Shown in pieces: positions 1 through 64,000 of a DNA stretch of 64,000 bases. Origin of the DNA: Candidatus Latescibacterota bacterium (GTDB lineage Bacteria > Latescibacterota > UBA2968 > GCA-2709665). Within the stretch, counting starts at the first letter, position 1. Each line of letters begins with the position of its first letter. The stretch covers positions 96,001-160,000 of the forward strand of contig OZ242358.1 of assembly GCA_965208835.1 (NCBI GenBank), in the 5' to 3' direction. The notes beneath the pieces are model-generated. The model ran no database searches. It was not told where the DNA came from and saw only the letters and a list, made by a program, of their open reading frames with translations. The position numbers were made by a program, and so were the translations under genes.

Positions 1-247
1 CCCTCGACGACCGACAGGGCGCTGTGGCCGCGGCCCTCGGCTTCGGCACCCCTGACGGACTGTATTCGCAATGATACTTGTGGCTTAAGAAAGCAACTTC
101 CAGCGACGCTAATTTACCTGAACTGGCTTGCAAGAGACAAGCCAGTTCTTTTCTTGCTCGTGTTTTTGTCCTATATTATTTTCGAATTGAAGCGTTAACG
201 CTAATAACAGTCGGGCTTGTTTTCGCAATCGCAATTAAGGCGACGAA

Positions 248-1414
248 ATGAAATCCGGGATTTCAGGAACGCGTGAGCCTCACGGGCACACAGTACGATG
301 TCCTGGAGGGTACAGCGCTTTCGTGCCGGCGCCGCTTCCACCGGCAATCACGTGGGGCGGCGATCTGGTCAGTGCGCTCTCCCGCGCCGACCGGGCGATA
401 GGCCGGCTGGCGGGCGAGGGTCGGCAGATACCGAATCCTCATCTGTTCATCAGGTCGTTTCTCCAACGTGAAGCCGTGCTTTCCAGTCGCATCGAAGGCA
501 CCCGGACCACCCTGGGCGAACTGCTTGCCGCACAGGCCGGGGCACAGGTAGAGCAAAGTGCTGCGGACCTGAGTGAGGTCGTCAACTACGTCGCCGCGTT
601 GGAATACGGGATCCAGCGCCTTGAATCGCTCCCGCTTTCATTGCGCCTCGTTCGCGAACTGCACGAACGCCTGATGCGCGGAGTGCGTGGCGGCGTGGCT
701 GTGCCTGGCGAGTTTCGACGGAGCCAGAACTGGATCGGCCCGCCCGGATGTACACTTAACGACGCGACGTTCGTACCGCCGCCACCCGATGAGCTGATGG
801 GCTGTCTGGGCGCATGGGAGCGATTCCTCCACGACGAGACGTTTCCGCCTTTGATTCACGCCGCCCTCACCCACTCCCAGTTCGAATCGATCCATCCCTT
901 CGTGGACGGAAACGGACGCGTCGGTCGGTTGATAATCTCGCTGTTGTTCGTCGCCCGTGGCGTTCTCCCGGCGCCGTTATTGTATTTGAGCGCATACTTT
1001 GAAGCCACTCGCCCTGAGTACTATGCACACCTGCTTGCCGTGACGCAGGACGGCGCGTGGGAGTCGTGGCTGAACTATTTTCTGGGCGGTGTTGCCGAGC
1101 AGGCCGAAGACGCCATCAACAGAATCCGTCAAATCGACGAATTGTTCCACGTCTGGTCCGAACAGCTCGGTAGTACCGGATCGGCGAATCTGGAAAAGGT
1201 TCTGGAGCTATTCGTCGAATTCCCGTTCTGGAACGTGCCGATGCTCTCATCACAGCTGGGGGTCGCCTATACCACGGCTCGACGCGCCGTTGACCGGTTG
1301 GTATCTGCAGGTATTGTCAGCCCGGTTGGCGATGCAAGGCGAAATCGTGTATATTGTGCGGAAGCTGTGCTCGAAGTGCTTGACGCTGAGGTGTCGTCAA
1401 CTCCTGGAACGTGA
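248..1414 (+). CDS. Fic family protein (AMPylase-type) with C-terminal HTH
   Basis: Intact Fic motif HPFVDGNGRVGR; N-terminal SSRIEG inhibitory-type motif; helical C-terminus. Confidence 0.92.
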   Translation: MKSGISGTREPHGHTVRCPGGYSAFVPAPLPPAITWGGDLVSALSRADRAIGRLAGEGRQIPNPHLFIRSFLQREAVLSSRIEGTRTTLGELLAAQAGAQVEQSAADLSEVVNYVAALEYGIQRLESLPLSLRLVRELHERLMRGVRGGVAVPGEFRRSQNWIGPPGCTLNDATFVPPPPDELMGCLGAWERFLHDETFPPLIHAALTHSQFESIHPFVDGNGRVGRLIISLLFVARGVLPAPLLYLSAYFEATRPEYYAHLLAVTQDGAWESWLNYFLGGVAEQAEDAINRIRQIDELFHVWSEQLGSTGSANLEKVLELFVEFPFWNVPMLSSQLGVAYTTARRAVDRLVSAGIVSPVGDARRNRVYCAEAVLEVLDAEVSSTPGT

Positions 1415-1677
1415 GCAACGGAATTCCAGTATTTCCGCCGTTCTCGACATTAAGCGCGAATGAAGATTGAATTGTCCTTCATCGTGCATTGGCCTCATAT
1501 TATTAGCGAATCGAGATATTTTCGATAATAAGATGGTTTCTTATTTTCACCTTCGCAAATAACGCGCGGTTATGGCGAGTGGTTTCGATGAGAGTGCATG
1601 CCGATGCGCGCACGGCGTAAAGCTGCGGGCGACCGCAGGCAATCTGCACTCTGTCACGGCACAATTGATGAATATCC

Positions 1678-1826
1678 GGAGCGAGGGCATCCTGCCCTCG
1701 AACATCGTGTGACCCATCAATGCCCGAATCAATGGCTAAATGTCTCATTTGGATCCGATTTCATATTGAAGATGAAGGCGCCAGAGCCTCGCGGATTAGT
1801 CGTCGAGGGCAGGATGCCCTCGCTCC
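1678..1826. repeat. REPIN-like element with perfect 24-bp inverted repeats
   Basis: ggagcgagggcatcctgccctcga (1678-1701) and its exact reverse complement (1803-1826); each arm is itself palindromic. Confidence 0.8.
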
Positions 1827-1913
1827 CGGGAACGCCAACCCGACCGGTCCCAGGTCGGTTTCAGTCTTGGACAGCAGCGATTTCATACTCAACCTGAATT
1901 TGCAAGGGCAGCG

Positions 1914-3278
1914 ATGGCAAATCTAAAGCGAATCGAATCGTGTTCTCTCGACCGTATCAAGACAATGAGAGACGTGGTCGCGAGGGAAATCGAGAGCGTT
2001 AACGAGAAATTGGCTGCGGAAGAAGAGAAGATCAGCCGCCTGGCCGAGAGTGCGGACACGGTTGCCTTGAAGAAGAAGCACGGACGTTACGAGCTGGACC
2101 TGGACGCGGCCGATTCGCGAATCTCGACGTTGAACGAGGAAAAACAGACACTGGAGGACAAAGCCAGGGTCATCGACCAGGCCTTCCAGAAGAAACATCT
2201 GATGGACAGGCAGGCCGACACGCTGGGCGGCGTCCGGAACGTCCATCTGAAGGACATCATCATCTTCTTCCTCATCCTGTTTCTGATCTCGATCCTTGTC
2301 GTGGACCTGCTCGGCATCGGCGCGAACGGCGGCGGCGCGGCTGCAACGGCGGAAGTCAAAGAGGGGAAGATCAGCAAAATCGTCATACAGAAACAGGGCG
2401 CCGGGTACGAGCGCGTGAATATTCACATCGCGGACAACGCCGGATCCGGCGCGCTCGTTTCCGGGCACGTGACCGGAGGAAAACTGACTGGTGTGGACAT
2501 TGTAGACAGTGGGCAGAAATACAAGAACCCCGTTGTGGAAGTACACCCGCATTTCTCGGTGGGTACGCTCTGGATCTTCTGGATCATCGACGTGGTATGC
2601 TGCGCTATTTTCATGGCCAACTTTATCTTCGAACACAGGCTTGCCGCTTCCAAAAGATGGTACTGGAAGAACAACTGGATCGACTTCATCACGTCCATTC
2701 CGCTTCCTCCGGTGCAGGTTATCGCGGCCTCCGGCGACCTCGGCGTTGTGCGCCTGGGCCGTCTGCTGCGGGCCGTGCGGATCTTGCGGGCGCTGCGGCT
2801 GATGCGTATCGGCCTGTTCTTCTGGCGAGGCATGGACCACCTCAGCACCACGCTGGACGTACGTCTGCTCAAAAGGTCCCTGCTTTACGGCCTCCTGTCC
2901 CTCGTGTTCGGCGCCGTCGTTTTCATGTTTCTGGAGCACATGGAGTCGGGCTCAGGATTCTGGCAGAGCCTCTGGTGGAGTTTTACCACGCTCGTCACCG
3001 GCGGGTACGCCGACATCCACAACCCCGAAACCGCTTCCGGCAGAATCCTCACGGTTTTTCTGGTGATCACCGGAATGGTTCTGGTGGGCGTCTTTACCGC
3101 GACGTTGACGAGCATACTGGTCAAGGAAGAGGAATCCATACAAGCCGAGGAACTCGACGAGCAGACCGCGATCGTCACGAAGATCCGGAAAGATGTCGAG
3201 GCGACGAACCAACGCCTGGACCGGCTGGAAGGAAGCGTTCGGGAGATCCGGGACGCCGTCACGGGACGGGAGGAATAG
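1914..3278 (+). CDS. Voltage-gated K+ channel-like ion transporter
   Basis: S4-like RLGRLLRAVRILRALRLMR; pore helix/filter WWSFTTLVTGGYAD; multiple TM helices; N- and C-terminal coiled coils. Confidence 0.85.
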   Translation: MANLKRIESCSLDRIKTMRDVVAREIESVNEKLAAEEEKISRLAESADTVALKKKHGRYELDLDAADSRISTLNEEKQTLEDKARVIDQAFQKKHLMDRQADTLGGVRNVHLKDIIIFFLILFLISILVVDLLGIGANGGGAAATAEVKEGKISKIVIQKQGAGYERVNIHIADNAGSGALVSGHVTGGKLTGVDIVDSGQKYKNPVVEVHPHFSVGTLWIFWIIDVVCCAIFMANFIFEHRLAASKRWYWKNNWIDFITSIPLPPVQVIAASGDLGVVRLGRLLRAVRILRALRLMRIGLFFWRGMDHLSTTLDVRLLKRSLLYGLLSLVFGAVVFMFLEHMESGSGFWQSLWWSFTTLVTGGYADIHNPETASGRILTVFLVITGMVLVGVFTATLTSILVKEEESIQAEELDEQTAIVTKIRKDVEATNQRLDRLEGSVREIRDAVTGREE

Positions 3279-3281
3279 CCG

Positions 3282-4547
3282 ATCCCCGCATCCGGGAAGC
3301 ACGATCCCTACGCGGCATTCCGCATCGCGAACTACCGGCGATACATCCTGGGCTGGTTCTTCGCCATCGTGGGAAACCAGATCCAGAGCATCGCGATCGG
3401 ATGGGAGATATACCAGCGGACCGGCCAGGCGCTCTCCCTTGGGCTGGTCGGTCTCGCGCAAGCCGTGCCGACGATCGTCCTCGCCCTGCCTGCAGGCTTC
3501 CTCGCGGACAGGTTCGACCGTCGCAGGGTTGTTGTCCTCAGCATGCTGGGCACGACCCTGACGTCGCTCGGACTCCTTGCGCTCTCGCTCGGCGAGGGGC
3601 CGATCCTCCTGATGTATGCTCTCCTGGCGCTGGATGCCACCGCCACGTGCCTGGGGCGCCCGGCCAGAACCGCCCTGGTGCCCCTGCTCGTCCCGCGTGA
3701 CGTCTTCCCGATCGCAGTGACCTGGAACACCAGCCTGATGCAGATGGCGTGGGTGATCGGCCCGGCCCTGGGCGGCTTCGTCGTCATGTACAGCGTTCCC
3801 GCCGCCTATGGGCTCAGTGCGGCGAGCACCCTGGTTTTCGTGGTTCTGCTTACGCGGGTGGATTTCCGTTCGGAGCCCGAAAAGCCTGAACCCGCTTCGC
3901 TCACCACCCTGCTGGCGGGCATTCGCTACGTCTGGCGCACCCGCCTCATCCTCTCCCTGATGGCCCTGGACATGTTCGCCGTACTGCTGGGCGGCGCCGT
4001 CTACCTGCTTCCCATCTATGCGGAGGAGATTCTTCGCGTTGGCCCTCAGGGCTTCGGATGGCTCCGGGCCGCCCCGGGCGTCGGCGCCTTCTGCATGGCG
4101 ATCCTACTGGTCTACCTGCCGCCAATGCGGCGCGCGGGACGAAATCTCCTGTTTGCGGTGGCCGGATTCGGCGCGGCCACCATCGTCTTCGGCTTCTCTC
4201 AATCCTTCTGGCTCTCCCTGGCCATGCTGTTCCTCACCGGCGCGTTCGACAACGTCAGCATGGTCGTCCGTCACACGCTCGTCCAGCTGCTCACCACCAA
4301 CCGGATGCGCGGCCGCGTACTGGCCGTGAACTACGTCTTCATCGGCGCTTCCAATGAACTGGGCGGTATGGAATCCGGCCTTGTCGCCCACTGGTTCGGA
4401 CCGGTCGTCTCGGTGGTCAGCGGCGGAATCGGCACCCTCCTCGTGGTTATCGGAACTGCAACCGGTGTTCCCGGCCTTCGCCGCTTCGGCGCGCTCCACG
4501 AAGCCAGGCCTGAGGAAGAGGATGCCCGGGAGAAGGGGGAAAACTGA
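3282..4547 (+). CDS. MFS transporter (start uncertain: ATC 3282 or GTG 3369)
   Basis: MFS motif A GFLADRFDRR; ~12 hydrophobic segments; open frame extends upstream to HDPYAAFRIANYRRY. Confidence 0.88.
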   Translation: MPASGKHDPYAAFRIANYRRYILGWFFAIVGNQIQSIAIGWEIYQRTGQALSLGLVGLAQAVPTIVLALPAGFLADRFDRRRVVVLSMLGTTLTSLGLLALSLGEGPILLMYALLALDATATCLGRPARTALVPLLVPRDVFPIAVTWNTSLMQMAWVIGPALGGFVVMYSVPAAYGLSAASTLVFVVLLTRVDFRSEPEKPEPASLTTLLAGIRYVWRTRLILSLMALDMFAVLLGGAVYLLPIYAEEILRVGPQGFGWLRAAPGVGAFCMAILLVYLPPMRRAGRNLLFAVAGFGAATIVFGFSQSFWLSLAMLFLTGAFDNVSMVVRHTLVQLLTTNRMRGRVLAVNYVFIGASNELGGMESGLVAHWFGPVVSVVSGGIGTLLVVIGTATGVPGLRRFGALHEARPEEEDAREKGEN

Positions 4548-4596
4548 ACAACCGGTTCGCATTCTACTCTTCGAGCGCGCGGTTACATCGCATATC

Positions 4597-4660
4597 ACTC
4601 CCCCCTTGAGGGGGAGTCGGCAAGCCAAGGGCGCCAGCCCGCAGGCGCGCCGGTGGGGGG
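4597..4660. repeat. REP-like palindromic element
   Basis: actccccccttgagggggagt hairpin followed by a GC-rich tract ending ggtgggggg; intergenic. Confidence 0.5.
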
Positions 4661-4768
4661 TAATCGAGCCAATGAACAGGTTTCGCCTTGTCCGGGAACT
4701 GTCATTCTGCCACTGAGCAAATCAAACCCGTGACGTGATGCCGTATATGCAACCGCAGATGGATCGCT

Positions 4769-7732
4769 ATGACGAGAATTTCAATTCCAGGGATCGTGGT
4801 ACCGGCGCTGCTTGCGCTCGTCACATTCTGCGCATCGCCCTCGCAGGCACAACAGATCCCGCCGGACGAATCGTGGCGCACGCTCGAGACGGAACACTTC
4901 CGCGTTACCTACCCTGAGCGACTCGAAGACCTGGCGCGCCGGGCAGCCGATCGCGCGGAGTGGGCCCACCCCCGGCTTTCCGAAAGGTTCATACGCGGAC
5001 CGAGCGGAATGATCGATATCGTCGTCACCGATCATATCGATGCCGCCAACGGTTACGCGACCCCATTTCCCTCGAACCGCATCGTCCTATACGCACGGCC
5101 GCCTGTCGACAGCTTCCTGCTCGGCCACTTCGACGATTGGTTGGAACTTCTGATCGTTCACGAGCTGACGCATATCTTTCACCTCGACCGTCGCGGGCGG
5201 TACAGCGTTCGGGGGTTGTTTGGACGGATCCCGGTCCCCGTTTTCGGCTTCCCGGCCATTGCAACGCCGCTGTGGGTCATCGAAGGCATCGCCACCTGGT
5301 ACGAGTCCGCGCTGACCGGCGAGGGCCGCGTCCTGGGAACCTACCACAAGATGGTGCTTCGAACGGCAGCGCTGGAGGGCCGCTTCGAGTCCATCGGACA
5401 GGCGGGGGGATGGTCGCCGCAATGGCCTGGCGGGCTCCGCGCATACGTTTACGGATCTATGTTCTTCGAGCACCTCATGCGCAAATACGGCCGGGACCGC
5501 ATGTCCGCGTTCGTCGAAGCAGTCGAGGGGCAGTGGATACCCTATCGGCTCGACGCCGCGGGAAGGAGCGCATTCGGCGCGAGCCTGTCGAGCGAGTGGA
5601 CCGAATGGTCGAAGGCGTGGCGTGATTCGGTTGCGGGGCTCGACGCCCGCCTCTCCAGGTTTGGCGCGATTTCCAAACCCGAAAGGCTGACTAGCGGCGC
5701 CCGCTACGCGCTCTACCCGCGGGTGTCTCCCGATGGGTCGACGCTGGTCTACCGTCGATCGGATGGCCGTTCGGATCCCGTACTGGTTTCGACCGGGCTG
5801 GACGGCGGCGGCGAAACGACTGTCACGCGGATCCGTGGGGGCAGGTTCGCGTTCACGCCCGGCGGCGACGTCCTCACCGGGCAGTTGGAATTCTCAGGGC
5901 GATACCGGCTGTTCAGCGATATCTATCGGGTGTCCCGGGACGGCGCGATGGACCGGTTGACACATGGCGCGCGACTGACTGCGCCGTCGGCCGGACCCGG
6001 CGATCGGGCCGTCGCGGTATTGGAAGGAAACGGCGCGACGGGATTGGCTCGAGTCGATACCCGCACGGGGGCCGTCGAGCCGCTGTTGCACCCTGAAGCC
6101 GGCGTCCAGTGGGCGTTCCCGGCGGTGTCCCCCAACGGAAAATGGATCGCGGCGACACGTTGGGTTGGCGGGAATCATGACGTCGTCATCCTCGACGCTG
6201 AAGGTGGCCTCGTCAGCCATGTCACCGATGACCGTGCGATGGACTTCGCCCCCGCATGGAGCCCCGACGGACGGTGGCTGGTATGGTCGTCCGACCGGAC
6301 CGGCATCCTCAATGTCTTCGCGGCACGGGTCGACAGTGGGCGGGCCGCGCCTCCGGTTATGCTTACGAACGTTAGAACCGGCGCGGCGTGGCCCAGTGTG
6401 GATCCGTCGGGGAAATGGCTCTATTTTTCGGGGTATCACGTGGACGGCTGGGAGATCGAACGCATGCCGTTCAATCCGAATGCCGCGCCGCCCGCGCCAC
6501 GATATACCGCCGATTCAACGCGCACCGCGGCGGGGATGGCGGCCGCATCGATCGCATCCGAGGCGGATGAGCGGGGCGCACGTGCCGGCGGGCAGGCGCG
6601 CGACTATTCGCCGTCGTCCACGCTCCGGCCCCGATACTGGGTGCCGTACGCGACGCTGACCCTCTCCGGCGCCGGAAATGGCACGACGCTCCGGACGAAG
6701 GCGCTTGGCACATCCGTCGGGGCGTTTACGTCTGGCGTGGACCTCGTGGGCCGGCACGCCTACAGCGTCGGAACCAGAATCTTTCTGCCGGCAGGAGGAT
6801 ATTCGGGAGGAAGGGGCGCGGGTGTTCTGTCGTATCGGTACGCCGGACTCGGCAACCCCGCGCTGGGCTTATTGATGTCGCAGAACTGGGACGAGGAGCG
6901 CGTCAGGGCCGATTCCACGTTCATTCTGGAACGAACCCGCCGCGCAGTCGTGTCGATGAACCTTGCGCGCCCCAGGATATGGAATACGGTTTCATTCACG
7001 CTTTCAGGCGGACTGTTGCGGGAGGACCGGGAGGCGCTGGATTCTGAGCTTCAGCCGGCGGACCTGTCGAAATACGACAGTCCCCACAGCACCCTGGGTG
7101 AAGTCGCGGCGGATTTCTCAGCCACCACCGCCAGGTCGCACGCGTTTCAGATGGGCAGGGCCGCCGGTGCGACATTCTTCGTTCGCGCGACGCGGCGATT
7201 CGACTTGGCCGGTGACTCATTGGACGACCGCTCCGTCGACGCCGTCTCCGGCGCCTTCAGGACCTACGCGAAGCTGCCGGGAGGCGGATTCGCGGCGCCC
7301 GTCCTGGCGCTCAGGGCGAGCGCGGGCGCTGCGGGGGGGCCGGACAGCGGGCGGGGGTACTACAAGGTCGGCGGCGTGTCGCGACGCCTGTTTCCCGTGC
7401 GTGGCTACGAGAGCACGCAAAGGTCCGGACGGCGCGCCTGGTCGGCGTCGCTGGAGTTACGCCTGCCGGCCGCGCTGGTCAACCGCGCCATCCGAACGCC
7501 GCTGCTGCACTTCGACCGCGCCTTTCTCACGCTCTTCGCCGACGCGGGCAACGCCTGGGGGCGGGATTACTCATCGCAGAACACACCCGAGCCGCTCCTG
7601 TCCGCCGGCGCCGAGTTCGTCTACGACTTCGGCATCCTCTACGTCCCATTCCGCTTCCGCGCCGGCGCGGGTTACGGGTTCACCAACCCAAAGGGCGCCG
7701 TGCCTTACCTCCAGCTCGGTACGTCGTTTTGA
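4769..7732 (+). CDS. Outer membrane protein: metallopeptidase-like domain + TolB/PD40 propeller + Omp85-type barrel
   Basis: Signal peptide; HELTH and WVIEGIA motifs; SPDG/SPNG repeats; VRGY motif; C-terminal Phe. Confidence 0.75.
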   Translation: MTRISIPGIVVPALLALVTFCASPSQAQQIPPDESWRTLETEHFRVTYPERLEDLARRAADRAEWAHPRLSERFIRGPSGMIDIVVTDHIDAANGYATPFPSNRIVLYARPPVDSFLLGHFDDWLELLIVHELTHIFHLDRRGRYSVRGLFGRIPVPVFGFPAIATPLWVIEGIATWYESALTGEGRVLGTYHKMVLRTAALEGRFESIGQAGGWSPQWPGGLRAYVYGSMFFEHLMRKYGRDRMSAFVEAVEGQWIPYRLDAAGRSAFGASLSSEWTEWSKAWRDSVAGLDARLSRFGAISKPERLTSGARYALYPRVSPDGSTLVYRRSDGRSDPVLVSTGLDGGGETTVTRIRGGRFAFTPGGDVLTGQLEFSGRYRLFSDIYRVSRDGAMDRLTHGARLTAPSAGPGDRAVAVLEGNGATGLARVDTRTGAVEPLLHPEAGVQWAFPAVSPNGKWIAATRWVGGNHDVVILDAEGGLVSHVTDDRAMDFAPAWSPDGRWLVWSSDRTGILNVFAARVDSGRAAPPVMLTNVRTGAAWPSVDPSGKWLYFSGYHVDGWEIERMPFNPNAAPPAPRYTADSTRTAAGMAAASIASEADERGARAGGQARDYSPSSTLRPRYWVPYATLTLSGAGNGTTLRTKALGTSVGAFTSGVDLVGRHAYSVGTRIFLPAGGYSGGRGAGVLSYRYAGLGNPALGLLMSQNWDEERVRADSTFILERTRRAVVSMNLARPRIWNTVSFTLSGGLLREDREALDSELQPADLSKYDSPHSTLGEVAADFSATTARSHAFQMGRAAGATFFVRATRRFDLAGDSLDDRSVDAVSGAFRTYAKLPGGGFAAPVLALRASAGAAGGPDSGRGYYKVGGVSRRLFPVRGYESTQRSGRRAWSASLELRLPAALVNRAIRTPLLHFDRAFLTLFADAGNAWGRDYSSQNTPEPLLSAGAEFVYDFGILYVPFRFRAGAGYGFTNPKGAVPYLQLGTSF

Positions 7733-7778
7733 GCCGATTGTAGCAAATCAGCGGGCGGTCGCATCGAAGACTGCGCAC

Positions 7779-7813
7779 AAAAAAAGCCCCGGAGATTCAT
7801 TTCTCGGGGTGTT
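7779..7813. terminator. Hairpin between convergent genes; left boundary repeat of the island
   Basis: A-run plus ccccggaga-ttcatt-tctcgggg stem-loop. Confidence 0.6.
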
Positions 7814-8027
7814 GTAATTTCGACTTGAGATTGTCAAACACTTGCAGCGTGTCTCAATTGCTGTTCAAGTTCATTCGACGTTAGGCGAACAACCGATCGA
7901 TCACGTTCACCCCCGCGCTGATGAACCTAGGCTTGGCCATAGAAATCTGTGGATTTTCGAGTCAAATTTCAATCTACCTGCCTCTGCCTTTCAACTAAAC
8001 ACTTGATCGCGCGCGCAAGACGGGTTC

Positions 8028-8792
8028 TTATTCACCAGTATCTTCTAGCCTTTTGTCAAAATGACATCTTAGACCAATAAGGCTGGCAATTGACGCCACC
8101 GATTCTTCATTTGTAACAAACCATTCCCTACGTTTGTTTCTCCCGTTCCGATGGCCGATAGTACGTAGATGTTCCTGAATCTTCCCTTCGATTTCCTTCA
8201 AATCATCATTGGATTCCGTTACCCAAACCTGCAGAATCATTACAGGTTCAGGCATGCCGGTACTTTGTTTAACTGCGCGCTTAAAGGCATCCCTTGTTGA
8301 CATCCCGACTTTCAAATAGGTCCTCGCATCGCAATCTTCGTTCTGTTCAATTACAGGATGGTGCAGATAATGCGGATACGTATACACGTAAATTCCCGGA
8401 ACTAGCATTTTCGAAATATCCGTCGCCTGCTTTTCAACTTCCTCAACTTCCTCATCTATCGCCTGTACATTGGTCGCCCGAGTTTCACACTGCCCTGCCC
8501 TATATTCTAGAACCCTTTGGACTTCCAGAGAAAAATCGTGGCGCTTGACGAAACTTTTCAACGCCCCTGAAGTCTGTTTGGCGAGTGTAGGACTATTGGG
8601 CAGTACTCCTTGTTCTATCGCTCGAATGTAAGTCCTGTAAGTTGATACGAATCCAGATGAAGAGACCCCCAAGGATTCTGCGATTTCTTCAGCAGTCTTG
8701 CCTTGGTCCGTTAATCGCCACACATCGCCGAGCCGTCTGTTATCGTTAGTTAAGGCATTTCTGATTTCGTTCAAGAACGAATTTTCATCCAT
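8028..8792 (-). CDS. HTH + T5orf172/GIY-YIG family nuclease
   Basis: GIYVY...YLKVGMS...R...TGMPEP...E...REWF pattern; N-terminal EEIAESLGVS HTH; ATG 8792 with AAGGAAG upstream. Confidence 0.75.
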   Translation of the reverse strand: MDENSFLNEIRNALTNDNRRLGDVWRLTDQGKTAEEIAESLGVSSSGFVSTYRTYIRAIEQGVLPNSPTLAKQTSGALKSFVKRHDFSLEVQRVLEYRAGQCETRATNVQAIDEEVEEVEKQATDISKMLVPGIYVYTYPHYLHHPVIEQNEDCDARTYLKVGMSTRDAFKRAVKQSTGMPEPVMILQVWVTESNDDLKEIEGKIQEHLRTIGHRNGRNKRREWFVTNEESVASIASLIGLRCHFDKRLEDTGE

Positions 8793-9071
8793 CGTATCTT
8801 CCTTGAATATCTGTAAAATCTCCGTGACTTTCTCCAAGAGAGCGACACTTTGGCAGTAACCCCACCATCAGTTGTCGGAAGATCGGCGGTTAGCCAAGAT
8901 GTGACGTCTGTATGGCGAACGTCCTTACTTCTGAACGAGAAGACGTGTGCCCTCCCTTTGATGTCGGGTCTTGTATTGACCTGTACGAGTGGGTCTATGT
9001 GTCGATACCACGTTTACGGAAATTTGCGGCGCTCGACCTCTTCCATTCTTCCATTGTCGATTCACCCTATG

Positions 9072-11507
9072 TTAAGTCTCCAGCGCCGCAATTAGCTCCT
9101 GTGTGTCGAAGTTCAAGAGAAACTGCGCGTAAAATGTCTGGAAAAGGTCGCCGATGTAATCAGTTATTTCAACATGATGTTGATCTTCCCCATTAGCTTG
9201 CGTTACACCATACTTCCTATTCTTTGTGATCGTGTATAGGAACAGTGTGTGAAAGTACACAGCGGATACGTAACGTTTCTCGGCCACTTCGATAGTTTCC
9301 TCATTTTGCAATTTCGATCTATGCGAAAGCCAAACGCTACTATCCATGTTGATATACAAATCGCTTAGAGATTCCTCCGTGACTAGCGGATAGACAACTA
9401 CGTTGTGATCCATCGAAATCCCATTCTCTTCGAGCTGCTCCCACGTAATGCCATTGTTATGGCTTTCCTTGTAGATCATGTGCAGTTTGGGTAATCCAAG
9501 CCGATTATCCGGCTGTTCTCCCTTGTTTTGTTCTTTTGGCGTTTTAGTCGGCTCTGAAATCTTCACCATAAAAATCTGATCCAATGGACCACCGGGACTA
9601 GAGAGAGATGCGTGAAGCTTCACGGCATCGCCAACCTTAACTTCCATTGTAGGTTTAATGTTCACCTTGATGGTACCATTGTGCGGACTCGACTTTGTGA
9701 CGTTCAGGACTGTATCCACTGCCCCAGGCAGGCCGGGTCTATCGCCTCCCTCCTCGTCGTTGGGCGCTAAACCTAGCAGTCCTATGTGTAGTTCGCCGGG
9801 GTCGTCTACGCGATCAAAGTACTGGTCCTCAACATCGGTCGAAAAGCTTACCGTTCGTGAGCCACCCATTGGCAAACTGACCATTGGAATCTCTTCTAGG
9901 TTACGGGAGTTGACATCAAGACTGAACACGCTTGGATATCTCTGAGGAGAGAATGCGGGGGATTCGTTCGGTTTCTTTTGCCGCATCTTGCGTGCTTTTT
10001 CGTTTCTGCGTCCACTACGTTTGTCATGAAGCTTAAAGGATTGGCCAAGTAGCTCCGCTAACTCATTGCGAATAGGGAGATTTCGAGTAATGTTGCGTAC
10101 TAGATCTTCCGCATCCTTACTCTCGACAGTTATCGACGCTTTACGCCTTTTATGGATATCCTTCAACCGGCCATCCGCCAATAGTTGGGAAAGTCGCTGT
10201 CGGAGCTTTCTCGACTCATCTCCATCCTTCAAACGGTCTCGAGATGCCATGAATAGTTCATTTCGGCATTCTGTGCGGACCTCGGTGCAATCTACGTGAA
10301 CGAGTAGGTAGTCCTTCAGAAGAGGTAATTTGAGTGATCGTGTGATAAATTCCGAGGTATAATGCCCGTGAACCTGTCCGTGCACGGAGAAGAGAATCGA
10401 CATATTGTTCTTGAAAAACTCTCGCCGAATGGTCTCTCTAGTCTCCTTTACTGGCCGGTCGCCAACGCGCGCTTTAAAGACGTAGCATTTTACCCTAATG
10501 CGTCCAATATCCGCGTCCTCTATCTCTTCGGAAAAGCTCTGGTCAACGTATCGACTGTCGTCCTCCTCAAGGCGTCGCTTTAGCCCATAGAGGTGGCGCT
10601 GGAGATTACGGTCTTTGGGATAGCGCTCGGGCTTATCGATTGTAAACACCGGCAGCGCTGGATCGAATAGATACTCATTGATGCTCTGGTTCAGATCACG
10701 TGAAATAACCGAACGCGACCTACCGGGCAGATCGTACGAGTAGAGCTTGATAACAGTGCCCGTGATAAATCGCCGATCATAAAGCCCGAGGTCGAGGCTC
10801 TCGCACGTGAACGAAGGTATCTGATGGTCGACGATGAGGTACTCGTACCAAGTCGCCTTCTTTCTCTTTTCCTCTTCGGCGGTGAGAGGATGTCTACGAA
10901 CCAACGTGAAGCCAAGTGCTCCACGGCATGCGTCGAAACGCTTGGAGGCGATCAGCTGATAGCGTCGCCGACCGCAAAAAGCGACGGCACCGGCGCCGCC
11001 CATATTGTATTTGCCTTGGACAAAGTGAATATCATTCTTGTTGCCGCGCAATAGCGACAGAAACGTGTCCTCGAAATTCTCGGGTGCTTGGCCTTCGCCG
11101 TCATCGTAGATGATCAGCGAAGTTTCTCCCCGAGGTCCATCTGCCAGTATTTGCAATTTCTTCGCTTGCTCACGGCGCGCTTTGGCCAAGTCCCAGTTCT
11201 TGTGATTGGGAAAGAGCTGCCTTAGAGCATCGTCAATCGACCTTGGTGCCCTGTCTGACCGCGGATCGATACCGTGCTCATGGCATGCACGCATTAGGAT
11301 AGCGTCGATACCGTTGGTGATCTTTTCTATCAATGCAGGAATCGGCGAAGCTTGCTGATTTTCCACGACGCCAAAGTTGCTTTCGTTTTGGCCATATGGA
11401 CGCCAATTTACCGGACTATCAAGAAGCGAGTAGCCGTCGAGTGCTTTTTCGACGTCGTTCTCCACCTGTGCCTTGTAGAGTTTCCAAAAAAGGCCTTCAA
11501 GGTCCAT
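9072..11507 (-). CDS. GHKL (Hsp90/MORC-like) ATPase domain protein
   Basis: Motifs EKITNGIDA, DDGEG, GKYNMGG and GTVI; long unassigned C-terminal region. Confidence 0.72.
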   Translation of the reverse strand: MDLEGLFWKLYKAQVENDVEKALDGYSLLDSPVNWRPYGQNESNFGVVENQQASPIPALIEKITNGIDAILMRACHEHGIDPRSDRAPRSIDDALRQLFPNHKNWDLAKARREQAKKLQILADGPRGETSLIIYDDGEGQAPENFEDTFLSLLRGNKNDIHFVQGKYNMGGAGAVAFCGRRRYQLIASKRFDACRGALGFTLVRRHPLTAEEEKRKKATWYEYLIVDHQIPSFTCESLDLGLYDRRFITGTVIKLYSYDLPGRSRSVISRDLNQSINEYLFDPALPVFTIDKPERYPKDRNLQRHLYGLKRRLEEDDSRYVDQSFSEEIEDADIGRIRVKCYVFKARVGDRPVKETRETIRREFFKNNMSILFSVHGQVHGHYTSEFITRSLKLPLLKDYLLVHVDCTEVRTECRNELFMASRDRLKDGDESRKLRQRLSQLLADGRLKDIHKRRKASITVESKDAEDLVRNITRNLPIRNELAELLGQSFKLHDKRSGRRNEKARKMRQKKPNESPAFSPQRYPSVFSLDVNSRNLEEIPMVSLPMGGSRTVSFSTDVEDQYFDRVDDPGELHIGLLGLAPNDEEGGDRPGLPGAVDTVLNVTKSSPHNGTIKVNIKPTMEVKVGDAVKLHASLSSPGGPLDQIFMVKISEPTKTPKEQNKGEQPDNRLGLPKLHMIYKESHNNGITWEQLEENGISMDHNVVVYPLVTEESLSDLYINMDSSVWLSHRSKLQNEETIEVAEKRYVSAVYFHTLFLYTITKNRKYGVTQANGEDQHHVEITDYIGDLFQTFYAQFLLNFDTQELIAALET

Positions 11508-11685
11508 AAAAGTACCTGATTTCGTAGGTGGACAATCTGCTCGTCTGGAATTACAGATCAGAAAAACTCGAGCCGGTAATCTCTAACCGTACCGTCCGGT
11601 GTGAATCAGCGACAGTACGTCGAACCCTTCTCTATCCTGAAACTCTCTTGCAGAACTTGGGCCTCACACCCGTTCGTTTCTCTGT

Positions 11686-12942
11686 TCATACCACCATCTC
11701 AGGCAGTATTAACGACTGATTACCGGTATCTTTGCGATACCGTTCCAAAAGTTCATTTTCGGTGAATTTCGACCTGCCAATCATATTTAGTAGAATTTCC
11801 CTCAATGTGACTTTATTGGAATTCAGGATCGCCCTTCTGCTTGGATCCCACATAAGACCTTTGTAGGGAGCCATGTTCAGGTTCCTTGGTAACTTGGCGG
11901 CCTGACGCACTGCCGCCGCGAAGGCCATGTCGCTTGTTAAGTTCGCTATGATCCTTAGGAAGATTTCCAATCCAATGGGTCGGAATAAAGCGTTGCCGCC
12001 ATGGCTTCCGCGATGTGCGCTCACCACCGATTCCGTATTCTTTGCAGCGAAGAACCCATTCAATTCGTCGAATTCTGTCCTTAGCCGAATAAACAGCTCG
12101 TTCGCATACTCGAAATACTCGTCCAATTTCGTGCGATCAGGACGTTTATTCTGCAGTTTGGACTTCGTGGTTTTCAGGGTCGTTTTAGTATCGGTAAACA
12201 AGATGGTCAAAAGGTCGTACAAGTTGCCGACGGTTGTCAGGCTAGTGGTATTTGAAACTGGCATATTGTTACTTGCCACAAATGCTAACCGGTCTCCACG
12301 AAACAAATCGGTCTCTTCAATCAGCCGACGAACACAGATAGCCATCACATCATCCTCGTCCAACGCAATGATGTCGCCTTTAGATACAGGTTTAGCAGTC
12401 TTGTTTAGGGTCGTAAAGAGCCTTCTTGTCCGCTCGAGGCCATTCTCCACGTTGTGAGCCACGATGATAACAGAAACTACATCGTAAGAGTCGTGCGCCA
12501 GTCCATCTTCGAGGGCTTTCTTGATACCTGCCAGCCGGTGTTGCCCGTCTAGCGCGAAAAGCTTCTCGTCTCCCGTTAGACTCAGAAATCCGACCGAAGC
12601 AACAGTTTCGTCAGCCAAGCCTTGGAGCTGATCGCTTTGCGTCATATTCCGAACATACGATAGTGCGTACCAGTTTGGCTGTCCACCGTATGTCGCAATG
12701 ACAAGAGAATTGAAAAACCGCTCAGGCTGCGTCTTGAGATACTCCGCAATCTGTACACTTCGGCCCCTTTTAAGTTGTCGTTGAATCATCTCGGAAAGCT
12801 TCTTACTCATATGTATGTCTTCTGCATAACGGACTCTTGAACTCAATTCTCTTATGTCCATGAGACAGGAGTAGTATACCCAATCACCCATCACACCTCG
12901 AAGGGCCGGTAGTACAAGCTCCCGCACTTGTCTCGTTGTCAC
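11686..12942 (-). CDS. DGQHR-domain (DndB-like, ParB-superfamily) protein
   Basis: LFALDGQHRLAGI and RRLFTTLNKTAKPV motifs; GTG start overlaps the upstream stop. Confidence 0.88.
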   Translation of the reverse strand: MTTRQVRELVLPALRGVMGDWVYYSCLMDIRELSSRVRYAEDIHMSKKLSEMIQRQLKRGRSVQIAEYLKTQPERFFNSLVIATYGGQPNWYALSYVRNMTQSDQLQGLADETVASVGFLSLTGDEKLFALDGQHRLAGIKKALEDGLAHDSYDVVSVIIVAHNVENGLERTRRLFTTLNKTAKPVSKGDIIALDEDDVMAICVRRLIEETDLFRGDRLAFVASNNMPVSNTTSLTTVGNLYDLLTILFTDTKTTLKTTKSKLQNKRPDRTKLDEYFEYANELFIRLRTEFDELNGFFAAKNTESVVSAHRGSHGGNALFRPIGLEIFLRIIANLTSDMAFAAAVRQAAKLPRNLNMAPYKGLMWDPSRRAILNSNKVTLREILLNMIGRSKFTENELLERYRKDTGNQSLILPEMVV

Positions 12943-13460
12943 GGAAATGCCCTCTTCATGAACCTCACGTCTGCCGCAAGATCACCTACGGAAAACGGCG
13001 GCATCAGTGAATTAATGAGTTGCTTTTCAATCGTTAATAACTGATCTGAGGAAACGCCTTCATCCACGGGAGCGAAGAAAAACCGCAAGACTTCGCTCCA
13101 TGTGCCGATCATAGCGGAAATTCCAGGGCGTCGTCTAATTCTGCTTGGATAGAGGTAGTCCTTGTAACGTTCTCTAAGAGGACGCTGCGAATTCCGCCCT
13201 GCCACTCCTATGTAGAGGATGTACCCGTGCGGCGGCAGCACTCCGCTTAGTTGACAGACTGCAAAGGCATAAACACCTCGTTTGTCGTTAGGGACTTTCT
13301 CTATCTCTGTCGAACCGTAACTGATTGAGTCCCACACTAGGGAACGAGTACCTCGCCCGCTCGCCTTCATTTTCTCAGGAGACAACGTAAACTCAATCTC
13401 GTACTTGCGTAATTCTTGAGTCACCTTGTCGGCGAAATCTTTCAAGGGATCGAGTTTCAA
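12939..13460 (-). CDS. GIY-YIG nuclease family protein
   Basis: GVYAF...LYIG...LRERY...IEKQLI pattern. Confidence 0.75.
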   Translation of the reverse strand: MKLDPLKDFADKVTQELRKYEIEFTLSPEKMKASGRGTRSLVWDSISYGSTEIEKVPNDKRGVYAFAVCQLSGVLPPHGYILYIGVAGRNSQRPLRERYKDYLYPSRIRRRPGISAMIGTWSEVLRFFFAPVDEGVSSDQLLTIEKQLINSLMPPFSVGDLAADVRFMKRAFP

Positions 13461-13479
13461 TCGTTTGTACCCTTGGGAT

Positions 13480-14322
13480 TTACTTGTGACATGCTAGACA
13501 GACCTTCGCTTTGCCGTACAGGTCATCAATATCGATTGGTTCAACATCTGGCCGAAGCGGATTCACCTGACGCTTGTTACGCATTTTTTCGAGACGTCTA
13601 GAATGTTCGGCCTCGATTTGCGCAATGCGCTCGGGTTTCGCGAGATCGTTGAGCGATTCACCCTGGCTCCACGTGAAGGGCGATCCGTGATCGATGGCGT
13701 TCTTTTCGTAGCGCTTGGCTTCCTCAAAGTACTCGGGGTGACGATCCATCAACCGTACCCATTCGATTTTCTGCTGAAAGAAACAGAAGGTGCATCCACT
13801 GCGCGTCCGCCACTCGTAATATCTCGGCAGCCCCAGTCCCGCCCCCTCCAAAATCTCTAACACACCGGATTTGTCAATCCCGTCATCCTTTAGCGGGAGC
13901 TTCACTACAAGATTGTCGCGTTTTGAGGTGTAGCCTTCCCGGTACTCCTCGTCCGCGCGGATGGCCACGTAGCTATATACCGTAACGCCACTATCTAGGA
14001 TTGGACGTATCCACCGCTCGAAAGGCCGCAGCTTGAGTTGCCGCGTGCACCAGCGGCTTTGCGCCGACGGTAGAAAATTGTTGTATTGCTTTAGCCAGAA
14101 GTCGAAATCGCGATCCGGATTCAGCCGCTCGATCGGCTTACCCAAGAATCCTTCTAGTTTTACCAGAAACTCATAAACTTCCGGTAATTCCTTGCCAGTA
14201 TCGGTAAAGAAGTAGCCGATGTCAAGTTCGGGATAGTTTTGACGCATGTATACGGCAAGCGCGGCGCTGTCTCGACCACCCGAGAGCCCCAAAACGTGTT
14301 TTTCGTTTCCGTTGTTATTCAC
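13480..14322 (-). CDS. sspD: PAPS reductase-family protein, SspD-like
   Basis: PP-loop SGGRDS, RWCT, RSGCTFCF and C-terminal CLACHK cysteines; operon context. Confidence 0.82.
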   Translation of the reverse strand: MNNNGNEKHVLGLSGGRDSAALAVYMRQNYPELDIGYFFTDTGKELPEVYEFLVKLEGFLGKPIERLNPDRDFDFWLKQYNNFLPSAQSRWCTRQLKLRPFERWIRPILDSGVTVYSYVAIRADEEYREGYTSKRDNLVVKLPLKDDGIDKSGVLEILEGAGLGLPRYYEWRTRSGCTFCFFQQKIEWVRLMDRHPEYFEEAKRYEKNAIDHGSPFTWSQGESLNDLAKPERIAQIEAEHSRRLEKMRNKRQVNPLRPDVEPIDIDDLYGKAKVCLACHK

Positions 14323-17300
14323 GTGTTGGATCTCCTCTGACTCGACTGCGGCGAATTTCCGGAATCCAGATATCGAGCACTTAACTCGGCTAGGGCGGCG
14401 AGAATTACGTTGTGTCTTTCATGGCCGTTGCCTCTCAATGTTCCGTCTAATCGTTCAATCAACTCTTTTACTGCGGATTGATCCCCGTCGGTAATCTCGA
14501 ACTCGTTATGGACCAGATTTGGCTGCCCTTCCATACCGACAACGACTGCCATTGCGTGCCTCTTGTCCTTCCGGCCCTTGACGCGAGCGAACGCTTCTGC
14601 GCGTATGAACCGCTGGGCTAGAGCGGCAAGCTCGACCGACGCCCGATCGATGTCCGCATCAACCCAATCTCGAGGTGGTTTGTTGACGGCCATGCCTGCC
14701 AAACCCTCCACGTCCTCTTCTGTGCCTTCAAACTGCGCTACGCGAACGACAAAGGCCTCAAGGCGATGATCCCCGCCGAGGTCGCGGATGTTCGCCGAAC
14801 GGTCACGCAACTCTGCCAGCATCGAAGTCGAGTCGTTGGGAACTTGCAACTCCGCAAGCAACATCTCGCGAATCCGATTCAGCATTGTGGGAAATGCTTG
14901 GCATAACTCAGTCAAGCCTATTCGAATTCGGTCAGCAATCTTGTCTGTGGCTATCTCTGTTGGTATAACTGAAGAATCATCTAACACCTGCGGTAAATCG
15001 TCAAAGATCAGTCGATTCGGGTCGTTGGCCTGCTTCAGAAGCTGTCGTATACGCTTGGCGTTAGACGACAGACGCTGCGTCCGACCGACCCAGGGCGGCA
15101 GCTGGTCATAGATCGCCACGAGCCCTCTTGCGACGTCAATCGGTTCCAGGTTCGGCAAGGTGTTCGCTGCATCCAGATCGCGTACGATATCTGCCATATC
15201 TGCAAGCAGCCGACGCGAAACCGCTGACAGATCCATCCATCTCACCTGGATGTCAGCCGGGTTTTTAGCTAATACCTCCGCGTCCAGATCTGTAAAATAG
15301 GCTTGGAATATCCCCTGTCTGTAGAACGCGAGGACGTCGCGTTTTGAAAGTGCGAATGCCAGGGTTAAAATTGGCAGCAATCCGTCCTTTATGCCGAACG
15401 GAGCTTGTCGCCAAAGATCGTAGATCTCCGCAATCGATACTGATCTGTGGGATTCGGCTTCCAGGAACTCTGTCGCAGCCTCCCAAGCAGGGACGAGGTT
15501 GCATGGATCATCGCCATGGTCAGGCGGTGTAAAACGCAACCCATCTGGCGTACTCTGGTACAGTCCGCTTGCATTAAGTAGAGAGGCGAACAAGCCGCCT
15601 TCTGCGGGAAAATCCTCGATACCCAACCGCGGCCTGCCTTCGTATAGCGCCATCCGACGAAGCAAGGAATTTTGCGCAGCGATTGCGTTACTGGAGGGTC
15701 TGATTCGGTTTAATAACTCATTGTTGAGTTTTGGTGCCTTTTTGAATCTTTCGTCTGCGAAATCTGAAACGAGACTGTTTATTTCAGCATGGTCGAGCCG
15801 CTTTGACCGAAGTTCCTTTCCCTGCCATAGGGCATTCTCGAAAGCTCGGTCCAGTTCAACTTCGATTTTGCTTTGCAGGTCCGCGATGCTATCCTCAACT
15901 TCGCGCCGCCCAACACGGTCCCCCCGAAGCTCGGGCGTATTATCCCGGACATGCTCTAGGGCAAGCAACTCTCGCGCAAGAGTCGTAATTGTCCACGTCG
16001 ATCGCCGGGGGACGCCCACGATGACATCGCCGTCCTCTCCTCCCTTAACCGTACGTTCCGCAATTCGTTCGACAGTTTCGGGAGATTCGCCCGGTGTGGG
16101 TAGCGCGAGAAAGAATGATCCCATTGCGCCGTTACTAATATCACGCGTTTCCGCAACGTCCTCTAGGTCACGCAACGGAACGACAGTTGTGTCGAACCAT
16201 CGTATCGCACCGGTTTCGTGGTAATGTCGCTTGGCAATCACGGGCTGAAGCCCGGCGAGATCCGAAAGGCGGATGTGGTCAATCCGGTCTATCTCTCCAA
16301 ACGCATTATCTACGGCCCGCCTGATATCAAAGTCGCTTCCCTCGAAGATGCTGTATCCATTGCTGAATTTTCTGTGGATCACCAGCGAGGAGTCCTTCAG
16401 TTTACTCAGCGCCATCTGAATGGCTGTAGTACGTTGGTCACGAAGGGCTAGAACCAAGAGTTCCAGACTCGGCACGAGACCCGATCGTTCTCGGAACAGA
16501 TCGACCAGGCCGATCGTCTTGAGCAAACGTAACTCAAGTTCATCACCGCCTGACCCGTGACTTCGTTCCAGGGCGTCAATTGCCATCGCCCAGCGGTGAC
16601 CGTCCGAAGAAGCCATAATGGAAGGTTCCAGGTTCGCCCGAAGGTAGTCCCAAAGCAGCTCCGGCATATACAAATCATGCTCAGTGGCGGTTATCAGGAA
16701 GTCCTGAAATCCGAACGGCTCTGTGGAGTTTAAAAAGCCAAAGATGCTACGCTGATTCTGGCCGAAACTCCGCCGTGAGATGGGTCCGAGCAAGCAAGCT
16801 ACGATTGGGTGCAACGGCCAACATCTTTGCAACACTTCAGACGTTTGCGTGTGATGGCCGAGTGCGGCGGCCTTCTTGAACAGTGGCGTATTCTTTTGAG
16901 GCACTTGATCGCTCTCTATCGCCCGTCCCAAGAGCTCTAATTGCTCGTCAGGTCCAACATTAATCGGCAGGTCTATGAATCGACCTTGAACCTTTGCCCA
17001 CTCGTCCCGCACCTCACGTGAGAGCCGGTTTGCATACTCTTCAAACGCCTGGTGCAGAATCCCCACGACAATCAGCCGATTGTTGCTTCGCGAGGCAATT
17101 TCCGCCAATTGTTGGAAAAAGTAGATGTCCGTGTCCTCGTACGCGGCGCCTTCCAGCAACTTCCCCATTTCGTCCAAGAAGACAACAAGCCCGCCAGACG
17201 TGCGGGGATTCCGTCGGGCGACCCTTAACAGGACGTCATAGACGGCCTCGTCGCTCCAGGGGCCAGCTGCGCCATTTCGTATAAAGCGGGCACGCTCAAT

Positions 17301-17693
17301 CGCCTCACCGACCACTTGGGCGGGTCTATCACGCCTCCCCACGACGGGCAGGATCCGCCAACCTTTGGCTTGGGGAGGCAAAGCAGTCCAGATCGCCTCG
17401 GCTGTTTGAAAACCGAGCATCCGGGCAGTCGAGTTTCTGAGCTCGGCGTCACCATTCAGCACCGCGCTCAGTGCAACCACGAGGCTCGACTTCCCAGAAC
17501 CATAGGGTCCCGTCCACGTAAATGCGGCCTGTTCGGTTTTCCGGACGTGCTGTGCCATCGTCTCAAGTACGAGAGCGGAGGACTGGGGACAGATGAAACC
17601 CGTGAGAGCCGCAGGATCGGAAAGGTCAGTGTCGATTCGGATTGACCTTCGGAAGCGGCGGCTAATCTGGACACGATCAGCCAATACTGTCAC
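14319..17693 (-). CDS. sspC: Large P-loop ATPase, SspC-like
   Basis: Walker A GPYGSGKS, Walker B FLDEMGK; 1124 aa; GTGA overlaps with both neighbours. Confidence 0.78.
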   Translation of the reverse strand: MTVLADRVQISRRFRRSIRIDTDLSDPAALTGFICPQSSALVLETMAQHVRKTEQAAFTWTGPYGSGKSSLVVALSAVLNGDAELRNSTARMLGFQTAEAIWTALPPQAKGWRILPVVGRRDRPAQVVGEAIERARFIRNGAAGPWSDEAVYDVLLRVARRNPRTSGGLVVFLDEMGKLLEGAAYEDTDIYFFQQLAEIASRSNNRLIVVGILHQAFEEYANRLSREVRDEWAKVQGRFIDLPINVGPDEQLELLGRAIESDQVPQKNTPLFKKAAALGHHTQTSEVLQRCWPLHPIVACLLGPISRRSFGQNQRSIFGFLNSTEPFGFQDFLITATEHDLYMPELLWDYLRANLEPSIMASSDGHRWAMAIDALERSHGSGGDELELRLLKTIGLVDLFRERSGLVPSLELLVLALRDQRTTAIQMALSKLKDSSLVIHRKFSNGYSIFEGSDFDIRRAVDNAFGEIDRIDHIRLSDLAGLQPVIAKRHYHETGAIRWFDTTVVPLRDLEDVAETRDISNGAMGSFFLALPTPGESPETVERIAERTVKGGEDGDVIVGVPRRSTWTITTLARELLALEHVRDNTPELRGDRVGRREVEDSIADLQSKIEVELDRAFENALWQGKELRSKRLDHAEINSLVSDFADERFKKAPKLNNELLNRIRPSSNAIAAQNSLLRRMALYEGRPRLGIEDFPAEGGLFASLLNASGLYQSTPDGLRFTPPDHGDDPCNLVPAWEAATEFLEAESHRSVSIAEIYDLWRQAPFGIKDGLLPILTLAFALSKRDVLAFYRQGIFQAYFTDLDAEVLAKNPADIQVRWMDLSAVSRRLLADMADIVRDLDAANTLPNLEPIDVARGLVAIYDQLPPWVGRTQRLSSNAKRIRQLLKQANDPNRLIFDDLPQVLDDSSVIPTEIATDKIADRIRIGLTELCQAFPTMLNRIREMLLAELQVPNDSTSMLAELRDRSANIRDLGGDHRLEAFVVRVAQFEGTEEDVEGLAGMAVNKPPRDWVDADIDRASVELAALAQRFIRAEAFARVKGRKDKRHAMAVVVGMEGQPNLVHNEFEITDGDQSAVKELIERLDGTLRGNGHERHNVILAALAELSARYLDSGNSPQSSQRRSNT

Positions 17694-18655
17694 GCAACGT
17701 CCTCCTCGCGACCTGAACCATTATAATTCACCTTCAAGAGATTCAATTTTTCCTCGGTCGTAAGCTCGCGTTCCCTGATGAGCTGCTTCAACCCGGCAGT
17801 CTCTGACCACTGATAGATACCCTCAGTAACGGTCTCGAGCCGTCCTAAGAGGTCGACAAGATCATTTTCAGCCAGAAGAAAGACCCTGCCCGGCGACCCG
17901 GGTTCGTGCGACAGAGCTTCGAAGGACAGGGTGTTAGCGGTCTTTGAAATACCAGACCAAAAGTCGGTCACGGCATAGGCGAATACACCTGCACCAAGCG
18001 ACGGCTTTGGGCCACGCACGAATCTGAAGCCGTCACGTCGGCCAACCTGCTTGATCAGACCAAGTTCCGTAAGGGGCGATTCAAGGGCGTCTTCGTAGCT
18101 CGCCCGCCGCGACACTGGTTGTGCGACGTATGTGCGCACAAAGCAAGACACGTCGCGTCTGATTGTAGCCAGGGACGACCGTGCCCACCCTATTTCCTCG
18201 GTCAGATTTGCTACTCCGCGGGTTAGCTCATCGCGTTCGAACAAGAGGGCTGGGAAGTGATTAAATGCCCAGAACCACGTCGTTTTATCTTTCCGACCAC
18301 AAAGGCGCCAATGGATGAACCACGATGTCGCGGGGTTTTCCATATATTTGTCGAGACTTCTCTCACCGAATATCAAGTCGCCGATTTCTGTACATCGGAT
18401 ACGTCGTTCGCCAGTAACCTCTTCGATGACTCCGGAAGCAATGGCCCAATGGCGCATTGAAGCAACCATGTTCTTGCCGACCCCGAATCGCGCGATTGCA
18501 TCGTCTGCCGTGAATACCGACAGATTGTTCTCGTCTCCTTCGGTCTCCCGAACGGCATCACATGCCTTCTTGAGCCAACCATAACGGAGCGGAAACGTCT
18601 CGTGCCCAGACAGTTGCGGTTGGTAGCCTTCTTCGTATAGAGGACCTCGGCCCAT
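17690..18655 (-). CDS. sspB: DUF4007 family protein, SspB-like
   Basis: SGHETFPLRYGWLKK and FGVGKNMVASMRHW motifs; ATG 18655 with GGAGAG RBS. Confidence 0.82.
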   Translation of the reverse strand: MGRGPLYEEGYQPQLSGHETFPLRYGWLKKACDAVRETEGDENNLSVFTADDAIARFGVGKNMVASMRHWAIASGVIEEVTGERRIRCTEIGDLIFGERSLDKYMENPATSWFIHWRLCGRKDKTTWFWAFNHFPALLFERDELTRGVANLTEEIGWARSSLATIRRDVSCFVRTYVAQPVSRRASYEDALESPLTELGLIKQVGRRDGFRFVRGPKPSLGAGVFAYAVTDFWSGISKTANTLSFEALSHEPGSPGRVFLLAENDLVDLLGRLETVTEGIYQWSETAGLKQLIRERELTTEEKLNLLKVNYNGSGREEDVA

Positions 18656-18683
18656 CGTCTCTCCTACTGGATGGAACGTCCAG

Positions 18684-18717
18684 CTTGACAATAGTCACAA
18701 AACTGAGTATTGTCAAG
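18684..18717. promoter_or_regulatory. Symmetric bidirectional sigma70-type promoter / operator
   Basis: cttgacaata...tattgtcaag inverted repeat gives TTGACA-N17-TATTGT on both strands. Confidence 0.75.
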
Positions 18718-18843
18718 GTTGAACTGGCGGCAGGCTCCAGGAGCAACACGAAACAGAAAACAAATTCGGCAGAAATCGGAATAAGCATTTGTTTTTATTT
18801 GGGAAGACATCTCGATCGGAAAATCCTTTTCGCCGAACTTAAC

Positions 18844-20022
18844 ATGGTCAGACAAGAAACGATCTACGCAGATTATCAAGCCACAACGCCGGTCGATCCC
18901 CGGGTGCTGGAGAAAATGGACCCTCATTGGCGCGAATCGTTCGGCAATCCCCACTCTAGCGACCATGTCGTGGGCTGGAGAGCCAACGAAGCCGTACACG
19001 AGGCGGGCGAGTCGATCGCGGGGCTGATTGGCGCTGACGTCGATGAAGTGGTTTTCACGTCAGGGGCTACAGAGGCGAACAACCTCGCCCTTCAGGGTCT
19101 GGCCCGGCGGGCGCCGGACGGTCGTGATCGCATTCTGGTCAGCGCAATCGAGCACAAGTGTGTTTTGGCGGCGACGAGGGCGTTAGCTCAGAATCAGGGT
19201 ATCGCTGTCGAGGCGATTCCAGTGGACCACGACGGGTTCGTGGATTTCGATGCATTGCAGAAGCTTGTCGACGAACGCGTCCTTATGGCCTCAGTGATGG
19301 CTGTCAACAATGAAGTGGGAACTATTCAGGATATTCCGCAGATTGCCGAAATGCTCGCTTCATACGGGATCCTGTTTCATTGTGACGCGGCTCAGGCGCC
19401 GTGCGCGATGGACGTGAGTGAGCTTGCCGCGCACGCCGACCTGATCAGTCTATCGGCACATAAATTTCACGGCCCACAGGGTATAGGAGCATTGTATATC
19501 CGGCGCGATCTCAAGGACTCTGTCGAGCCGATGATATATGGGGGCGGACAGCAGGAGGGCCTTCGTTCAGGTACGGTCCCAATGCCGCTTTGCGTTGGGA
19601 TGGGAGTCGCTGCGGAGATTGTTGCCAGCGACGAATCGAAGGAGGAGCGCACGAGGGTCGCCGACTTGCGGGATTCATTCATTGGCCTGCTCGAAAAAGG
19701 GGACTTCACCATCACCGTCAACGGACCAGTCGGACAGAGCCGCCATCCTGGCAACGCCAACATCTGTTTTGAAGGTTGCGATGCGCAAGATATCCTTGGC
19801 GTCCTTCAGCCACGACTCGCGGCATCTACCGGCGCGGCATGTACGACTGGCATTCCGGAACCGTCCCACGTGCTCCGCGCGCTCGGGTTGTCGGACGCAC
19901 AGAGCGAGGCCTCGGTCCGCTTCAGCTTTGGCCGATTCACGACTTACGAAGAAATCGAAACCGCGGCTCGGCTGGTAAGCGAGGCTGTTGCGACCGTTTC
20001 CGTCGAAACTACTATATCATAA
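18844..20022 (+). CDS. sspA: Cysteine desulfurase (SspA/DndA/IscS-like)
   Basis: IYADYQATTP, FTSGATEANN, PLP Lys in SAHKF, catalytic Cys in STGAAC; divergent from sspBCD. Confidence 0.88.
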   Translation: MVRQETIYADYQATTPVDPRVLEKMDPHWRESFGNPHSSDHVVGWRANEAVHEAGESIAGLIGADVDEVVFTSGATEANNLALQGLARRAPDGRDRILVSAIEHKCVLAATRALAQNQGIAVEAIPVDHDGFVDFDALQKLVDERVLMASVMAVNNEVGTIQDIPQIAEMLASYGILFHCDAAQAPCAMDVSELAAHADLISLSAHKFHGPQGIGALYIRRDLKDSVEPMIYGGGQQEGLRSGTVPMPLCVGMGVAAEIVASDESKEERTRVADLRDSFIGLLEKGDFTITVNGPVGQSRHPGNANICFEGCDAQDILGVLQPRLAASTGAACTTGIPEPSHVLRALGLSDAQSEASVRFSFGRFTTYEEIETAARLVSEAVATVSVETTIS

Positions 20023-20091
20023 ATAGTATTTATCCACGTTATTTTACTCCGATGCGTAGATCCTGGAACGCCTTGCAGTTTTAGGACTCAC

Positions 20092-20134
20092 GACAAAGAA
20101 CCCCCGGAGATTCTTCTCTCGGGGGTTCTTTGTC
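20092..20134. terminator. Bidirectional intrinsic terminator; right boundary repeat of the island
   Basis: gacaaagaacccccggaga...tctcgggggttctttgtc long stem between convergent genes. Confidence 0.8.
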
Positions 20135-20187
20135 TGGCTCCGACTTTATGTAAAAACCACTCGCTACTTGGTGCGCTGAACCTCAGA

Positions 20188-20445
20188 TCAACTGTGCCGC
20201 TCCTTTAGCGCGTCCAGGTCGTCGTATTCGTTTAGGCCCTCACCTGTCTCTGCTTGCCTCATTGCCTCTATGGTCTCCTTTTTGGGAATCCTCACCGGGA
20301 AGGGCAAGCCTCCGTGCAGGATGACCTGGACATAGAACAGCGTGATCGCATCGGTTGGGGACAATCCGAGCTTCGAAAATATCGCTTCGGCATGGGTTTT
20401 CAATTCAGGTTCAACTCTGGCCCGGATGAATTCCGTCTTGGCCAT
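20188..20445 (-). CDS. RelB/DinJ family antitoxin (no intact toxin adjacent)
   Basis: IRARV...K..AE..F..LGL...AI.LF...GLPF..RIP..ET pattern; GGAGG RBS. Confidence 0.88.
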   Translation of the reverse strand: MAKTEFIRARVEPELKTHAEAIFSKLGLSPTDAITLFYVQVILHGGLPFPVRIPKKETIEAMRQAETGEGLNEYDDLDALKERHS

Positions 20446-20468
20446 GGACACCTCCTTCCTTGTCCAAA

Positions 20469-20488
20469 TGTATCACAACCGGGATACA
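20469..20488. promoter_or_regulatory. Probable antitoxin autoregulatory operator
   Basis: tgtatc-N8-gataca inverted repeat just upstream of the antitoxin. Confidence 0.45.
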
Positions 20489-20581
20489 AATTCAACCGGT
20501 TCCCGTCGGCTGTCCACTAGACCTATTCTATCCACCGCAGTCCCGCACTCAACCGCAGGAGTCTAACTGTAAAGGGAGACT

Positions 20582-21187
20582 ATGGAAGCCTGGGAGAACC
20601 TTCGAAGTGAAGGCAAGTCGTATATTTGGACGGCGTTAAAATTACAAGATTACATGTTTGGGGTGGATCATATCCCACGAGAGGCAATGTTTGGTTTATT
20701 CTCCAAACTAGACAAGAACTTCCCAGAAAAAAAACAATGGTGTTTCTATCGAGGACCACTTGAGTTCCAGCATCTGTGGGAAAACCTTTTCCATGATCAC
20801 ATGGAGACAGGATGTAGTCCTTCAGATATTGTTCTCTTGTCTCTTGGGATTGAGATGTGCCTGAAGAGCATTTTCTTGATGGAAGAGAAGTCCAAGCCTA
20901 AGCCTGATCATGACCTTTACGGGCACTTTGATGTATTGAAAGAAGAAACCAAGGACGTTCTTAGAGAAAAGTACAAGTTTCTTTTCCTAAAATTAAACAA
21001 AGATCTCCGGGAAAATTGGCATCTAGCCGAATCTGACAAGGTAGATGTTATACTCAAAGAACATCGTAATGCCTTCAAAGAATTAAGATATCGCTTTGAG
21101 TGGCCACGAGGGACCGGATACAGCATGAATCCAGTATGCATCAGAATGGCGGCTCTTGCCATCGTAGATTACATAACTAATCCATAA
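20582..21187 (+). CDS. HEPN-like domain protein
   Basis: LGIEMCLKS, HDLYGHF and AFKELRY segments; AT-rich; GGGAG RBS. Confidence 0.55.
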   Translation: MEAWENLRSEGKSYIWTALKLQDYMFGVDHIPREAMFGLFSKLDKNFPEKKQWCFYRGPLEFQHLWENLFHDHMETGCSPSDIVLLSLGIEMCLKSIFLMEEKSKPKPDHDLYGHFDVLKEETKDVLREKYKFLFLKLNKDLRENWHLAESDKVDVILKEHRNAFKELRYRFEWPRGTGYSMNPVCIRMAALAIVDYITNP

Positions 21188-21394
21188 ACTTGGATTTTTC
21201 GTAGAACAGATGATCGTTTTTTGGCACTATACCGTGTAAGCCCCTTTTATTTTAACGCGATGTCTTTTATGAATTTAATGTATCATGTGATGCAACCTGC
21301 GTCGCGTCAGGAGTTGCGACGACGGTCTGCCTGTGCCATCCTTTCATTCTGAGCGAATTCGAAGAATCTCCCGTCCGTTCCGCGCAGGAAGTGT

Positions 21395-22128
21395 ACGTGC
21401 TGCCTCGCAGGAAACGCCACGTGCAAATCGCTTGCGGTTGATCCCATGCTGCAGTAGATCCTTCGTCGGCCTTGGGGGCACCCTTCGACAGGCTCAGGGC
21501 AAGTCCTCTGGATGACAGTTTTGGCGCACGGGGACGGCAACGTGGGCAGACAGGAATGTCCGCCCCACCTTCACACCGGCTTTCTCAGAGTGTGAGCCCG
21601 CGAGTGCCGACACCTTTTTTTTACAGACCTGACTGGCAACACAGCCGCTCCCCTCCCCGTGCCGGGGAGGGGCCGGGGGAGGGGTCTGCGATACAGAGTT
21701 AGCCTGTATCCGCAGTGCATCCCACAACCAGGAGTTATGACCCAGTTACATCCCGCTCGCCACTTGTCCGGGATTCTTTTTTGTTCCGGGCGGAAGATTA
21801 CGGTATATTTATCGTTCTCTGATTCGTCAGCCTGACGGCTTCCTCAGCATGGCTGTGTGAGCGCCCGAGTGGCTGACGCGTTTCCGGGATAACTCTGCGG
21901 TGGAGGCGGACGTGCTGCCTCTCAGGTTACGCCACGTGCAAGTCACACTGGGTCTATCCGATGTTGCAGTAGATCCTTCGTCGGCCTGGGGGCCTCCTCT
22001 GGATGACAGTCTGGGCGTAGGTCGGGGCTCAGTGTTTCGACGATGTTTGTCGCAAAACATGCCATTCTTAACGACGTGGGCAGACAGGAATGTCCGCCCC
22101 ACCTTCACACCGGCTTCCTCAGAGTGTG
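21395..22128. repeat. Two ~200 bp degenerate direct repeats (21395-21594, 21910-22128) built from REP-like hairpins
   Basis: Shared blocks acgtgctgcctc, gcagtagatccttcgtcggcct, cctctggatgacagt, acgtgggcagacaggaatgtccgccccaccttcacaccggc. Confidence 0.85.
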
Positions 22129-22200
22129 GGCGCGCGTGTGACCGATGCGGGGCTGATTGATGACCCTGGAACCCTGGCTATTGGGAGGATTGATTCGAAA

Positions 22201-23460
22201 ATGTCCGATTTGATACCGCTACATGGCGGATTGTCCTCGCCGGTGTGCCGGATGGTTCCGGACGACGAGCGGGACGCTTTTCGCGAGAGTGCATCGAAGC
22301 TGATCCGCGTTCCCGTGAGCGACGCCGATCTGTCCACGGTTTACCGTTTCGGAGACGGCGGGTTGAGTCCGCTCACCGGGCCGATGGACTCGGAGACGTA
22401 TCACAGAGTTCTGGAAGCGTGTGTCATCGACTGCAACGGGAAGCCGTATGCCTGGACCATTCCGCTGGCGCTTCCGGTATCGAGCGACCTGGCAAGTCAA
22501 CTTGAGGTCGGTCAAACCGTTGCCCTGGTGGATCAGGCCGGACAAATCGTGGGCGCCCTGGACATCAGCGACGTCTACCCCTGGGACAAACTGGCGTATC
22601 TCAAGAGCGTCTACCTGACGGAACGGATCGACCATCCCGGCGCGGACATGGTGCTGGAAGGAGATGCCGGCAAGACCCACCTCCTTGGTGGTGAGATCAG
22701 GGTACTGCCGCAACCGAAGCATCCCGCGTTCGGTCGCTACATGCACACACCCGCGGAGGTCCGTCGTCTGCTTTCGGAAACCGGCTGGCGGCGCGTGGTG
22801 GCGTTTCAGACCCGCAATCCGCTGCACCGGGCTCACGAATACGCCCTGGTCCACGGGCTGGAAACGCTGATCCGGCAGGGGATTGACGCGGGCGCCTGTC
22901 TGAACCCTCTGGTGGGAGAGACCAAATCGGACGACGTCAACGCGGAGATCCGCATGCGCACATACGAGGCGCTGATCGAGTCCCGGGGGCTGGGTGACGG
23001 AGACAGCGATGCGGAATTGTGGGAACCCAGAGGGGAGGCCGTGCCGGATCGGGTGACTCTCATCGGCCTGGATATCAAGATGTTCTACGCCGGCCCCAAA
23101 GAGGCCGTCATGCACGCGATATACCGCCAGAACTTCGGCTTTACCGATATTGTCATCGGGCGCAAGCACGCGGATGCGCCCTACCACGACGGCAGCCCGA
23201 TCTGGGGAGATTTCGACGCACAGGAGGTGTTCAACCAGCTCAATGGGAACCTCGAGATCCGGCCCCTTAACGTGGGTTTCGCAGCGTTCTACGAGTCCCT
23301 CGGGCGGGTGGACCTGATGGAGAACCATCCGGACGAGCAGCCCGTTTTCATCTCCGGTAAACAGGTGCGTGAGATGCTGCTGAAGGGGGAGGCGGTGGAT
23401 CCGCGGATCATGCGGCCCGGAACCTCACGGATTCTGAGTGAAGCGATGGCGGGACGGTAA
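22201..23460 (+). CDS. sat: Sulfate adenylyltransferase (ATP sulfurylase)
   Basis: LIPLHGG N-terminus, [32 protein letters not shown]. Confidence 0.92.
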
Positions 23461-23514
23461 GCGTCCGCATCCTCGCTCTCGGTTCGTGGCGGCGTTGTTT
23501 CTCAGGGAATGCCC

Positions 23515-23543
23515 TTGACAACGATGGGCGTATAGGATAAATT
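23515..23543 (+). promoter_or_regulatory. Putative sigma70 promoter for clpP
   Basis: TTGACA-N17-TAAATT. Confidence 0.45.
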
Positions 23544-23613
23544 GACCCGGCTTTTGGAAGCAGGCAAACCGGTCGTATTTTCAGGCGTTTATTCGTGGGA
23601 AGAAGGGGATGCG

Positions 23614-24234
23614 ATGTACGAGTTCCTGTTGAACGAAGATCCGGCGGAGGAAGAAGAGGAGGAAGAGCAGCGTGGGGGTCAGGGCGGCGAATACATAGTC
23701 AGAAGCCTGATCAGGGCTCGCACCATCCTGATCTCCGATCCGATCGACCACAAGCTTACAACGCGGGTGATCGCCCAGCTGTTGCTGATGGACAGCGACG
23801 ATCCCGATAAACCGATCACGATCCTGATCAACTCGCCGGGGGGCAGCGCCGACGATGGCTTCGCCATTTACGATATGATTCGCTTCATCCGGCCGCCGGT
23901 GAGAATCGTCAGTGTCGGGTTGTCCGCCAGCGCGGCGACGGTGATTATGCTGGCCGCGGAAAAGGACAGCCGGTTCGCGCTTCCGAACGCACGTATCATG
24001 ATCCATCAGCCGTCAATGCGGTACATGGGTGTCGCTGAAGACGTAAAGCGTACGGCGGAACAGATTCTCAAGCTCCGGGAGCGCATCAACGAACTGTATG
24101 CCCGGGAGACCGGACAACCACTGGACAAAGTGGTTGAAGACACGGACCGGGACTACTGGATGTCCGCCGAGGAGGCGGTGGAATACGGGCTGATCGGCAA
24201 GGTTGTCACGCACTTCAATGAACTCGACGCGTAG
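23614..24234 (+). CDS. clpP: ATP-dependent Clp protease proteolytic subunit
   Basis: INSPGG, catalytic Ser (SASAA), His (IMIHQP), Asp (DRDYW). Confidence 0.93.
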   Translation: MYEFLLNEDPAEEEEEEEQRGGQGGEYIVRSLIRARTILISDPIDHKLTTRVIAQLLLMDSDDPDKPITILINSPGGSADDGFAIYDMIRFIRPPVRIVSVGLSASAATVIMLAAEKDSRFALPNARIMIHQPSMRYMGVAEDVKRTAEQILKLRERINELYARETGQPLDKVVEDTDRDYWMSAEEAVEYGLIGKVVTHFNELDA

Positions 24235-24258
24235 TGACGCGATCGTTTCGCGATTCGG

Positions 24259-24284
24259 CAGGGGCACAGAACGTCGTGCCCCTG
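24259..24284. repeat. REP-like hairpin
   Basis: caggggcac...gtgcccctg inverted repeat between clpP and hemE. Confidence 0.5.
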
Positions 24285-24303
24285 CTTTGTTTTGAGAACC
24301 CCA

Positions 24304-25335
24304 ATGTCCCGAGCCGACCGCTTTTTGAAGGCATGCCGCCGCGAGACGGTTGACGCCACACCGGTGTGGCTGATGCGTCAGGCGGGCAGGTACATGCCCG
24401 AATACCGGAGGTTGAAGGAAAAATACGCCTTTCTGGAAATGGTGAAGACGCCGGACATCGCCACCGAAATCACGTTGCAGCCGGTCGATGCGTTTGACGT
24501 GGACGCGGCCATTGTCTTTCAGGATATCCTGCCGATTCTGGAGCCGATGGGTCTGAAACTGGAGTACGTCGGGGGTGCGGGCCCCGTGATTCACAACCCC
24601 GTTCGAACGGCGGCGGACGTGGAATCCCTCGCCATTCGTCCCGCGGCCGAAGCCATGGATTTCGCCGCGGCGGCCATCCGGCAGGTCCGGCGCGTGCTGG
24701 ACGGGAAAGTCCCGCTGATAGGGTTCTCCGGGGCGCCGTTTACGCTCGTCTGTTACGCGGTGGAGGGCGGTGGTTCACGCGACTACCGCCATGCCAAGGC
24801 ACTGATGTACGAACAGCCGGAGACCTGGCGGCGGCTGATGGAGAAAATGTCGGTGGCGGTGGGGGACTATCTCCAGGTCCAGGCGGCGGCCGGCGCACAG
24901 GCGCTGCAGTTGTTCGACAGTTGGGCGGGCGCGTTGAGCCCCGCGGACTATGAGGAATACGTACTTCCGCACACACGGCGGTCGATACGGATGGTTTCGG
25001 AAACGTGCGACGTACCGGTGATCCATTTCGGTACGGGTACATCCGGTCTGCTGCCGCTGATGAAGCGCGCGGGCGGCGACGTGATCGGAGTGGACTGGCG
25101 GATAGATCTCGACGAGGCCTGGAACCGGCTGGGCGTGGACGTGGCAGTGCAGGGGAACCTGGATCCGACGGTGTTGTTTGCGCCCGTGCCGGTGATCGAA
25201 AGTCAGACCGCCCGGATCCTGGACAGCGTCCGCGGGCGGCCGGGACACGTCTTCAACCTCGGCCACGGCATCCTGCAGCACACGCCGGTTGAACACGTGT
25301 CCGCGCTCGTCGAATTCGTGCACGCTTACGGATAG
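24304..25335 (+). CDS. hemE: Uroporphyrinogen decarboxylase
   Basis: PVWLMRQAGRYMPEY, GFSGAPFTL, FNLGHGI. Confidence 0.96.
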   Translation: MSRADRFLKACRRETVDATPVWLMRQAGRYMPEYRRLKEKYAFLEMVKTPDIATEITLQPVDAFDVDAAIVFQDILPILEPMGLKLEYVGGAGPVIHNPVRTAADVESLAIRPAAEAMDFAAAAIRQVRRVLDGKVPLIGFSGAPFTLVCYAVEGGGSRDYRHAKALMYEQPETWRRLMEKMSVAVGDYLQVQAAAGAQALQLFDSWAGALSPADYEEYVLPHTRRSIRMVSETCDVPVIHFGTGTSGLLPLMKRAGGDVIGVDWRIDLDEAWNRLGVDVAVQGNLDPTVLFAPVPVIESQTARILDSVRGRPGHVFNLGHGILQHTPVEHVSALVEFVHAYG

Positions 25336-26259
25336 GTGACCATGGTGAAAAAGGCCGTGTTGATGCTCGCCTACGGCAGTCCGGATTCCCTGGACGACAT
25401 GGAAGCGTACCTGAACGATATCCGGGGCGGGCGACCGATGTCCCGGGATTTCGTGGAGGAATTCAGGCGCCGGTACGCGCAGATAGGCGGCAGGTCTCCG
25501 CTCAACGAGAACACCTTTGAACAGGCGGAATGTGCGGAGCGAGGATTGAGGGCTCGCGGGCATGACGTGCGCGTTTACGTGGGCATGCGGCACTGGTCTC
25601 CCCGGATTGCGGACACGGTCCGTCGGATGGCCGGGGACGGCGTTGAGGAGGCGGTTGCCATCGTCATGGCCCCACACTACTCCCGTATGAGCATCGGAAG
25701 GTACCGGGAGGAGGTCGATGAATCCGTCAAAGCAGCCGGAAGCCGGATTCAGTTCTCGTTCGTTGACTCCTGGTGGCGGCAACCCGCGTTGCTCGATGCG
25801 CAGGAAGCGCACGTTCGCGCCGGGCTGGCGCCGTTCGCCAGGGACGATCGGAACAGGGCAAAGATTGTCTTTACGGCGCACAGCCTCCCGGAACGCCTCC
25901 TGAAGATGGGCGATCCCTACGACGACGAGCTGAAGGGCAACGCGAATGCAATAGCGGAACGCATGGGAAACGTGGACTGGATGTTCTCCTATCAGAGCGC
26001 CGCTCACACGGGCGAGCCGTGGCTGGGTCCGCAGATCGAAGACGTAATCCCGGACCTGGCCGACAAGGGATATCGGCACGTGCTTGTGGCGCCCATCGGG
26101 TTCGTATGCGACCACGTTGAGATCCTGTACGATATCGATATCGGCGTTCAGGAAATCGCGAGGTCGCGGGGGATGAACGTCAGGCGAATCGCGTCCATGA
26201 ACAGCGACGCCACGTTCATCACAGCGGTGGTGGATGCGGTCGAAGACAAGCTGAATTAA
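25336..26259 (+). CDS. hemH: Ferrochelatase (coproporphyrin-type likely)
   Basis: LMLAYGSP, FTAHSLP, PWLGP, GFVCDHVEILYDID. Confidence 0.93.
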   Translation: MTMVKKAVLMLAYGSPDSLDDMEAYLNDIRGGRPMSRDFVEEFRRRYAQIGGRSPLNENTFEQAECAERGLRARGHDVRVYVGMRHWSPRIADTVRRMAGDGVEEAVAIVMAPHYSRMSIGRYREEVDESVKAAGSRIQFSFVDSWWRQPALLDAQEAHVRAGLAPFARDDRNRAKIVFTAHSLPERLLKMGDPYDDELKGNANAIAERMGNVDWMFSYQSAAHTGEPWLGPQIEDVIPDLADKGYRHVLVAPIGFVCDHVEILYDIDIGVQEIARSRGMNVRRIASMNSDATFITAVVDAVEDKLN

Positions 26260-26360
26260 AAACTGCGAAAGACGCGAAGAAACGAAACTACGAGAATACG
26301 AAGAACGCGAAAGACGCGAAAAATCCGTGGCTGAAATCAATTGCCTCAAGAGGCCTGAAT

Positions 26361-26483
26361 GCGGGTAGAGGGTAGACGGTAGAAGAAATCCTTGCCCGGT
26401 ATGTCTTTCCTCATTGCCTTCGGCACGAGAAGAATCGTCACAAGGCAGGTAATCTCTCCCGTCTCCCGGCTTACGTCTACCCG
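26361..26483 (+). repeat. ~120 bp dispersed repeat family B, copy 1
   Basis: Core ttgcccggtatg...gccttcggcacga...caaggcag..aatctct shared with 28105-28236 and, inverted, 56555-56776. Confidence 0.75.
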
Positions 26484-26523
26484 ATTCTAAGGGGCAGGGC
26501 GGCCGGGGGGAGACGTTCCGAAT

Positions 26524-26624
26524 ACGTCCAACGACCTGGTGTATCCTGGTAATCCGCAGTTTAATCGCCTTTTTCAACTTGCAGATATTCGACTTAACGT
26601 CTACGAAGACATACGAATCCTGGT
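26524..26624 (+). repeat. Half copy of ~190 bp repeat family A
   Basis: acctggtgtatcctggtaatc..cagtttaatcgccttt matches the 3' half of 45178-45369. Confidence 0.8.
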
Positions 26625-26637
26625 AAAAGGTGCCGAT

Positions 26638-28032
26638 ATGCACGTGACCATCGCTGGCGGGGGGATTGCCGGACTGGCAACGGCCTTCTATCTGCAGGAG
26701 AAGGCGGAAGTGCACGGCATCGAGGTTGCGTATACGCTGGCGGAGGCCACCGGGCGATGGGGCGGGGAGATTCTTACCGAGCGGATCGACGGGTTCACCA
26801 TCGAAGGTGGGCCCGATTTGCTTTTGACGCGAAAACCGTCGGGTGTCGGGCTCTGCCGGGACCTGGGCCTTGAGGACCGCCTGATTGCGCCGAACGAGAA
26901 ACGGCGGAAGACCTTCCTGGCGCAGGGGCGAAACCTGGTCCCGTTTCCGGAAGACTTCACGCTGGTGCCGGCAAAATTCATGCCGGTCGCGCGCTCCCCG
27001 CTTTTTTCCATTCGCGGCAAGCTGCGGATGGGGATGGAACGGTTCGTCCCGCCGCGCAACACAACGGTCGACGAGAGCCTGGCGTCATTCGTCCGCCGGC
27101 GCATGGGTCAGGAGGCCCTGGACAAGATCGGAGGGCCGATGCTGGCGGGCATCCACGGGGCGGACCCGGAGCGGCTGAGCCTGCTGGCCACGTTTCCGCA
27201 GTTTGCGGAAATGGAGCGCAAGTACGGCAGCCTGATCAAAGCGGTGCGGGCAAGCCGGAATCAACGCAGGTCCACTGGTGATGCCGGGCAGGCGCCGCCG
27301 ATGTTCCAGACCCTGATCGGAGGTCTCGGAGAACTCGTTGAAGCGATCGTGGACCGGCTGAAGGGCGATCTGCGCACGAATTGCCCGGTAACGGGTCTGG
27401 CGAAGGTCGATCGCGGTTTCGAGGTCACGTTGGGTGGGGACGCACTGAAAACCGACGCCGTCGTGCTGGCCGCGCCCGCGTTCGCGTCGGCCGATCTGCT
27501 GGACGGTATCGCGCCGCAACTGTCGGGCCGGCTCCGCCAGATCCGTTACGTGTCGTCGGGAACGGTGTCGCTGGCCTATCGAAGAGCGGGTGTCCTGGCC
27601 CAGCACGACCTGGACGGGTTCGGTTTCCTGGTTCCCCGATCGGAGGGCCGCAGGATTACGGGATGCACGTGGGTGTCGTCCAAGCTCGACCACCGGGCGC
27701 CGGATGACGGCGTGCTGATCAGGGGATTCGTGGGCAGAGACGAACAGGAAGACGTGGTCGAGATGCCCGACGAGACGCTCGTATGTGCCGTGCAGGAGGA
27801 TCTTGAACACGTGATGGGGCTGACCGCCGAACCGCTGTTCTCCCGGGTTCATCGCTGGCGGAAGGGCAGGCCGCAGTTCGACGTGGGGCACATGGGCCGT
27901 GTTGACGGGCTGGAATCGCTCGCCGAAGAACATCCGGGCCTTTACCTGACCGGCAGCGCCTACCGCGGATCCTCCGTACCCGACTGCGTCAGACAGGCGA
28001 TTCAAACCGCGGACCGGATTCTGGGGCTATAA
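26638..28032 (+). CDS. hemY: Protoporphyrinogen/coproporphyrinogen oxidase (HemY type)
   Basis: GGGIAGL FAD motif, [19 protein letters not shown]. Confidence 0.92.
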
Positions 28033-28104
28033 AACGCGGCGGGTATCGGAACCGCGGTCCGGAATGCCTCGCGGCAGTAGGGGCGACCCTTGTGGTCGCC
28101 TAAA

Positions 28105-28236
28105 GGCGGTAAGACGGTAGACGTAAGACGTTAGAAGAAGACCTTGCCGGGTATGCTATTCCTCCTCGCCTTCGGCACGAAAAGAAACCTCACAAGGCAG
28201 GCAATCTCTCCCCTCTCCCGTCTTCCGTCTCCCCGC
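28105..28236 (+). repeat. Repeat family B, copy 2 (preceded by a GTAG-type REP at 28077-28100)
   Basis: Similarity to 26361-26483. Confidence 0.75.
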
Positions 28237-28395
28237 TTTTAAGGAACACGCCGTAGGCAGGGAATTTGGGGAAAAGGGGTTTTGATTTTCGCTTTTGATC
28301 TTTGCTTCTTGCTGATAGCTGATGGTTGACGTTATTGCAAGAGAAAGGGGGGCGAGAAATTCTCGCCCCCCTTTTGTATTCGGATTTTCAACGGT

Positions 28396-29682
28396 TCACG
28401 CAACCGGCTCCAGGATTTCCTGGCCGCCCATATACGGGCGGAGCACTTCAGGAATCACCGCCGTGCCATCCGGTCGCTGTGTCTGCTCCACAATGGCCGG
28501 AATCAGTCGGCTTGTCGCCAGGCCCGACGCGTTGAGTGTGTGCACGAACTCATTCCGGCCGGTCTCGGCGCGTTTGAACCGGATGCGGCCGCGCCGGGCC
28601 TGGTAGTCGTGTGCGCTGGAAGCCGAGCTGACTTCCTTGTATTCCGCCATGCTCGGTATCCAGATCTCGATGTCGTACGTTTTTGCCATAGCCGCGCTGG
28701 CGTCCTGGGCCGCCAGTTTGGAAACCCGGTGGTGCAGTTCCAGGCCCTGAACCAGGCCTTCGGCCTTTGCGATCAGTTCCTCCAGGGCCCGCTCGGAGTC
28801 TTCGGGACGCGTGAACTGGAAGATCTCGACCTTGTTGAACTGGTGCCCCCGGATCATGCCGCGTTCCTGGGCGCGATAACTGCCGGCCTCCCGCCGGTAG
28901 CAGGGGGTATACGAAAAGTACTTCCGCGGCAGATCGGTCTCGGGAAGGATTTCGTCCCGATGAAAATTGATCAATGCGGTCTCCGACGTGGGCAACAGAA
29001 ACCGCGACTCCTTCTCGCTCTCCCACTTGAGATGAAACACGTCGTCAGCGAATTTTGGAAACTGGCCTGCCGTGTAGCCGCACTCATAGGTGAGCAGGTG
29101 CGGCGGGAGTACGAATTCATATCCGTCGGCGAGGTGCGCCTCGACAAAATAGTTCAGGAGCGCCCATTCCAGGCGGGCGCCCGCGCCCCGGTAGAGCCAG
29201 AAGCCGGCGCCGCCCATCTTCACGCCGCGCTCGTAGTCGATCAGCCCCAGCGAGGTGACAAGGTCGACGTGGTCTTTGGCTCCTTCGGCTAATTCCGGCC
29301 TTCCGCCCCATGCCCGGACGACCTCGTTGGCTTCCTTGCCTCCCGCGGGTACGTCGTCCGCGGGGATATTGGGCAATTCCTCGACAAAGCCCCGGATATT
29401 GCGTTCAATTTCCGAGAGTTGCGTTTCCAGCGTCCTGATGTTGCCCGAAACCGTCTTCATTTCATTCTGGATATCGGCCGTGTCGTGGCCCGCCTTTTTC
29501 ATCTGTGGAATCTGCGCGGAGACCTTGTTTCGTCGTTCGCGCAGGCCCCCGATTCTGGCGATGAGGGCCCGGCGTTCCCGGTCCCACTGGAGCAATTCCG
29601 TAAAATCCACCGCATCCATGCGCTTCAGCAGCGCCTGCCTGACGCCGTGGGGATCTTCCCGAATCCGGTTCAGATCCAGCAT
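28396..29682 (-). CDS. serS: Serine--tRNA ligase
   Basis: MLDLNRIR start with GGAGG RBS; LLPTSE, YRREAG, HQFNKVE, HTLNASGLA. Confidence 0.97.
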   Translation of the reverse strand: MLDLNRIREDPHGVRQALLKRMDAVDFTELLQWDRERRALIARIGGLRERRNKVSAQIPQMKKAGHDTADIQNEMKTVSGNIRTLETQLSEIERNIRGFVEELPNIPADDVPAGGKEANEVVRAWGGRPELAEGAKDHVDLVTSLGLIDYERGVKMGGAGFWLYRGAGARLEWALLNYFVEAHLADGYEFVLPPHLLTYECGYTAGQFPKFADDVFHLKWESEKESRFLLPTSETALINFHRDEILPETDLPRKYFSYTPCYRREAGSYRAQERGMIRGHQFNKVEIFQFTRPEDSERALEELIAKAEGLVQGLELHHRVSKLAAQDASAAMAKTYDIEIWIPSMAEYKEVSSASSAHDYQARRGRIRFKRAETGRNEFVHTLNASGLATSRLIPAIVEQTQRPDGTAVIPEVLRPYMGGQEILEPVA

Positions 29683-30184
29683 ATGGATACCACCTCCATA
29701 GGTTGATTGTGCGGAGTTTGTCGAAGTGGCCTGCCGAGGCAAGCCTGCCGAAGGGTCGTCGAAGGGTGTCGAAATGTCCAGGCGCCGGCGTTTCCGCTCC
29801 GGCGGGTTGGAACTTTCGCCACCCCGAAACGTCCCCTATTCACTTGCCATTATGGCTTCGCAGATAATGGCGCTGACAACCGTGAATTAAAATCGCCAAG
29901 CCCAGCCGTTAACCCGGTTTAGCTGACGGCTGATGGCTGATAGCTGTTTTCAGGACTCTGGCGAATTTCACCTGAATTTTCACACTGTGTGGTGTAATTG
30001 AACACATTCTTCTGCTTTGGAACGGGTCCCGCTATCCGGCAGTGCCCGGAAAACGCCCTTAAATGCCTAAAAAATGGAAATTGTGACGTCCATTCTGAAT
30101 TTCTGGCACGATATTCGCTATATATTTGACACGACTGCAGTGACCGATATCTCTCTGTCACCCCTTTACGTACGAGGCCCTGAA

Positions 30185-30355
30185 ATGGCACTCAAAACAG
30201 CACTGAATCCACGCGACCGCCTGGCGTTTTTGGCGCTCTACTATGCGATCAAGGGAAACGAGAAGCGCTCGGAACAGCTGCGGCGCGTGGTACGCCGGCA
30301 CGATCAGGCCGTGTTGGGCCGCCCGCAGATCGATGGGATGCCCATGGCCTTTTGA
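30185..30355 (+). CDS. Small hypothetical protein (56 aa)
   Basis: ATG with GAGG upstream in an otherwise gene-free gap; GC3-rich codons. Confidence 0.5.
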   Translation: MALKTALNPRDRLAFLALYYAIKGNEKRSEQLRRVVRRHDQAVLGRPQIDGMPMAF

Positions 30356-30460
30356 GCTGCTGGATTGCGGCTTCATCTGCGCCGGTAATATCGAAAGCGA
30401 CAGACCATGCGTCACGGTCTGTCGTTTTCTTGTCTCCGGGAACCAGCCTCGTCTATCCGG

Positions 30461-31447
30461 TTACGCGAGGACTCTTCGTATGTTGTATTTTTCGTTTGGA
30501 AGGGTCTGCCGCGTGATCATGTCCGCCAGGAGGCCGGTGCACAGGAACTGAACTCCCAGCACGGACAGAAGAATTCCCAGAAAGAGAAGCGGATGTCGGT
30601 GCTGAATCGTCCCTGTACGGAACCACAATGCGGCGATATAGCCGTTTATCGCAACCCCGAGCGCGCTCAGGACGATACCGATTGTGCCGAACAGGTGCAA
30701 CGGGCGCCCGATGTACCGCCCGAGGTACATGACGGTAAGCAGGTCGAGGAAGCCCTTGAGCAGACGCGTCCACCCGTACTTCGTCACGCCGAAGCGGCGT
30801 GGGCGGTGCTGAACGACGATTTCCTCGACACGGTAGCCTTCCATGTGGGCAAGAACGGGGATGTACCGATGGAGTTCCCCGTAAACCTTGATGTCTCGCA
30901 CCACCTCGCCGCGGAACGCCTTGAGGCCGCAGTTGAAATCGTGGATCGGAATGCCCGAAATCCGGCCGGTGACCCAATTGAAGAACCTGGAAGGGATGGT
31001 CTTGCTGAGGGGATCGAAGCGCTTCTTCTTCCATCCTGAAACCAGGTCGACGCCACCCTCGATTTTTTCGATCAGGCGGGGGATTTCCGCCGGATCGTCC
31101 TGAAGGTCGGCATCCATGGTGACAATCGTCCGGCCCGCCGCCATGTCGAATCCCGCGACGTACGCCGCGGCTTTGCCGAAGTTGCGGCGGAACTGAATGA
31201 CCTTGACTTCGTCGTGGACGTCATGGAGTTCCTCCAGAATCCGGATGGAGCCGTCGGAACTGCCGTCGTCAATGAATATCGTCTCGAAACGGCGCCCGGT
31301 TGCCGCCATGGTCTCCCGGACCTGTTCCATCAGCGGCCGGAGGCTCTCCTCTTCGTTCAGAAGCGGTATGACGATAGAGACGTCAACGGCGTCCGCGGTC
31401 GGGGTCGGGGTCGGGGATTCAGATGGCGGTTCGGTATGCGTATCCAT
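30461..31447 (-). CDS. GT2 glycosyltransferase (ArnC/GtrB-like)
   Basis: SIVIPLLNEE, DDGSSD, RNFGK, MDADLQD; two C-terminal TM helices. Confidence 0.92.
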   Translation of the reverse strand: MDTHTEPPSESPTPTPTADAVDVSIVIPLLNEEESLRPLMEQVRETMAATGRRFETIFIDDGSSDGSIRILEELHDVHDEVKVIQFRRNFGKAAAYVAGFDMAAGRTIVTMDADLQDDPAEIPRLIEKIEGGVDLVSGWKKKRFDPLSKTIPSRFFNWVTGRISGIPIHDFNCGLKAFRGEVVRDIKVYGELHRYIPVLAHMEGYRVEEIVVQHRPRRFGVTKYGWTRLLKGFLDLLTVMYLGRYIGRPLHLFGTIGIVLSALGVAINGYIAALWFRTGTIQHRHPLLFLGILLSVLGVQFLCTGLLADMITRQTLPNEKYNIRRVLA

Positions 31448-31671
31448 ATTCTCTGGTGTTCTGTCCCGCAATTGGATTGCCGAAACTCAGCTATCCCTTC
31501 TCATCTTTAACGTCTCGCCGCTTTCCAAGATAGCAAAGCTGGACCGGGTTTTCAAGTCCCGTGTCGCGACACTGCGGATTGGCAGCCATTAAAAAACCGA
31601 TCCGGACTGCGGCCGGACTGCTGAGCGACTCTATCAACGGACTGTCAGGGGGAAGCGGGATTCCCTGAAAT

Positions 31672-34083
31672 TCACATGTGTTTCAGATCGACGAAGAAGC
31701 GTCTTTTGTCCCTGTTGCCGGTCTCGTCCACGACGTTCAGTGTGTGCCATCCCCTTGAGAGTTCCACGGCCTTGACGTGCCGGCCGAGGCTGCTGCCCAG
31801 GTAACGGTCATCCAGGTACCAATACAGGACGCGGTTTTTCTCCCTGTGAGCAACCCGCATCGCGATCTTTTGCCGGGCCCCCCCGAAGTCTCTCGGCAAC
31901 CAGAGCCTGGCGTTCTGTTGCGGGTAGATGATCTTCAGCGGATCGGACCCGGCGCCTGCAGGGCAATCCCGCCTGTGCGGCGGAGCCATACCGGGAACCT
32001 GCCCCCGTTCGCGCAGATGCTGCGCGACGTCTGCCGGAAACACAAGCCGGCGTTCAGGACGGCGGTCCCCGGGTTCCCAGCAGAGCGAACACACGCGATG
32101 GCCCCCGTCCAGCGTCACCTGAAAGGTCCGGTGATATGGACACCTTCGGATGGGCTTCATATGTATCGGCGCTTCCACGGTAACCGTACGTTCGCAATGC
32201 GGGCCATCCCGGAATCCGGTGTCCGTGCACAGCCGAAGCTGCCGCATGCCGGCAACGGGTGCTTCGATCCAGGCGTTTTTGCGATGCTTCGGCAGGCTGT
32301 TGAACAGGTCGAACAGTAGAGGTGCGGCCGACCTCGCGCCCGTAAGATCCGCATTCCCCCGACCGCCGAAATTGCCAATCCATACCGCCACCGTCCACTC
32401 GGGGCTGACGCCGATCGCCCAGGCGTCCCGCTTCCCGTAGCTGGTTCCCGTCTTCCACGCGATCGGCCACTGGTTCTGGTACTGATGCCAGTAATATTCC
32501 ACGCCCGGCCGCTTGAGGTCTCGTAGCATGTCGAGCGTCAAATAACAGGCGCCCGGACTGATCAGCGCCGGCCCTTCCGAATCGGGCGTCCCGGCAAGGA
32601 CCTTGAGTGGACTGAAACGGCCGTCGTTGGCCAGCGCGCGGTAGCATTGCGCCATGTCCCACAGGCTGACTTCCACGCCGCCCAGAATCATCGGCAGACC
32701 GTAATCCCCAGGGGACCGGATAAGGGTTTTGAGGCCGGCGGATTTCAGAAAACGGTAGAACGGATCCAACCCGTACGCATCCAGCAAGCGGACCGCAGGC
32801 ACGTTCAGGGAACGGACCAGCGCCTCCTTTGCCGCCACCAGACCGGAGAAGGTCCCGTCGGCGTTTCCCGGGGAAAAAGCGCCGTAGTGGGTGGGAAGAT
32901 CCCGGAGCCGCGTCCGGGGCAGCAGAAGGCCCTGGTCGATTCCCAGGGCGAACAGAAACGGTTTGAGCAGAGAGCCGGAGGACCTCGCGGCTGCAACGCC
33001 GTCCACCCGGCCCTGGTTCCGGTCGTCGAAGAATCCCTGGGATCCGACGTACGCACGCACTCTACCCGTTCGGGTATCGGCCACCAGGGCCGCTCCGTTC
33101 CGGACGCCCAGCCGCCTCATAAAGGCCGCGTGTCGATTGACGAGCTCCGCGCTTTGTCTTTGAATATCCCGATGAAGGGTGGTCGTTATGTACGTATTCC
33201 CGTACCGCGACTCCAGTCGCCGCGCCAGATGCGGCGCGTCCATCGGCAACGGCCTGGCGCCGTCCGGGACCTCTTCCAGCCGCGCCAGGCCGAAGGTCTC
33301 GGCGTCGATCACCCCTTCGTTGTGCAGCCGGTTCAGAAGCCGATCGCGCCTTAGCCGTAATTTTCCGGGATCGGTCAGTGGCGATATGAGGCCCGGCGCG
33401 TTCGGGAGAACCGCCAGCGTGGCCGCCTCCGCCCAGGTCAACCGCTCCGGCGACTTGCCGAAATACCGTTGCGCTGCCGCGCGGTAACCGACAACATTGC
33501 CGCCATAAGGCGCGTGGTCCAGATAGAGGTTCAGGATCTCTTTCTTGTCATAATGCAGTTCGATCTTCAACGCCTGGAACATCTCCAGCGCTTTGTTGAG
33601 ATAGGTCCTTCTCTTGGGCGACGTCATCCGGGCAACCTGCATCGTCAGCGTGCTCGCGCCGCTCACGACCGCCCCCGAACGGGTATTCTGATAGACGGCC
33701 CGGAGCAGCGCCAGTGGATCCACGCCGGGATGCCTGTAAAACCGACGGTCCTCGAAAAACAGCACTGCCTGCTCCAGGGTTCGAGGAACTTCTGCGTTCG
33801 CCCGGTGGGGGAAACACCACTGTTCGTTGCTATTCAGGAACATCCGCAGGATTCGCCCCCGCTCGTCCAGAACGACCGTACTGTAATCAGGATCGAAAAG
33901 GGGGTCCGGCAGGGGAACCGACACGCAGAGTACCGCGAGGAGGAGAAGCAACGCAAGAAGGATCCCCACCCTGGCGCGTCTGCCGCATAACGGAAGGGTC
34001 CCGGGACGCCGCCTTCCCCGGGCTTTCGTCCGCCACCGCTTCCGAGACCTATTTACAGCTCCTGCAATCGACCAACGTTTCAT
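31672..34083 (-). CDS. pbpC: Penicillin-binding protein 1C
   Basis: EDRRF and GASTLTMQ transglycosylase motifs; SLLK, SLN, KTG transpeptidase motifs; downstream of alpha-2-macroglobulin. Confidence 0.93.
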   Translation of the reverse strand: MKRWSIAGAVNRSRKRWRTKARGRRRPGTLPLCGRRARVGILLALLLLLAVLCVSVPLPDPLFDPDYSTVVLDERGRILRMFLNSNEQWCFPHRANAEVPRTLEQAVLFFEDRRFYRHPGVDPLALLRAVYQNTRSGAVVSGASTLTMQVARMTSPKRRTYLNKALEMFQALKIELHYDKKEILNLYLDHAPYGGNVVGYRAAAQRYFGKSPERLTWAEAATLAVLPNAPGLISPLTDPGKLRLRRDRLLNRLHNEGVIDAETFGLARLEEVPDGARPLPMDAPHLARRLESRYGNTYITTTLHRDIQRQSAELVNRHAAFMRRLGVRNGAALVADTRTGRVRAYVGSQGFFDDRNQGRVDGVAAARSSGSLLKPFLFALGIDQGLLLPRTRLRDLPTHYGAFSPGNADGTFSGLVAAKEALVRSLNVPAVRLLDAYGLDPFYRFLKSAGLKTLIRSPGDYGLPMILGGVEVSLWDMAQCYRALANDGRFSPLKVLAGTPDSEGPALISPGACYLTLDMLRDLKRPGVEYYWHQYQNQWPIAWKTGTSYGKRDAWAIGVSPEWTVAVWIGNFGGRGNADLTGARSAAPLLFDLFNSLPKHRKNAWIEAPVAGMRQLRLCTDTGFRDGPHCERTVTVEAPIHMKPIRRCPYHRTFQVTLDGGHRVCSLCWEPGDRRPERRLVFPADVAQHLRERGQVPGMAPPHRRDCPAGAGSDPLKIIYPQQNARLWLPRDFGGARQKIAMRVAHREKNRVLYWYLDDRYLGSSLGRHVKAVELSRGWHTLNVVDETGNRDKRRFFVDLKHM

Positions 34084-34129
34084 TAATCGCTCCGCCCTCG
34101 CCGGCGGCCGGGCGCATTCTGATCCGCCG

Positions 34130-34232
34130 GACGCCCACAAGGGACGCCCCTGCGAATGCGACATCGGCGCATAATCCAGGGAGATCGATTCGTGGATATT
34201 TGCTTTTGTAGGGGCGTCCCTTGTGGGCACCC
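34130..34232. repeat. GTAG-type REPIN (family D)
   Basis: Inverted pair of gtaggggcgtcccttgtgggc REPs with linker gggagatcgattcgtg. Confidence 0.8.
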
Positions 34233-34333
34233 GTATTGCGGCGCAGGTATTGGTGAATTGATGTCGGCAGGCCCTGTCGTCTGCCTGGTTTAGCTGACAG
34301 CTGACGGCTGATAGCTAATGGCTGTTTCTGCTG

Positions 34334-34503
34334 CTTAAGAAGCTGTCTTAAAACCCCCAGCGGTCTTCGCGCGGCTGCAAACGCGTCGGTTTGCGTTGGT
34401 CAAATCCACCCGTACAGCCAAATATGGGCGAATTTGCCCGCCTTGACCGACACATTTTCGCTCGCGCTCGGGACTAACCGGGAATTTTAAAACAGCTTCT
34501 AAG
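34334..34503. repeat. MITE-like element with terminal inverted repeats
   Basis: agaagctgtcttaaaa ... ttttaaaacagcttct. Confidence 0.6.
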
Positions 34504-34506
34504 GTT

Positions 34507-37500
34507 CTATCTCTGTTTCACCACAACCCGTTTTCCGGCCGCGGTCGCCCGGTAGGATCGATCGTACATGGCTTCGGCAACCGTTGCAGGCAGCCTGAAT
34601 GACCCTGCCGTAACGGCGCTCAATCGGACGACGAAATCCAGATCCCTTCGACTCTTGAAATCGAAAAACCACATCACCCGGTCGTCGCGGGCGTCCATGT
34701 ATTCCTCGCGGTTCAGATTCAGGCGCTTCGTCCAACTCGGCGCCGTCCGAGCGGACAGACGCGGGTTGTCGATCTCCCAGCCGGCGGGAAGCACCTGGAC
34801 CAGCGCCAGCTCTTCGACGTTTCGCGCGACGGCCAGATTGCGCACGCGAAGATGACCCCAGAAGTTCTCGCCCTGAGACAGTTCGGTGGGATCAATCGGC
34901 AGCCCATCGTCGTTGAGCCAGCGCACCTTCAGCGCCAGCTTGCTGGAGGTATCTCCCTCGTCGTCGGTAAGCGGTACTCCGTCCCAGTCCAGGGTTGCGA
35001 ACGCCCTCCTGACGGTCGACGCCGAGTCCAGCGTAACAGCGACTTCCCGGCCAAAGCCCTCTTCGATTTCAACGTGGTAGGCTGACCGATCCGTCTCAAA
35101 CGGCATCTCCCGTCCATCCGGAAGGCGGATCGTGCCGGCGAGCACGGGCGGGCCATCCTCTCCTCTGTCGAGAGACCGGACGTATTTTCCCAGGGACAGA
35201 AGCATAAAGCCTGTGGTCTGGGTGCTGTACCATTTCTGCGACGCGAGCGCGAGGCCCAGATCTTTGGCGACCTCGTCCGCCTCCGACCAGCGTTCGAACA
35301 TGACCAGCGTATTCAGAATGATCGCCAGATCCCGCATGCCCGAGCCGTAGGTCCCGCCCGATTCGTTGTACACCTCCACCCGCTTTCCGGCCGGGATGAG
35401 GATCTGGGCGGCCGTCCGCTCAACGCCCGCCAGGTGATACGCCGCGGCCAGCAGCCACTTCTGGGTGTCGTTCATGTCCTTGATCCCGGTCTCCTTCAGC
35501 AGATTCATCGGTCCGATCTGGTATTCGCCGGCCAGCGCCAGGAGAAAGACGCGATAGACCCGTGCCATCAAACCATCCTTAACCGTTAGCGACCGGGATT
35601 TTTCGTAGCGCATCCAATTCGCCATCAGGTCCTGCGGCACGTGGTATCCCAGTTTGGCCGCCTCAATCAGAAAGTGGCCCGCGTACAGAGAACCCCAGGT
35701 TGAGACGGTGTTGGCGCCGGGCCAGTAGGCGAATCCGCCTGAGCCAAGCTTGAATTTCCTCAATTTGCGGATCGCCGAATTGATGAACATGTCGATCCGG
35801 ACCGTTGCGTCGCCGGCATACTTCACGCCCTCCAGGAAGGTACTCAGGTACAACAGTGGAAACGCGGTCGAAACCGTTTGCTCGATGCAGCCGTAAGGAA
35901 AGCGCACCAGCCGGAGCAGCCTGTGGGTCATTCCGAAGTCCGGGTGGCGGCGCAGAACCACCCTGGCGCGATTGGTACCGGGCAGTCCTTTGTCCGGGAC
36001 CGTAAAGCGGACACGCTCACCGGGGCGGATTTCCTGTTCCTGTACGGCGTAGGTTCTGGGTGACGATGGCCGCACATTCAAATCGGTCTCATGATCAGCG
36101 ACGATGTCCGGCGCCGCCGCCGCGACGACCACCCTGGCCTGCCCCACTGCCGAAGCCGCGTTAAGCGTAAACGAGAGTTCCTGCTCCCCCGAGGTTGAGA
36201 AATCCAATTCCTGCCGCGCCGGGCCGACAACCGAAACCGGGCCCTCGGCGTGTATCGAAACGACGATCGGTCCGATACTGTCGACCATCGCGAAAACGGT
36301 TACCGGAACGGTGATACGGTCCCCCGGGCCAAGCACGCGGGGCAGCGTTGGCATCACCATCAGGTCGGTCTTCACCGGTACCGAGGATTCCGACTTGCCG
36401 TATCGTCCGCCGCTGGCGGAAACGGCCATAACGCGCACCGAACCGGTGTAGTCGGGCATTTCGAAATCAACGGTAGCCCGTCCCTGCGCGTCGGTTTCGA
36501 TCGGACCCTTGAACAGCGATACCGCCTTGAATCGCTTCGCGCGTTCCGGCTCCAGCTGGGAAGCCCTGTACGCGAATCCGCCGCCCACCGCGAAGGTCTT
36601 GAAGACGTCTCCCTTGTTGGCGCCGATGACGTGGGAATACACGTCGTGCGTCACCACTCCCAGCCGACGCTTCCTGTAAAACGACTGCCACGCGTCAGGC
36701 GTGGCGAACCCGGTGAGCGCCATCAGCCCCTCATCCACCACGGCCAGCGTGAACTGCGCCGGCTCGCCATCGCCCGTTTCGACCACGATCTGAAACCGGG
36801 ATTCGGGCTTGAGTTCGCCAGGCATTCGGAGGGTAATCTCCTGGCGGGTGTGGGGATCGCTCACATTGAGGGGAACCACGCCGTACATCCGAATCGGTCG
36901 GTCGTTCATCGTCTGAGCGTATGGCTGGAGGACCGAGACGCCAACGTATGCGGTGGGCGCCATATCCCGCGTAATGGGTACCGGTACCTGAAACTCTTCC
37001 TGGCGACCGTCCGGTTCGTACCATCGCGTCTGCAGAATCCGGCTGTCCTGTTCGACCGAGACCAGAATCGCGCCCTGTCGCGGCGCGGGAAACGTCACCA
37101 GCGCGGAATCGCCGGGGGCGTAGGCCTTTCTGTCGGTCTTGAGCGCGAGCATGCCCGCGGATTTCGGATCGGCCTGCGCTTCACCCCACGGATAGGCGCG
37201 CATGAAGAACGCGGCGGTATGGCCGGACCCATCCTTCACTTCGATCAGATACTCGCCCCGTTCCTCGGGGGTAAACACCAGCGGTACGGGCGCGGCTTGC
37301 GAGAAAAGCGAGCCGCTCTGGATCTGTTCCGTGAACTGGTCCGTCTTGAACTTGAGGCGAAACTGATCGCGCGACTGGTATTCCCACCACCAGTGCGACG
37401 TGCTTCTGTAGATTCGGTATTCAAGCGGCAATCCCGGCATCGCTTCACCGTGAGGCGTGACCAGTACAACCGGAATTTCCAGCGAGGACCCAAGGCGGGC

Positions 37501-40026
37501 ATATCCATAGTCCAACCGGGGTTTTCGCACCCCGACGTAGCGCTCGTACGGATCCAGGTCGAGCGTCTCTCGGCTGCGGTTGGGGCGGCCCCCTTTCTCC
37601 AGCACCGTGGCTTCGATCCGGACACGAACCCCCGATGGCTCCGTTTCGGATACAGATAGCGGCCAGCGCACCCGCGCGCGGCCCTCCGCGTCGAGTTTGC
37701 CCTTGAAGATGCTGGTGCGGCTCGTCTTGTACCTTACGGCTTCGTTGGTGAAGCTGAATCCCGGGTAGTTGGTAAACTGCCGGGCGGCGTGTACGAATTC
37801 GACCGCGACCTCGGCATCCAGCCCTGCAGCCGGATTTCCGAAAAGGTAGGTGCTGGCGAGTACCAGTCGAAGTTCATCGTCATCAGGCGTCAAACGCGTC
37901 TTTTCGGGCTCGATCCGTACCTTCAACCGGTAAGGGACCACCGTCTCGACCTTCACGGTATGGTCAAACGTCCGGCTTCCCACCTCCAGGCGCGCCCGCC
38001 AGTTTCCCGTGGGGTCGTCGGGCTCGGTCCTGAAGCTGAACGCATAGAAGCCGTCCTTGCCCGTTCGGGACGTCCGATCGAGTACAAGCTGGTTTCTGGG
38101 GTTGAAGAGTTTCAGCGTAACCGGGTGGTTCTCCGGAAAGGTCTCATCCGAATTGCGCGCGATCAGTGAAAGGTGGATCTCGTCGCCGGGCCGGTACACG
38201 CCCCTTTCAGAATATATATACGCCCGGACACCGTCCGGCGGCGCCGATACGCCCCCGGTATCGAAGGTGGAAAGGTCCCAGGCCATTTCGTTGCACTTGA
38301 TGATGCTCTTCTGGTCGTCTTTTTCCGCTTCAACATAGAAGACGTCCCGCTCTCCGCCGGGGATCGTTACCGCGCCGTGCCTGTCCGTCAGGCCCCGCCC
38401 GACCACCTGGTTCTGGAACGTACGCAGCGTGACCGTCACGCCGGACATGGGCGCCGCGTTGTTGAGATCCCGGACGTAAACCAGGTGCCGGCGACGCGCC
38501 TTCTTGTACGTCAATCCGATATCGCTTACAATAACGGGCTTGAATACCCGTCCGTGTGTGTTGATGTATCCCGGTGAGTAGGGATGGCTGCGGTAATCCC
38601 ACAACCCCCGGTTCCACCGCCATTGCTTTCGCGCTTCCTCGGCCTCGCCGGGCGCGCCGTACAGCATGTCGACGTGCTTGAAGCTGAGACTGATCAGAAG
38701 CGGTCCTTTCTCTGAGGGATCGAGCAGCGCGTTCAGGTCCAGCTCGTGCTGCAGCCACCGGTTGCGGACCTGGCTGATCTCGAGGACTGTATCGACAAGG
38801 CCCACGCCTACGCGGTTGACGGCCCAGGAGCTGAAGTCCCGTCGACGGTCCACGCCGCTCTTCAGACTCTGACTCTGCAGGAACTGGCCCAGGTTCGAGT
38901 CGAAAACCTGCTTGATCTGCAACCTCGCCCGATTCACGTTCACCGTCCGGAACCGCACACGCTGGCGTTTGATCGTAGGAAGAATCATCCCGTCTTCGGA
39001 GAATCGAATCCGGGGCTTCAGGTCGGGTATCTCGACCGTCTCGGTATGTTCCGAGGCCGTCGCCGCTCCCCATCGGCTGCGAATGCCGGGATGAATGGTG
39101 AGCGTATAGTGCCGACCATGCACAAAGTCCCCGCTCACGTGGATTCCCCTGCCCGCCGCGCTGGTCCGGATATCCAACGCCGGCACCACGGCAATCAGCC
39201 CGCGGAGGTCCTGGCCGGGGTCCGGGTCGTCGGTCATTTCGATCGCAAGGCCGGGCTCCCGCCCTTCCGCGCGACCTTCGACTTTGACGACTTTCATCTC
39301 CGTTACGGGAGCCAGAGTCCTTTTGTTCACGTAGTTCCGCGATATCTCCAACGGCTCCTTATCGAGGTCGAAACGGAGCTCTCGTCTGATTGCTCCCCGT
39401 ACAATGGGGTCCGAGACAAACGTGAAAGTACTCCCCTCAGCGTCTGCCTTCCAGACAAGGGAGAGCCGCTCCCGGCCCAGAGACAGCCGCCCGGCCTGCC
39501 GCACCTGTTCCAGCGAGGTCTTCTCGCTGAACACGACCTGCCCCTTGTACACCACGCGCCGTGGATCCTCTTTCTCGATCAGCTCGAAATCCACGTTCAA
39601 CGAGACAATCTCCCGGCCGGCTACGTGAAACGCGAACTCGAGCGGTTGCAGGTTCCCGTGCTGAGGGAACAGGGCTGCGAGATCGATGGCGCCCCTGTAG
39701 TTCTGCCGGAACGGGAGCGGCGCGTCCGGCCGGAAGAGAAGGGTACGACGGTCCTCCCAGCCGGCGGCGCCGTTGATGTCCGGTACGAACGTGAATACGT
39801 CTTTCTCAGGGCTCTTGCCAACCCGGTTTCCGGGCACGACCGGCGACACGAATCGCACGCGTATGTCGTCTCCCGCTCGGATGACATCGGATGTCACGTG
39901 GCTGACGAGCCTTGCCGTCTCCGGCGAGTAGGAGATCGACCCGGTTTCGTTCCGTTTCGAAGTACATCCGGCCATCAGAAATCCGATCAGAAACAACCTG
40001 CCGGCGCCAATCCGATTGAGAATCAT
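34507..40026 (-). CDS. Bacterial alpha-2-macroglobulin (lipoprotein)
   Basis: Lipobox MAGC; ERGVYRPG MG domain; thioester motif PYGCIEQ; AEAMY C-terminus; paired with pbpC. Confidence 0.93.
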   Translation of the reverse strand: MILNRIGAGRLFLIGFLMAGCTSKRNETGSISYSPETARLVSHVTSDVIRAGDDIRVRFVSPVVPGNRVGKSPEKDVFTFVPDINGAAGWEDRRTLLFRPDAPLPFRQNYRGAIDLAALFPQHGNLQPLEFAFHVAGREIVSLNVDFELIEKEDPRRVVYKGQVVFSEKTSLEQVRQAGRLSLGRERLSLVWKADAEGSTFTFVSDPIVRGAIRRELRFDLDKEPLEISRNYVNKRTLAPVTEMKVVKVEGRAEGREPGLAIEMTDDPDPGQDLRGLIAVVPALDIRTSAAGRGIHVSGDFVHGRHYTLTIHPGIRSRWGAATASEHTETVEIPDLKPRIRFSEDGMILPTIKRQRVRFRTVNVNRARLQIKQVFDSNLGQFLQSQSLKSGVDRRRDFSSWAVNRVGVGLVDTVLEISQVRNRWLQHELDLNALLDPSEKGPLLISLSFKHVDMLYGAPGEAEEARKQWRWNRGLWDYRSHPYSPGYINTHGRVFKPVIVSDIGLTYKKARRRHLVYVRDLNNAAPMSGVTVTLRTFQNQVVGRGLTDRHGAVTIPGGERDVFYVEAEKDDQKSIIKCNEMAWDLSTFDTGGVSAPPDGVRAYIYSERGVYRPGDEIHLSLIARNSDETFPENHPVTLKLFNPRNQLVLDRTSRTGKDGFYAFSFRTEPDDPTGNWRARLEVGSRTFDHTVKVETVVPYRLKVRIEPEKTRLTPDDDELRLVLASTYLFGNPAAGLDAEVAVEFVHAARQFTNYPGFSFTNEAVRYKTSRTSIFKGKLDAEGRARVRWPLSVSETEPSGVRVRIEATVLEKGGRPNRSRETLDLDPYERYVGVRKPRLDYGYARLGSSLEIPVVLVTPHGEAMPGLPLEYRIYRSTSHWWWEYQSRDQFRLKFKTDQFTEQIQSGSLFSQAAPVPLVFTPEERGEYLIEVKDGSGHTAAFFMRAYPWGEAQADPKSAGMLALKTDRKAYAPGDSALVTFPAPRQGAILVSVEQDSRILQTRWYEPDGRQEEFQVPVPITRDMAPTAYVGVSVLQPYAQTMNDRPIRMYGVVPLNVSDPHTRQEITLRMPGELKPESRFQIVVETGDGEPAQFTLAVVDEGLMALTGFATPDAWQSFYRKRRLGVVTHDVYSHVIGANKGDVFKTFAVGGGFAYRASQLEPERAKRFKAVSLFKGPIETDAQGRATVDFEMPDYTGSVRVMAVSASGGRYGKSESSVPVKTDLMVMPTLPRVLGPGDRITVPVTVFAMVDSIGPIVVSIHAEGPVSVVGPARQELDFSTSGEQELSFTLNAASAVGQARVVVAAAAPDIVADHETDLNVRPSSPRTYAVQEQEIRPGERVRFTVPDKGLPGTNRARVVLRRHPDFGMTHRLLRLVRFPYGCIEQTVSTAFPLLYLSTFLEGVKYAGDATVRIDMFINSAIRKLRKFKLGSGGFAYWPGANTVSTWGSLYAGHFLIEAAKLGYHVPQDLMANWMRYEKSRSLTVKDGLMARVYRVFLLALAGEYQIGPMNLLKETGIKDMNDTQKWLLAAAYHLAGVERTAAQILIPAGKRVEVYNESGGTYGSGMRDLAIILNTLVMFERWSEADEVAKDLGLALASQKWYSTQTTGFMLLSLGKYVRSLDRGEDGPPVLAGTIRLPDGREMPFETDRSAYHVEIEEGFGREVAVTLDSASTVRRAFATLDWDGVPLTDDEGDTSSKLALKVRWLNDDGLPIDPTELSQGENFWGHLRVRNLAVARNVEELALVQVLPAGWEIDNPRLSARTAPSWTKRLNLNREEYMDARDDRVMWFFDFKSRRDLDFVVRLSAVTAGSFRLPATVAEAMYDRSYRATAAGKRVVVKQR

Positions 40027-40215
40027 CCCCAGCTCCCCATGGTATATTGTGGAAACACCGGTCTGCACAGCCGGCGACAGGCAATCCGATCCCCGTCAGT
40101 AACGATCCATCGTCCGCCATCGACCCGCAAAACCGCTTGACATCACCGGGCCGATCTTTACCTTAACAGCCCGTTGAAAACCGGTCACGCGTCGCGAAAC
40201 CTCAGGAGATTTTTG

Positions 40216-41277
40216 ATGCAATTCGGCCAGTTCTATCTGCTGGAAACCCCGCCCGGCAAAGACCATACAGAGGTGTACCACGAAGCCTTCGAACAGTTCA
40301 AGCTCATGGACGATTTGGGCTGGGACGCCATCTGGCTGGCCGAACACCATTTCGACCACAAGGCGCCGGGGGCGAACTACTATTCGATTACCCCGTCCAT
40401 CCACACCATGGCCGCGTACGCGTCGGCCATTACGGAACGCATCAAGATCGGTACGGCGGTCATCGTACTGCCGTTCCACAACCCGGTCATCGTCGCTGAA
40501 GACTTCGCCACCGTGGATATCATGTCCAGAGGTAGGCTCCTCTTCGGCGTGGGGCGCGGCTATCAGCTCGAGGAGTTCCACAACTGGGGCATCGACCTGG
40601 AGGAAAGCCGGGAACGCTTTCAGGAAGAACTGGAGATTATCCTTAAAGCCTGGACGGGCCCCGTGGAGTACGACGGCAAGTTTCACAAGGTGCGGAGGGT
40701 CAACGTCATCCCGAAACCGGTACAACAGCCCCACCCGCCGGTTTACGTCGCGGCGGTGAGTCCCTCCACCTACGAGTGGGTCATCAAGAACGGTTACAAC
40801 GTCCTGACGTCGTTTCTGCATCCCTACGATCAGGTATTCGAGCTCTACGAAGCGTACCACAAGACGGCGGACGCGTGCGGCCTGACTGGAAAGCTGGACT
40901 TCCCTCTGGCGAGATTCCTCTACGTATCCGAATCCACAGAGAAAGCCCGCGAAGAGTGCCACGACCAACTCATGTGGTATTTCCGCACCCTGCTTGCGGA
41001 GGTGATCGCGCCGCCGCCCGAGATCGCGCCTCCCGGACAGATGGAATTCTACCAGGAACTGAAGGAGAAATTCTCGAACATCAGCTTCGACGAGATCCTG
41101 GCCGAACACGCCATCGTGGGCGATCCGGACTTTGTTGCCGACAAAATCGCCTGGATCCAAAAACACACGGGGTTGCAGAACTTCATGGGCTGGACCCGCA
41201 TCGGAGACCTGCATCCCGACCTGGTCTGCAAGTCCCTGCGGATGTTCTCAGAACACGTCGCGCCCGCGTTCAATTAA
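40216..41277 (+). CDS. LLM-class flavin-dependent oxidoreductase
   Basis: WLAEHHF, IGTAVIVLP, GVGRGY, PKPVQQPHPP. Confidence 0.92.
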   Translation: MQFGQFYLLETPPGKDHTEVYHEAFEQFKLMDDLGWDAIWLAEHHFDHKAPGANYYSITPSIHTMAAYASAITERIKIGTAVIVLPFHNPVIVAEDFATVDIMSRGRLLFGVGRGYQLEEFHNWGIDLEESRERFQEELEIILKAWTGPVEYDGKFHKVRRVNVIPKPVQQPHPPVYVAAVSPSTYEWVIKNGYNVLTSFLHPYDQVFELYEAYHKTADACGLTGKLDFPLARFLYVSESTEKAREECHDQLMWYFRTLLAEVIAPPPEIAPPGQMEFYQELKEKFSNISFDEILAEHAIVGDPDFVADKIAWIQKHTGLQNFMGWTRIGDLHPDLVCKSLRMFSEHVAPAFN

Positions 41278-41309
41278 ACGCACCGCTGAATTGCTTCCTG
41301 AAACCCTTC

Positions 41310-41645
41310 CTATTCCCGCCACGCCGGCTGTGTGACATGCAACAGCAGTGCGCCCTCCGGAACCGTGATCACGGTTGAGGTCCCCTTTTCGATATACCCC
41401 AGATCGCCGACTTCGAAACGCACCGGCTCCCTGCCTGCGGCGTGGACTTCCAGTTCGCCTTTCAACAGAAAAAAGACCTCGTTGTAGTCGAAGGTCCATT
41501 CCAGCCGGCTGGGTTCGAGGTATTCCGTGAATCCCGCGGCAAGGCAATCGTCCTTCCCAAGTATCGGGTCGGAGACCTGTACCGTTGCGCCAGGCGCGTC
41601 GTACAGCTTCATGTCCCGTTGATCCGGTTTGACGATCTGTACCAT
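41310..41645 (-). CDS. EutQ-like cupin protein
   Basis: AGF...WTFDYNE...LKGEL...GDLGYIEKG cupin pattern. Confidence 0.75.
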   Translation of the reverse strand: MVQIVKPDQRDMKLYDAPGATVQVSDPILGKDDCLAAGFTEYLEPSRLEWTFDYNEVFFLLKGELEVHAAGREPVRFEVGDLGYIEKGTSTVITVPEGALLLHVTQPAWRE

Positions 41646-41666
41646 TAAAATTCTCCTTAATTATCT

Positions 41667-41882
41667 GGGCACCCACAAGGGGTGTCCCTACCAATGCAAG
41701 GCCGGCGCGTTAACGTGGGAGATCGATTCGTGTAAGTATGTTTTCTGTAGGGGGCGTTCGCGAACCGTGCCGCAATGTGGGCACCCACAAGGGGTGCCCC
41801 TACCAATGCAACGTCGGCGTGTTAACGTGGGAGATCGATTCGTGGATGTTTGGTTTTGTAGGGGCGTCCCTTGTGGGCGCCC
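41667..41882. repeat. Two tandem GTAG-type REPINs (family D)
   Basis: Units 41667-41771 and 41779-41882 share the linker with 34130-34232. Confidence 0.85.
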
Positions 41883-41887
41883 GGCCT

Positions 41888-44248
41888 CTACCCGATTTTC
41901 TCACCTCTACCCTTACCTGGCTCCAGCACCTGCCGTGTCTCAGCCTCCGAGGCAATGGTCTCCCAGTCCCACAGTTGAGGGACATACCCCACGTTTGCCC
42001 AGAGTTGCGCCTGGTCCGAATAGTGCGCGCTGCCGGGATGTCCGGAGGCCCCCAGCGGCACGATCCACAACGAATTGCTCCAGTCCGACGGATCGTGGAT
42101 GTACCGGTTTACCGACATCCCGGTCGCAACAAAAGGCTCGCTCGCGTCATACCCGCCGGCCAGCGGAACGTCCCCGTCTCCATGTGTGGGCAGACAGGGC
42201 GGATCCAGAAGCCGTGCGCATTCCGGAAAAACCTGCGACAGCGGATGCCTCGGACGGGTCTGGTGGACGCGGCCCCACTTCCACCCGGACATCTCATCGC
42301 CCAGCCGTTCCCTGAGGTCTCCGACGGCCCGCCGGAGACTTTCGGCCAGAAGGTCTTCCCAACTGCGGCCGTCCGGCAACATGGATCCGTCGCCCCGCTC
42401 GAGACCCAGGATCATCTCCAGAACGATCAGCCGGACGTGCGCTTCCGCTCCCGAGGCCCCCTCCAGCGCCGGGGCCGCCATATCGCCCAGCAGGTGCTCC
42501 GCCAGGATTCGCGTTGCGCACAGGCGGGTCTGGGAATAGATCGTCGGCTGCGGAAGGTCCCGGTCCATGCGATAGTCCCACTCGCGCAAGAGCGCGAGGG
42601 CCTGCCCGGACTCCACGTCCGGAGCCTTGACCTTCAGTAGCGCCCGTGTGAATATCCGCGCCGGAATCGACGTCCGGTCCGCGTGCATGCACGCCATATC
42701 TTCCACGGTGGCCGTGCCCGGTTTCAGGTCCAGAATGTCCGACTGAAGGCGCTTCGCCCTGTATTCCGGACTGAAGTACAGTCCCACGTAGTACGGATAT
42801 TCGTGCCCGGCCACGCGCTGGTTGCACGTCACCGCGTATCCGGCCCGTGGACGGATCGCCCGGGGCAGGTCGTCGTGAGGTATATACCCCTTCCACTCGT
42901 ATTTCCCGGTCCAGCCGGGTACCGCCCGCCATCCATTGGCTTCAGTACGAATGGGGATCTTTCCCTCGTGCAAATATCCGAAACCGCCATGGATGTCTAC
43001 AACCGCGTAGTTGTTCACCCGGTCGGTCCAGTTTCGGAATGCACCGTGCAGTTCCTCCACAGTGGTTGCGAGCATCGCGTCCCTGGCGGCGTCCAGCCAC
43101 GGCGTGCCCCGAATGAGCCCCGGGTCGCTGATCGCAATGCCGTATCCCGCCTCGGGATTGCCAGCGATGACAGGGCCGTGGTGCGTGATGGTCACTTCGA
43201 TCTCGACCGGCTCCGCGTTGCGTACCGCGATCGTCTCATGAAGGACTTCAGCCTGTCTCCACGTGTCCACGAATTCGTACTCCCGCCGGCCGGCCCTCTC
43301 CCGGAATCGCTCCACGAACAAGTCCTGCGTGTCGGCATTTCCGTAGGTCATTCCCCAACCCACATGCTCGTTGTGACAGAAGTGCAGGATCCCGGGCATC
43401 CCGGGTATCGAAGATCCGATGATCGAAAATTCGGGGCAGGAGAGATGGGCCTGATAGTAGACGCTCGGCGTATCCAGGGCCCTGTGGGAATCTCCGCCCA
43501 TCAGCGGCAATCCGGAGCGGGTACGTTCGCCTGAAATCGCCCAGGCGTTGGAACCGGCGTCCGCCTCCTTCAGCCAGTTGACGTCCTCCAGCGCCTTGCC
43601 GAGTTCCTCCAGTCCGTCCACGGCGGGCCCACGATACACCTCCCCGGGTGGTACGGTGAGCAGATGGCCGCCGGGATACCCTTTGATGATGCGCGCTGCC
43701 TTCCCGGGGCCGATCCGGAGGGCCAGGCGCGTACGGAAAAGTTTCGGCTCGAACGTCCCCAACAGGGTATTGCGCATCTTGTAGACAGCAATACAGTGCC
43801 AATTCTCCCACGGTTCGGGCGACCTGTCCAGAAGTTTGTATTCGACCGGATGCGTCGACGTCGTTTCGATGAATGCGTTCACGCCCGCGGTGTACGCGTC
43901 CACCATCGCTCTCGCGGCCGCGCCCGCCGCGTCGTAGTCATGCCTGGCGGTGCGTCCCATTCCGGCCGTACGCAACAGCCGGTCCTGGTCCACGCCGTCG
44001 GGGCCGGCGATTTCCGCCCACCGCCCCAGCGCCCGGAACCGGTCGTAGTCCATATGCCAGAGCCGGTCCTGGGCTGTCGCGAAACCCTGCGCGAAGAATA
44101 CGTCGTGTTCGTTACCGGCCGAAATGTGCGGAATGCCCCACCGGTCCCGATAGATTGTAACCGCGTCGATCAAACCGGGCATGCGCAACGTGGAGGTCAC
44201 ATCCGGCAGCGCGCCCTCAAGGTCGGCTTTCGTGAGTTCTACGGGCAT
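41888..44248 (-). CDS. Penicillin acylase family Ntn hydrolase
   Basis: RDRWGIPHI, AQDRLWHMD, GSNAW cleavage site, GASGHPGSAHY. Confidence 0.92.
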   Translation of the reverse strand: MPVELTKADLEGALPDVTSTLRMPGLIDAVTIYRDRWGIPHISAGNEHDVFFAQGFATAQDRLWHMDYDRFRALGRWAEIAGPDGVDQDRLLRTAGMGRTARHDYDAAGAAARAMVDAYTAGVNAFIETTSTHPVEYKLLDRSPEPWENWHCIAVYKMRNTLLGTFEPKLFRTRLALRIGPGKAARIIKGYPGGHLLTVPPGEVYRGPAVDGLEELGKALEDVNWLKEADAGSNAWAISGERTRSGLPLMGGDSHRALDTPSVYYQAHLSCPEFSIIGSSIPGMPGILHFCHNEHVGWGMTYGNADTQDLFVERFRERAGRREYEFVDTWRQAEVLHETIAVRNAEPVEIEVTITHHGPVIAGNPEAGYGIAISDPGLIRGTPWLDAARDAMLATTVEELHGAFRNWTDRVNNYAVVDIHGGFGYLHEGKIPIRTEANGWRAVPGWTGKYEWKGYIPHDDLPRAIRPRAGYAVTCNQRVAGHEYPYYVGLYFSPEYRAKRLQSDILDLKPGTATVEDMACMHADRTSIPARIFTRALLKVKAPDVESGQALALLREWDYRMDRDLPQPTIYSQTRLCATRILAEHLLGDMAAPALEGASGAEAHVRLIVLEMILGLERGDGSMLPDGRSWEDLLAESLRRAVGDLRERLGDEMSGWKWGRVHQTRPRHPLSQVFPECARLLDPPCLPTHGDGDVPLAGGYDASEPFVATGMSVNRYIHDPSDWSNSLWIVPLGASGHPGSAHYSDQAQLWANVGYVPQLWDWETIASEAETRQVLEPGKGRGEKIG

Positions 44249-44269
44249 GAATTGTCCTCTTCAGGCGTT

Positions 44270-45130
44270 CTAATTTGCATTCGCGTCGTCGAGCCAGCGT
44301 TGAACCGCCTCCGAGAAACCGTCCGCGTTGTGTTCCGACACCACAGGAAACCGCGATTGCAAGGGTTCCGGGGCGTTTTGGACGACAAATGGAAATCCGC
44401 ACCACTGCAACATATCCAAGTCATTATAGTCGTTGCCGATGGCAGCGGTGCGGCCGGCGTCCACGCCCAGGCGTTCGCACAGCCTGGCAGCGGACCGGGC
44501 CTTGGAAACGTGCTTTGGAAAAATCTCAAACCACGTGGATTGGTGATCCGAAGGCGACGTGGTCCGGATCACCGACAGGTCCTCCAGGGCCTTCGAGAGC
44601 GCGTCGTGAGTGCGCCAGGGATCCGTTTCGGTCGGACAGACAACCACAAACTGCGAGGCCCGGCCGTTTCCGGGGCAACCGGGATTCAACGGGCGACAAT
44701 GTTCCGCGTTGTATTGACGCCTGCGTACAAAATCGGGATTGTTTTCGTTCTGCTCCCAGTACTCGAACGTATGGTTCTCCGGAACGGGCGCGTGGACCAT
44801 GAAGTCATATCCGCCGTCGATGAGATGCCCGGTAACGCGGCGCACGTCTCCGGCGGAAAGGGAATGGGATTCCACCAGCGTCTGATCCCGAAAATCGAAG
44901 ACACCTACCCCGGACGAAGTGATCAGAAAATCGATCGGGAATGACTCGCTCAGGACGGTACGGGCCGACATATGCGACCTGCCGGTGACCACGGTCCGCC
45001 AGACGTTCTTTCCGCCCAGCTTTTTCAGCGTTTCCAGGCTTCGGACGCTTGCCTTGCGATCGCTCTGCAGCAGTGTGCCGTCAAGATCCGTAAACAGTGC
45101 AAGGCCCGATCTTTCTTCATCTGGCGCCAA
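44270..45130 (-). CDS. HAD-superfamily hydrolase (Cof-like, IIB)
   Basis: TDLDGTLL, TGR, SKA, GNDYND; TTG start with GGAGG. Confidence 0.88.
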   Translation of the reverse strand: MAPDEERSGLALFTDLDGTLLQSDRKASVRSLETLKKLGGKNVWRTVVTGRSHMSARTVLSESFPIDFLITSSGVGVFDFRDQTLVESHSLSAGDVRRVTGHLIDGGYDFMVHAPVPENHTFEYWEQNENNPDFVRRRQYNAEHCRPLNPGCPGNGRASQFVVVCPTETDPWRTHDALSKALEDLSVIRTTSPSDHQSTWFEIFPKHVSKARSAARLCERLGVDAGRTAAIGNDYNDLDMLQWCGFPFVVQNAPEPLQSRFPVVSEHNADGFSEAVQRWLDDANAN

Positions 45131-45177
45131 CCCGTGCCTCCATCCACGCGCGGTCGACCCTTCGGCCGCGCTGCTTT

Positions 45178-45369
45178 GCCTCAATCAGAAAAAACAGCAA
45201 CGCGGCGACGCGATAAGACCCTCCGAAACGGGGCGTTATCGACGTATAGAAGGACATTTTTTACCTTTACGTCAAGTAACCTGGTGTATCCTGGTAATCT
45301 GCAGTTTAATCGCCTTTATCAACTTGCACAAATACGAACTAACGTCACCGAAGACTCACGAATCAAGGT
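45178..45369 (+). repeat. ~190 bp dispersed repeat family A
   Basis: Similar over its full length to the reverse complement of 53369-53561. Confidence 0.88.
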
Positions 45370-45624
45370 TAAGCATCGGTAAAACGACAGGAATACAACG
45401 AAGCCTTCTTCATCCCTCCCCCGTGACGCGGATATGATGCGCCGGGAAATTCCGCGTGAATATAAAAAATCCGGAAGAAAACACATAACCGATTCTCCTC
45501 CGGATTGACGATGGCGATACATGAAAAGCTGGTATAACAAAAACGGCGCACTGCCGTGCGCCTTCTCTCTCATTCAAGGCCCCTGACCTGTCTTCGGTTC
45601 AGGCGAATCCTGCCGGTCTACCCG

Positions 45625-46206
45625 TCAATCCCTGGACCGTTTGCGGAAGTACAACACCCGGTGCAGCGCGGTATAGTTGGACAAAAACGCGATGGCCCAG
45701 ATCGCTATCGTAAGACCGATTTCGCCCACCAGCGCCCCCACCCCAATGGCAATGACCCTTTCTGGCCGCTGCATGAAACCGACCTTGCACTCTTCGCCCA
45801 GGCCCTCGACACGCGCGCGGATATAGCTCACCATCAACGAGCCGGCCAGCGCAAAAAACACGGCGGACGTGGTCCAGAGGGAGTCAGACCGGATGAAGCT
45901 GACCGCCACGCCAAACCAGATCACGATTTCCGAATACCGGTCTACAGTGGAATCCAGGAGCGCGCCGAACGTGGTTTCGCTCCGCCCCACGCGGGCGACC
46001 TGTCCATCCAGAAAATCGAACACACCGGCAAGGAGCACGATTAAGCCGGCCCAACGCAGGTAATCGAAACCGAAAAGCGCCGCCGCAACCAGGTTCAGGA
46101 GGAACCCGACCAGTGTTAGCGCATTCGGCCGGAACCGCTTCTTGACAAGGTACTGCGTGGAGGGTTCGAGCAGTTCGGCGACGTCGTCTTTGACTTTCTC
46201 GATCAC
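45625..46206 (-). CDS. CDP-alcohol phosphatidyltransferase
   Basis: PNALT and DFLDGQVAR...GALLDSTVD signature. Confidence 0.9.
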   Translation of the reverse strand: MIEKVKDDVAELLEPSTQYLVKKRFRPNALTLVGFLLNLVAAALFGFDYLRWAGLIVLLAGVFDFLDGQVARVGRSETTFGALLDSTVDRYSEIVIWFGVAVSFIRSDSLWTTSAVFFALAGSLMVSYIRARVEGLGEECKVGFMQRPERVIAIGVGALVGEIGLTIAIWAIAFLSNYTALHRVLYFRKRSRD

Positions 46207-46398
46207 GAGCCGTCACTCTCCAAAGGCCGCGGATTCGCAGTTCTACCGGATTTACAATACCCATCGCGGATTTTTTGAAATATAGAATAATCGCAGGGGG
46301 GGAGCAAGGGAAATCTCCCGTCCCGAACGCGCCGCGAATCGACCGATTTCGGCGAGTCGACGCCAGCCGCGCCCCATACCGACGGCACTTTCCCGACG

Positions 46399-46519
46399 CT
46401 TTCCACATGATGTCGTCAGAACTGTGGATACTTGTGGATTAAATCCAATAAATATATAAAAAAACAAATAAATAGTTATCCACACTGGCTGCTGTCCAGG
46501 TTTTGAACAACGTGGATAA
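46399..46519. promoter_or_regulatory. DnaA-box cluster with AT-rich core
   Basis: Perfect TTATCCACA 46476-46484; one-mismatch boxes at 46423, 46433, 46511; A/T tract 46441-46475. Confidence 0.6.
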
Positions 46520-46601
46520 CCTATATTCCGGATGCGAATGCCACACGGACGGCCTGCTTCCCGCCGGGACGTGCAGACGCCGGCTTCGTCGTCCTTATCC
46601 C

Positions 46602-46630
46602 TTGACACACGGCGGCCGGCATGTTATTCT
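46602..46630 (+). promoter_or_regulatory. Sigma70 promoter
   Basis: TTGACA-N17-TATTCT with extended -10 TG. Confidence 0.6.
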
Positions 46631-46666
46631 TCGCACGCTGTTCGGCACGATATCCTCATCCTATAA

Positions 46667-46826
46667 CAGTCCGTTGGAAAAGTCGCTCTGCAGGCGAGGG
46701 CGAGCCATCGTGGCCGAAGACAAGGCGCGCGACCGAGTCGACTCTGGGGATTCGGCGAGGGAGCGCAACGCGGTAGTTCGGCCGCGAGAGCCGGACGCAG
46801 CCCGGATGGGCTTTTTCAACGGGCTG
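46667..46826. repeat. MITE-like element family C
   Basis: TIRs cagtccgttg...caacgggctg; inverted copy at 60050-60195. Confidence 0.8.
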
Positions 46827-46849
46827 ATTAAGGAAAGGTATTCCGCCTT

Positions 46850-47707
46850 ATGCGACTGCTCACTTTTGAATACCAGGGTTCGCAACGCGTCGGCGTCCGG
46901 TCAGGAGATTCGGTTGTGGACGTGAGCCGCGTCGATCCGGACCTTCCACCGGATCTCGTGAGTCTGCTCGAAGCGGGGCCGGATGCCCTGGCCGCGGCGG
47001 GAGACGCGGCGGAGCGGGGCGAAGGCATCGACGCCGGCGACATCCGTGTTGTCGCGCCTGTCCAGAAGCCGGAGAAGATCCTCTGCATCGGCCTCAACTA
47101 CGCGGACCACGCGGCCGAGAGCAATATGCCCATTCCGTCGGAGCCGGTGGTGTTTTCCAAGTTCTCTTCCACCATTATCGGTCCCGGCGACGCAATCCGG
47201 CTGCCTTCGGTGACGCGGTCTATCGACTATGAAGTGGAATTGGTGGTTGTCATCGGAACGGCGGGAAAAGATATATCGGAATCCGACGCGATGGACCACG
47301 TTGCGGGCTATACCGTTGGCCACGACGTGAGCGCGCGCGACTTCCAGCTCGAAAAACCCGGCGGTCAGTGGCTGTTGGGCAAGACCTTTGAGACATTCGC
47401 GCCACTGGGGCCGGATGTCGTCACGCCCGACGAGGCCGGCGACCCACACAACCTGGGCATACGATGCATCCTGAACGGCGAGACCGTACAGGACTCGAAT
47501 ACGGCGCAGTTGATTTTCAGGGTCGACCAGCTGATCGCCTACCTGTCCCGGGTCATCACTCTGCAGCCTGGCGACCTGATCTTCACGGGAACGCCGCCGG
47601 GAGTCGGAATGGCCCGGGATCCGCAGCTCTGGCTCAAGGCGGGCGACACTGTCGTCTGTGAAGTCGACGGTATCGGCAGGCTAGAGAATCCGGTTGTGTC
47701 AGGCTGA
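46850..47707 (+). CDS. Fumarylacetoacetate hydrolase family protein
   Basis: CIGLNY, DYEVEL, DVSARD, GKTF, TGTPPGVG. Confidence 0.93.
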   Translation: MRLLTFEYQGSQRVGVRSGDSVVDVSRVDPDLPPDLVSLLEAGPDALAAAGDAAERGEGIDAGDIRVVAPVQKPEKILCIGLNYADHAAESNMPIPSEPVVFSKFSSTIIGPGDAIRLPSVTRSIDYEVELVVVIGTAGKDISESDAMDHVAGYTVGHDVSARDFQLEKPGGQWLLGKTFETFAPLGPDVVTPDEAGDPHNLGIRCILNGETVQDSNTAQLIFRVDQLIAYLSRVITLQPGDLIFTGTPPGVGMARDPQLWLKAGDTVVCEVDGIGRLENPVVSG

Positions 47708-48555
47708 CCGGCCGGACGTCGAAAATCCGGCTTGATACCGGCAGGTCCGAAAAGCCTCTCCAATCTCCCGTCAGATTTCGTCGTTCCCGCTGTTCCCGGA
47801 CGCCACCGATTTTGCTCTTGAAGGCGTGATTGTATTTTATAAAGTTCTTAATAAACAAGATTTTATATCTCGTTTCTACACACACAAGTGTGTGTAATCC
47901 TCTCTAAAAAAGCGGCAATCAACTGCCAGCGGAACCTCTCCCCCCGACCCCCTCTCCTAAAGGAAAGGGGGAGCGAAACCAGGAATACCTGCCTTACACG
48001 GAGACACAAAGAAAAACCAGACAGGTTCATCAAGAACCGGTACAAACGTTAACCCAGACAGAGATCCTTACCTTTAAAGATTCACGACCGCCCGGAGGTG
48101 GAGTTGGGGGTTTTTCCGTGCGGTTCCGATCAGCATTGTTGTACGGGAACGACTTAGGGACTTGTAGGCCACCCGATTCCAATTTGCGCCTCTGAGGGGA
48201 TTCACGGAAAAACCGGCCCCGCGCCGAGTCGCGTGAATGGAAAAAGGGTGTAAGAAAATAAAAAACAATAAGTAATTGGCGAAATTCGCGACAAACAGCC
48301 ATCTTTCTTCTTTCTAAATCATGTCTCCGGCGGATTCTTTTTCGTCCATTTTCGCACATTAGAAAAGGGACGAAGAAAAAAGCAAGTCGGTGTGAAGTAA
48401 AGAGCCTCTAACCACCCGGAAGGTAGTCCCGGGGAGCCGTTGTCCGCCGAAAGGAGACCTGTCAAGAGGCTTTGGTCCAGCCGCGACGGGACGACCTCTA
48501 GATAGTCTCTCGCCGCATGATGTATTGCAGATGCCGCATAACGGAGGATGCCAGG

Positions 48556-50397
48556 ATGAATCTCGGAAACATGATCGAAAAAGCGCGCAGGGGGAGGTTC
48601 AGCCAGCAGGCGCTGGGTGAAAAAATCGGCGTCTGGGGCACCTATATCGGACAGATAGAAAGCGGTAAGCGCATTCCCTCGGAAGAGCGGTGCATGGACC
48701 TGGCGGCCATCCTCGACCTGGACCCCAGGGCTCTATTGATTCAGGCTTACCGCCAGCGCGCCAATACGAAAGAGGCCAGGCGCCTTTTCGACGACATGGC
48801 TGGATCGATTGCAGATCCTACCGGCCTCGAGCAGGGCGGCGACTCCGAGGGCGGCCGCCATCCGACCGGCGCCGGGCAGGACGACAATTCTCCGGCCCGG
48901 ATCGGTCGTGCGGGGGAGCCTCCCTTTACCCGCGGCGTCTATCCCTCCATGTATCGCGGCCGCCTCTGGACCATCCGCCAGTACGCGGGATTTTCCACCC
49001 CGGCGGAGACCAACGCCCGGTTTCGCGCTCTGATCGACCGGGGTCAGACCGGCCTGAGCGTGGCGTTTGATCTGCCCACGCAGATGGGTTATGACTCGGA
49101 CCATCCGAATGCCGAGGGTGAAGTGGGCAGGGTGGGCGTGGCGGTGGACGGCCTGTGGGACCTGGAAACCCTGTTCGACAAGATCCCGCTCGGCCGTATC
49201 AGCACCTCCATGACGATCAATGCGACGGCGTGCATCCTGTTCGCCCTTTATGCGGCCCTCGGAATGCGGCGCGGAGTGCCGGCTTCGGTGCTTGCCGGCA
49301 CGGTCCAGAACGACATTCTCAAGGAATATGTTTCACGTGGAACATATATCTTCCCGATCCGCGACTCGATGCGCCTCGTCGTGGACCTGATGGCCTATTG
49401 TCTCCGGGCGGCGCCCAAATGGAATCCCATCAGCGTAAGCGGGTACCACATGAGAGAAGCGGGCGCAACCGCCGGACAGGAGCTTGGCTTCACGCTCGCC
49501 CACGCTCTGGCGTACGCCGATGCCGCCCGCGGGGCAGGCCTCGAAATGGAACGGGTTCTGCCGAAATTTTCCTTCTTCTTTGGGGTCCACAACGATTTTC
49601 TGGAGGAAATCGCAAAGTTCCGGGCGGCGAGGCGCCTCTGGAGCCGGCTCGTCGAGGAACGCCTGGGCGTAGAGGACCCCCGTTGCCGGCGCCTGAGATT
49701 TCACGCCCAGACCGCGGGCTCGACGCTCACTGCTCAACAGCCGTTGAACAACTGCGCGCGGACCACCCTGCAGGCGCTTGCGGCCGTCCTGGGCGGCGCG
49801 CAGTCGCTGCATGTCAACGCCTACGATGAAGCGCTCGGTCTGCCGTCGGATACGGGTGCGCAGCTGGCCGTGCGCACCCAGCAGATCCTGGCAAACGAAA
49901 GCGGTATCCCCGACACCGTGGATCCGATGGGTGGATCATATGCAGTGGAAGAGATGACCGATAACCTGGAAGAAGAAGCCGTTGCCGTTCTCGAGTCGGT
50001 CGACAGGGAGGGTGGGGCGACGCAGGCTGCCGCAAACGGCTTCACTGCGGCCTCCATCGCGGAATCGGCGTACGATGCGCAGAAGAAGATCGAATCGGGC
50101 GAGACCGTTGTGGTGGGTGTAAACAGGTATCAGGACACCCCGGAACCGCCGGTTTCGGTGTTCCAGCCCCCGGGGGAGACAGAGTACACACAGAAAGGCG
50201 GGCTGGAGAGGGCACGAGGCATGCGGAATTCCGACGCCGCGAACGCCGCAATGGACGTCGTCGAGCGGCGGGCGAGGGGCGAGGGGTCGATCACGGAAGC
50301 GGTCGTGGCGGCTTGTTCGGCCGGCGCTACCGTGGGCGAGATATCGGACAGGCTGCGTGCTGTTTTTGGATCCTACCGACCGGGAGGGCAATCGTGA
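48556..50397 (+). CDS. XRE-HTH fused to methylmalonyl-CoA mutase substrate-binding (alpha) domain
   Basis: SQQALGEKIG...YIGQIESGKR HTH, then PFTRG, RQYAGF, AFDLPTQMG, QNDILKE; no DxHxxG B12-binding domain. Confidence 0.85.
   Translation: MNLGNMIEKARRGRFSQQALGEKIGVWGTYIGQIESGKRIPSEERCMDLAAILDLDPRALLIQAYRQRANTKEARRLFDDMAGSIADPTGLEQGGDSEGGRHPTGAGQDDNSPARIGRAGEPPFTRGVYPSMYRGRLWTIRQYAGFSTPAETNARFRALIDRGQTGLSVAFDLPTQMGYDSDHPNAEGEVGRVGVAVDGLWDLETLFDKIPLGRISTSMTINATACILFALYAALGMRRGVPASVLAGTVQNDILKEYVSRGTYIFPIRDSMRLVVDLMAYCLRAAPKWNPISVSGYHMREAGATAGQELGFTLAHALAYADAARGAGLEMERVLPKFSFFFGVHNDFLEEIAKFRAARRLWSRLVEERLGVEDPRCRRLRFHAQTAGSTLTAQQPLNNCARTTLQALAAVLGGAQSLHVNAYDEALGLPSDTGAQLAVRTQQILANESGIPDTVDPMGGSYAVEEMTDNLEEEAVAVLESVDREGGATQAAANGFTAASIAESAYDAQKKIESGETVVVGVNRYQDTPEPPVSVFQPPGETEYTQKGGLERARGMRNSDAANAAMDVVERRARGEGSITEAVVAACSAGATVGEISDRLRAVFGSYRPGGQS
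49329..49344. promoter_or_regulatory. parS site inside the mutase CDS
   Basis: TGTTTCACGTGGAACA. Confidence 0.75.
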
Positions 50398-50400
50398 ACG
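50307..50400 (+). repeat. Left copy of ~94 bp direct repeat (3' end of mutase gene)
   Basis: Matches 55365-55457. Confidence 0.88.
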
Positions 50401-50426
50401 CCCGAGAACGCCGCAGAGCCGGAATC

Positions 50427-53369
50427 ATGCACTATCAACGACGCCTCAGGGGCATTGCAGCCTTCGTCATGCCGGTAGTGCTTGCCGTCTGGGCCCCGGC
50501 GCCGGCCCAGAGCCAGACCGGTGTAATCACGGGTCAGGTCCTGGACGCCTCATCCGGACGTCCCCTTTCCGATGCCCATGTCACTGTTATGGGGACCGGA
50601 ATCGTCAAACTCACCAATGTAGCAGGCCGCTTCACGCTTTTCAATGTCCCCGTCGGCGAGCATGTCGTGCGCGCGACCTTTATCGGTTACGGTGAAGCCG
50701 AACAGATCGTGACCGTCGGCGCCGGGGAGACACACGACATCGACTTCGAGATGTTCTTAACGGCGATCGCGCTCGACGTGATCGTCGTGACCGGCGTGGG
50801 GGCCGAAACTGCCCGGCGCGCCCTCGGTACGTCGGTCGAAGTTCTCACCACCGAAGAAATCGCGCAGGCGCCGGTCCAGTCCGTGGACCAGTTGCTTATG
50901 GGCCGCGTCGCGGGCGCGACCGTAAACGCCACCTCCGCGCAACCGGGAACGGGCTCGCTGATCAACTTCCGGGGCATTTCCTCGGTGTTCGGCGCCCAGA
51001 CCCCAGTCATATACGTGGACGGGGTGCGCGTCGACAATGAACAGGCCACCGCCGCAGGCACTGGAGGCGAGCAGTCCTCCGCGCTCGCCGACCTGCTCAC
51101 CAGCGATATAGACCGTATTGAGATCACCAGGGGTGGTGCCGCCTCCACTCTGTACGGTTCCGATGCCGCAACCGGGGTGATCCAGATCTTCACCAGGAAA
51201 GGCACTCCCGGGGCGCCGCGCATTACGGTCCGCGTAGAACAGGGCATCGAGGTGCCGGAACTCAAGTACATCTTCGACGCCGGTGCGATCTTCCCGGACC
51301 GGGTCGAGTCCGGCGAGGTCACGGCCACCTTCCTGGAAGATCAGTACTTCAAGAGCGGTCAGGCCCGGAGCTACTACCTGGGCGTCAGCGGAGGCACAGC
51401 GGACGTGACGTTCAATGTCAGCGGCCGCCTCGAGGACCGCACCGGAACCCAGCCCAAGGATGCCAGCACCAACTACAACCTGCGGGGCGGCTTGCAAGCG
51501 TCCCTCAGCGAGGATTTCACCCTGGAGTTTTCAGGCAGTTACGTCCACCACAACTTCCAACGGCTCTATAACGGTTCCTCCATCACGAATCCCATTACGA
51601 CCTTCGAGGTCGGCGACGCCCTCTTCTTCTCGGGAGCCGCCACCCTCCTGGAAGCGTACAACGTCTTCCTGATGCCGGATATCGACGAATGGGTCAACCG
51701 GTTCATCTTCTCCGCCGGCGCCCGCTGGAACATCCGCGACGACCTGACCGCCAGGCTGACGGTGGGTAGCGACTACCGGAGCAACCAGCAGCGGATCTTC
51801 CAGCCGATCGGATTTACGCCGGGCGAACCCACCGGACAACTCAATCGGCGGGACCGCTCCTTCACCTCAGTGTCGCTCGACGCGGGCGCGACCTACGCGT
51901 GGGAGAACTCGGGCGGGAGCATCGGGTCCTCGCTCACCGTCGGCGTGCAAGGCTTCCGCGAGGACGTGAGCATCATCAACGGCAACGGGCTGGGGTTCGC
52001 CCTGCCAGGTTCCTTCGACTTCGACGCGGCGGCGGAGATCACCGCCTTCGAGGGCAACGTCGAGGTGTTTAACGGCGGGTTGTATGTCGACGAACAGCTC
52101 AGCTTCTGGAACAAGCTCTACCTCGGAGGTGGGTTCCGCATCGACGCCGGCTCCAGCTTCGGAGATAATATCGACACGGAACTCTATCCAAAGGCGACCG
52201 GGTCGTACATCTTTTCCGACGACGTCAGCCTGCCTTTCGTGGACGAACTCAAGCTCAGAGCCGCCTACGGGCAAACCGGCCGGTTCCCGGGCGCCTTCCT
52301 GAAGGACCGGACCTTCTCGGCCATCTCATTCCGCGGGGAGTCGGCCCCGAGGTTTGCCAATCCGGGCAACGCGGAACTTCGCCCGGAAAAGACGTCCACG
52401 ATCGAGGCTGGTATCGACGCCGCTCTCTGGTACAACCGGATCGGGATCGACCTGACCGTATACGACGCCCGCACCACCGACGCGCTCTTCCAGGTGCCGC
52501 GCCAGCCGGTCACCGGGCAGGGCACCCAGCAGGAGAACGTGGGCCAGATCCTGAACCGCGGGATCGAATTGGGCGCCAACGTCGAGATTCTGAACACCAG
52601 GAAGGTGGCCTGGAGCCTGGGTGGAGCATTCCACTACACTCACAATGAAGTCACCGACATGGGCGGCGTGGCGGACTTCGGCGCGGACGGTTCCCAGAAG
52701 CGTGTGACCGGCTGCTGGAGGATGGTCGACGGGGAGTGCCGCGGAGGCCCTGTAGGCGCCTGGTGGGTGACTACGCCCGTGGACACCAACGATGACGGCT
52801 TGCCAGACGGCTCCGAGCGCCAGTTCACCGGCGGATTCCCGGTTCCGGACAAGAGCGGAAGCTTCAACACCACGATCGCGATCGGAAACATCCTGTCGAT
52901 CAGCGCTCTGGCCGACTGGGCCGGCGGTCATCAGGTGTTCGACTGGGGTTCGGTCTGGGCTACTTTCAACGGCATATACCGTCGTGAGCTCGTTCGCTGC
53001 GGGATGGAAGAAGGCGCCGCCGAGGGCTGCGAGTACGCCTTCCCGATACGGTATGACGAGAACGGCTCCGCGCAGGGCAAGTACAGCCAGAACGCCGCGC
53101 GGAGCGCGTTCCTCTACGACGGCGACTTTTTCAAGCTGAGGGAGGTCGCGGTGCGGTACTTGCTGCCGGAGGGCGTTTCCGGCAGCATCAACGCCAGCCG
53201 GGCTTCGCTGTTCGCCAGTGGCCGCAACCTGTGGATCTGGTCCCGGAACGAGATCGTCGACGGCGAACTCAACGGGCTTTCCGGCGGCGGACTGCAGCTC
53301 GGTGGCGAAACGAGTACGACCCTTTCCCCGAACCGGCGGTTCAACCTCGGCCTGGAGGTGGTCTTCTGA
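50427..53369 (+). CDS. SusC/RagA-type TonB-dependent receptor (alternative start GTG 50394)
   Basis: Signal peptide, carboxypeptidase-regulatory-like domain, PVIYVDG, LYGSDAATGVIQI plug motifs, C-terminal Phe. Confidence 0.9.
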   Translation: MHYQRRLRGIAAFVMPVVLAVWAPAPAQSQTGVITGQVLDASSGRPLSDAHVTVMGTGIVKLTNVAGRFTLFNVPVGEHVVRATFIGYGEAEQIVTVGAGETHDIDFEMFLTAIALDVIVVTGVGAETARRALGTSVEVLTTEEIAQAPVQSVDQLLMGRVAGATVNATSAQPGTGSLINFRGISSVFGAQTPVIYVDGVRVDNEQATAAGTGGEQSSALADLLTSDIDRIEITRGGAASTLYGSDAATGVIQIFTRKGTPGAPRITVRVEQGIEVPELKYIFDAGAIFPDRVESGEVTATFLEDQYFKSGQARSYYLGVSGGTADVTFNVSGRLEDRTGTQPKDASTNYNLRGGLQASLSEDFTLEFSGSYVHHNFQRLYNGSSITNPITTFEVGDALFFSGAATLLEAYNVFLMPDIDEWVNRFIFSAGARWNIRDDLTARLTVGSDYRSNQQRIFQPIGFTPGEPTGQLNRRDRSFTSVSLDAGATYAWENSGGSIGSSLTVGVQGFREDVSIINGNGLGFALPGSFDFDAAAEITAFEGNVEVFNGGLYVDEQLSFWNKLYLGGGFRIDAGSSFGDNIDTELYPKATGSYIFSDDVSLPFVDELKLRAAYGQTGRFPGAFLKDRTFSAISFRGESAPRFANPGNAELRPEKTSTIEAGIDAALWYNRIGIDLTVYDARTTDALFQVPRQPVTGQGTQQENVGQILNRGIELGANVEILNTRKVAWSLGGAFHYTHNEVTDMGGVADFGADGSQKRVTGCWRMVDGECRGGPVGAWWVTTPVDTNDDGLPDGSERQFTGGFPVPDKSGSFNTTIAIGNILSISALADWAGGHQVFDWGSVWATFNGIYRRELVRCGMEEGAAEGCEYAFPIRYDENGSAQGKYSQNAARSAFLYDGDFFKLREVAVRYLLPEGVSGSINASRASLFASGRNLWIWSRNEIVDGELNGLSGGGLQLGGETSTTLSPNRRFNLGLEVVF

Positions 53370-53561
53370 CCTTGATTCGTAATTCTTCGGGGACGTTAAT
53401 TCGAATATATGCTTGTAAATAAAGGCGATTAGAAGGCGGATTACCAGGATACACCAGGTCACTGGACGTGAAGGGAAAGAACGTCCTTCTATACGTCGAT
53501 AACGCCCCGTTTCGGGGAGTCTTATCGCGTCGCAGGGTTGCTGTTTTTTTCAGATTGAGGC
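53369..53561 (-). repeat. Repeat family A, inverted copy
   Basis: Reverse complement of 45178-45369. Confidence 0.88.
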
Positions 53562-53593
53562 TAACGTCCGGCATGCAACGGAGAACAGACAAA

Positions 53594-55066
53594 ATGATGA
53601 ACAAGGACATTTCGACCCTGAGACGGGGACGGTCGGCCATGGCCGGGATGCTTCTCGGCGTGCTTGTCGCGGGTGGATGTGACGCCATCAATCCCACCAG
53701 GGTGAAGAATCCGACGACAACCTACGAGGACCTGGCGCAGGCCACGAACGCGACCCAGGCGCTCCTGCCCGGGCTGAGGGCGCAGTTCGCCCGGCTGATC
53801 AATGCCTACGTCGTCGCCGAAGTCGTGACCGACAACTTTTCGATCCACGGCACTGGGCTCATCCAGACCCTGGACGCCCCCGACGAGATCACCCCGGACA
53901 TCATGAACTCGACCGGGACCAGCGCCACCGGGGTGTACTGGAACGTGCAGGAGCTACGGGCGCTGGCCGATTTTGTAATCAATGAGATCGCGCCGAACGA
54001 TGCCGGGGCACCTCCGGAACTGGTGGCGGAAGCGCGCTACTACCGGGGCATGGCTTACCTGACCATGGGTGAGGTCTTCTCCTTCGTGCCGCTCGAGGAG
54101 GACGGCGCCCCCCAACCCTCTGACGTTGCGCTTGACCGGGCCGTGAGCGACCTGCAGGCGGCGCTGGGGTTCGGACCGCAGACCAACGCGGCGCTTGCGC
54201 GGGCCTATCGTTTGCAGGGTGACAGGGCAGGGGCGGCTGCAGCGGCCAACGCGGTGCTTTCCGCTGACTCGGAGTTTCTTTTCGCACCTCGCTACGACGG
54301 GAGTTCGATCACCAACGCGTCTGTGAACTTCCTGGTATTGAGGGCGTTGCAGGAGATGCAGCCGCTGCCCCGGCTGGATTTCCTGGACCCCAAGTACACG
54401 GATCGCGAGTCGGCAATACCCATTGCGAAAGCCGAGGAAATGCACCTGATCCTGGCCGAAGTCGCGCTGGCGTCGGGCGACCTCGCGGGGGCGAAGAGCC
54501 AGCTGGCCGGCGCCATACGCCTTGCCGGATCCCGCGGCACCGTTTCCTTCGACGATGTCGACGAGCGCCGCAACGCCGACCTGAGCCTGCGTCCGCGCGA
54601 CTCCGAAATCCTGGTGCGGGCCGATTCCGATAGTCCCTACCGGGCCGGCCTGGTGCTCGACCGGCCGGGCGTCGGGCTCACGATCCCCAACATTTCCGGG
54701 ACATCTCTCGACGCCGACAGTGTCACGGCGTTGTCGGACGCATCCGATCTGTGGCACGCGCTGTGGCTCGCGCGGCAGGAGATCCTCTTCCTGGAAGGCA
54801 GGAGACTCGCCGACCTGGGGATCAGGCTGCCGATGATGCTGCGGGAGATCGACCAGAACCCAAACATCAGCGAAGGCGGACCAGGCACCGTGCCGGTCGT
54901 CCCCGGATTCGTCCCGCTGGCGCCGCGCTACGCGATGGATATCTACGCGCCGGTCGAGCTGTACGATGGCGACGGCCCCGAAGCGCGCCTGCTCCAGACG
55001 AAGGTGACGATCGGGGTAGACATGAACCGGTTGCTCGTACAAAACAACGCTTCACCCTTCAACTAG
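53594..55066 (+). CDS. SusD/RagB-like lipoprotein
   Basis: Lipobox AGGC; AEARYYRG, LILAE, EILFLEGRRLADL; downstream of the SusC-type gene. Confidence 0.82.
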   Translation: MMNKDISTLRRGRSAMAGMLLGVLVAGGCDAINPTRVKNPTTTYEDLAQATNATQALLPGLRAQFARLINAYVVAEVVTDNFSIHGTGLIQTLDAPDEITPDIMNSTGTSATGVYWNVQELRALADFVINEIAPNDAGAPPELVAEARYYRGMAYLTMGEVFSFVPLEEDGAPQPSDVALDRAVSDLQAALGFGPQTNAALARAYRLQGDRAGAAAAANAVLSADSEFLFAPRYDGSSITNASVNFLVLRALQEMQPLPRLDFLDPKYTDRESAIPIAKAEEMHLILAEVALASGDLAGAKSQLAGAIRLAGSRGTVSFDDVDERRNADLSLRPRDSEILVRADSDSPYRAGLVLDRPGVGLTIPNISGTSLDADSVTALSDASDLWHALWLARQEILFLEGRRLADLGIRLPMMLREIDQNPNISEGGPGTVPVVPGFVPLAPRYAMDIYAPVELYDGDGPEARLLQTKVTIGVDMNRLLVQNNASPFN

Positions 55067-55250
55067 CGTTCTGTCCCGTAAATAAGTTGCCTAATTTCGA
55101 CCGTCGAGTCGCCCGGCTCGCATCCTTCGACAGGCTCAGGAACCAGCGCCTGAACGAGGCGACATGCGTATGGTCGGCGAGCGAAGGGAACGTAGCGAGA
55201 CGGGATGAAGCGCCGGTCGAATGGTGAGGATTTTTGGGACAGGACACCAG
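55064..55250. repeat. MITE-like element family E
   Basis: Termini tagcgttctgtcccgtaaat / atttttgggacaggacacca; internal cttcgacaggctcagg REP. Confidence 0.6.
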
Positions 55251-55364
55251 CAACTGAGCGGGAGACGATTCGGGAACGTGGTTTACCGGACTCGCCGGGA
55301 AAGTCGGTCTCAGGGATGCCGTCCGCGCCTCGTTTACCGTGCTTCGGTTCGCTGGTATTCGCGC

Positions 55365-55457
55365 GGCGGCATGTTCGGCCGGCGCCACCGTGGGCGAGAT
55401 ATCGGACAGGCTGCGCGCTTTTTGGGATCCCGCAGACCGGGAGGGCAATCGTGGACG
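55365..55457 (+). repeat. Right, degenerate copy of the mutase 3'-end repeat
   Basis: Matches 50307-50400 with a 1-nt deletion and several substitutions. Confidence 0.88.
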
Positions 55458-55849
55458 GACAAGTGGACCACGTGGGCATCGCCGTGGAGGAGATTGACCG
55501 GACCCTGGCCGTGTATTCGATGCTCGGTTTCGAGAGAATGGACGAAGAGACCGTAGATTCAGAAGGTGTCCGCGTCGTATTTCTGGGCGGCGCCGGCCTG
55601 ACACGGCTCGAACTTCTCGAACCGCTGCACGAAGGGAGTTCCCTTGCGCGATTCCTTTCCGGGCGGGGGCAGGGCCTGCACCACATCGCGGTCCGGGTGA
55701 ATGATATCGAAGCGGCCGTCGCAACCTGCGAACAAGAAGGGCTTAGGATCTCCGGATCAATCCGGACGGGCGCACTCGGCAGAAAAGTGGCCTTCGTCCA
55801 TCCCAAGAGCGCATCGGGCGTCCTGATCGAGCTCGTTCAAGCCGATTGA
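55451..55849 (+). CDS. mce: Methylmalonyl-CoA epimerase
   Basis: DHVGIAV, LELLEP, GLHHIA, FVHPKSASGVLIELVQ; GGGAGG RBS before GTG. Confidence 0.92.
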   Translation: MDGQVDHVGIAVEEIDRTLAVYSMLGFERMDEETVDSEGVRVVFLGGAGLTRLELLEPLHEGSSLARFLSGRGQGLHHIAVRVNDIEAAVATCEQEGLRISGSIRTGALGRKVAFVHPKSASGVLIELVQAD

Positions 55850-56494
55850 TCACTCCCGACGCGCCGAGATCCTGACAACCACCGTGTTCCTGTGGCGGGA
55901 ATCGGGCGCCATGGACTCTACGGAAACGTCGGGGCCATCGCGGCCGAATTCCTCTACTTCCCGGAGCGCGCCGGGTCCCTTCAACGCAAGCAATTCGCCA
56001 TCCTTCTTGAGGAATCCTGACGAAAGGCGCCACAGGACCCGCAGCGAGCCGACGGCGCGCGCGGTTACAATATCGTACCTCCCGCGATGTCGGGCACGCT
56101 CGCAGGCGGCCTCGGCCCGCTCCGTCAATACGGACAGCCCGTCGAGACTGAGTTCCCCCGCCAGATGGTTCAGGAATAGACCCTTCATGCGCACCGACTC
56201 CAGCAGCACCACCTTCACGTCCGGTCGGGCGATCTTGACCGGTACACCCGGAAAACCCGCTCCCGATCCCAGGTCGAGCAGCGAAATCTTCCCGTGAGGC
56301 AGAAAGGGTATCAGCCGCAGACTGTCGATGAAGTGACGCTCTCTGATCCTGTCTCTGTCCCCCCGGGAAACCAGTCGCACCCGTCCGGACCAGGTCCTCA
56401 ACAGCGCCTCATATCGATCAAAAACCGCGGCCTGCTCGTCCGACAACGGGACTGACAGTGCCTCCGCAGCTGCCAGGAATTCCTGATCGTTCAC
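55850..56494 (-). CDS. rsmG: 16S rRNA m7G527 methyltransferase
   Basis: HFIDSL, DLGSGAGFPG, TARAV, LKG. Confidence 0.93.
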   Translation of the reverse strand: MNDQEFLAAAEALSVPLSDEQAAVFDRYEALLRTWSGRVRLVSRGDRDRIRERHFIDSLRLIPFLPHGKISLLDLGSGAGFPGVPVKIARPDVKVVLLESVRMKGLFLNHLAGELSLDGLSVLTERAEAACERARHRGRYDIVTARAVGSLRVLWRLSSGFLKKDGELLALKGPGALREVEEFGRDGPDVSVESMAPDSRHRNTVVVRISARRE

Positions 56495-56532
56495 CGCACC
56501 TCCACGCGCATCCGCAAAAGCCGCCAAACCGA

Positions 56533-56548
56533 TGTTTCACGTGGAACA
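56533..56548. promoter_or_regulatory. parS site
   Basis: TGTTTCACGTGGAACA, intergenic, near the origin. Confidence 0.88.
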
Positions 56549-56554
56549 TCTAAA

Positions 56555-56776
56555 GGCGGGCAGACGTGAGCCGGTAGACGGGAGAAAACCACACCCCGCC
56601 GCACCACCTGGTGAGACGCAAGACGTGAGACGGTAGAGATTTCCTGCCCTGGGAGGTTTCCTCTCGTGCCGGAGGCAACGAGGAATAACATACCCGGCAA
56701 TGATCTCATCTACCGTCTACCCTCTCACCTCTACCCGCCTTTCATCTACCGTCTACCCTCTTCCCTCTCCCCGCTT
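56555..56776 (-). repeat. Repeat family B, inverted copy
   Basis: Reverse complement contains ttgccgggtatg..ttcctc..tgcc.ccggcacga core and AGACGGT-type heptamers. Confidence 0.72.
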
Positions 56777-56781
56777 TTCCG

Positions 56782-58137
56782 CTATTTGCCTATACAAAAT
56801 GTACTGAAAATTCGGTCCAGGATGTCGTCTGACGTTATCTCGCCGACGATTTCGGCCAATGCGTCTGTTGCTTCCCTCAGTTCAACCGCGACCACTTCTC
56901 GCGGCAGCCCGTCGTCCTGCGCCCCCATTGCCCGGCCAAGAGCGTCCTCCGCACGCCGCAACGCCTCCGCGTGTCGCGCGTGCGTCACCACACCGGGATC
57001 GGGCTCGGATACGACCATGACGCGTCTGCGGACGAGTTTCCTGAGTTGATCGAGCCCGTCACCCGTCAGGGCCGATGCCGTGAGAACCTGAAAGGCGTGA
57101 TCACCCGCCCAATCGGCGTGAAGACCCAAATCGTTCTTGTTCTTCACGAGAACCACGTCATCAGGGTCAACGCCGGTGACCATCTCCTCCAGCCCCGCGG
57201 CGGCGGGAACGGACGCATCGACGACCAGCAGCACGAGCGCGGCGCGGGCTATCGCCTTCCGTGAGCGCCTGGCGCCTTCTCGCTCGATTGCGTTGCGCGG
57301 CTTCGCGATACCGGCCGTGTCGACCAACGTTACGCGAATGCCGTCAAGGGTGATGGACTCTTCTATCGTATCCCGCGTGGTTCCGGAAACCGGCGACACG
57401 ATCGCCCGGTCTTCTTCCAGCAGCCTGTTGAGCAGGCTCGACTTGCCCGCGTTGGGGGGCCCCGCCAGCGCGACGACGGCGCCATTGCGTATCACTTTAC
57501 CGTGCCGGTAGGAGGCGATCAGACCCTCGATTTCTTCCGCCGCCCGTTTCAGCGACGGGCGTATGGCGTCGTGCTCGACCTCCGCGTCTTCGTAAAAGTC
57601 CAGCCCGGCCTCGAGCAAGGTCAGCGAATCCCTCAGCGCTTCCGCCAGATCCTCGAACCTCGTCCTCAAACCGCCGCGCAGCTGAAAGTATGCGGACTCA
57701 AGACCCCGGTCCGCCCCGGCGGTAATCATATCCGCGATCGCTTCCGCCTGGGTGAGGTCGATTCTGCCGTTCAGAAACGCCCTGCGGGTGAATTCCCCCG
57801 GCTCAGCCGGGCGGGCGCCCGCTTCCACGAGGGCTTCCATTGCGCGTCGCAGAAGGAGGGGACCTCCGTGGCAGTTGAATTCGACCGTGTCTTCTCCCGT
57901 AAACGACCGGGATCCCCTCATCACACAGACCAGGACTTCATCCAGGTCCTGTTCTCCGACGACGAATCTGCCGTAAGTCAGGCGGCGGTCCTCAACGCGG
58001 CTTAATTCATGGGATCCACAAAAAAAACCGGAGGCAATTCCTACCGCCTCCGGTCCCGAAAGCCGAACGATGCCTATCGCTGCCTCGCCCTGACCGGTGG
58101 CGATTGCGACAATGGTATCGCGGTCCGACGGTCTCAT
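56782..58137 (-). CDS. mnmE: tRNA modification GTPase
   Basis: DTIVAIAT, GPPNAGKSS, GTTRD, DTAG, C-terminal FCIGK. Confidence 0.97.
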   Translation of the reverse strand: MRPSDRDTIVAIATGQGEAAIGIVRLSGPEAVGIASGFFCGSHELSRVEDRRLTYGRFVVGEQDLDEVLVCVMRGSRSFTGEDTVEFNCHGGPLLLRRAMEALVEAGARPAEPGEFTRRAFLNGRIDLTQAEAIADMITAGADRGLESAYFQLRGGLRTRFEDLAEALRDSLTLLEAGLDFYEDAEVEHDAIRPSLKRAAEEIEGLIASYRHGKVIRNGAVVALAGPPNAGKSSLLNRLLEEDRAIVSPVSGTTRDTIEESITLDGIRVTLVDTAGIAKPRNAIEREGARRSRKAIARAALVLLVVDASVPAAAGLEEMVTGVDPDDVVLVKNKNDLGLHADWAGDHAFQVLTASALTGDGLDQLRKLVRRRVMVVSEPDPGVVTHARHAEALRRAEDALGRAMGAQDDGLPREVVAVELREATDALAEIVGEITSDDILDRIFSTFCIGK

Positions 58138-58149
58138 CCGGACAGATCC

Positions 58150-59832
58150 TTATCGCGTGCCGAGCACGCGTTTCACACGTTCCATGACTTGCTGCTGTAT
58201 AATTGTGAGCACGTTGAACATGGTCCAGTAGAGCACCAGGCCGGACGACAGGCTCCACATTATCCAGATCATGAAAACAGGCATGATGTAGACCATGAAC
58301 GCCTGTTTGGGATCTTTCATGGTCATTTTTGACTGTACAAACGTGGAAACGGCCATTAGCAGCGGCAGCAGGTGGATTTCAATACCGCCGATATATATCC
58401 GGTCCGGCTGCGACAGATCCGTAATCCAGAGCACGAACTCGGACTGCCGAAGCTCAATCGCGCCCCTGAACACGTTGAACAGCGAAAAGAGAATGGGCAT
58501 CTGGATGACCATCGGCAGGCAGCCCCCGAGCGGGTTGACGCCCTCCTCCTTGTAGAGCTTCATCATTTCCCGCTGGACCTTCTGTTGGTCGTCCGGGTAT
58601 TTCTCGCGTAACGCGGCGATCCGGGGCTGAAACTGCTGCATCTTCGCGGCAGCCTCGAGGCTCTTGTGCGTTAACGGAAACACCACGATTTTGATCAGTA
58701 CGGAAAAGACGATGATGACCAGACCATAGTTCGGGATCAGCGGATGAAGCGCGAGAAATGCCCTGAGATTCAGATTGGTGATGGGCTTGATGATGGGCCG
58801 GAAGATGGCGAAACCATACTCCATGAACTCCTCCATCTCCAGTTCCCGGTAATTGCCGGACAGGTCCTGATTCTGCTGCCTCATACGGTCGTAGGAGATC
58901 GGTCCGAAATAGACGCCGAAACGCTGTCCCGGATCGACGACTTTCGAGAGGATTTCGACGTCGTACCATTCGGCGATATCGCGCATGTCGCCGGCCAGAT
59001 CCAGGCCATAGCTGCCTTCCGGGGGAATCATGGCAACCAGAAAGTATTTGTTCCTTATCCCGACCCACGAGATCCGGCCGCCGGGCGGAGGGTCGCCGTC
59101 GGGCCCCAGGTCCTCCACATTCCAGGTTTCCACCTCGCCGCCGGCACGCGTGACCACCGACATGTAGAGCGCGTTTTCTTCCGGGTTGTTCTCGGTATCG
59201 GCGAGGCTGCCCGACCACCCGACGCCCAGTTTCTCCTGCGGCTGCAATCCGGAAACAGCCACCGCCATGTCCGCACGGTACCGGTTGCCCTGGAATCGGA
59301 TCCGCTTTTCGATCATGCGGGTTCCCACGTCGCTTCTGAAGATCAGTTCGGCCTGTTCAGCTCCGACCAGCGTAAGTCTGGGTGTGTCAGTTGAAAACTC
59401 GTATGCATCCAGCGGCTCACCGGCCAGGGAAAGGCCCAGCGCGTTGCTCCCGGGAGCGATCAGCTCGAGTTGCCCGCCGTCGGGATGTTCGTAGGCCTTC
59501 AGCAGCAGCCGGGTCAATACCCCGCCGCGCGTGCTGAACGTAGCGGTAAAGAGGTCGGTTTCGACAATGACGTCCGTGGGAGTGAATTCCCCCGGGGCGG
59601 ACCGGCTGTCTGTCTGTTCCGTCGCTGCGACGCGCGGTGCCTCCGGCAGAATTTCGGCAGGTGCGGCGGGCTGATCCGGAGGTGGAAGCGGCGGCGTCCG
59701 CATTCTTTCGGCCGGGACCGTTTCCGGCGGCGGGACTGGAATTTCCGGTCCCATTATCCACTCCATATAATGGGGATAGAGAATAATGATCAGACCGATC
59801 AATATAAATGCGAAGATTGTACGCTTATCCAT
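58150..59832 (-). CDS. yidC: Membrane protein insertase
   Basis: N-terminal TM, periplasmic domain, NPLGGCLP, WITDLS, GLVLYW. Confidence 0.96.
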   Translation of the reverse strand: MDKRTIFAFILIGLIIILYPHYMEWIMGPEIPVPPPETVPAERMRTPPLPPPDQPAAPAEILPEAPRVAATEQTDSRSAPGEFTPTDVIVETDLFTATFSTRGGVLTRLLLKAYEHPDGGQLELIAPGSNALGLSLAGEPLDAYEFSTDTPRLTLVGAEQAELIFRSDVGTRMIEKRIRFQGNRYRADMAVAVSGLQPQEKLGVGWSGSLADTENNPEENALYMSVVTRAGGEVETWNVEDLGPDGDPPPGGRISWVGIRNKYFLVAMIPPEGSYGLDLAGDMRDIAEWYDVEILSKVVDPGQRFGVYFGPISYDRMRQQNQDLSGNYRELEMEEFMEYGFAIFRPIIKPITNLNLRAFLALHPLIPNYGLVIIVFSVLIKIVVFPLTHKSLEAAAKMQQFQPRIAALREKYPDDQQKVQREMMKLYKEEGVNPLGGCLPMVIQMPILFSLFNVFRGAIELRQSEFVLWITDLSQPDRIYIGGIEIHLLPLLMAVSTFVQSKMTMKDPKQAFMVYIMPVFMIWIMWSLSSGLVLYWTMFNVLTIIQQQVMERVKRVLGTR

Positions 59833-60049
59833 CCGTCAGACCTGTAATGTCGAGAAGCGGGGGTAAGAAGACAGGAATGTGGCCCATTTGAACCTCATCG
59901 CTTACCGTCCTTTCGCCATCTGGACGGACTCATCGGTCGATTCTTGACGATCTGTTTCCGGGTCGGAAAACTGGCGGAGGGCGTGATGAGGGGGCGATAC
60001 AAATCCGAAGACTGAACGGAGGGCGATTCAACGAGGAAGCAACCCTTAC

Positions 60050-60195
60050 CAGTCCGTTGAAAGAGTCCATCCGGGCAACGGCCGGCCCTTGCGGTCGAAA
60101 TACTGCGTTGCGCGCCCTCGCCGAATCGCTCGATGGGACTCGGTTGCGCGCCTTGTCTTCGGCCTCGCCTGCAGAGAGACACTATCAACGAACTG
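60050..60195. repeat. MITE-like element family C, inverted copy
   Basis: Similar to the reverse complement of 46667-46826. Confidence 0.8.
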
Positions 60196-60540
60196 CTACG
60201 CCGGGGTGGCCGAGCCGTGGAGAAGACCCAGTTTTCCGAACGCAGCAATCAAATCGCTGCGCAGTTCCCGGAACCCTGCAGCGGCCGAACCATCGCCGAC
60301 GGATATCATGACCATATGACCCGTGCTGCGGTGCGGAGCCATTTCCCTGCAGATAGCACGAATTCGCCGCCGTGCACGATTTCGCGCAACAGCCTTTCCA
60401 AACCGTTTGCGCACGGAGATGAAGATGCGATCATCTACGGAATTACATACACGGACGTGCAACCAGCGGCCCCTGAATACCGTTCCGGTCCGTCGAAGAT
60501 GCTGGACCTCCCTGCGCAGACGGGCGCTTGGCCTGGGCAT
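60196..60540 (-). CDS. rnpA: RNase P protein component
   Basis: SVRKRFGKAVARNRARR motif; position between rpmH and yidC. Confidence 0.9.
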   Translation of the reverse strand: MPRPSARLRREVQHLRRTGTVFRGRWLHVRVCNSVDDRIFISVRKRFGKAVARNRARRRIRAICREMAPHRSTGHMVMISVGDGSAAAGFRELRSDLIAAFGKLGLLHGSATPA

Positions 60541-60542
60541 AT

Positions 60543-60616
60543 CAGTGTCCTGTCCAACAATTATCCAACCATTCGGCCGCCGATTCAGGCAACCTGTTTC
60601 TGGGTCAGGACACGAG
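60543..60616. repeat. Short MITE-like element (family E termini)
   Basis: gtgtcctgtcc ... gggtcaggacac. Confidence 0.5.
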
Positions 60617-60751
60617 CTAGAGTGAGACCCGGACGCGGCCCTTGCGGCGGCGCCTGGAAAAGATCTGCCGTCCGCCAGGGGTTCGCATGCGATGGCGAAA
60701 ACCGTGTTTGTTCTTACGTTTCCGATTGCTGGGTTGAAACGTCCGCTTCAT
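60617..60751 (-). CDS. rpmH: 50S ribosomal protein L34 (missing from the ORF track)
   Basis: Hand translation [44 protein letters not shown]. Confidence 0.97.
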
Positions 60752-60819
60752 CAGGAAATGTCCCTGCGTTGCGCAATGAATGGCCGTCGTTGTATCTAAA
60801 TGAATTGTAGGAAGTTATG

Positions 60820-60848
60820 AATATAGACGGGGAAGGAATCTTTGTCAA
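60820..60848 (-). promoter_or_regulatory. rpmH promoter
   Basis: Minus-strand TTGACA-N17-TATATT. Confidence 0.65.
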
Positions 60849-60986
60849 GGGATTTCCTCGGCATCCTTACCTCCCTGTAAATGGCTACTATATATTGTAC
60901 TTATTGGAAGCTATACCCATTATAGAGTATTCCAATACGCTTGAACGACGCTCACAAGATTAGCTGAAAAATCTGCCAAAAAGCGC

Positions 60987-61015
60987 TTGACTTTTGCAAT
61001 TCGATTCTTTAGCTT
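60987..61015 (+). promoter_or_regulatory. dnaA promoter candidate
   Basis: TTGACT-N17-TAGCTT. Confidence 0.55.
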
Positions 61016-61329
61016 GGCCCCATCCTGATCGCCGAGGCTGTTCCTTCGGCGGCTCCCCCGTATACTATATTCATACTCGATCTCGAATTTTTTGATGCGG
61101 CCGGTCAGGCACCGGCAGGACTTTGTATTGTCCGTTTGTGAGGAATTCACATGCAACTCTGCCGTGAATTCCGCCCCCCCAGAATATCTTCTGCAATACT
61201 CCCTCCATAGACGATCTTCTGGCTTCTGGCAGGGCTCGGCATACTTCCCCGCCAACTCTCTCAATATATAACAAATCGGGCTTAGCGGCGGCTCGGTTCC
61301 ATCGCTAACGTATGGGCGGTTTTGTCTCC

Positions 61330-62727
61330 ATGGTTGACAAACGTTCCGGCCTCTGGGACCAGTGTTTGCGGAAGATAGAGGGGAAGATCGAGGCGGATAC
61401 CTACGGAACATGGTTCGCCCAGACGTCCTCATCGCAGCTTGACGCCAAACTCGCCGTGATCGAAGTGCCAACCTCCTTTTTCGTAGACTGGCTGGAGGAG
61501 CATTGGCTTGATTTGATCCGGTCCACAATACAGGAGATCACATCCTGGATGCCGGAGATCAGGTTCTCGGTCAAGAAAAGCGCTCCTGTTTCCGCCGGGG
61601 CCCCACTCGATTTCTCGACGACCGACGAACCCGCTCCCGAGCCCCCAAAGGAACCAGCCGTTTCAGGGTCAGTATCAGAACCCGTATTCCCCCTGAATCC
61701 CCGATACCGATTTGCCGACTTCGTTGTCGGTGAGAGCAATCAATTCTCATTTACGGCGGCCAAAGCCGTAGCGGAGTCCCCTGGCGCGACATCCTTCAAT
61801 CCGCTGGTCATCTATAGCGGTGTAGGTCTCGGAAAAACGCACCTCCTGCAGGCAATTGCCGACTATTGCGTACGCAACGGCACGGCCAAACGCGTTGTGT
61901 ATACCTCCGCGGAGAGGTTCTTTACGGACTATCTGAAGGCTATCCGGAAGCAGGATACCTCAGCATACATCGAGATCTACAGAAACGCGGACATTCTACT
62001 GATTGACGATATTCAGTTCTACGTGAAGACCGAAGCATGCCAGCGCGAACTCCTTCATACGTTCAACACATTATATCAACTGAACAAACAGATCGTCCTG
62101 AGTTCGGACCGACCGCCGTCAACCCTGAAGGGATTCGAAGACAGGCTTATTTCAAGATTCCAGTGGGGTCTCGTTTCGGATATTGACACGCCGGATCTTG
62201 AAACGCGAATGGCGATCATCAATCAGAAGGCCGGCGATCATGGCGTACGCATTCCCCCGGAAGTAGCCCATTTCATGGCTGATCAGATAGATTCCAATAT
62301 CCGGGAACTGGAAGGCGCCCTCACTCAACTTATTACTTTTTCGGTATATAAACGCTCACCCATCTCCCTCGAAATCGCAAGGGATACCATAAAGAGTCTG
62401 GGGCGCGTAAAGACAATTACGTCGCCGGCAATCAGTATCCAGGAGATTCAGAAGCGTACCGCCGGCTACTTCAACATACCGGTGGAAATGTTGACCGGCG
62501 CCACGCGCAGGCAGGAAATCGCAACAGCACGGCATATCTGCATGTATCTTTGTCGAAGGCTTACACAGGCGCCCCTCAAGTCAATAGGCACTGAATTTGG
62601 AAACCGGGATCATACAACGGTTATACACGCATGCAAGAACATCGCCGCCAAACTATCAACGGATCCCGACTTCCAGGCTCTTGTCAGCCGGATCCAGAAC
62701 CGGGTTCAGCAGTTCGCTTCCGCCTGA
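61330..62727 (+). CDS. dnaA: Chromosomal replication initiator
   Basis: GVGLGKTHL, IDDIQF, NIRELEGAL, RDHTTVIHA. Confidence 0.98.
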   Translation: MVDKRSGLWDQCLRKIEGKIEADTYGTWFAQTSSSQLDAKLAVIEVPTSFFVDWLEEHWLDLIRSTIQEITSWMPEIRFSVKKSAPVSAGAPLDFSTTDEPAPEPPKEPAVSGSVSEPVFPLNPRYRFADFVVGESNQFSFTAAKAVAESPGATSFNPLVIYSGVGLGKTHLLQAIADYCVRNGTAKRVVYTSAERFFTDYLKAIRKQDTSAYIEIYRNADILLIDDIQFYVKTEACQRELLHTFNTLYQLNKQIVLSSDRPPSTLKGFEDRLISRFQWGLVSDIDTPDLETRMAIINQKAGDHGVRIPPEVAHFMADQIDSNIRELEGALTQLITFSVYKRSPISLEIARDTIKSLGRVKTITSPAISIQEIQKRTAGYFNIPVEMLTGATRRQEIATARHICMYLCRRLTQAPLKSIGTEFGNRDHTTVIHACKNIAAKLSTDPDFQALVSRIQNRVQQFASA

Positions 62728-62859
62728 CCATGGCCAGGGCTCGTTCCAGGGTCAGCGAGCATCGAACGTCTTGACAACTCTGGCAACGGAATGACTGCCC
62801 CTCGACTGCCGGTAGAAAGACCGATTCAGATTCTGAATCGGTCTTTTCTTTGTGTCGCT

Positions 62860-63360
62860 GCCCCGAAGATATCCACAAAGGATCCTGCGTATCGGCTTTA
62901 TAGTCTCTTTATTGATTATTCCATGATTACTTAAAAATAACTACTACATGGATCGGGGGAAGGTGGAAAACGTGGATTTTGGCCGTGTTTCCAGTGAAAA
63001 ACCCGATGGCTGGATTGTAGGAACGGTATGGAAAACATGGGTATATCCGGCGTGTTGTTCACGCTTTCGCAGCACGCGTTCAACCAGCCGTTCCGAATCC
63101 ACAAATTGCGCTGATAATTTTCCACAGGACCCGGTCCCGCATATTACGGAGTAAATTATCAACATATATAGAGCAAAACCAATTATTTGCGATCGATATT
63201 CGGAACATGACTCCGTGCGAAACTGCTCATATTGTTCACAACAGCGAATGTGGACAACTGTGTCCGAATGAAGGATCTCGCGCTTTTCGGAGGACAACCT
63301 CTCCGGGCCGCCCCGGGGGACATCTGACCGGTGCCTCGGAGCCACATGGAATCCACCCGG
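62860..63360. other. Probable oriC
   Basis: dnaA-dnaN intergenic region with degenerate DnaA boxes (62869, 63118, 63232, 63249 and others) and an AT-rich stretch ~62898-62946. Confidence 0.7.
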
Positions 63361-63518
63361 AAATCCGCTCGGTCACCTCCTGTTCGCAAGGGAAACAGCG
63401 GCCGATGTCCGGGGGTCTGTACAGTGCCTTTGGTGAGCCTGAAACCAGGATCCTCGCGGCACCGTAACGCGCGTTCGACGGGTGGCGTTCCGAAGGACCT
63501 CCAAAAAGACAATAAACA

Positions 63519-63547
63519 TTGACAAATTCGTAAAAAATCAGTATATT
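63519..63547 (+). promoter_or_regulatory. dnaN promoter
   Basis: TTGACA-N17-TATATT. Confidence 0.65.
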
Positions 63548-63666
63548 ACGTCATAGTAACGTGTGGCCGACCAAGCCTTTTTTTTTTTGATGAATTCAAT
63601 CCCTGAATTTCAACCGGATTCTGGTGGAGCAACGTCGTTGGAGCACGTGTTCCCGGGAGACATAAA

Positions 63667-64000
63667 ATGAAGTTGGTTATTGAGCAGGAAATGCTCATAT
63701 GGGGCATCAACTCGGTGCTGGATATCGTCCCGTCGAAAACAGCCCTCCCGGTGCTGTCGAATATACTCGTTGGAACCAACGAAAGCGGGAAAGTGTGCCT
63801 CACCGCCACGGATCTCGATATTTCCATCATCTGTATGCTTGAGGGATCCGTGGAAACGCAGGGAACGACCACGGTGCCGGCGCGTAAGTTCGCCGAGATC
63901 GTGCGGGAATTGCCCGAGGGTCCCGTTGTTCTCACCGAAGCATCGGGGCGCGTGACGATTCAGTGTCAATCAGGCCTGGAAGGATCGTACGGGCTCATGT
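63667..64000 (+). CDS. dnaN: DNA polymerase III beta clamp (truncated by window end)
   Basis: MKLVIEQ...LPVLSNIL...LTATDLDISI...TVPARKF. Confidence 0.95.
   Translation, partial: MKLVIEQEMLIWGINSVLDIVPSKTALPVLSNILVGTNESGKVCLTATDLDISIICMLEGSVETQGTTTVPARKFAEIVRELPEGPVVLTEASGRVTIQCQSGLEGSYGLM

Follow-up and report, generated by a model that had tools for sequence, protein, structure and literature searches.

Analysis of the window, a 64,000-nucleotide stretch of DNA, revealed that two genes lying directly after an SspABCD phosphorothioation (PT) core, one for a stand-alone GIY-YIG-fold protein and one for a DGQHR-domain protein, form one translationally coupled, co-evolving and optional two-gene module, which attaches to PT-type modification machinery of three kinds (Ssp, Dnd and PDC-M33). 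Computation established the genes and folds of the pair, the conservation of its catalytic residues, and its synteny, modularity and co-evolution. This widely conserved but unstudied gene pair occupies, together with an unstudied ATPase, the known SspE effector position in a PT immunity island, and literature searches found no description of a GIY-YIG/DGQHR pair. We favour, at about even confidence, the reading that the pair is a split, sensor-plus-nuclease counterpart of SspE that would work in addition to a second restriction-type partner, as a further layer; a DndB-like regulator is a less probable reading.

The gene order given in the preliminary description, namely sspA, divergent sspB-sspC-sspD, a 173-aa gene and a 418-aa DGQHR gene, was confirmed in the sequence between 11686 and 20022, as was the assignment of the four-gene core to SspABCD. 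Gene sspA (18685..20022, + strand), which encodes a cysteine desulfurase and is divergent from sspB, matched PADLOC SspA at 1e-129 and Pfam Aminotran_5 at 1.7e-77; its longest ORF has 445 aa, but the family match begins at residue 61, which probably puts the true start some 165 nt into this ORF. The - strand carries sspB (DUF4007; 17690..18691, 333 aa; PADLOC SspB 1.3e-103, Pfam DUF4007 1.8e-86), sspC for a large P-loop ATPase (14319..17693, 1124 aa; PADLOC SspC E=0, 1245.8 bits) and sspD for a PP-loop, PAPS-reductase-like sulfur-transfer enzyme (13480..14322, 280 aa; PADLOC SspD 4.5e-136, Pfam PAPS_reduct 1.8e-06). The start of sspB is likely the ATG at 18655, which has a GGAG ribosome-binding site before it. 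GTGA start/stop overlaps were read at the sspB/sspC, sspC/sspD and 173-aa/DGQHR junctions, and the gap between sspD and the 173-aa gene is 19 nt, as previously described. By PADLOC, SspA, SspB, SspC and SspD make up a clustered SspABCD module. Judging from family membership, SspA would supply sulfur, and SspB, SspC and SspD would place single-strand PT marks on host DNA.

The frame first drawn at 11686..20022 ended too early: two further genes on the same strand, at 9072-11507 and 8028-8837, are part of the same low-GC island as the Ssp genes. The island is bracketed by a direct repeat, found by repeat search and read in the sequence, with a 30 nt, hairpin-forming left copy at 7780..7809 and a right copy at 20095..20124; the two copies are 87% identical and spaced 12315 nt apart, giving an island of 12.3 kb. 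The Ssp region, the pair and the 811-aa gene at 9072-11507 are all parts of this PT island, which was probably gained horizontally. The last island gene (8028..8837, - strand) encodes a 269-aa protein with a C-terminal T5orf172 domain of the GIY-YIG superfamily (PF10544, 2.2e-07); tblastn found no match to it in 74 genome loci or 79 metagenome loci, and its adjacency to the other island parts is not conserved there.

The 173-aa protein (12939..13460, - strand), the presumed nuclease subunit, had no match to any Pfam, PADLOC, NCBIfam or PHROGs model, and its family profile had none in the PDB. Its AF2 model has a core of residues 41-150 at pLDDT 70-95. In VIA-align this model matched the GIY-YIG domain of UvrC (Z 8.7, rmsd 2.4, 83/89 residues, 24% identity), T4 EndoII (8.4) and I-TevI (7.3), followed by PD-T4-3 (6.9), R.Eco29kI (6.0) and Hpy188I (5.1), with the first unrelated match at 4.2. 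All of the best seven matches are domains with the GIY-YIG fold, of which six are nucleases, and Foldseek returned 1ycz at a probability of 1.00. The earlier, motif-based GIY-YIG call was borne out by this fold search, and the predicted structure indicates a GIY-YIG fold. Residues G62, Y64, Y83, G85, R98, Y102 and E145 are invariant across 29 aligned homologues; by order and spacing, Y64, Y83, R98, Y102 and E145 would correspond to UvrC Y19/Y29/R39/Y43/E76.

The 418-aa protein (11686..12942, - strand), DndB-like with a ParB/Srx fold and the presumed NTPase/sensor subunit, matched PF14072 DndB at 1.6e-25 (90.3 bits; cut-off 29.1) and the DGQHR domain model TIGR03187 at 113.1 bits (cut-off 58.85). 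With the DndB equivalog model TIGR03233 it reached 57.2 bits, far under the cut-off of 328, and it was rejected as a true DndB; locus L063 holds a separate, true DndB (PF14072 3.7e-130) beside the pair, which lies upstream of it. It is also not the head gene of a dndBCDE operon, being the last of five same-strand genes from sspB to the DGQHR gene with no dnd genes present. In a tree, the DGQHR proteins of the pair branch far from the single true DndB outgroup (branch of ~10 changes per column). Across 28 sequences the DGQHR motif varies little or not at all, with D132, G133, H135, R136 and the acidic run L194-D198 invariant. The N-domain of the model (residues 14-200) matched sulfiredoxin, KorB, PadC and ParB-N at Z 4.1-6.1; similarity was weak to SspE (6jiv, Z 3.6) and to BrxU (Z 3.9). 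The active sites of both proteins look intact, with the GIY-YIG Tyr/Arg/Glu set and the DGQHR motif conserved.

Recurrence of the pair was followed in 74 genome loci gathered via the DGQHR protein, with ~20 kb fetched per locus. The small GIY-YIG partner was directly upstream of the DGQHR gene in 67 of them. The synteny sspBCD-GIY-YIG-DGQHR is not unique to one genome: SspD and SspC were found within ~10 kb in 43 of the 74 loci, in many phyla, and SspD in three more on short contigs. Eight loci adjoin DndC and seven adjoin PDC-M33 (both within ~10 kb), the latter a PADLOC candidate system whose C protein bears an SspD-like domain, and in all 61/74 loci have Ssp, Dnd or M33 genes no more than ~10 kb away. 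Even in a sister species whose DGQHR protein is 39% identical, the small partner is still present (hhalign probability 99.2).

The core also occurs without the pair. A same-genus genome has SspB, SspC and SspD 92, 93 and 93% identical but lacks the pair, as does another genome with an SspD 94% identical. Therefore, the pair is an optional add-on, and it appears not to be needed for modification. Within the window's phylum SspD was found in 43 of 168 genomes, and only 13 of those 43 also hold a DGQHR homologue. The pairwise-distance correlation was 0.74 between the GIY-YIG and DGQHR proteins, 0.87-0.96 within SspBCD, and only 0.36-0.58 between pair and core; the pair is a separate evolutionary unit, partly uncoupled from SspBCD.

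The preliminary description had seen no other effector candidate, and this does not hold. Directly downstream of the DGQHR gene, in the SspCD neighbourhood, is a gene for a putative 811-aa GHKL-type ATPase (9072..11507, - strand), a second candidate effector or partner. It has 2588 homologues, none functionally named (the named ones are 'hypothetical protein'), and in 22 of the 22 metagenome loci flanked by 6 kb or more on each side its relatives have SspD and SspC no further than 10 kb away; the protein belongs to a large unnamed family found almost only beside SspCD genes. Pfam HATPase_c_3 gave 17.9 bits, under the cut-off of 25; atlas neighbours score 0.99-1.00, with HATPase_c_3 on 26-30% of members in two of five cluster sets listed, and N-box-like and G-box-like motifs are visible by eye. 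A restriction-type module other than the pair is present in 37 of 41 loci with Ssp and the pair (helicase+GHKL+PLD in 14, PbeA+PbeC in 12, PbeA alone in one, SspFGH in six and the 811-aa GHKL ATPase in four). Therefore, the pair is never clearly the sole effector, and it is no self-sufficient new system.

The slot after sspD is filled differently from locus to locus. Of the 48 metagenome loci that have both SspD and this GHKL partner, 25 have a ParB-superfamily gene: SspE in one (L131, PADLOC 2e-297), DUF262-only genes in 12 (with a kinase in ten and SIR2 in two), ParB_N in four and DGQHR in eight. That such varied cassettes (SspE, DUF262+kinase, DUF262+SIR2, ParB_N) fill the slot favours the split SspE-like reading. 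The original proposal of a split SspE analogue stands in this respect, SspE or other ParB-superfamily genes filling the same slot elsewhere, but not in making the pair the sole effector candidate.

The pair resembles SspE in its SspBCD core, in its slot and in combining a predicted NTPase-type domain of the ParB superfamily with a predicted DNA nuclease. SspE, in which a GTPase activity stimulated by PT is coupled to an HNH nuclease according to the available part of PMC13251355, is however one protein of 700-800 aa with a DUF262 (GmrSD_N) GTPase and a DUF1524 (GmrSD_C) HNH nickase, whereas the pair is two genes, with a DGQHR/DndB domain as its ParB-type part and a putative GIY-YIG nuclease. 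Unlike SspE, the pair is also found with Dnd and PDC-M33 systems. It is not SspE itself, with no SspE, GmrSD_N or GmrSD_C match at E<=0.01 from the models that gave 2e-297 on L131. SspFGH is likewise a restriction-type SspBCD partner, and lies directly after the pair in 6/41 loci; a Walker A motif is described for SspF and an FtsK-like end for SspH in the accessible text of PMC8092258. The pair is not SspFGH, as the PADLOC SspF/G/H models gave E 4.7e-198 to 0 on L009 and L024 and nothing in the window, nor PbeABCD, which had no window match whereas other loci carry PbeA/PbeC downstream of the pair. By PADLOC and NCBIfam model searches the pair is orthologous to none of SspE, SspFGH, Pbe and true DndB. 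Across the ten ORFs from 8028 to 23460, PADLOC models for SspE, SspFGH, Pbe, DndC/D/E and Brx effectors had no match, in agreement with the reported absence of SspE and DndD/E. In the whole genome DndC was not found, and the SspE model reached at most 43.9 bits, on generic DUF262 genes, a model that also responds in 5 of 14 control genomes.

The type IV systems GmrSD and BrxU also join a ParB-like NTPase to a nuclease acting by DNA modification state; unlike the pair, they have DUF262 and HNH fused in one chain and no tie to PT genes. The available part of PMC10853773, which centres on DndD/DndE systems, places URI (GIY-YIG) nucleases among Dnd-linked genes at the borders of Dnd neighbourhoods, with proposed back-up or suicide roles, and in that part the small-protein family, its fixed pairing with DGQHR and its Ssp linkage are not described.

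If the pair is a split SspE, the DGQHR subunit, with its ParB/Srx fold, would bind DNA and a nucleotide and sense the PT state of the DNA, and would then, presumably in a complex, license the GIY-YIG subunit to nick or cut invading DNA, contributing to phage defence. The second restriction-type partner at this locus would be the 811-aa GHKL ATPase, and the pair and the ATPase probably act on DNA according to sulfur marks. Several observations count against such a role. The position of the pair next to the core is also like that of DndB, and the nearest family with a characterised function, DndB, regulates transcription of the dnd genes as far as the available text of PMC4507180 goes. The DGQHR protein is more conserved than SspB and SspC (median identity to the window's protein 62% versus 56% and 54%), unlike what is expected of an arms-race effector. 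The similarity of its model to SspE is weak, and no fused GIY-YIG/DGQHR protein was found among the best 150 of 722 family clusters.

A tentative alternative is that the DGQHR protein, like DndB, tunes or limits PT, as an NTP-dependent ssp repressor or via the machinery, with the GIY-YIG protein assisting and the downstream module, here the GHKL ATPase, carrying out restriction. PF14072 DndB is the only Pfam/PADLOC family match of the DGQHR protein, which shares with DndB the DGQHR domain and a place adjoining PT modification genes; its high conservation, its known relative's regulatory role and the variable module that comes next after the pair in most loci also fit. The pair is optional, as is DndB, which occurs in 51% of Dnd taxa in the part of PMC10853773 available. 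The DGQHR gene, however, is at the end of its operon and not at the head, and regulation leaves its constant partner, with invariant GIY-YIG catalytic residues, unexplained. A true DndB coexists with the pair in L063, in at least two genomes the pair lies far from the PT genes (~1.8 Mb in L018, ~0.4 Mb in L021), and as a unit it shows an evolution partly decoupled from that of SspBCD. A 17-nt palindrome (CTGGAYG-N3-CRTCCAG type; 18667..18683, - strand) immediately precedes the ribosome-binding site of sspB. Upstream of sspB it is present in 29 of the 50 loci that have the DGQHR gene and in 3 of the 33 that lack it. These three belong to the closest Ssp clade, and pair-bearing loci of a second Ssp subclade lack the palindrome, which is therefore not a DGQHR-specific operator; it tracks the Ssp clade and not the pair. 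The DndB-type regulator, offered earlier as the alternative for the DGQHR protein, is weakened by these data.

DpdB supports DpdA, and by analogy the DGQHR protein as an ATPase and the GIY-YIG protein as a nickase might take part in sulfur insertion. The tight spacing after sspD (19 nt here; median hit-to-hit distance ~50 nt in 38 colinear loci) and the linkage to three different PP-loop systems agree with such a required helper, but Ssp cores 92-93% identical occur without the pair, most SspD genomes of the phylum have no DGQHR homologue, and SspABCD alone suffices for DNA modification in the characterised systems covered by the accessible text of PMC8092258, so that we regard this role as highly improbable. 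We also think it quite unlikely that the pair, though partly independent of SspBCD in its evolution, is a defence or toxin module hitch-hiking in defence islands and functionally unlinked to PT. Some copies do adjoin integrases, transposases or other defence genes, and 13/74 loci have no PT gene within the ~20 kb fetched. Against this stand the 61 loci with PT-type genes nearby, and a PP-loop system was present in all five genomes checked whose locus had neither SspD nor SspC: DndC was above cut-off in four (near the pair in two, elsewhere in two), and M33C was adjacent in the fifth. A search of 2.9 million viral contigs yielded only five distant relatives, and context labels are clustered on the DGQHR tree: whether for Ssp, Dnd or M33, 0/500 shuffles gave a value as low.

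The island comprises eight genes. Six lie head-to-tail on the minus strand: sspB (17690–18691), sspC (14319–17693), sspD (13480–14322), a 173-aa gene with a GIY-YIG fold (12939–13460), a 418-aa gene with a DGQHR domain (11686–12942) and a gene for an 811-aa GHKL ATPase-like protein (9072–11507). Beyond a gap on the same strand follows a seventh, the last of the island, whose 269-aa product has a C-terminal T5orf172 domain match (8028–8837), and sspA (18685–20022, plus strand) is divergent from sspB. PADLOC and Pfam agreed on the four ssp genes, all of which were named by PADLOC with E-values from 1e-103 down to 0. The GC content is 46–57% from about 8 to 21 kb (59% over sspA) versus 58–66% in the adjoining flanks, and a 30-nt hairpin-forming direct repeat (7780–7809 and 20095–20124, 87% identical) encloses exactly the eight genes. 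Therefore, the whole is read as one 12.3-kb acquired island, lying between a PD40-repeat gene and a RelB antitoxin gene; the bracketing repeat may have arisen by duplication of the insertion site or of a terminator. Judged from sequence, the island is probably a variant of phosphorothioation (PT)-based defence and not a new kind of system. The 269-aa gene was rejected as a conserved partner, as none of the 153 loci examined has a homologue of it beside the GIY-YIG/DGQHR pair or the ATPase.

The 418-aa protein matched the DGQHR domain model TIGR03187 with 113.1 bits (cut-off 58.85) and PF14072 at 1.6e-25, and scored far below the cut-off of the DndB equivalog (57.2 bits, cut-off 328). The DGQHR motif, an RTRRLFTTLNK-type stretch and an LDEDD run were invariant or nearly so among 28 aligned relatives, and more than 3500 homologues were found. 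The AF2 model (pLDDT 80.7) has an N-terminal ParB/Srx-type domain with middling fold matches to sulfiredoxin (Z 6.1), KorB (5.2), PadC (5.0), ParB-N (4.1), BrxU (3.9) and SspE (3.6); the C-terminal helical half gave no clear fold match.

The 173-aa protein had no family-model match in Pfam, PADLOC, NCBIfam or PHROGs. The core of its model (residues 41–150, pLDDT 70–95) gave good matches to GIY-YIG nucleases alone, namely UvrC-N (Z 8.7), T4 EndoII (8.4), I-TevI (7.3), PD-T4-3 (6.9), R.Eco29kI (6.0) and Hpy188I (5.1); the first unrelated row followed at Z 4.2, and Foldseek agreed. Residues G62, Y64, Y83, G85, R98, Y102 and E145 were invariant in a 29-sequence alignment of the family. Searches found 277 homologues, many on contigs equal in size to those with DGQHR homologues, and a profile search gave 722 clusters at 50% identity. 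The best 150 of these clusters were all 91–272 aa long, so that no Rosetta-stone fusion of the GIY-YIG and DGQHR genes was seen among them. Sequence searches of solved structures gave no match for the 418-aa, 173-aa or 811-aa proteins or for two proteins of the PADLOC candidate system PDC-M33. The preliminary description had reported the core and the pair with their coordinates, GTGA overlaps and a 19-nt gap, all of which were confirmed, and its GIY-YIG call was right, since the model core fits GIY-YIG nucleases and nothing else well.

With each species represented by one genome (GTDB), DGQHR relatives were found at 74 loci, and the small partner was kept directly upstream in 67. Within about 10 kb of the DGQHR gene, SspD and SspC were found in 43 of the 74 loci, SspD only (on short contigs) in 3, DndC in 8, PDC-M33 in 7 and none of these in 13. 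Several of the last group still have PT-type genes nearby or elsewhere in the genome: SspA and SspB lie about 9 kb downstream in locus L035, SspD about 17 kb away in the genome of L043 and DndC about 14 kb away in that of L056. In the genomes of L018 and L021, DndC is about 1.8 Mb and 0.4 Mb from the pair, respectively. At locus L063 the pair adjoins a genuine DndB-DndC-DndD set, and the DGQHR protein is thus not simply DndB. In PDC-M33, the C protein is a DUF6339 domain joined to an SspD-like PP-loop domain, A is GHKL/sacsin-like and B is about 286 aa long; this system, which may be a third PT-type modification machinery and might conceivably be the recently named Tdp system, occurs with the same pair at loci L031 (5014–9348), L034, L037, L040, L047 and L044/L045 (11214–16011). 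A quick maximum-likelihood tree of the DGQHR proteins was built from 70 loci, the window and a DndB outgroup, with L047, L069, L071 and L075 dropped by a length/stop filter. One large Ssp-linked clade (57 rows, support 98) contained two nested M33-linked groups, and the Dnd-linked proteins formed their own clade (support 99); none of 500 shuffles was as clustered in its context labels. A phage origin of the pair was rejected: viral contigs gave 5 distant matches only, and PHROGs nothing useful.

A further restriction-type module followed the pair in 37 of the 41 genome loci with Ssp and the pair. It consisted of an SF2 helicase, a GHKL (MzaB-like) protein and a PLD protein in 14 loci, PbeA and PbeC in 12, PbeA alone in 1, genuine SspFGH in 6 and the 811-aa family in 4; no module was seen in the other 4, one of which (L016) is truncated just past the pair. 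At L009 and L024, the SspFGH loci scanned with PADLOC, E-values were 1e-225 to 1e-254 for SspF, 5e-198 to 4e-226 for SspG and 0 for SspH.

Among the 168 genomes of the phylum of the window, SspD (E ≤ 1e-40) was present in 43, making Ssp systems unusually common; 19 genomes have a DGQHR homologue (E ≤ 1e-30), and 13 have both. Relatives of the window differ in what follows sspD. In L160, a genome of the same genus with SspB, SspC and SspD 92, 93 and 93% identical to those of the window, it is the helicase-GHKL-PLD module without the pair. In L161, also of this genus, it is the 811-aa gene (89%), again without the pair; here SspD is 94% identical versus 67% for SspB and 60% for SspC, which points to recombination inside the Ssp core that may have swapped the likely specificity subunits. 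L162, a third genome of the genus (SspD 93%), has a divergent pair (DGQHR 39% identical, partner confirmed by hhalign with probability 99.2) and then the 811-aa family, and L164, of the same class (SspD 84%), has SspFGH. Because these same-genus and same-class genomes differ after sspD, we infer that the pair is an optional insertion separating a conserved core from a variable module, and that the core does without it. Correlations of pairwise distances, which were 0.87–0.96 within SspBCD, 0.74 between the GIY-YIG and DGQHR proteins and 0.36–0.58 between pair and core, agree with the pair as a unit apart from the core.

The family of the 811-aa protein numbers at least 2588 members, all lacking a functional name; identities among the best 120 are 60–90%. 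The protein looks like a GHKL ATPase: its Atlas neighbours are HATPase_c_3 clusters, and its Pfam match is sub-threshold. Among 79 metagenome loci (L076–L154) fetched via this protein, 22 extend at least 6 kb from the homologue in both directions, and every one of them has SspD and SspC within 10 kb; of the 44 that extend at least 6 kb in one direction, 41 have SspD. A DGQHR gene was present in only 9 of the 79. Given this linkage, mostly without the pair, the 811-aa gene is a near-obligate Ssp neighbour in its own right.

The slot after sspD was compared in 48 metagenome loci that have both SspD and a member of the 811-aa family, using labels from Pfam/PADLOC scans of representatives spread by tblastn. 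A ParB-superfamily gene occupied it in 25 loci. One of these genes is true SspE (L131, 2e-297) and 8 are DGQHR genes; a further 12 have DUF262 only and are accompanied by a Ser/Thr kinase (10 loci) or SIR2 (2 loci), and the other 4 are ParB_N genes together with two small genes. The remaining slots held a double-HATPase protein or unassigned genes, or were empty. Swappable cassettes between SspD and the 811-aa homologue were seen at metagenome loci L100, L137, L119, L108, L098, L117, L143 and L096, and included a DUF262-only gene with a Ser/Thr kinase or with SIR2, ParB_N with a 233-aa gene and DUF6602, and a nucleoside-deoxyribosyltransferase-like gene. This arrangement suggests PT-linked abortive-infection arms.

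In SspE, PT-stimulated GTP hydrolysis is described as licensing the nuclease (PMC13251355). A ParB-type module with interchangeable partners at the place of SspE is what a sensor-plus-effector design would look like, and together with this mechanism and the intact catalytic residues of both proteins it argues for the pair as a split SspE-like PT-coupled nuclease, our preferred reading, to which we give an even chance. The same interpretation in the preliminary description is partly supported; the pair is not the sole candidate effector, given the further modules found after it, and the 811-aa gene, a member of a large Ssp-linked family, had been overlooked.

A DndB-like governor of the PT level is the main alternative, which we consider less likely. 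DndB is reported to be a transcriptional regulator (PMC4507180), and the constant position of the pair next to the core, followed by changing restriction modules, resembles that of dndB; moreover, the DGQHR protein is better conserved relative to the window (median identity 62%) than SspB (56%) or SspC (54%), with SspD at 78%. A governor would, however, hardly need an obligatory nuclease partner, coexist with a true DndB or lie far from PT genes, as some copies of the pair do. The sole candidate operator found was a 17-nt palindrome of the CTGGAYG-N3-CRTCCAG type (18667–18683, minus strand), directly upstream of the sspB ribosome-binding site, with CCA on both strands. Of 50 loci that have the pair, 29 showed this palindrome, as did 3 of 33 that lack the pair, all 3 from the closest Ssp clade; within one Ssp clade it is conserved in different phyla, irrespective of the pair. 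As it tracks the Ssp clade and not the pair, it was rejected as a DGQHR operator, which also counts against a governor. Beyond the split SspE-like nuclease, we tentatively raise a broader possibility, in which ParB-superfamily proteins (DUF262, ParB_N, DGQHR) would be general sensors of the backbone sulfur mark, connected in fused or split form to exchangeable effectors (HNH in SspE, GIY-YIG here, SIR2 or Ser/Thr kinase elsewhere). Ssp immunity would then comprise abortive-infection-type arms as well as nucleases, with the pair a portable version recognising either the PT linkage as such or the PP-loop enzyme that these systems share; this would account for its association with the Ssp, Dnd and uncharacterised PDC-M33 machineries alike.

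Wang et al. (PMC8092258) counted 2,211 of 2,678 sspBCD clusters ("83.9%" in the words of the paper) with neither SspE nor SspFGH, and posed the question of whether other restriction partners exist. The island places two widespread, unnamed candidate partners side by side, and from the sister-genome comparison, Ssp systems consist of a conserved core to which an optional ParB-type cassette and a variable module of restriction type are added. Should the pair sense PT, the SspE principle would extend to another sensor domain and another nuclease, and the Ssp, Dnd and PDC-M33 machineries would be linked through one portable module. It also offers a handle on the unsettled role of DndB-like proteins as regulator, NTPase or effector; a reappraisal of Dnd systems (PMC10853773) mentions alternative DndB roles and the presence of URI nucleases at the borders of Dnd. 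Neither the pair nor the 811-aa family was found described in the literature, including the accessible text of PMC8092258, PMC10853773, PMC12914056 (BREX type 4), the 2026 SspE paper, a bioRxiv survey and the DndB paper; supplements (Table S2 of PMC8092258, Data S1 of PMC10853773) and subscription papers may list such neighbours.

Several other features were observed in the window. The divergent region between sspA and sspB contains a perfect 9-nt inverted repeat with a 14-nt spacer (18685–18716), also found in genome locus L002, which coincides with promoter-like hexamers on both strands. Just outside the island lie the RelB-family antitoxin gene (20188–20451, minus strand) and a 201-aa ORF without any family (20582–21187, plus strand), and a Fic/DOC gene (248–1414, plus strand) is located at the start of the window. 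Three repeat families (104, 67 and 23 nt; 79–94% identical) at 21379–22140, upstream of an ATP-sulfurylase gene (22090–23460), recur every 490–535 nt or so, which suggests duplication of a segment about 0.5 kb long.
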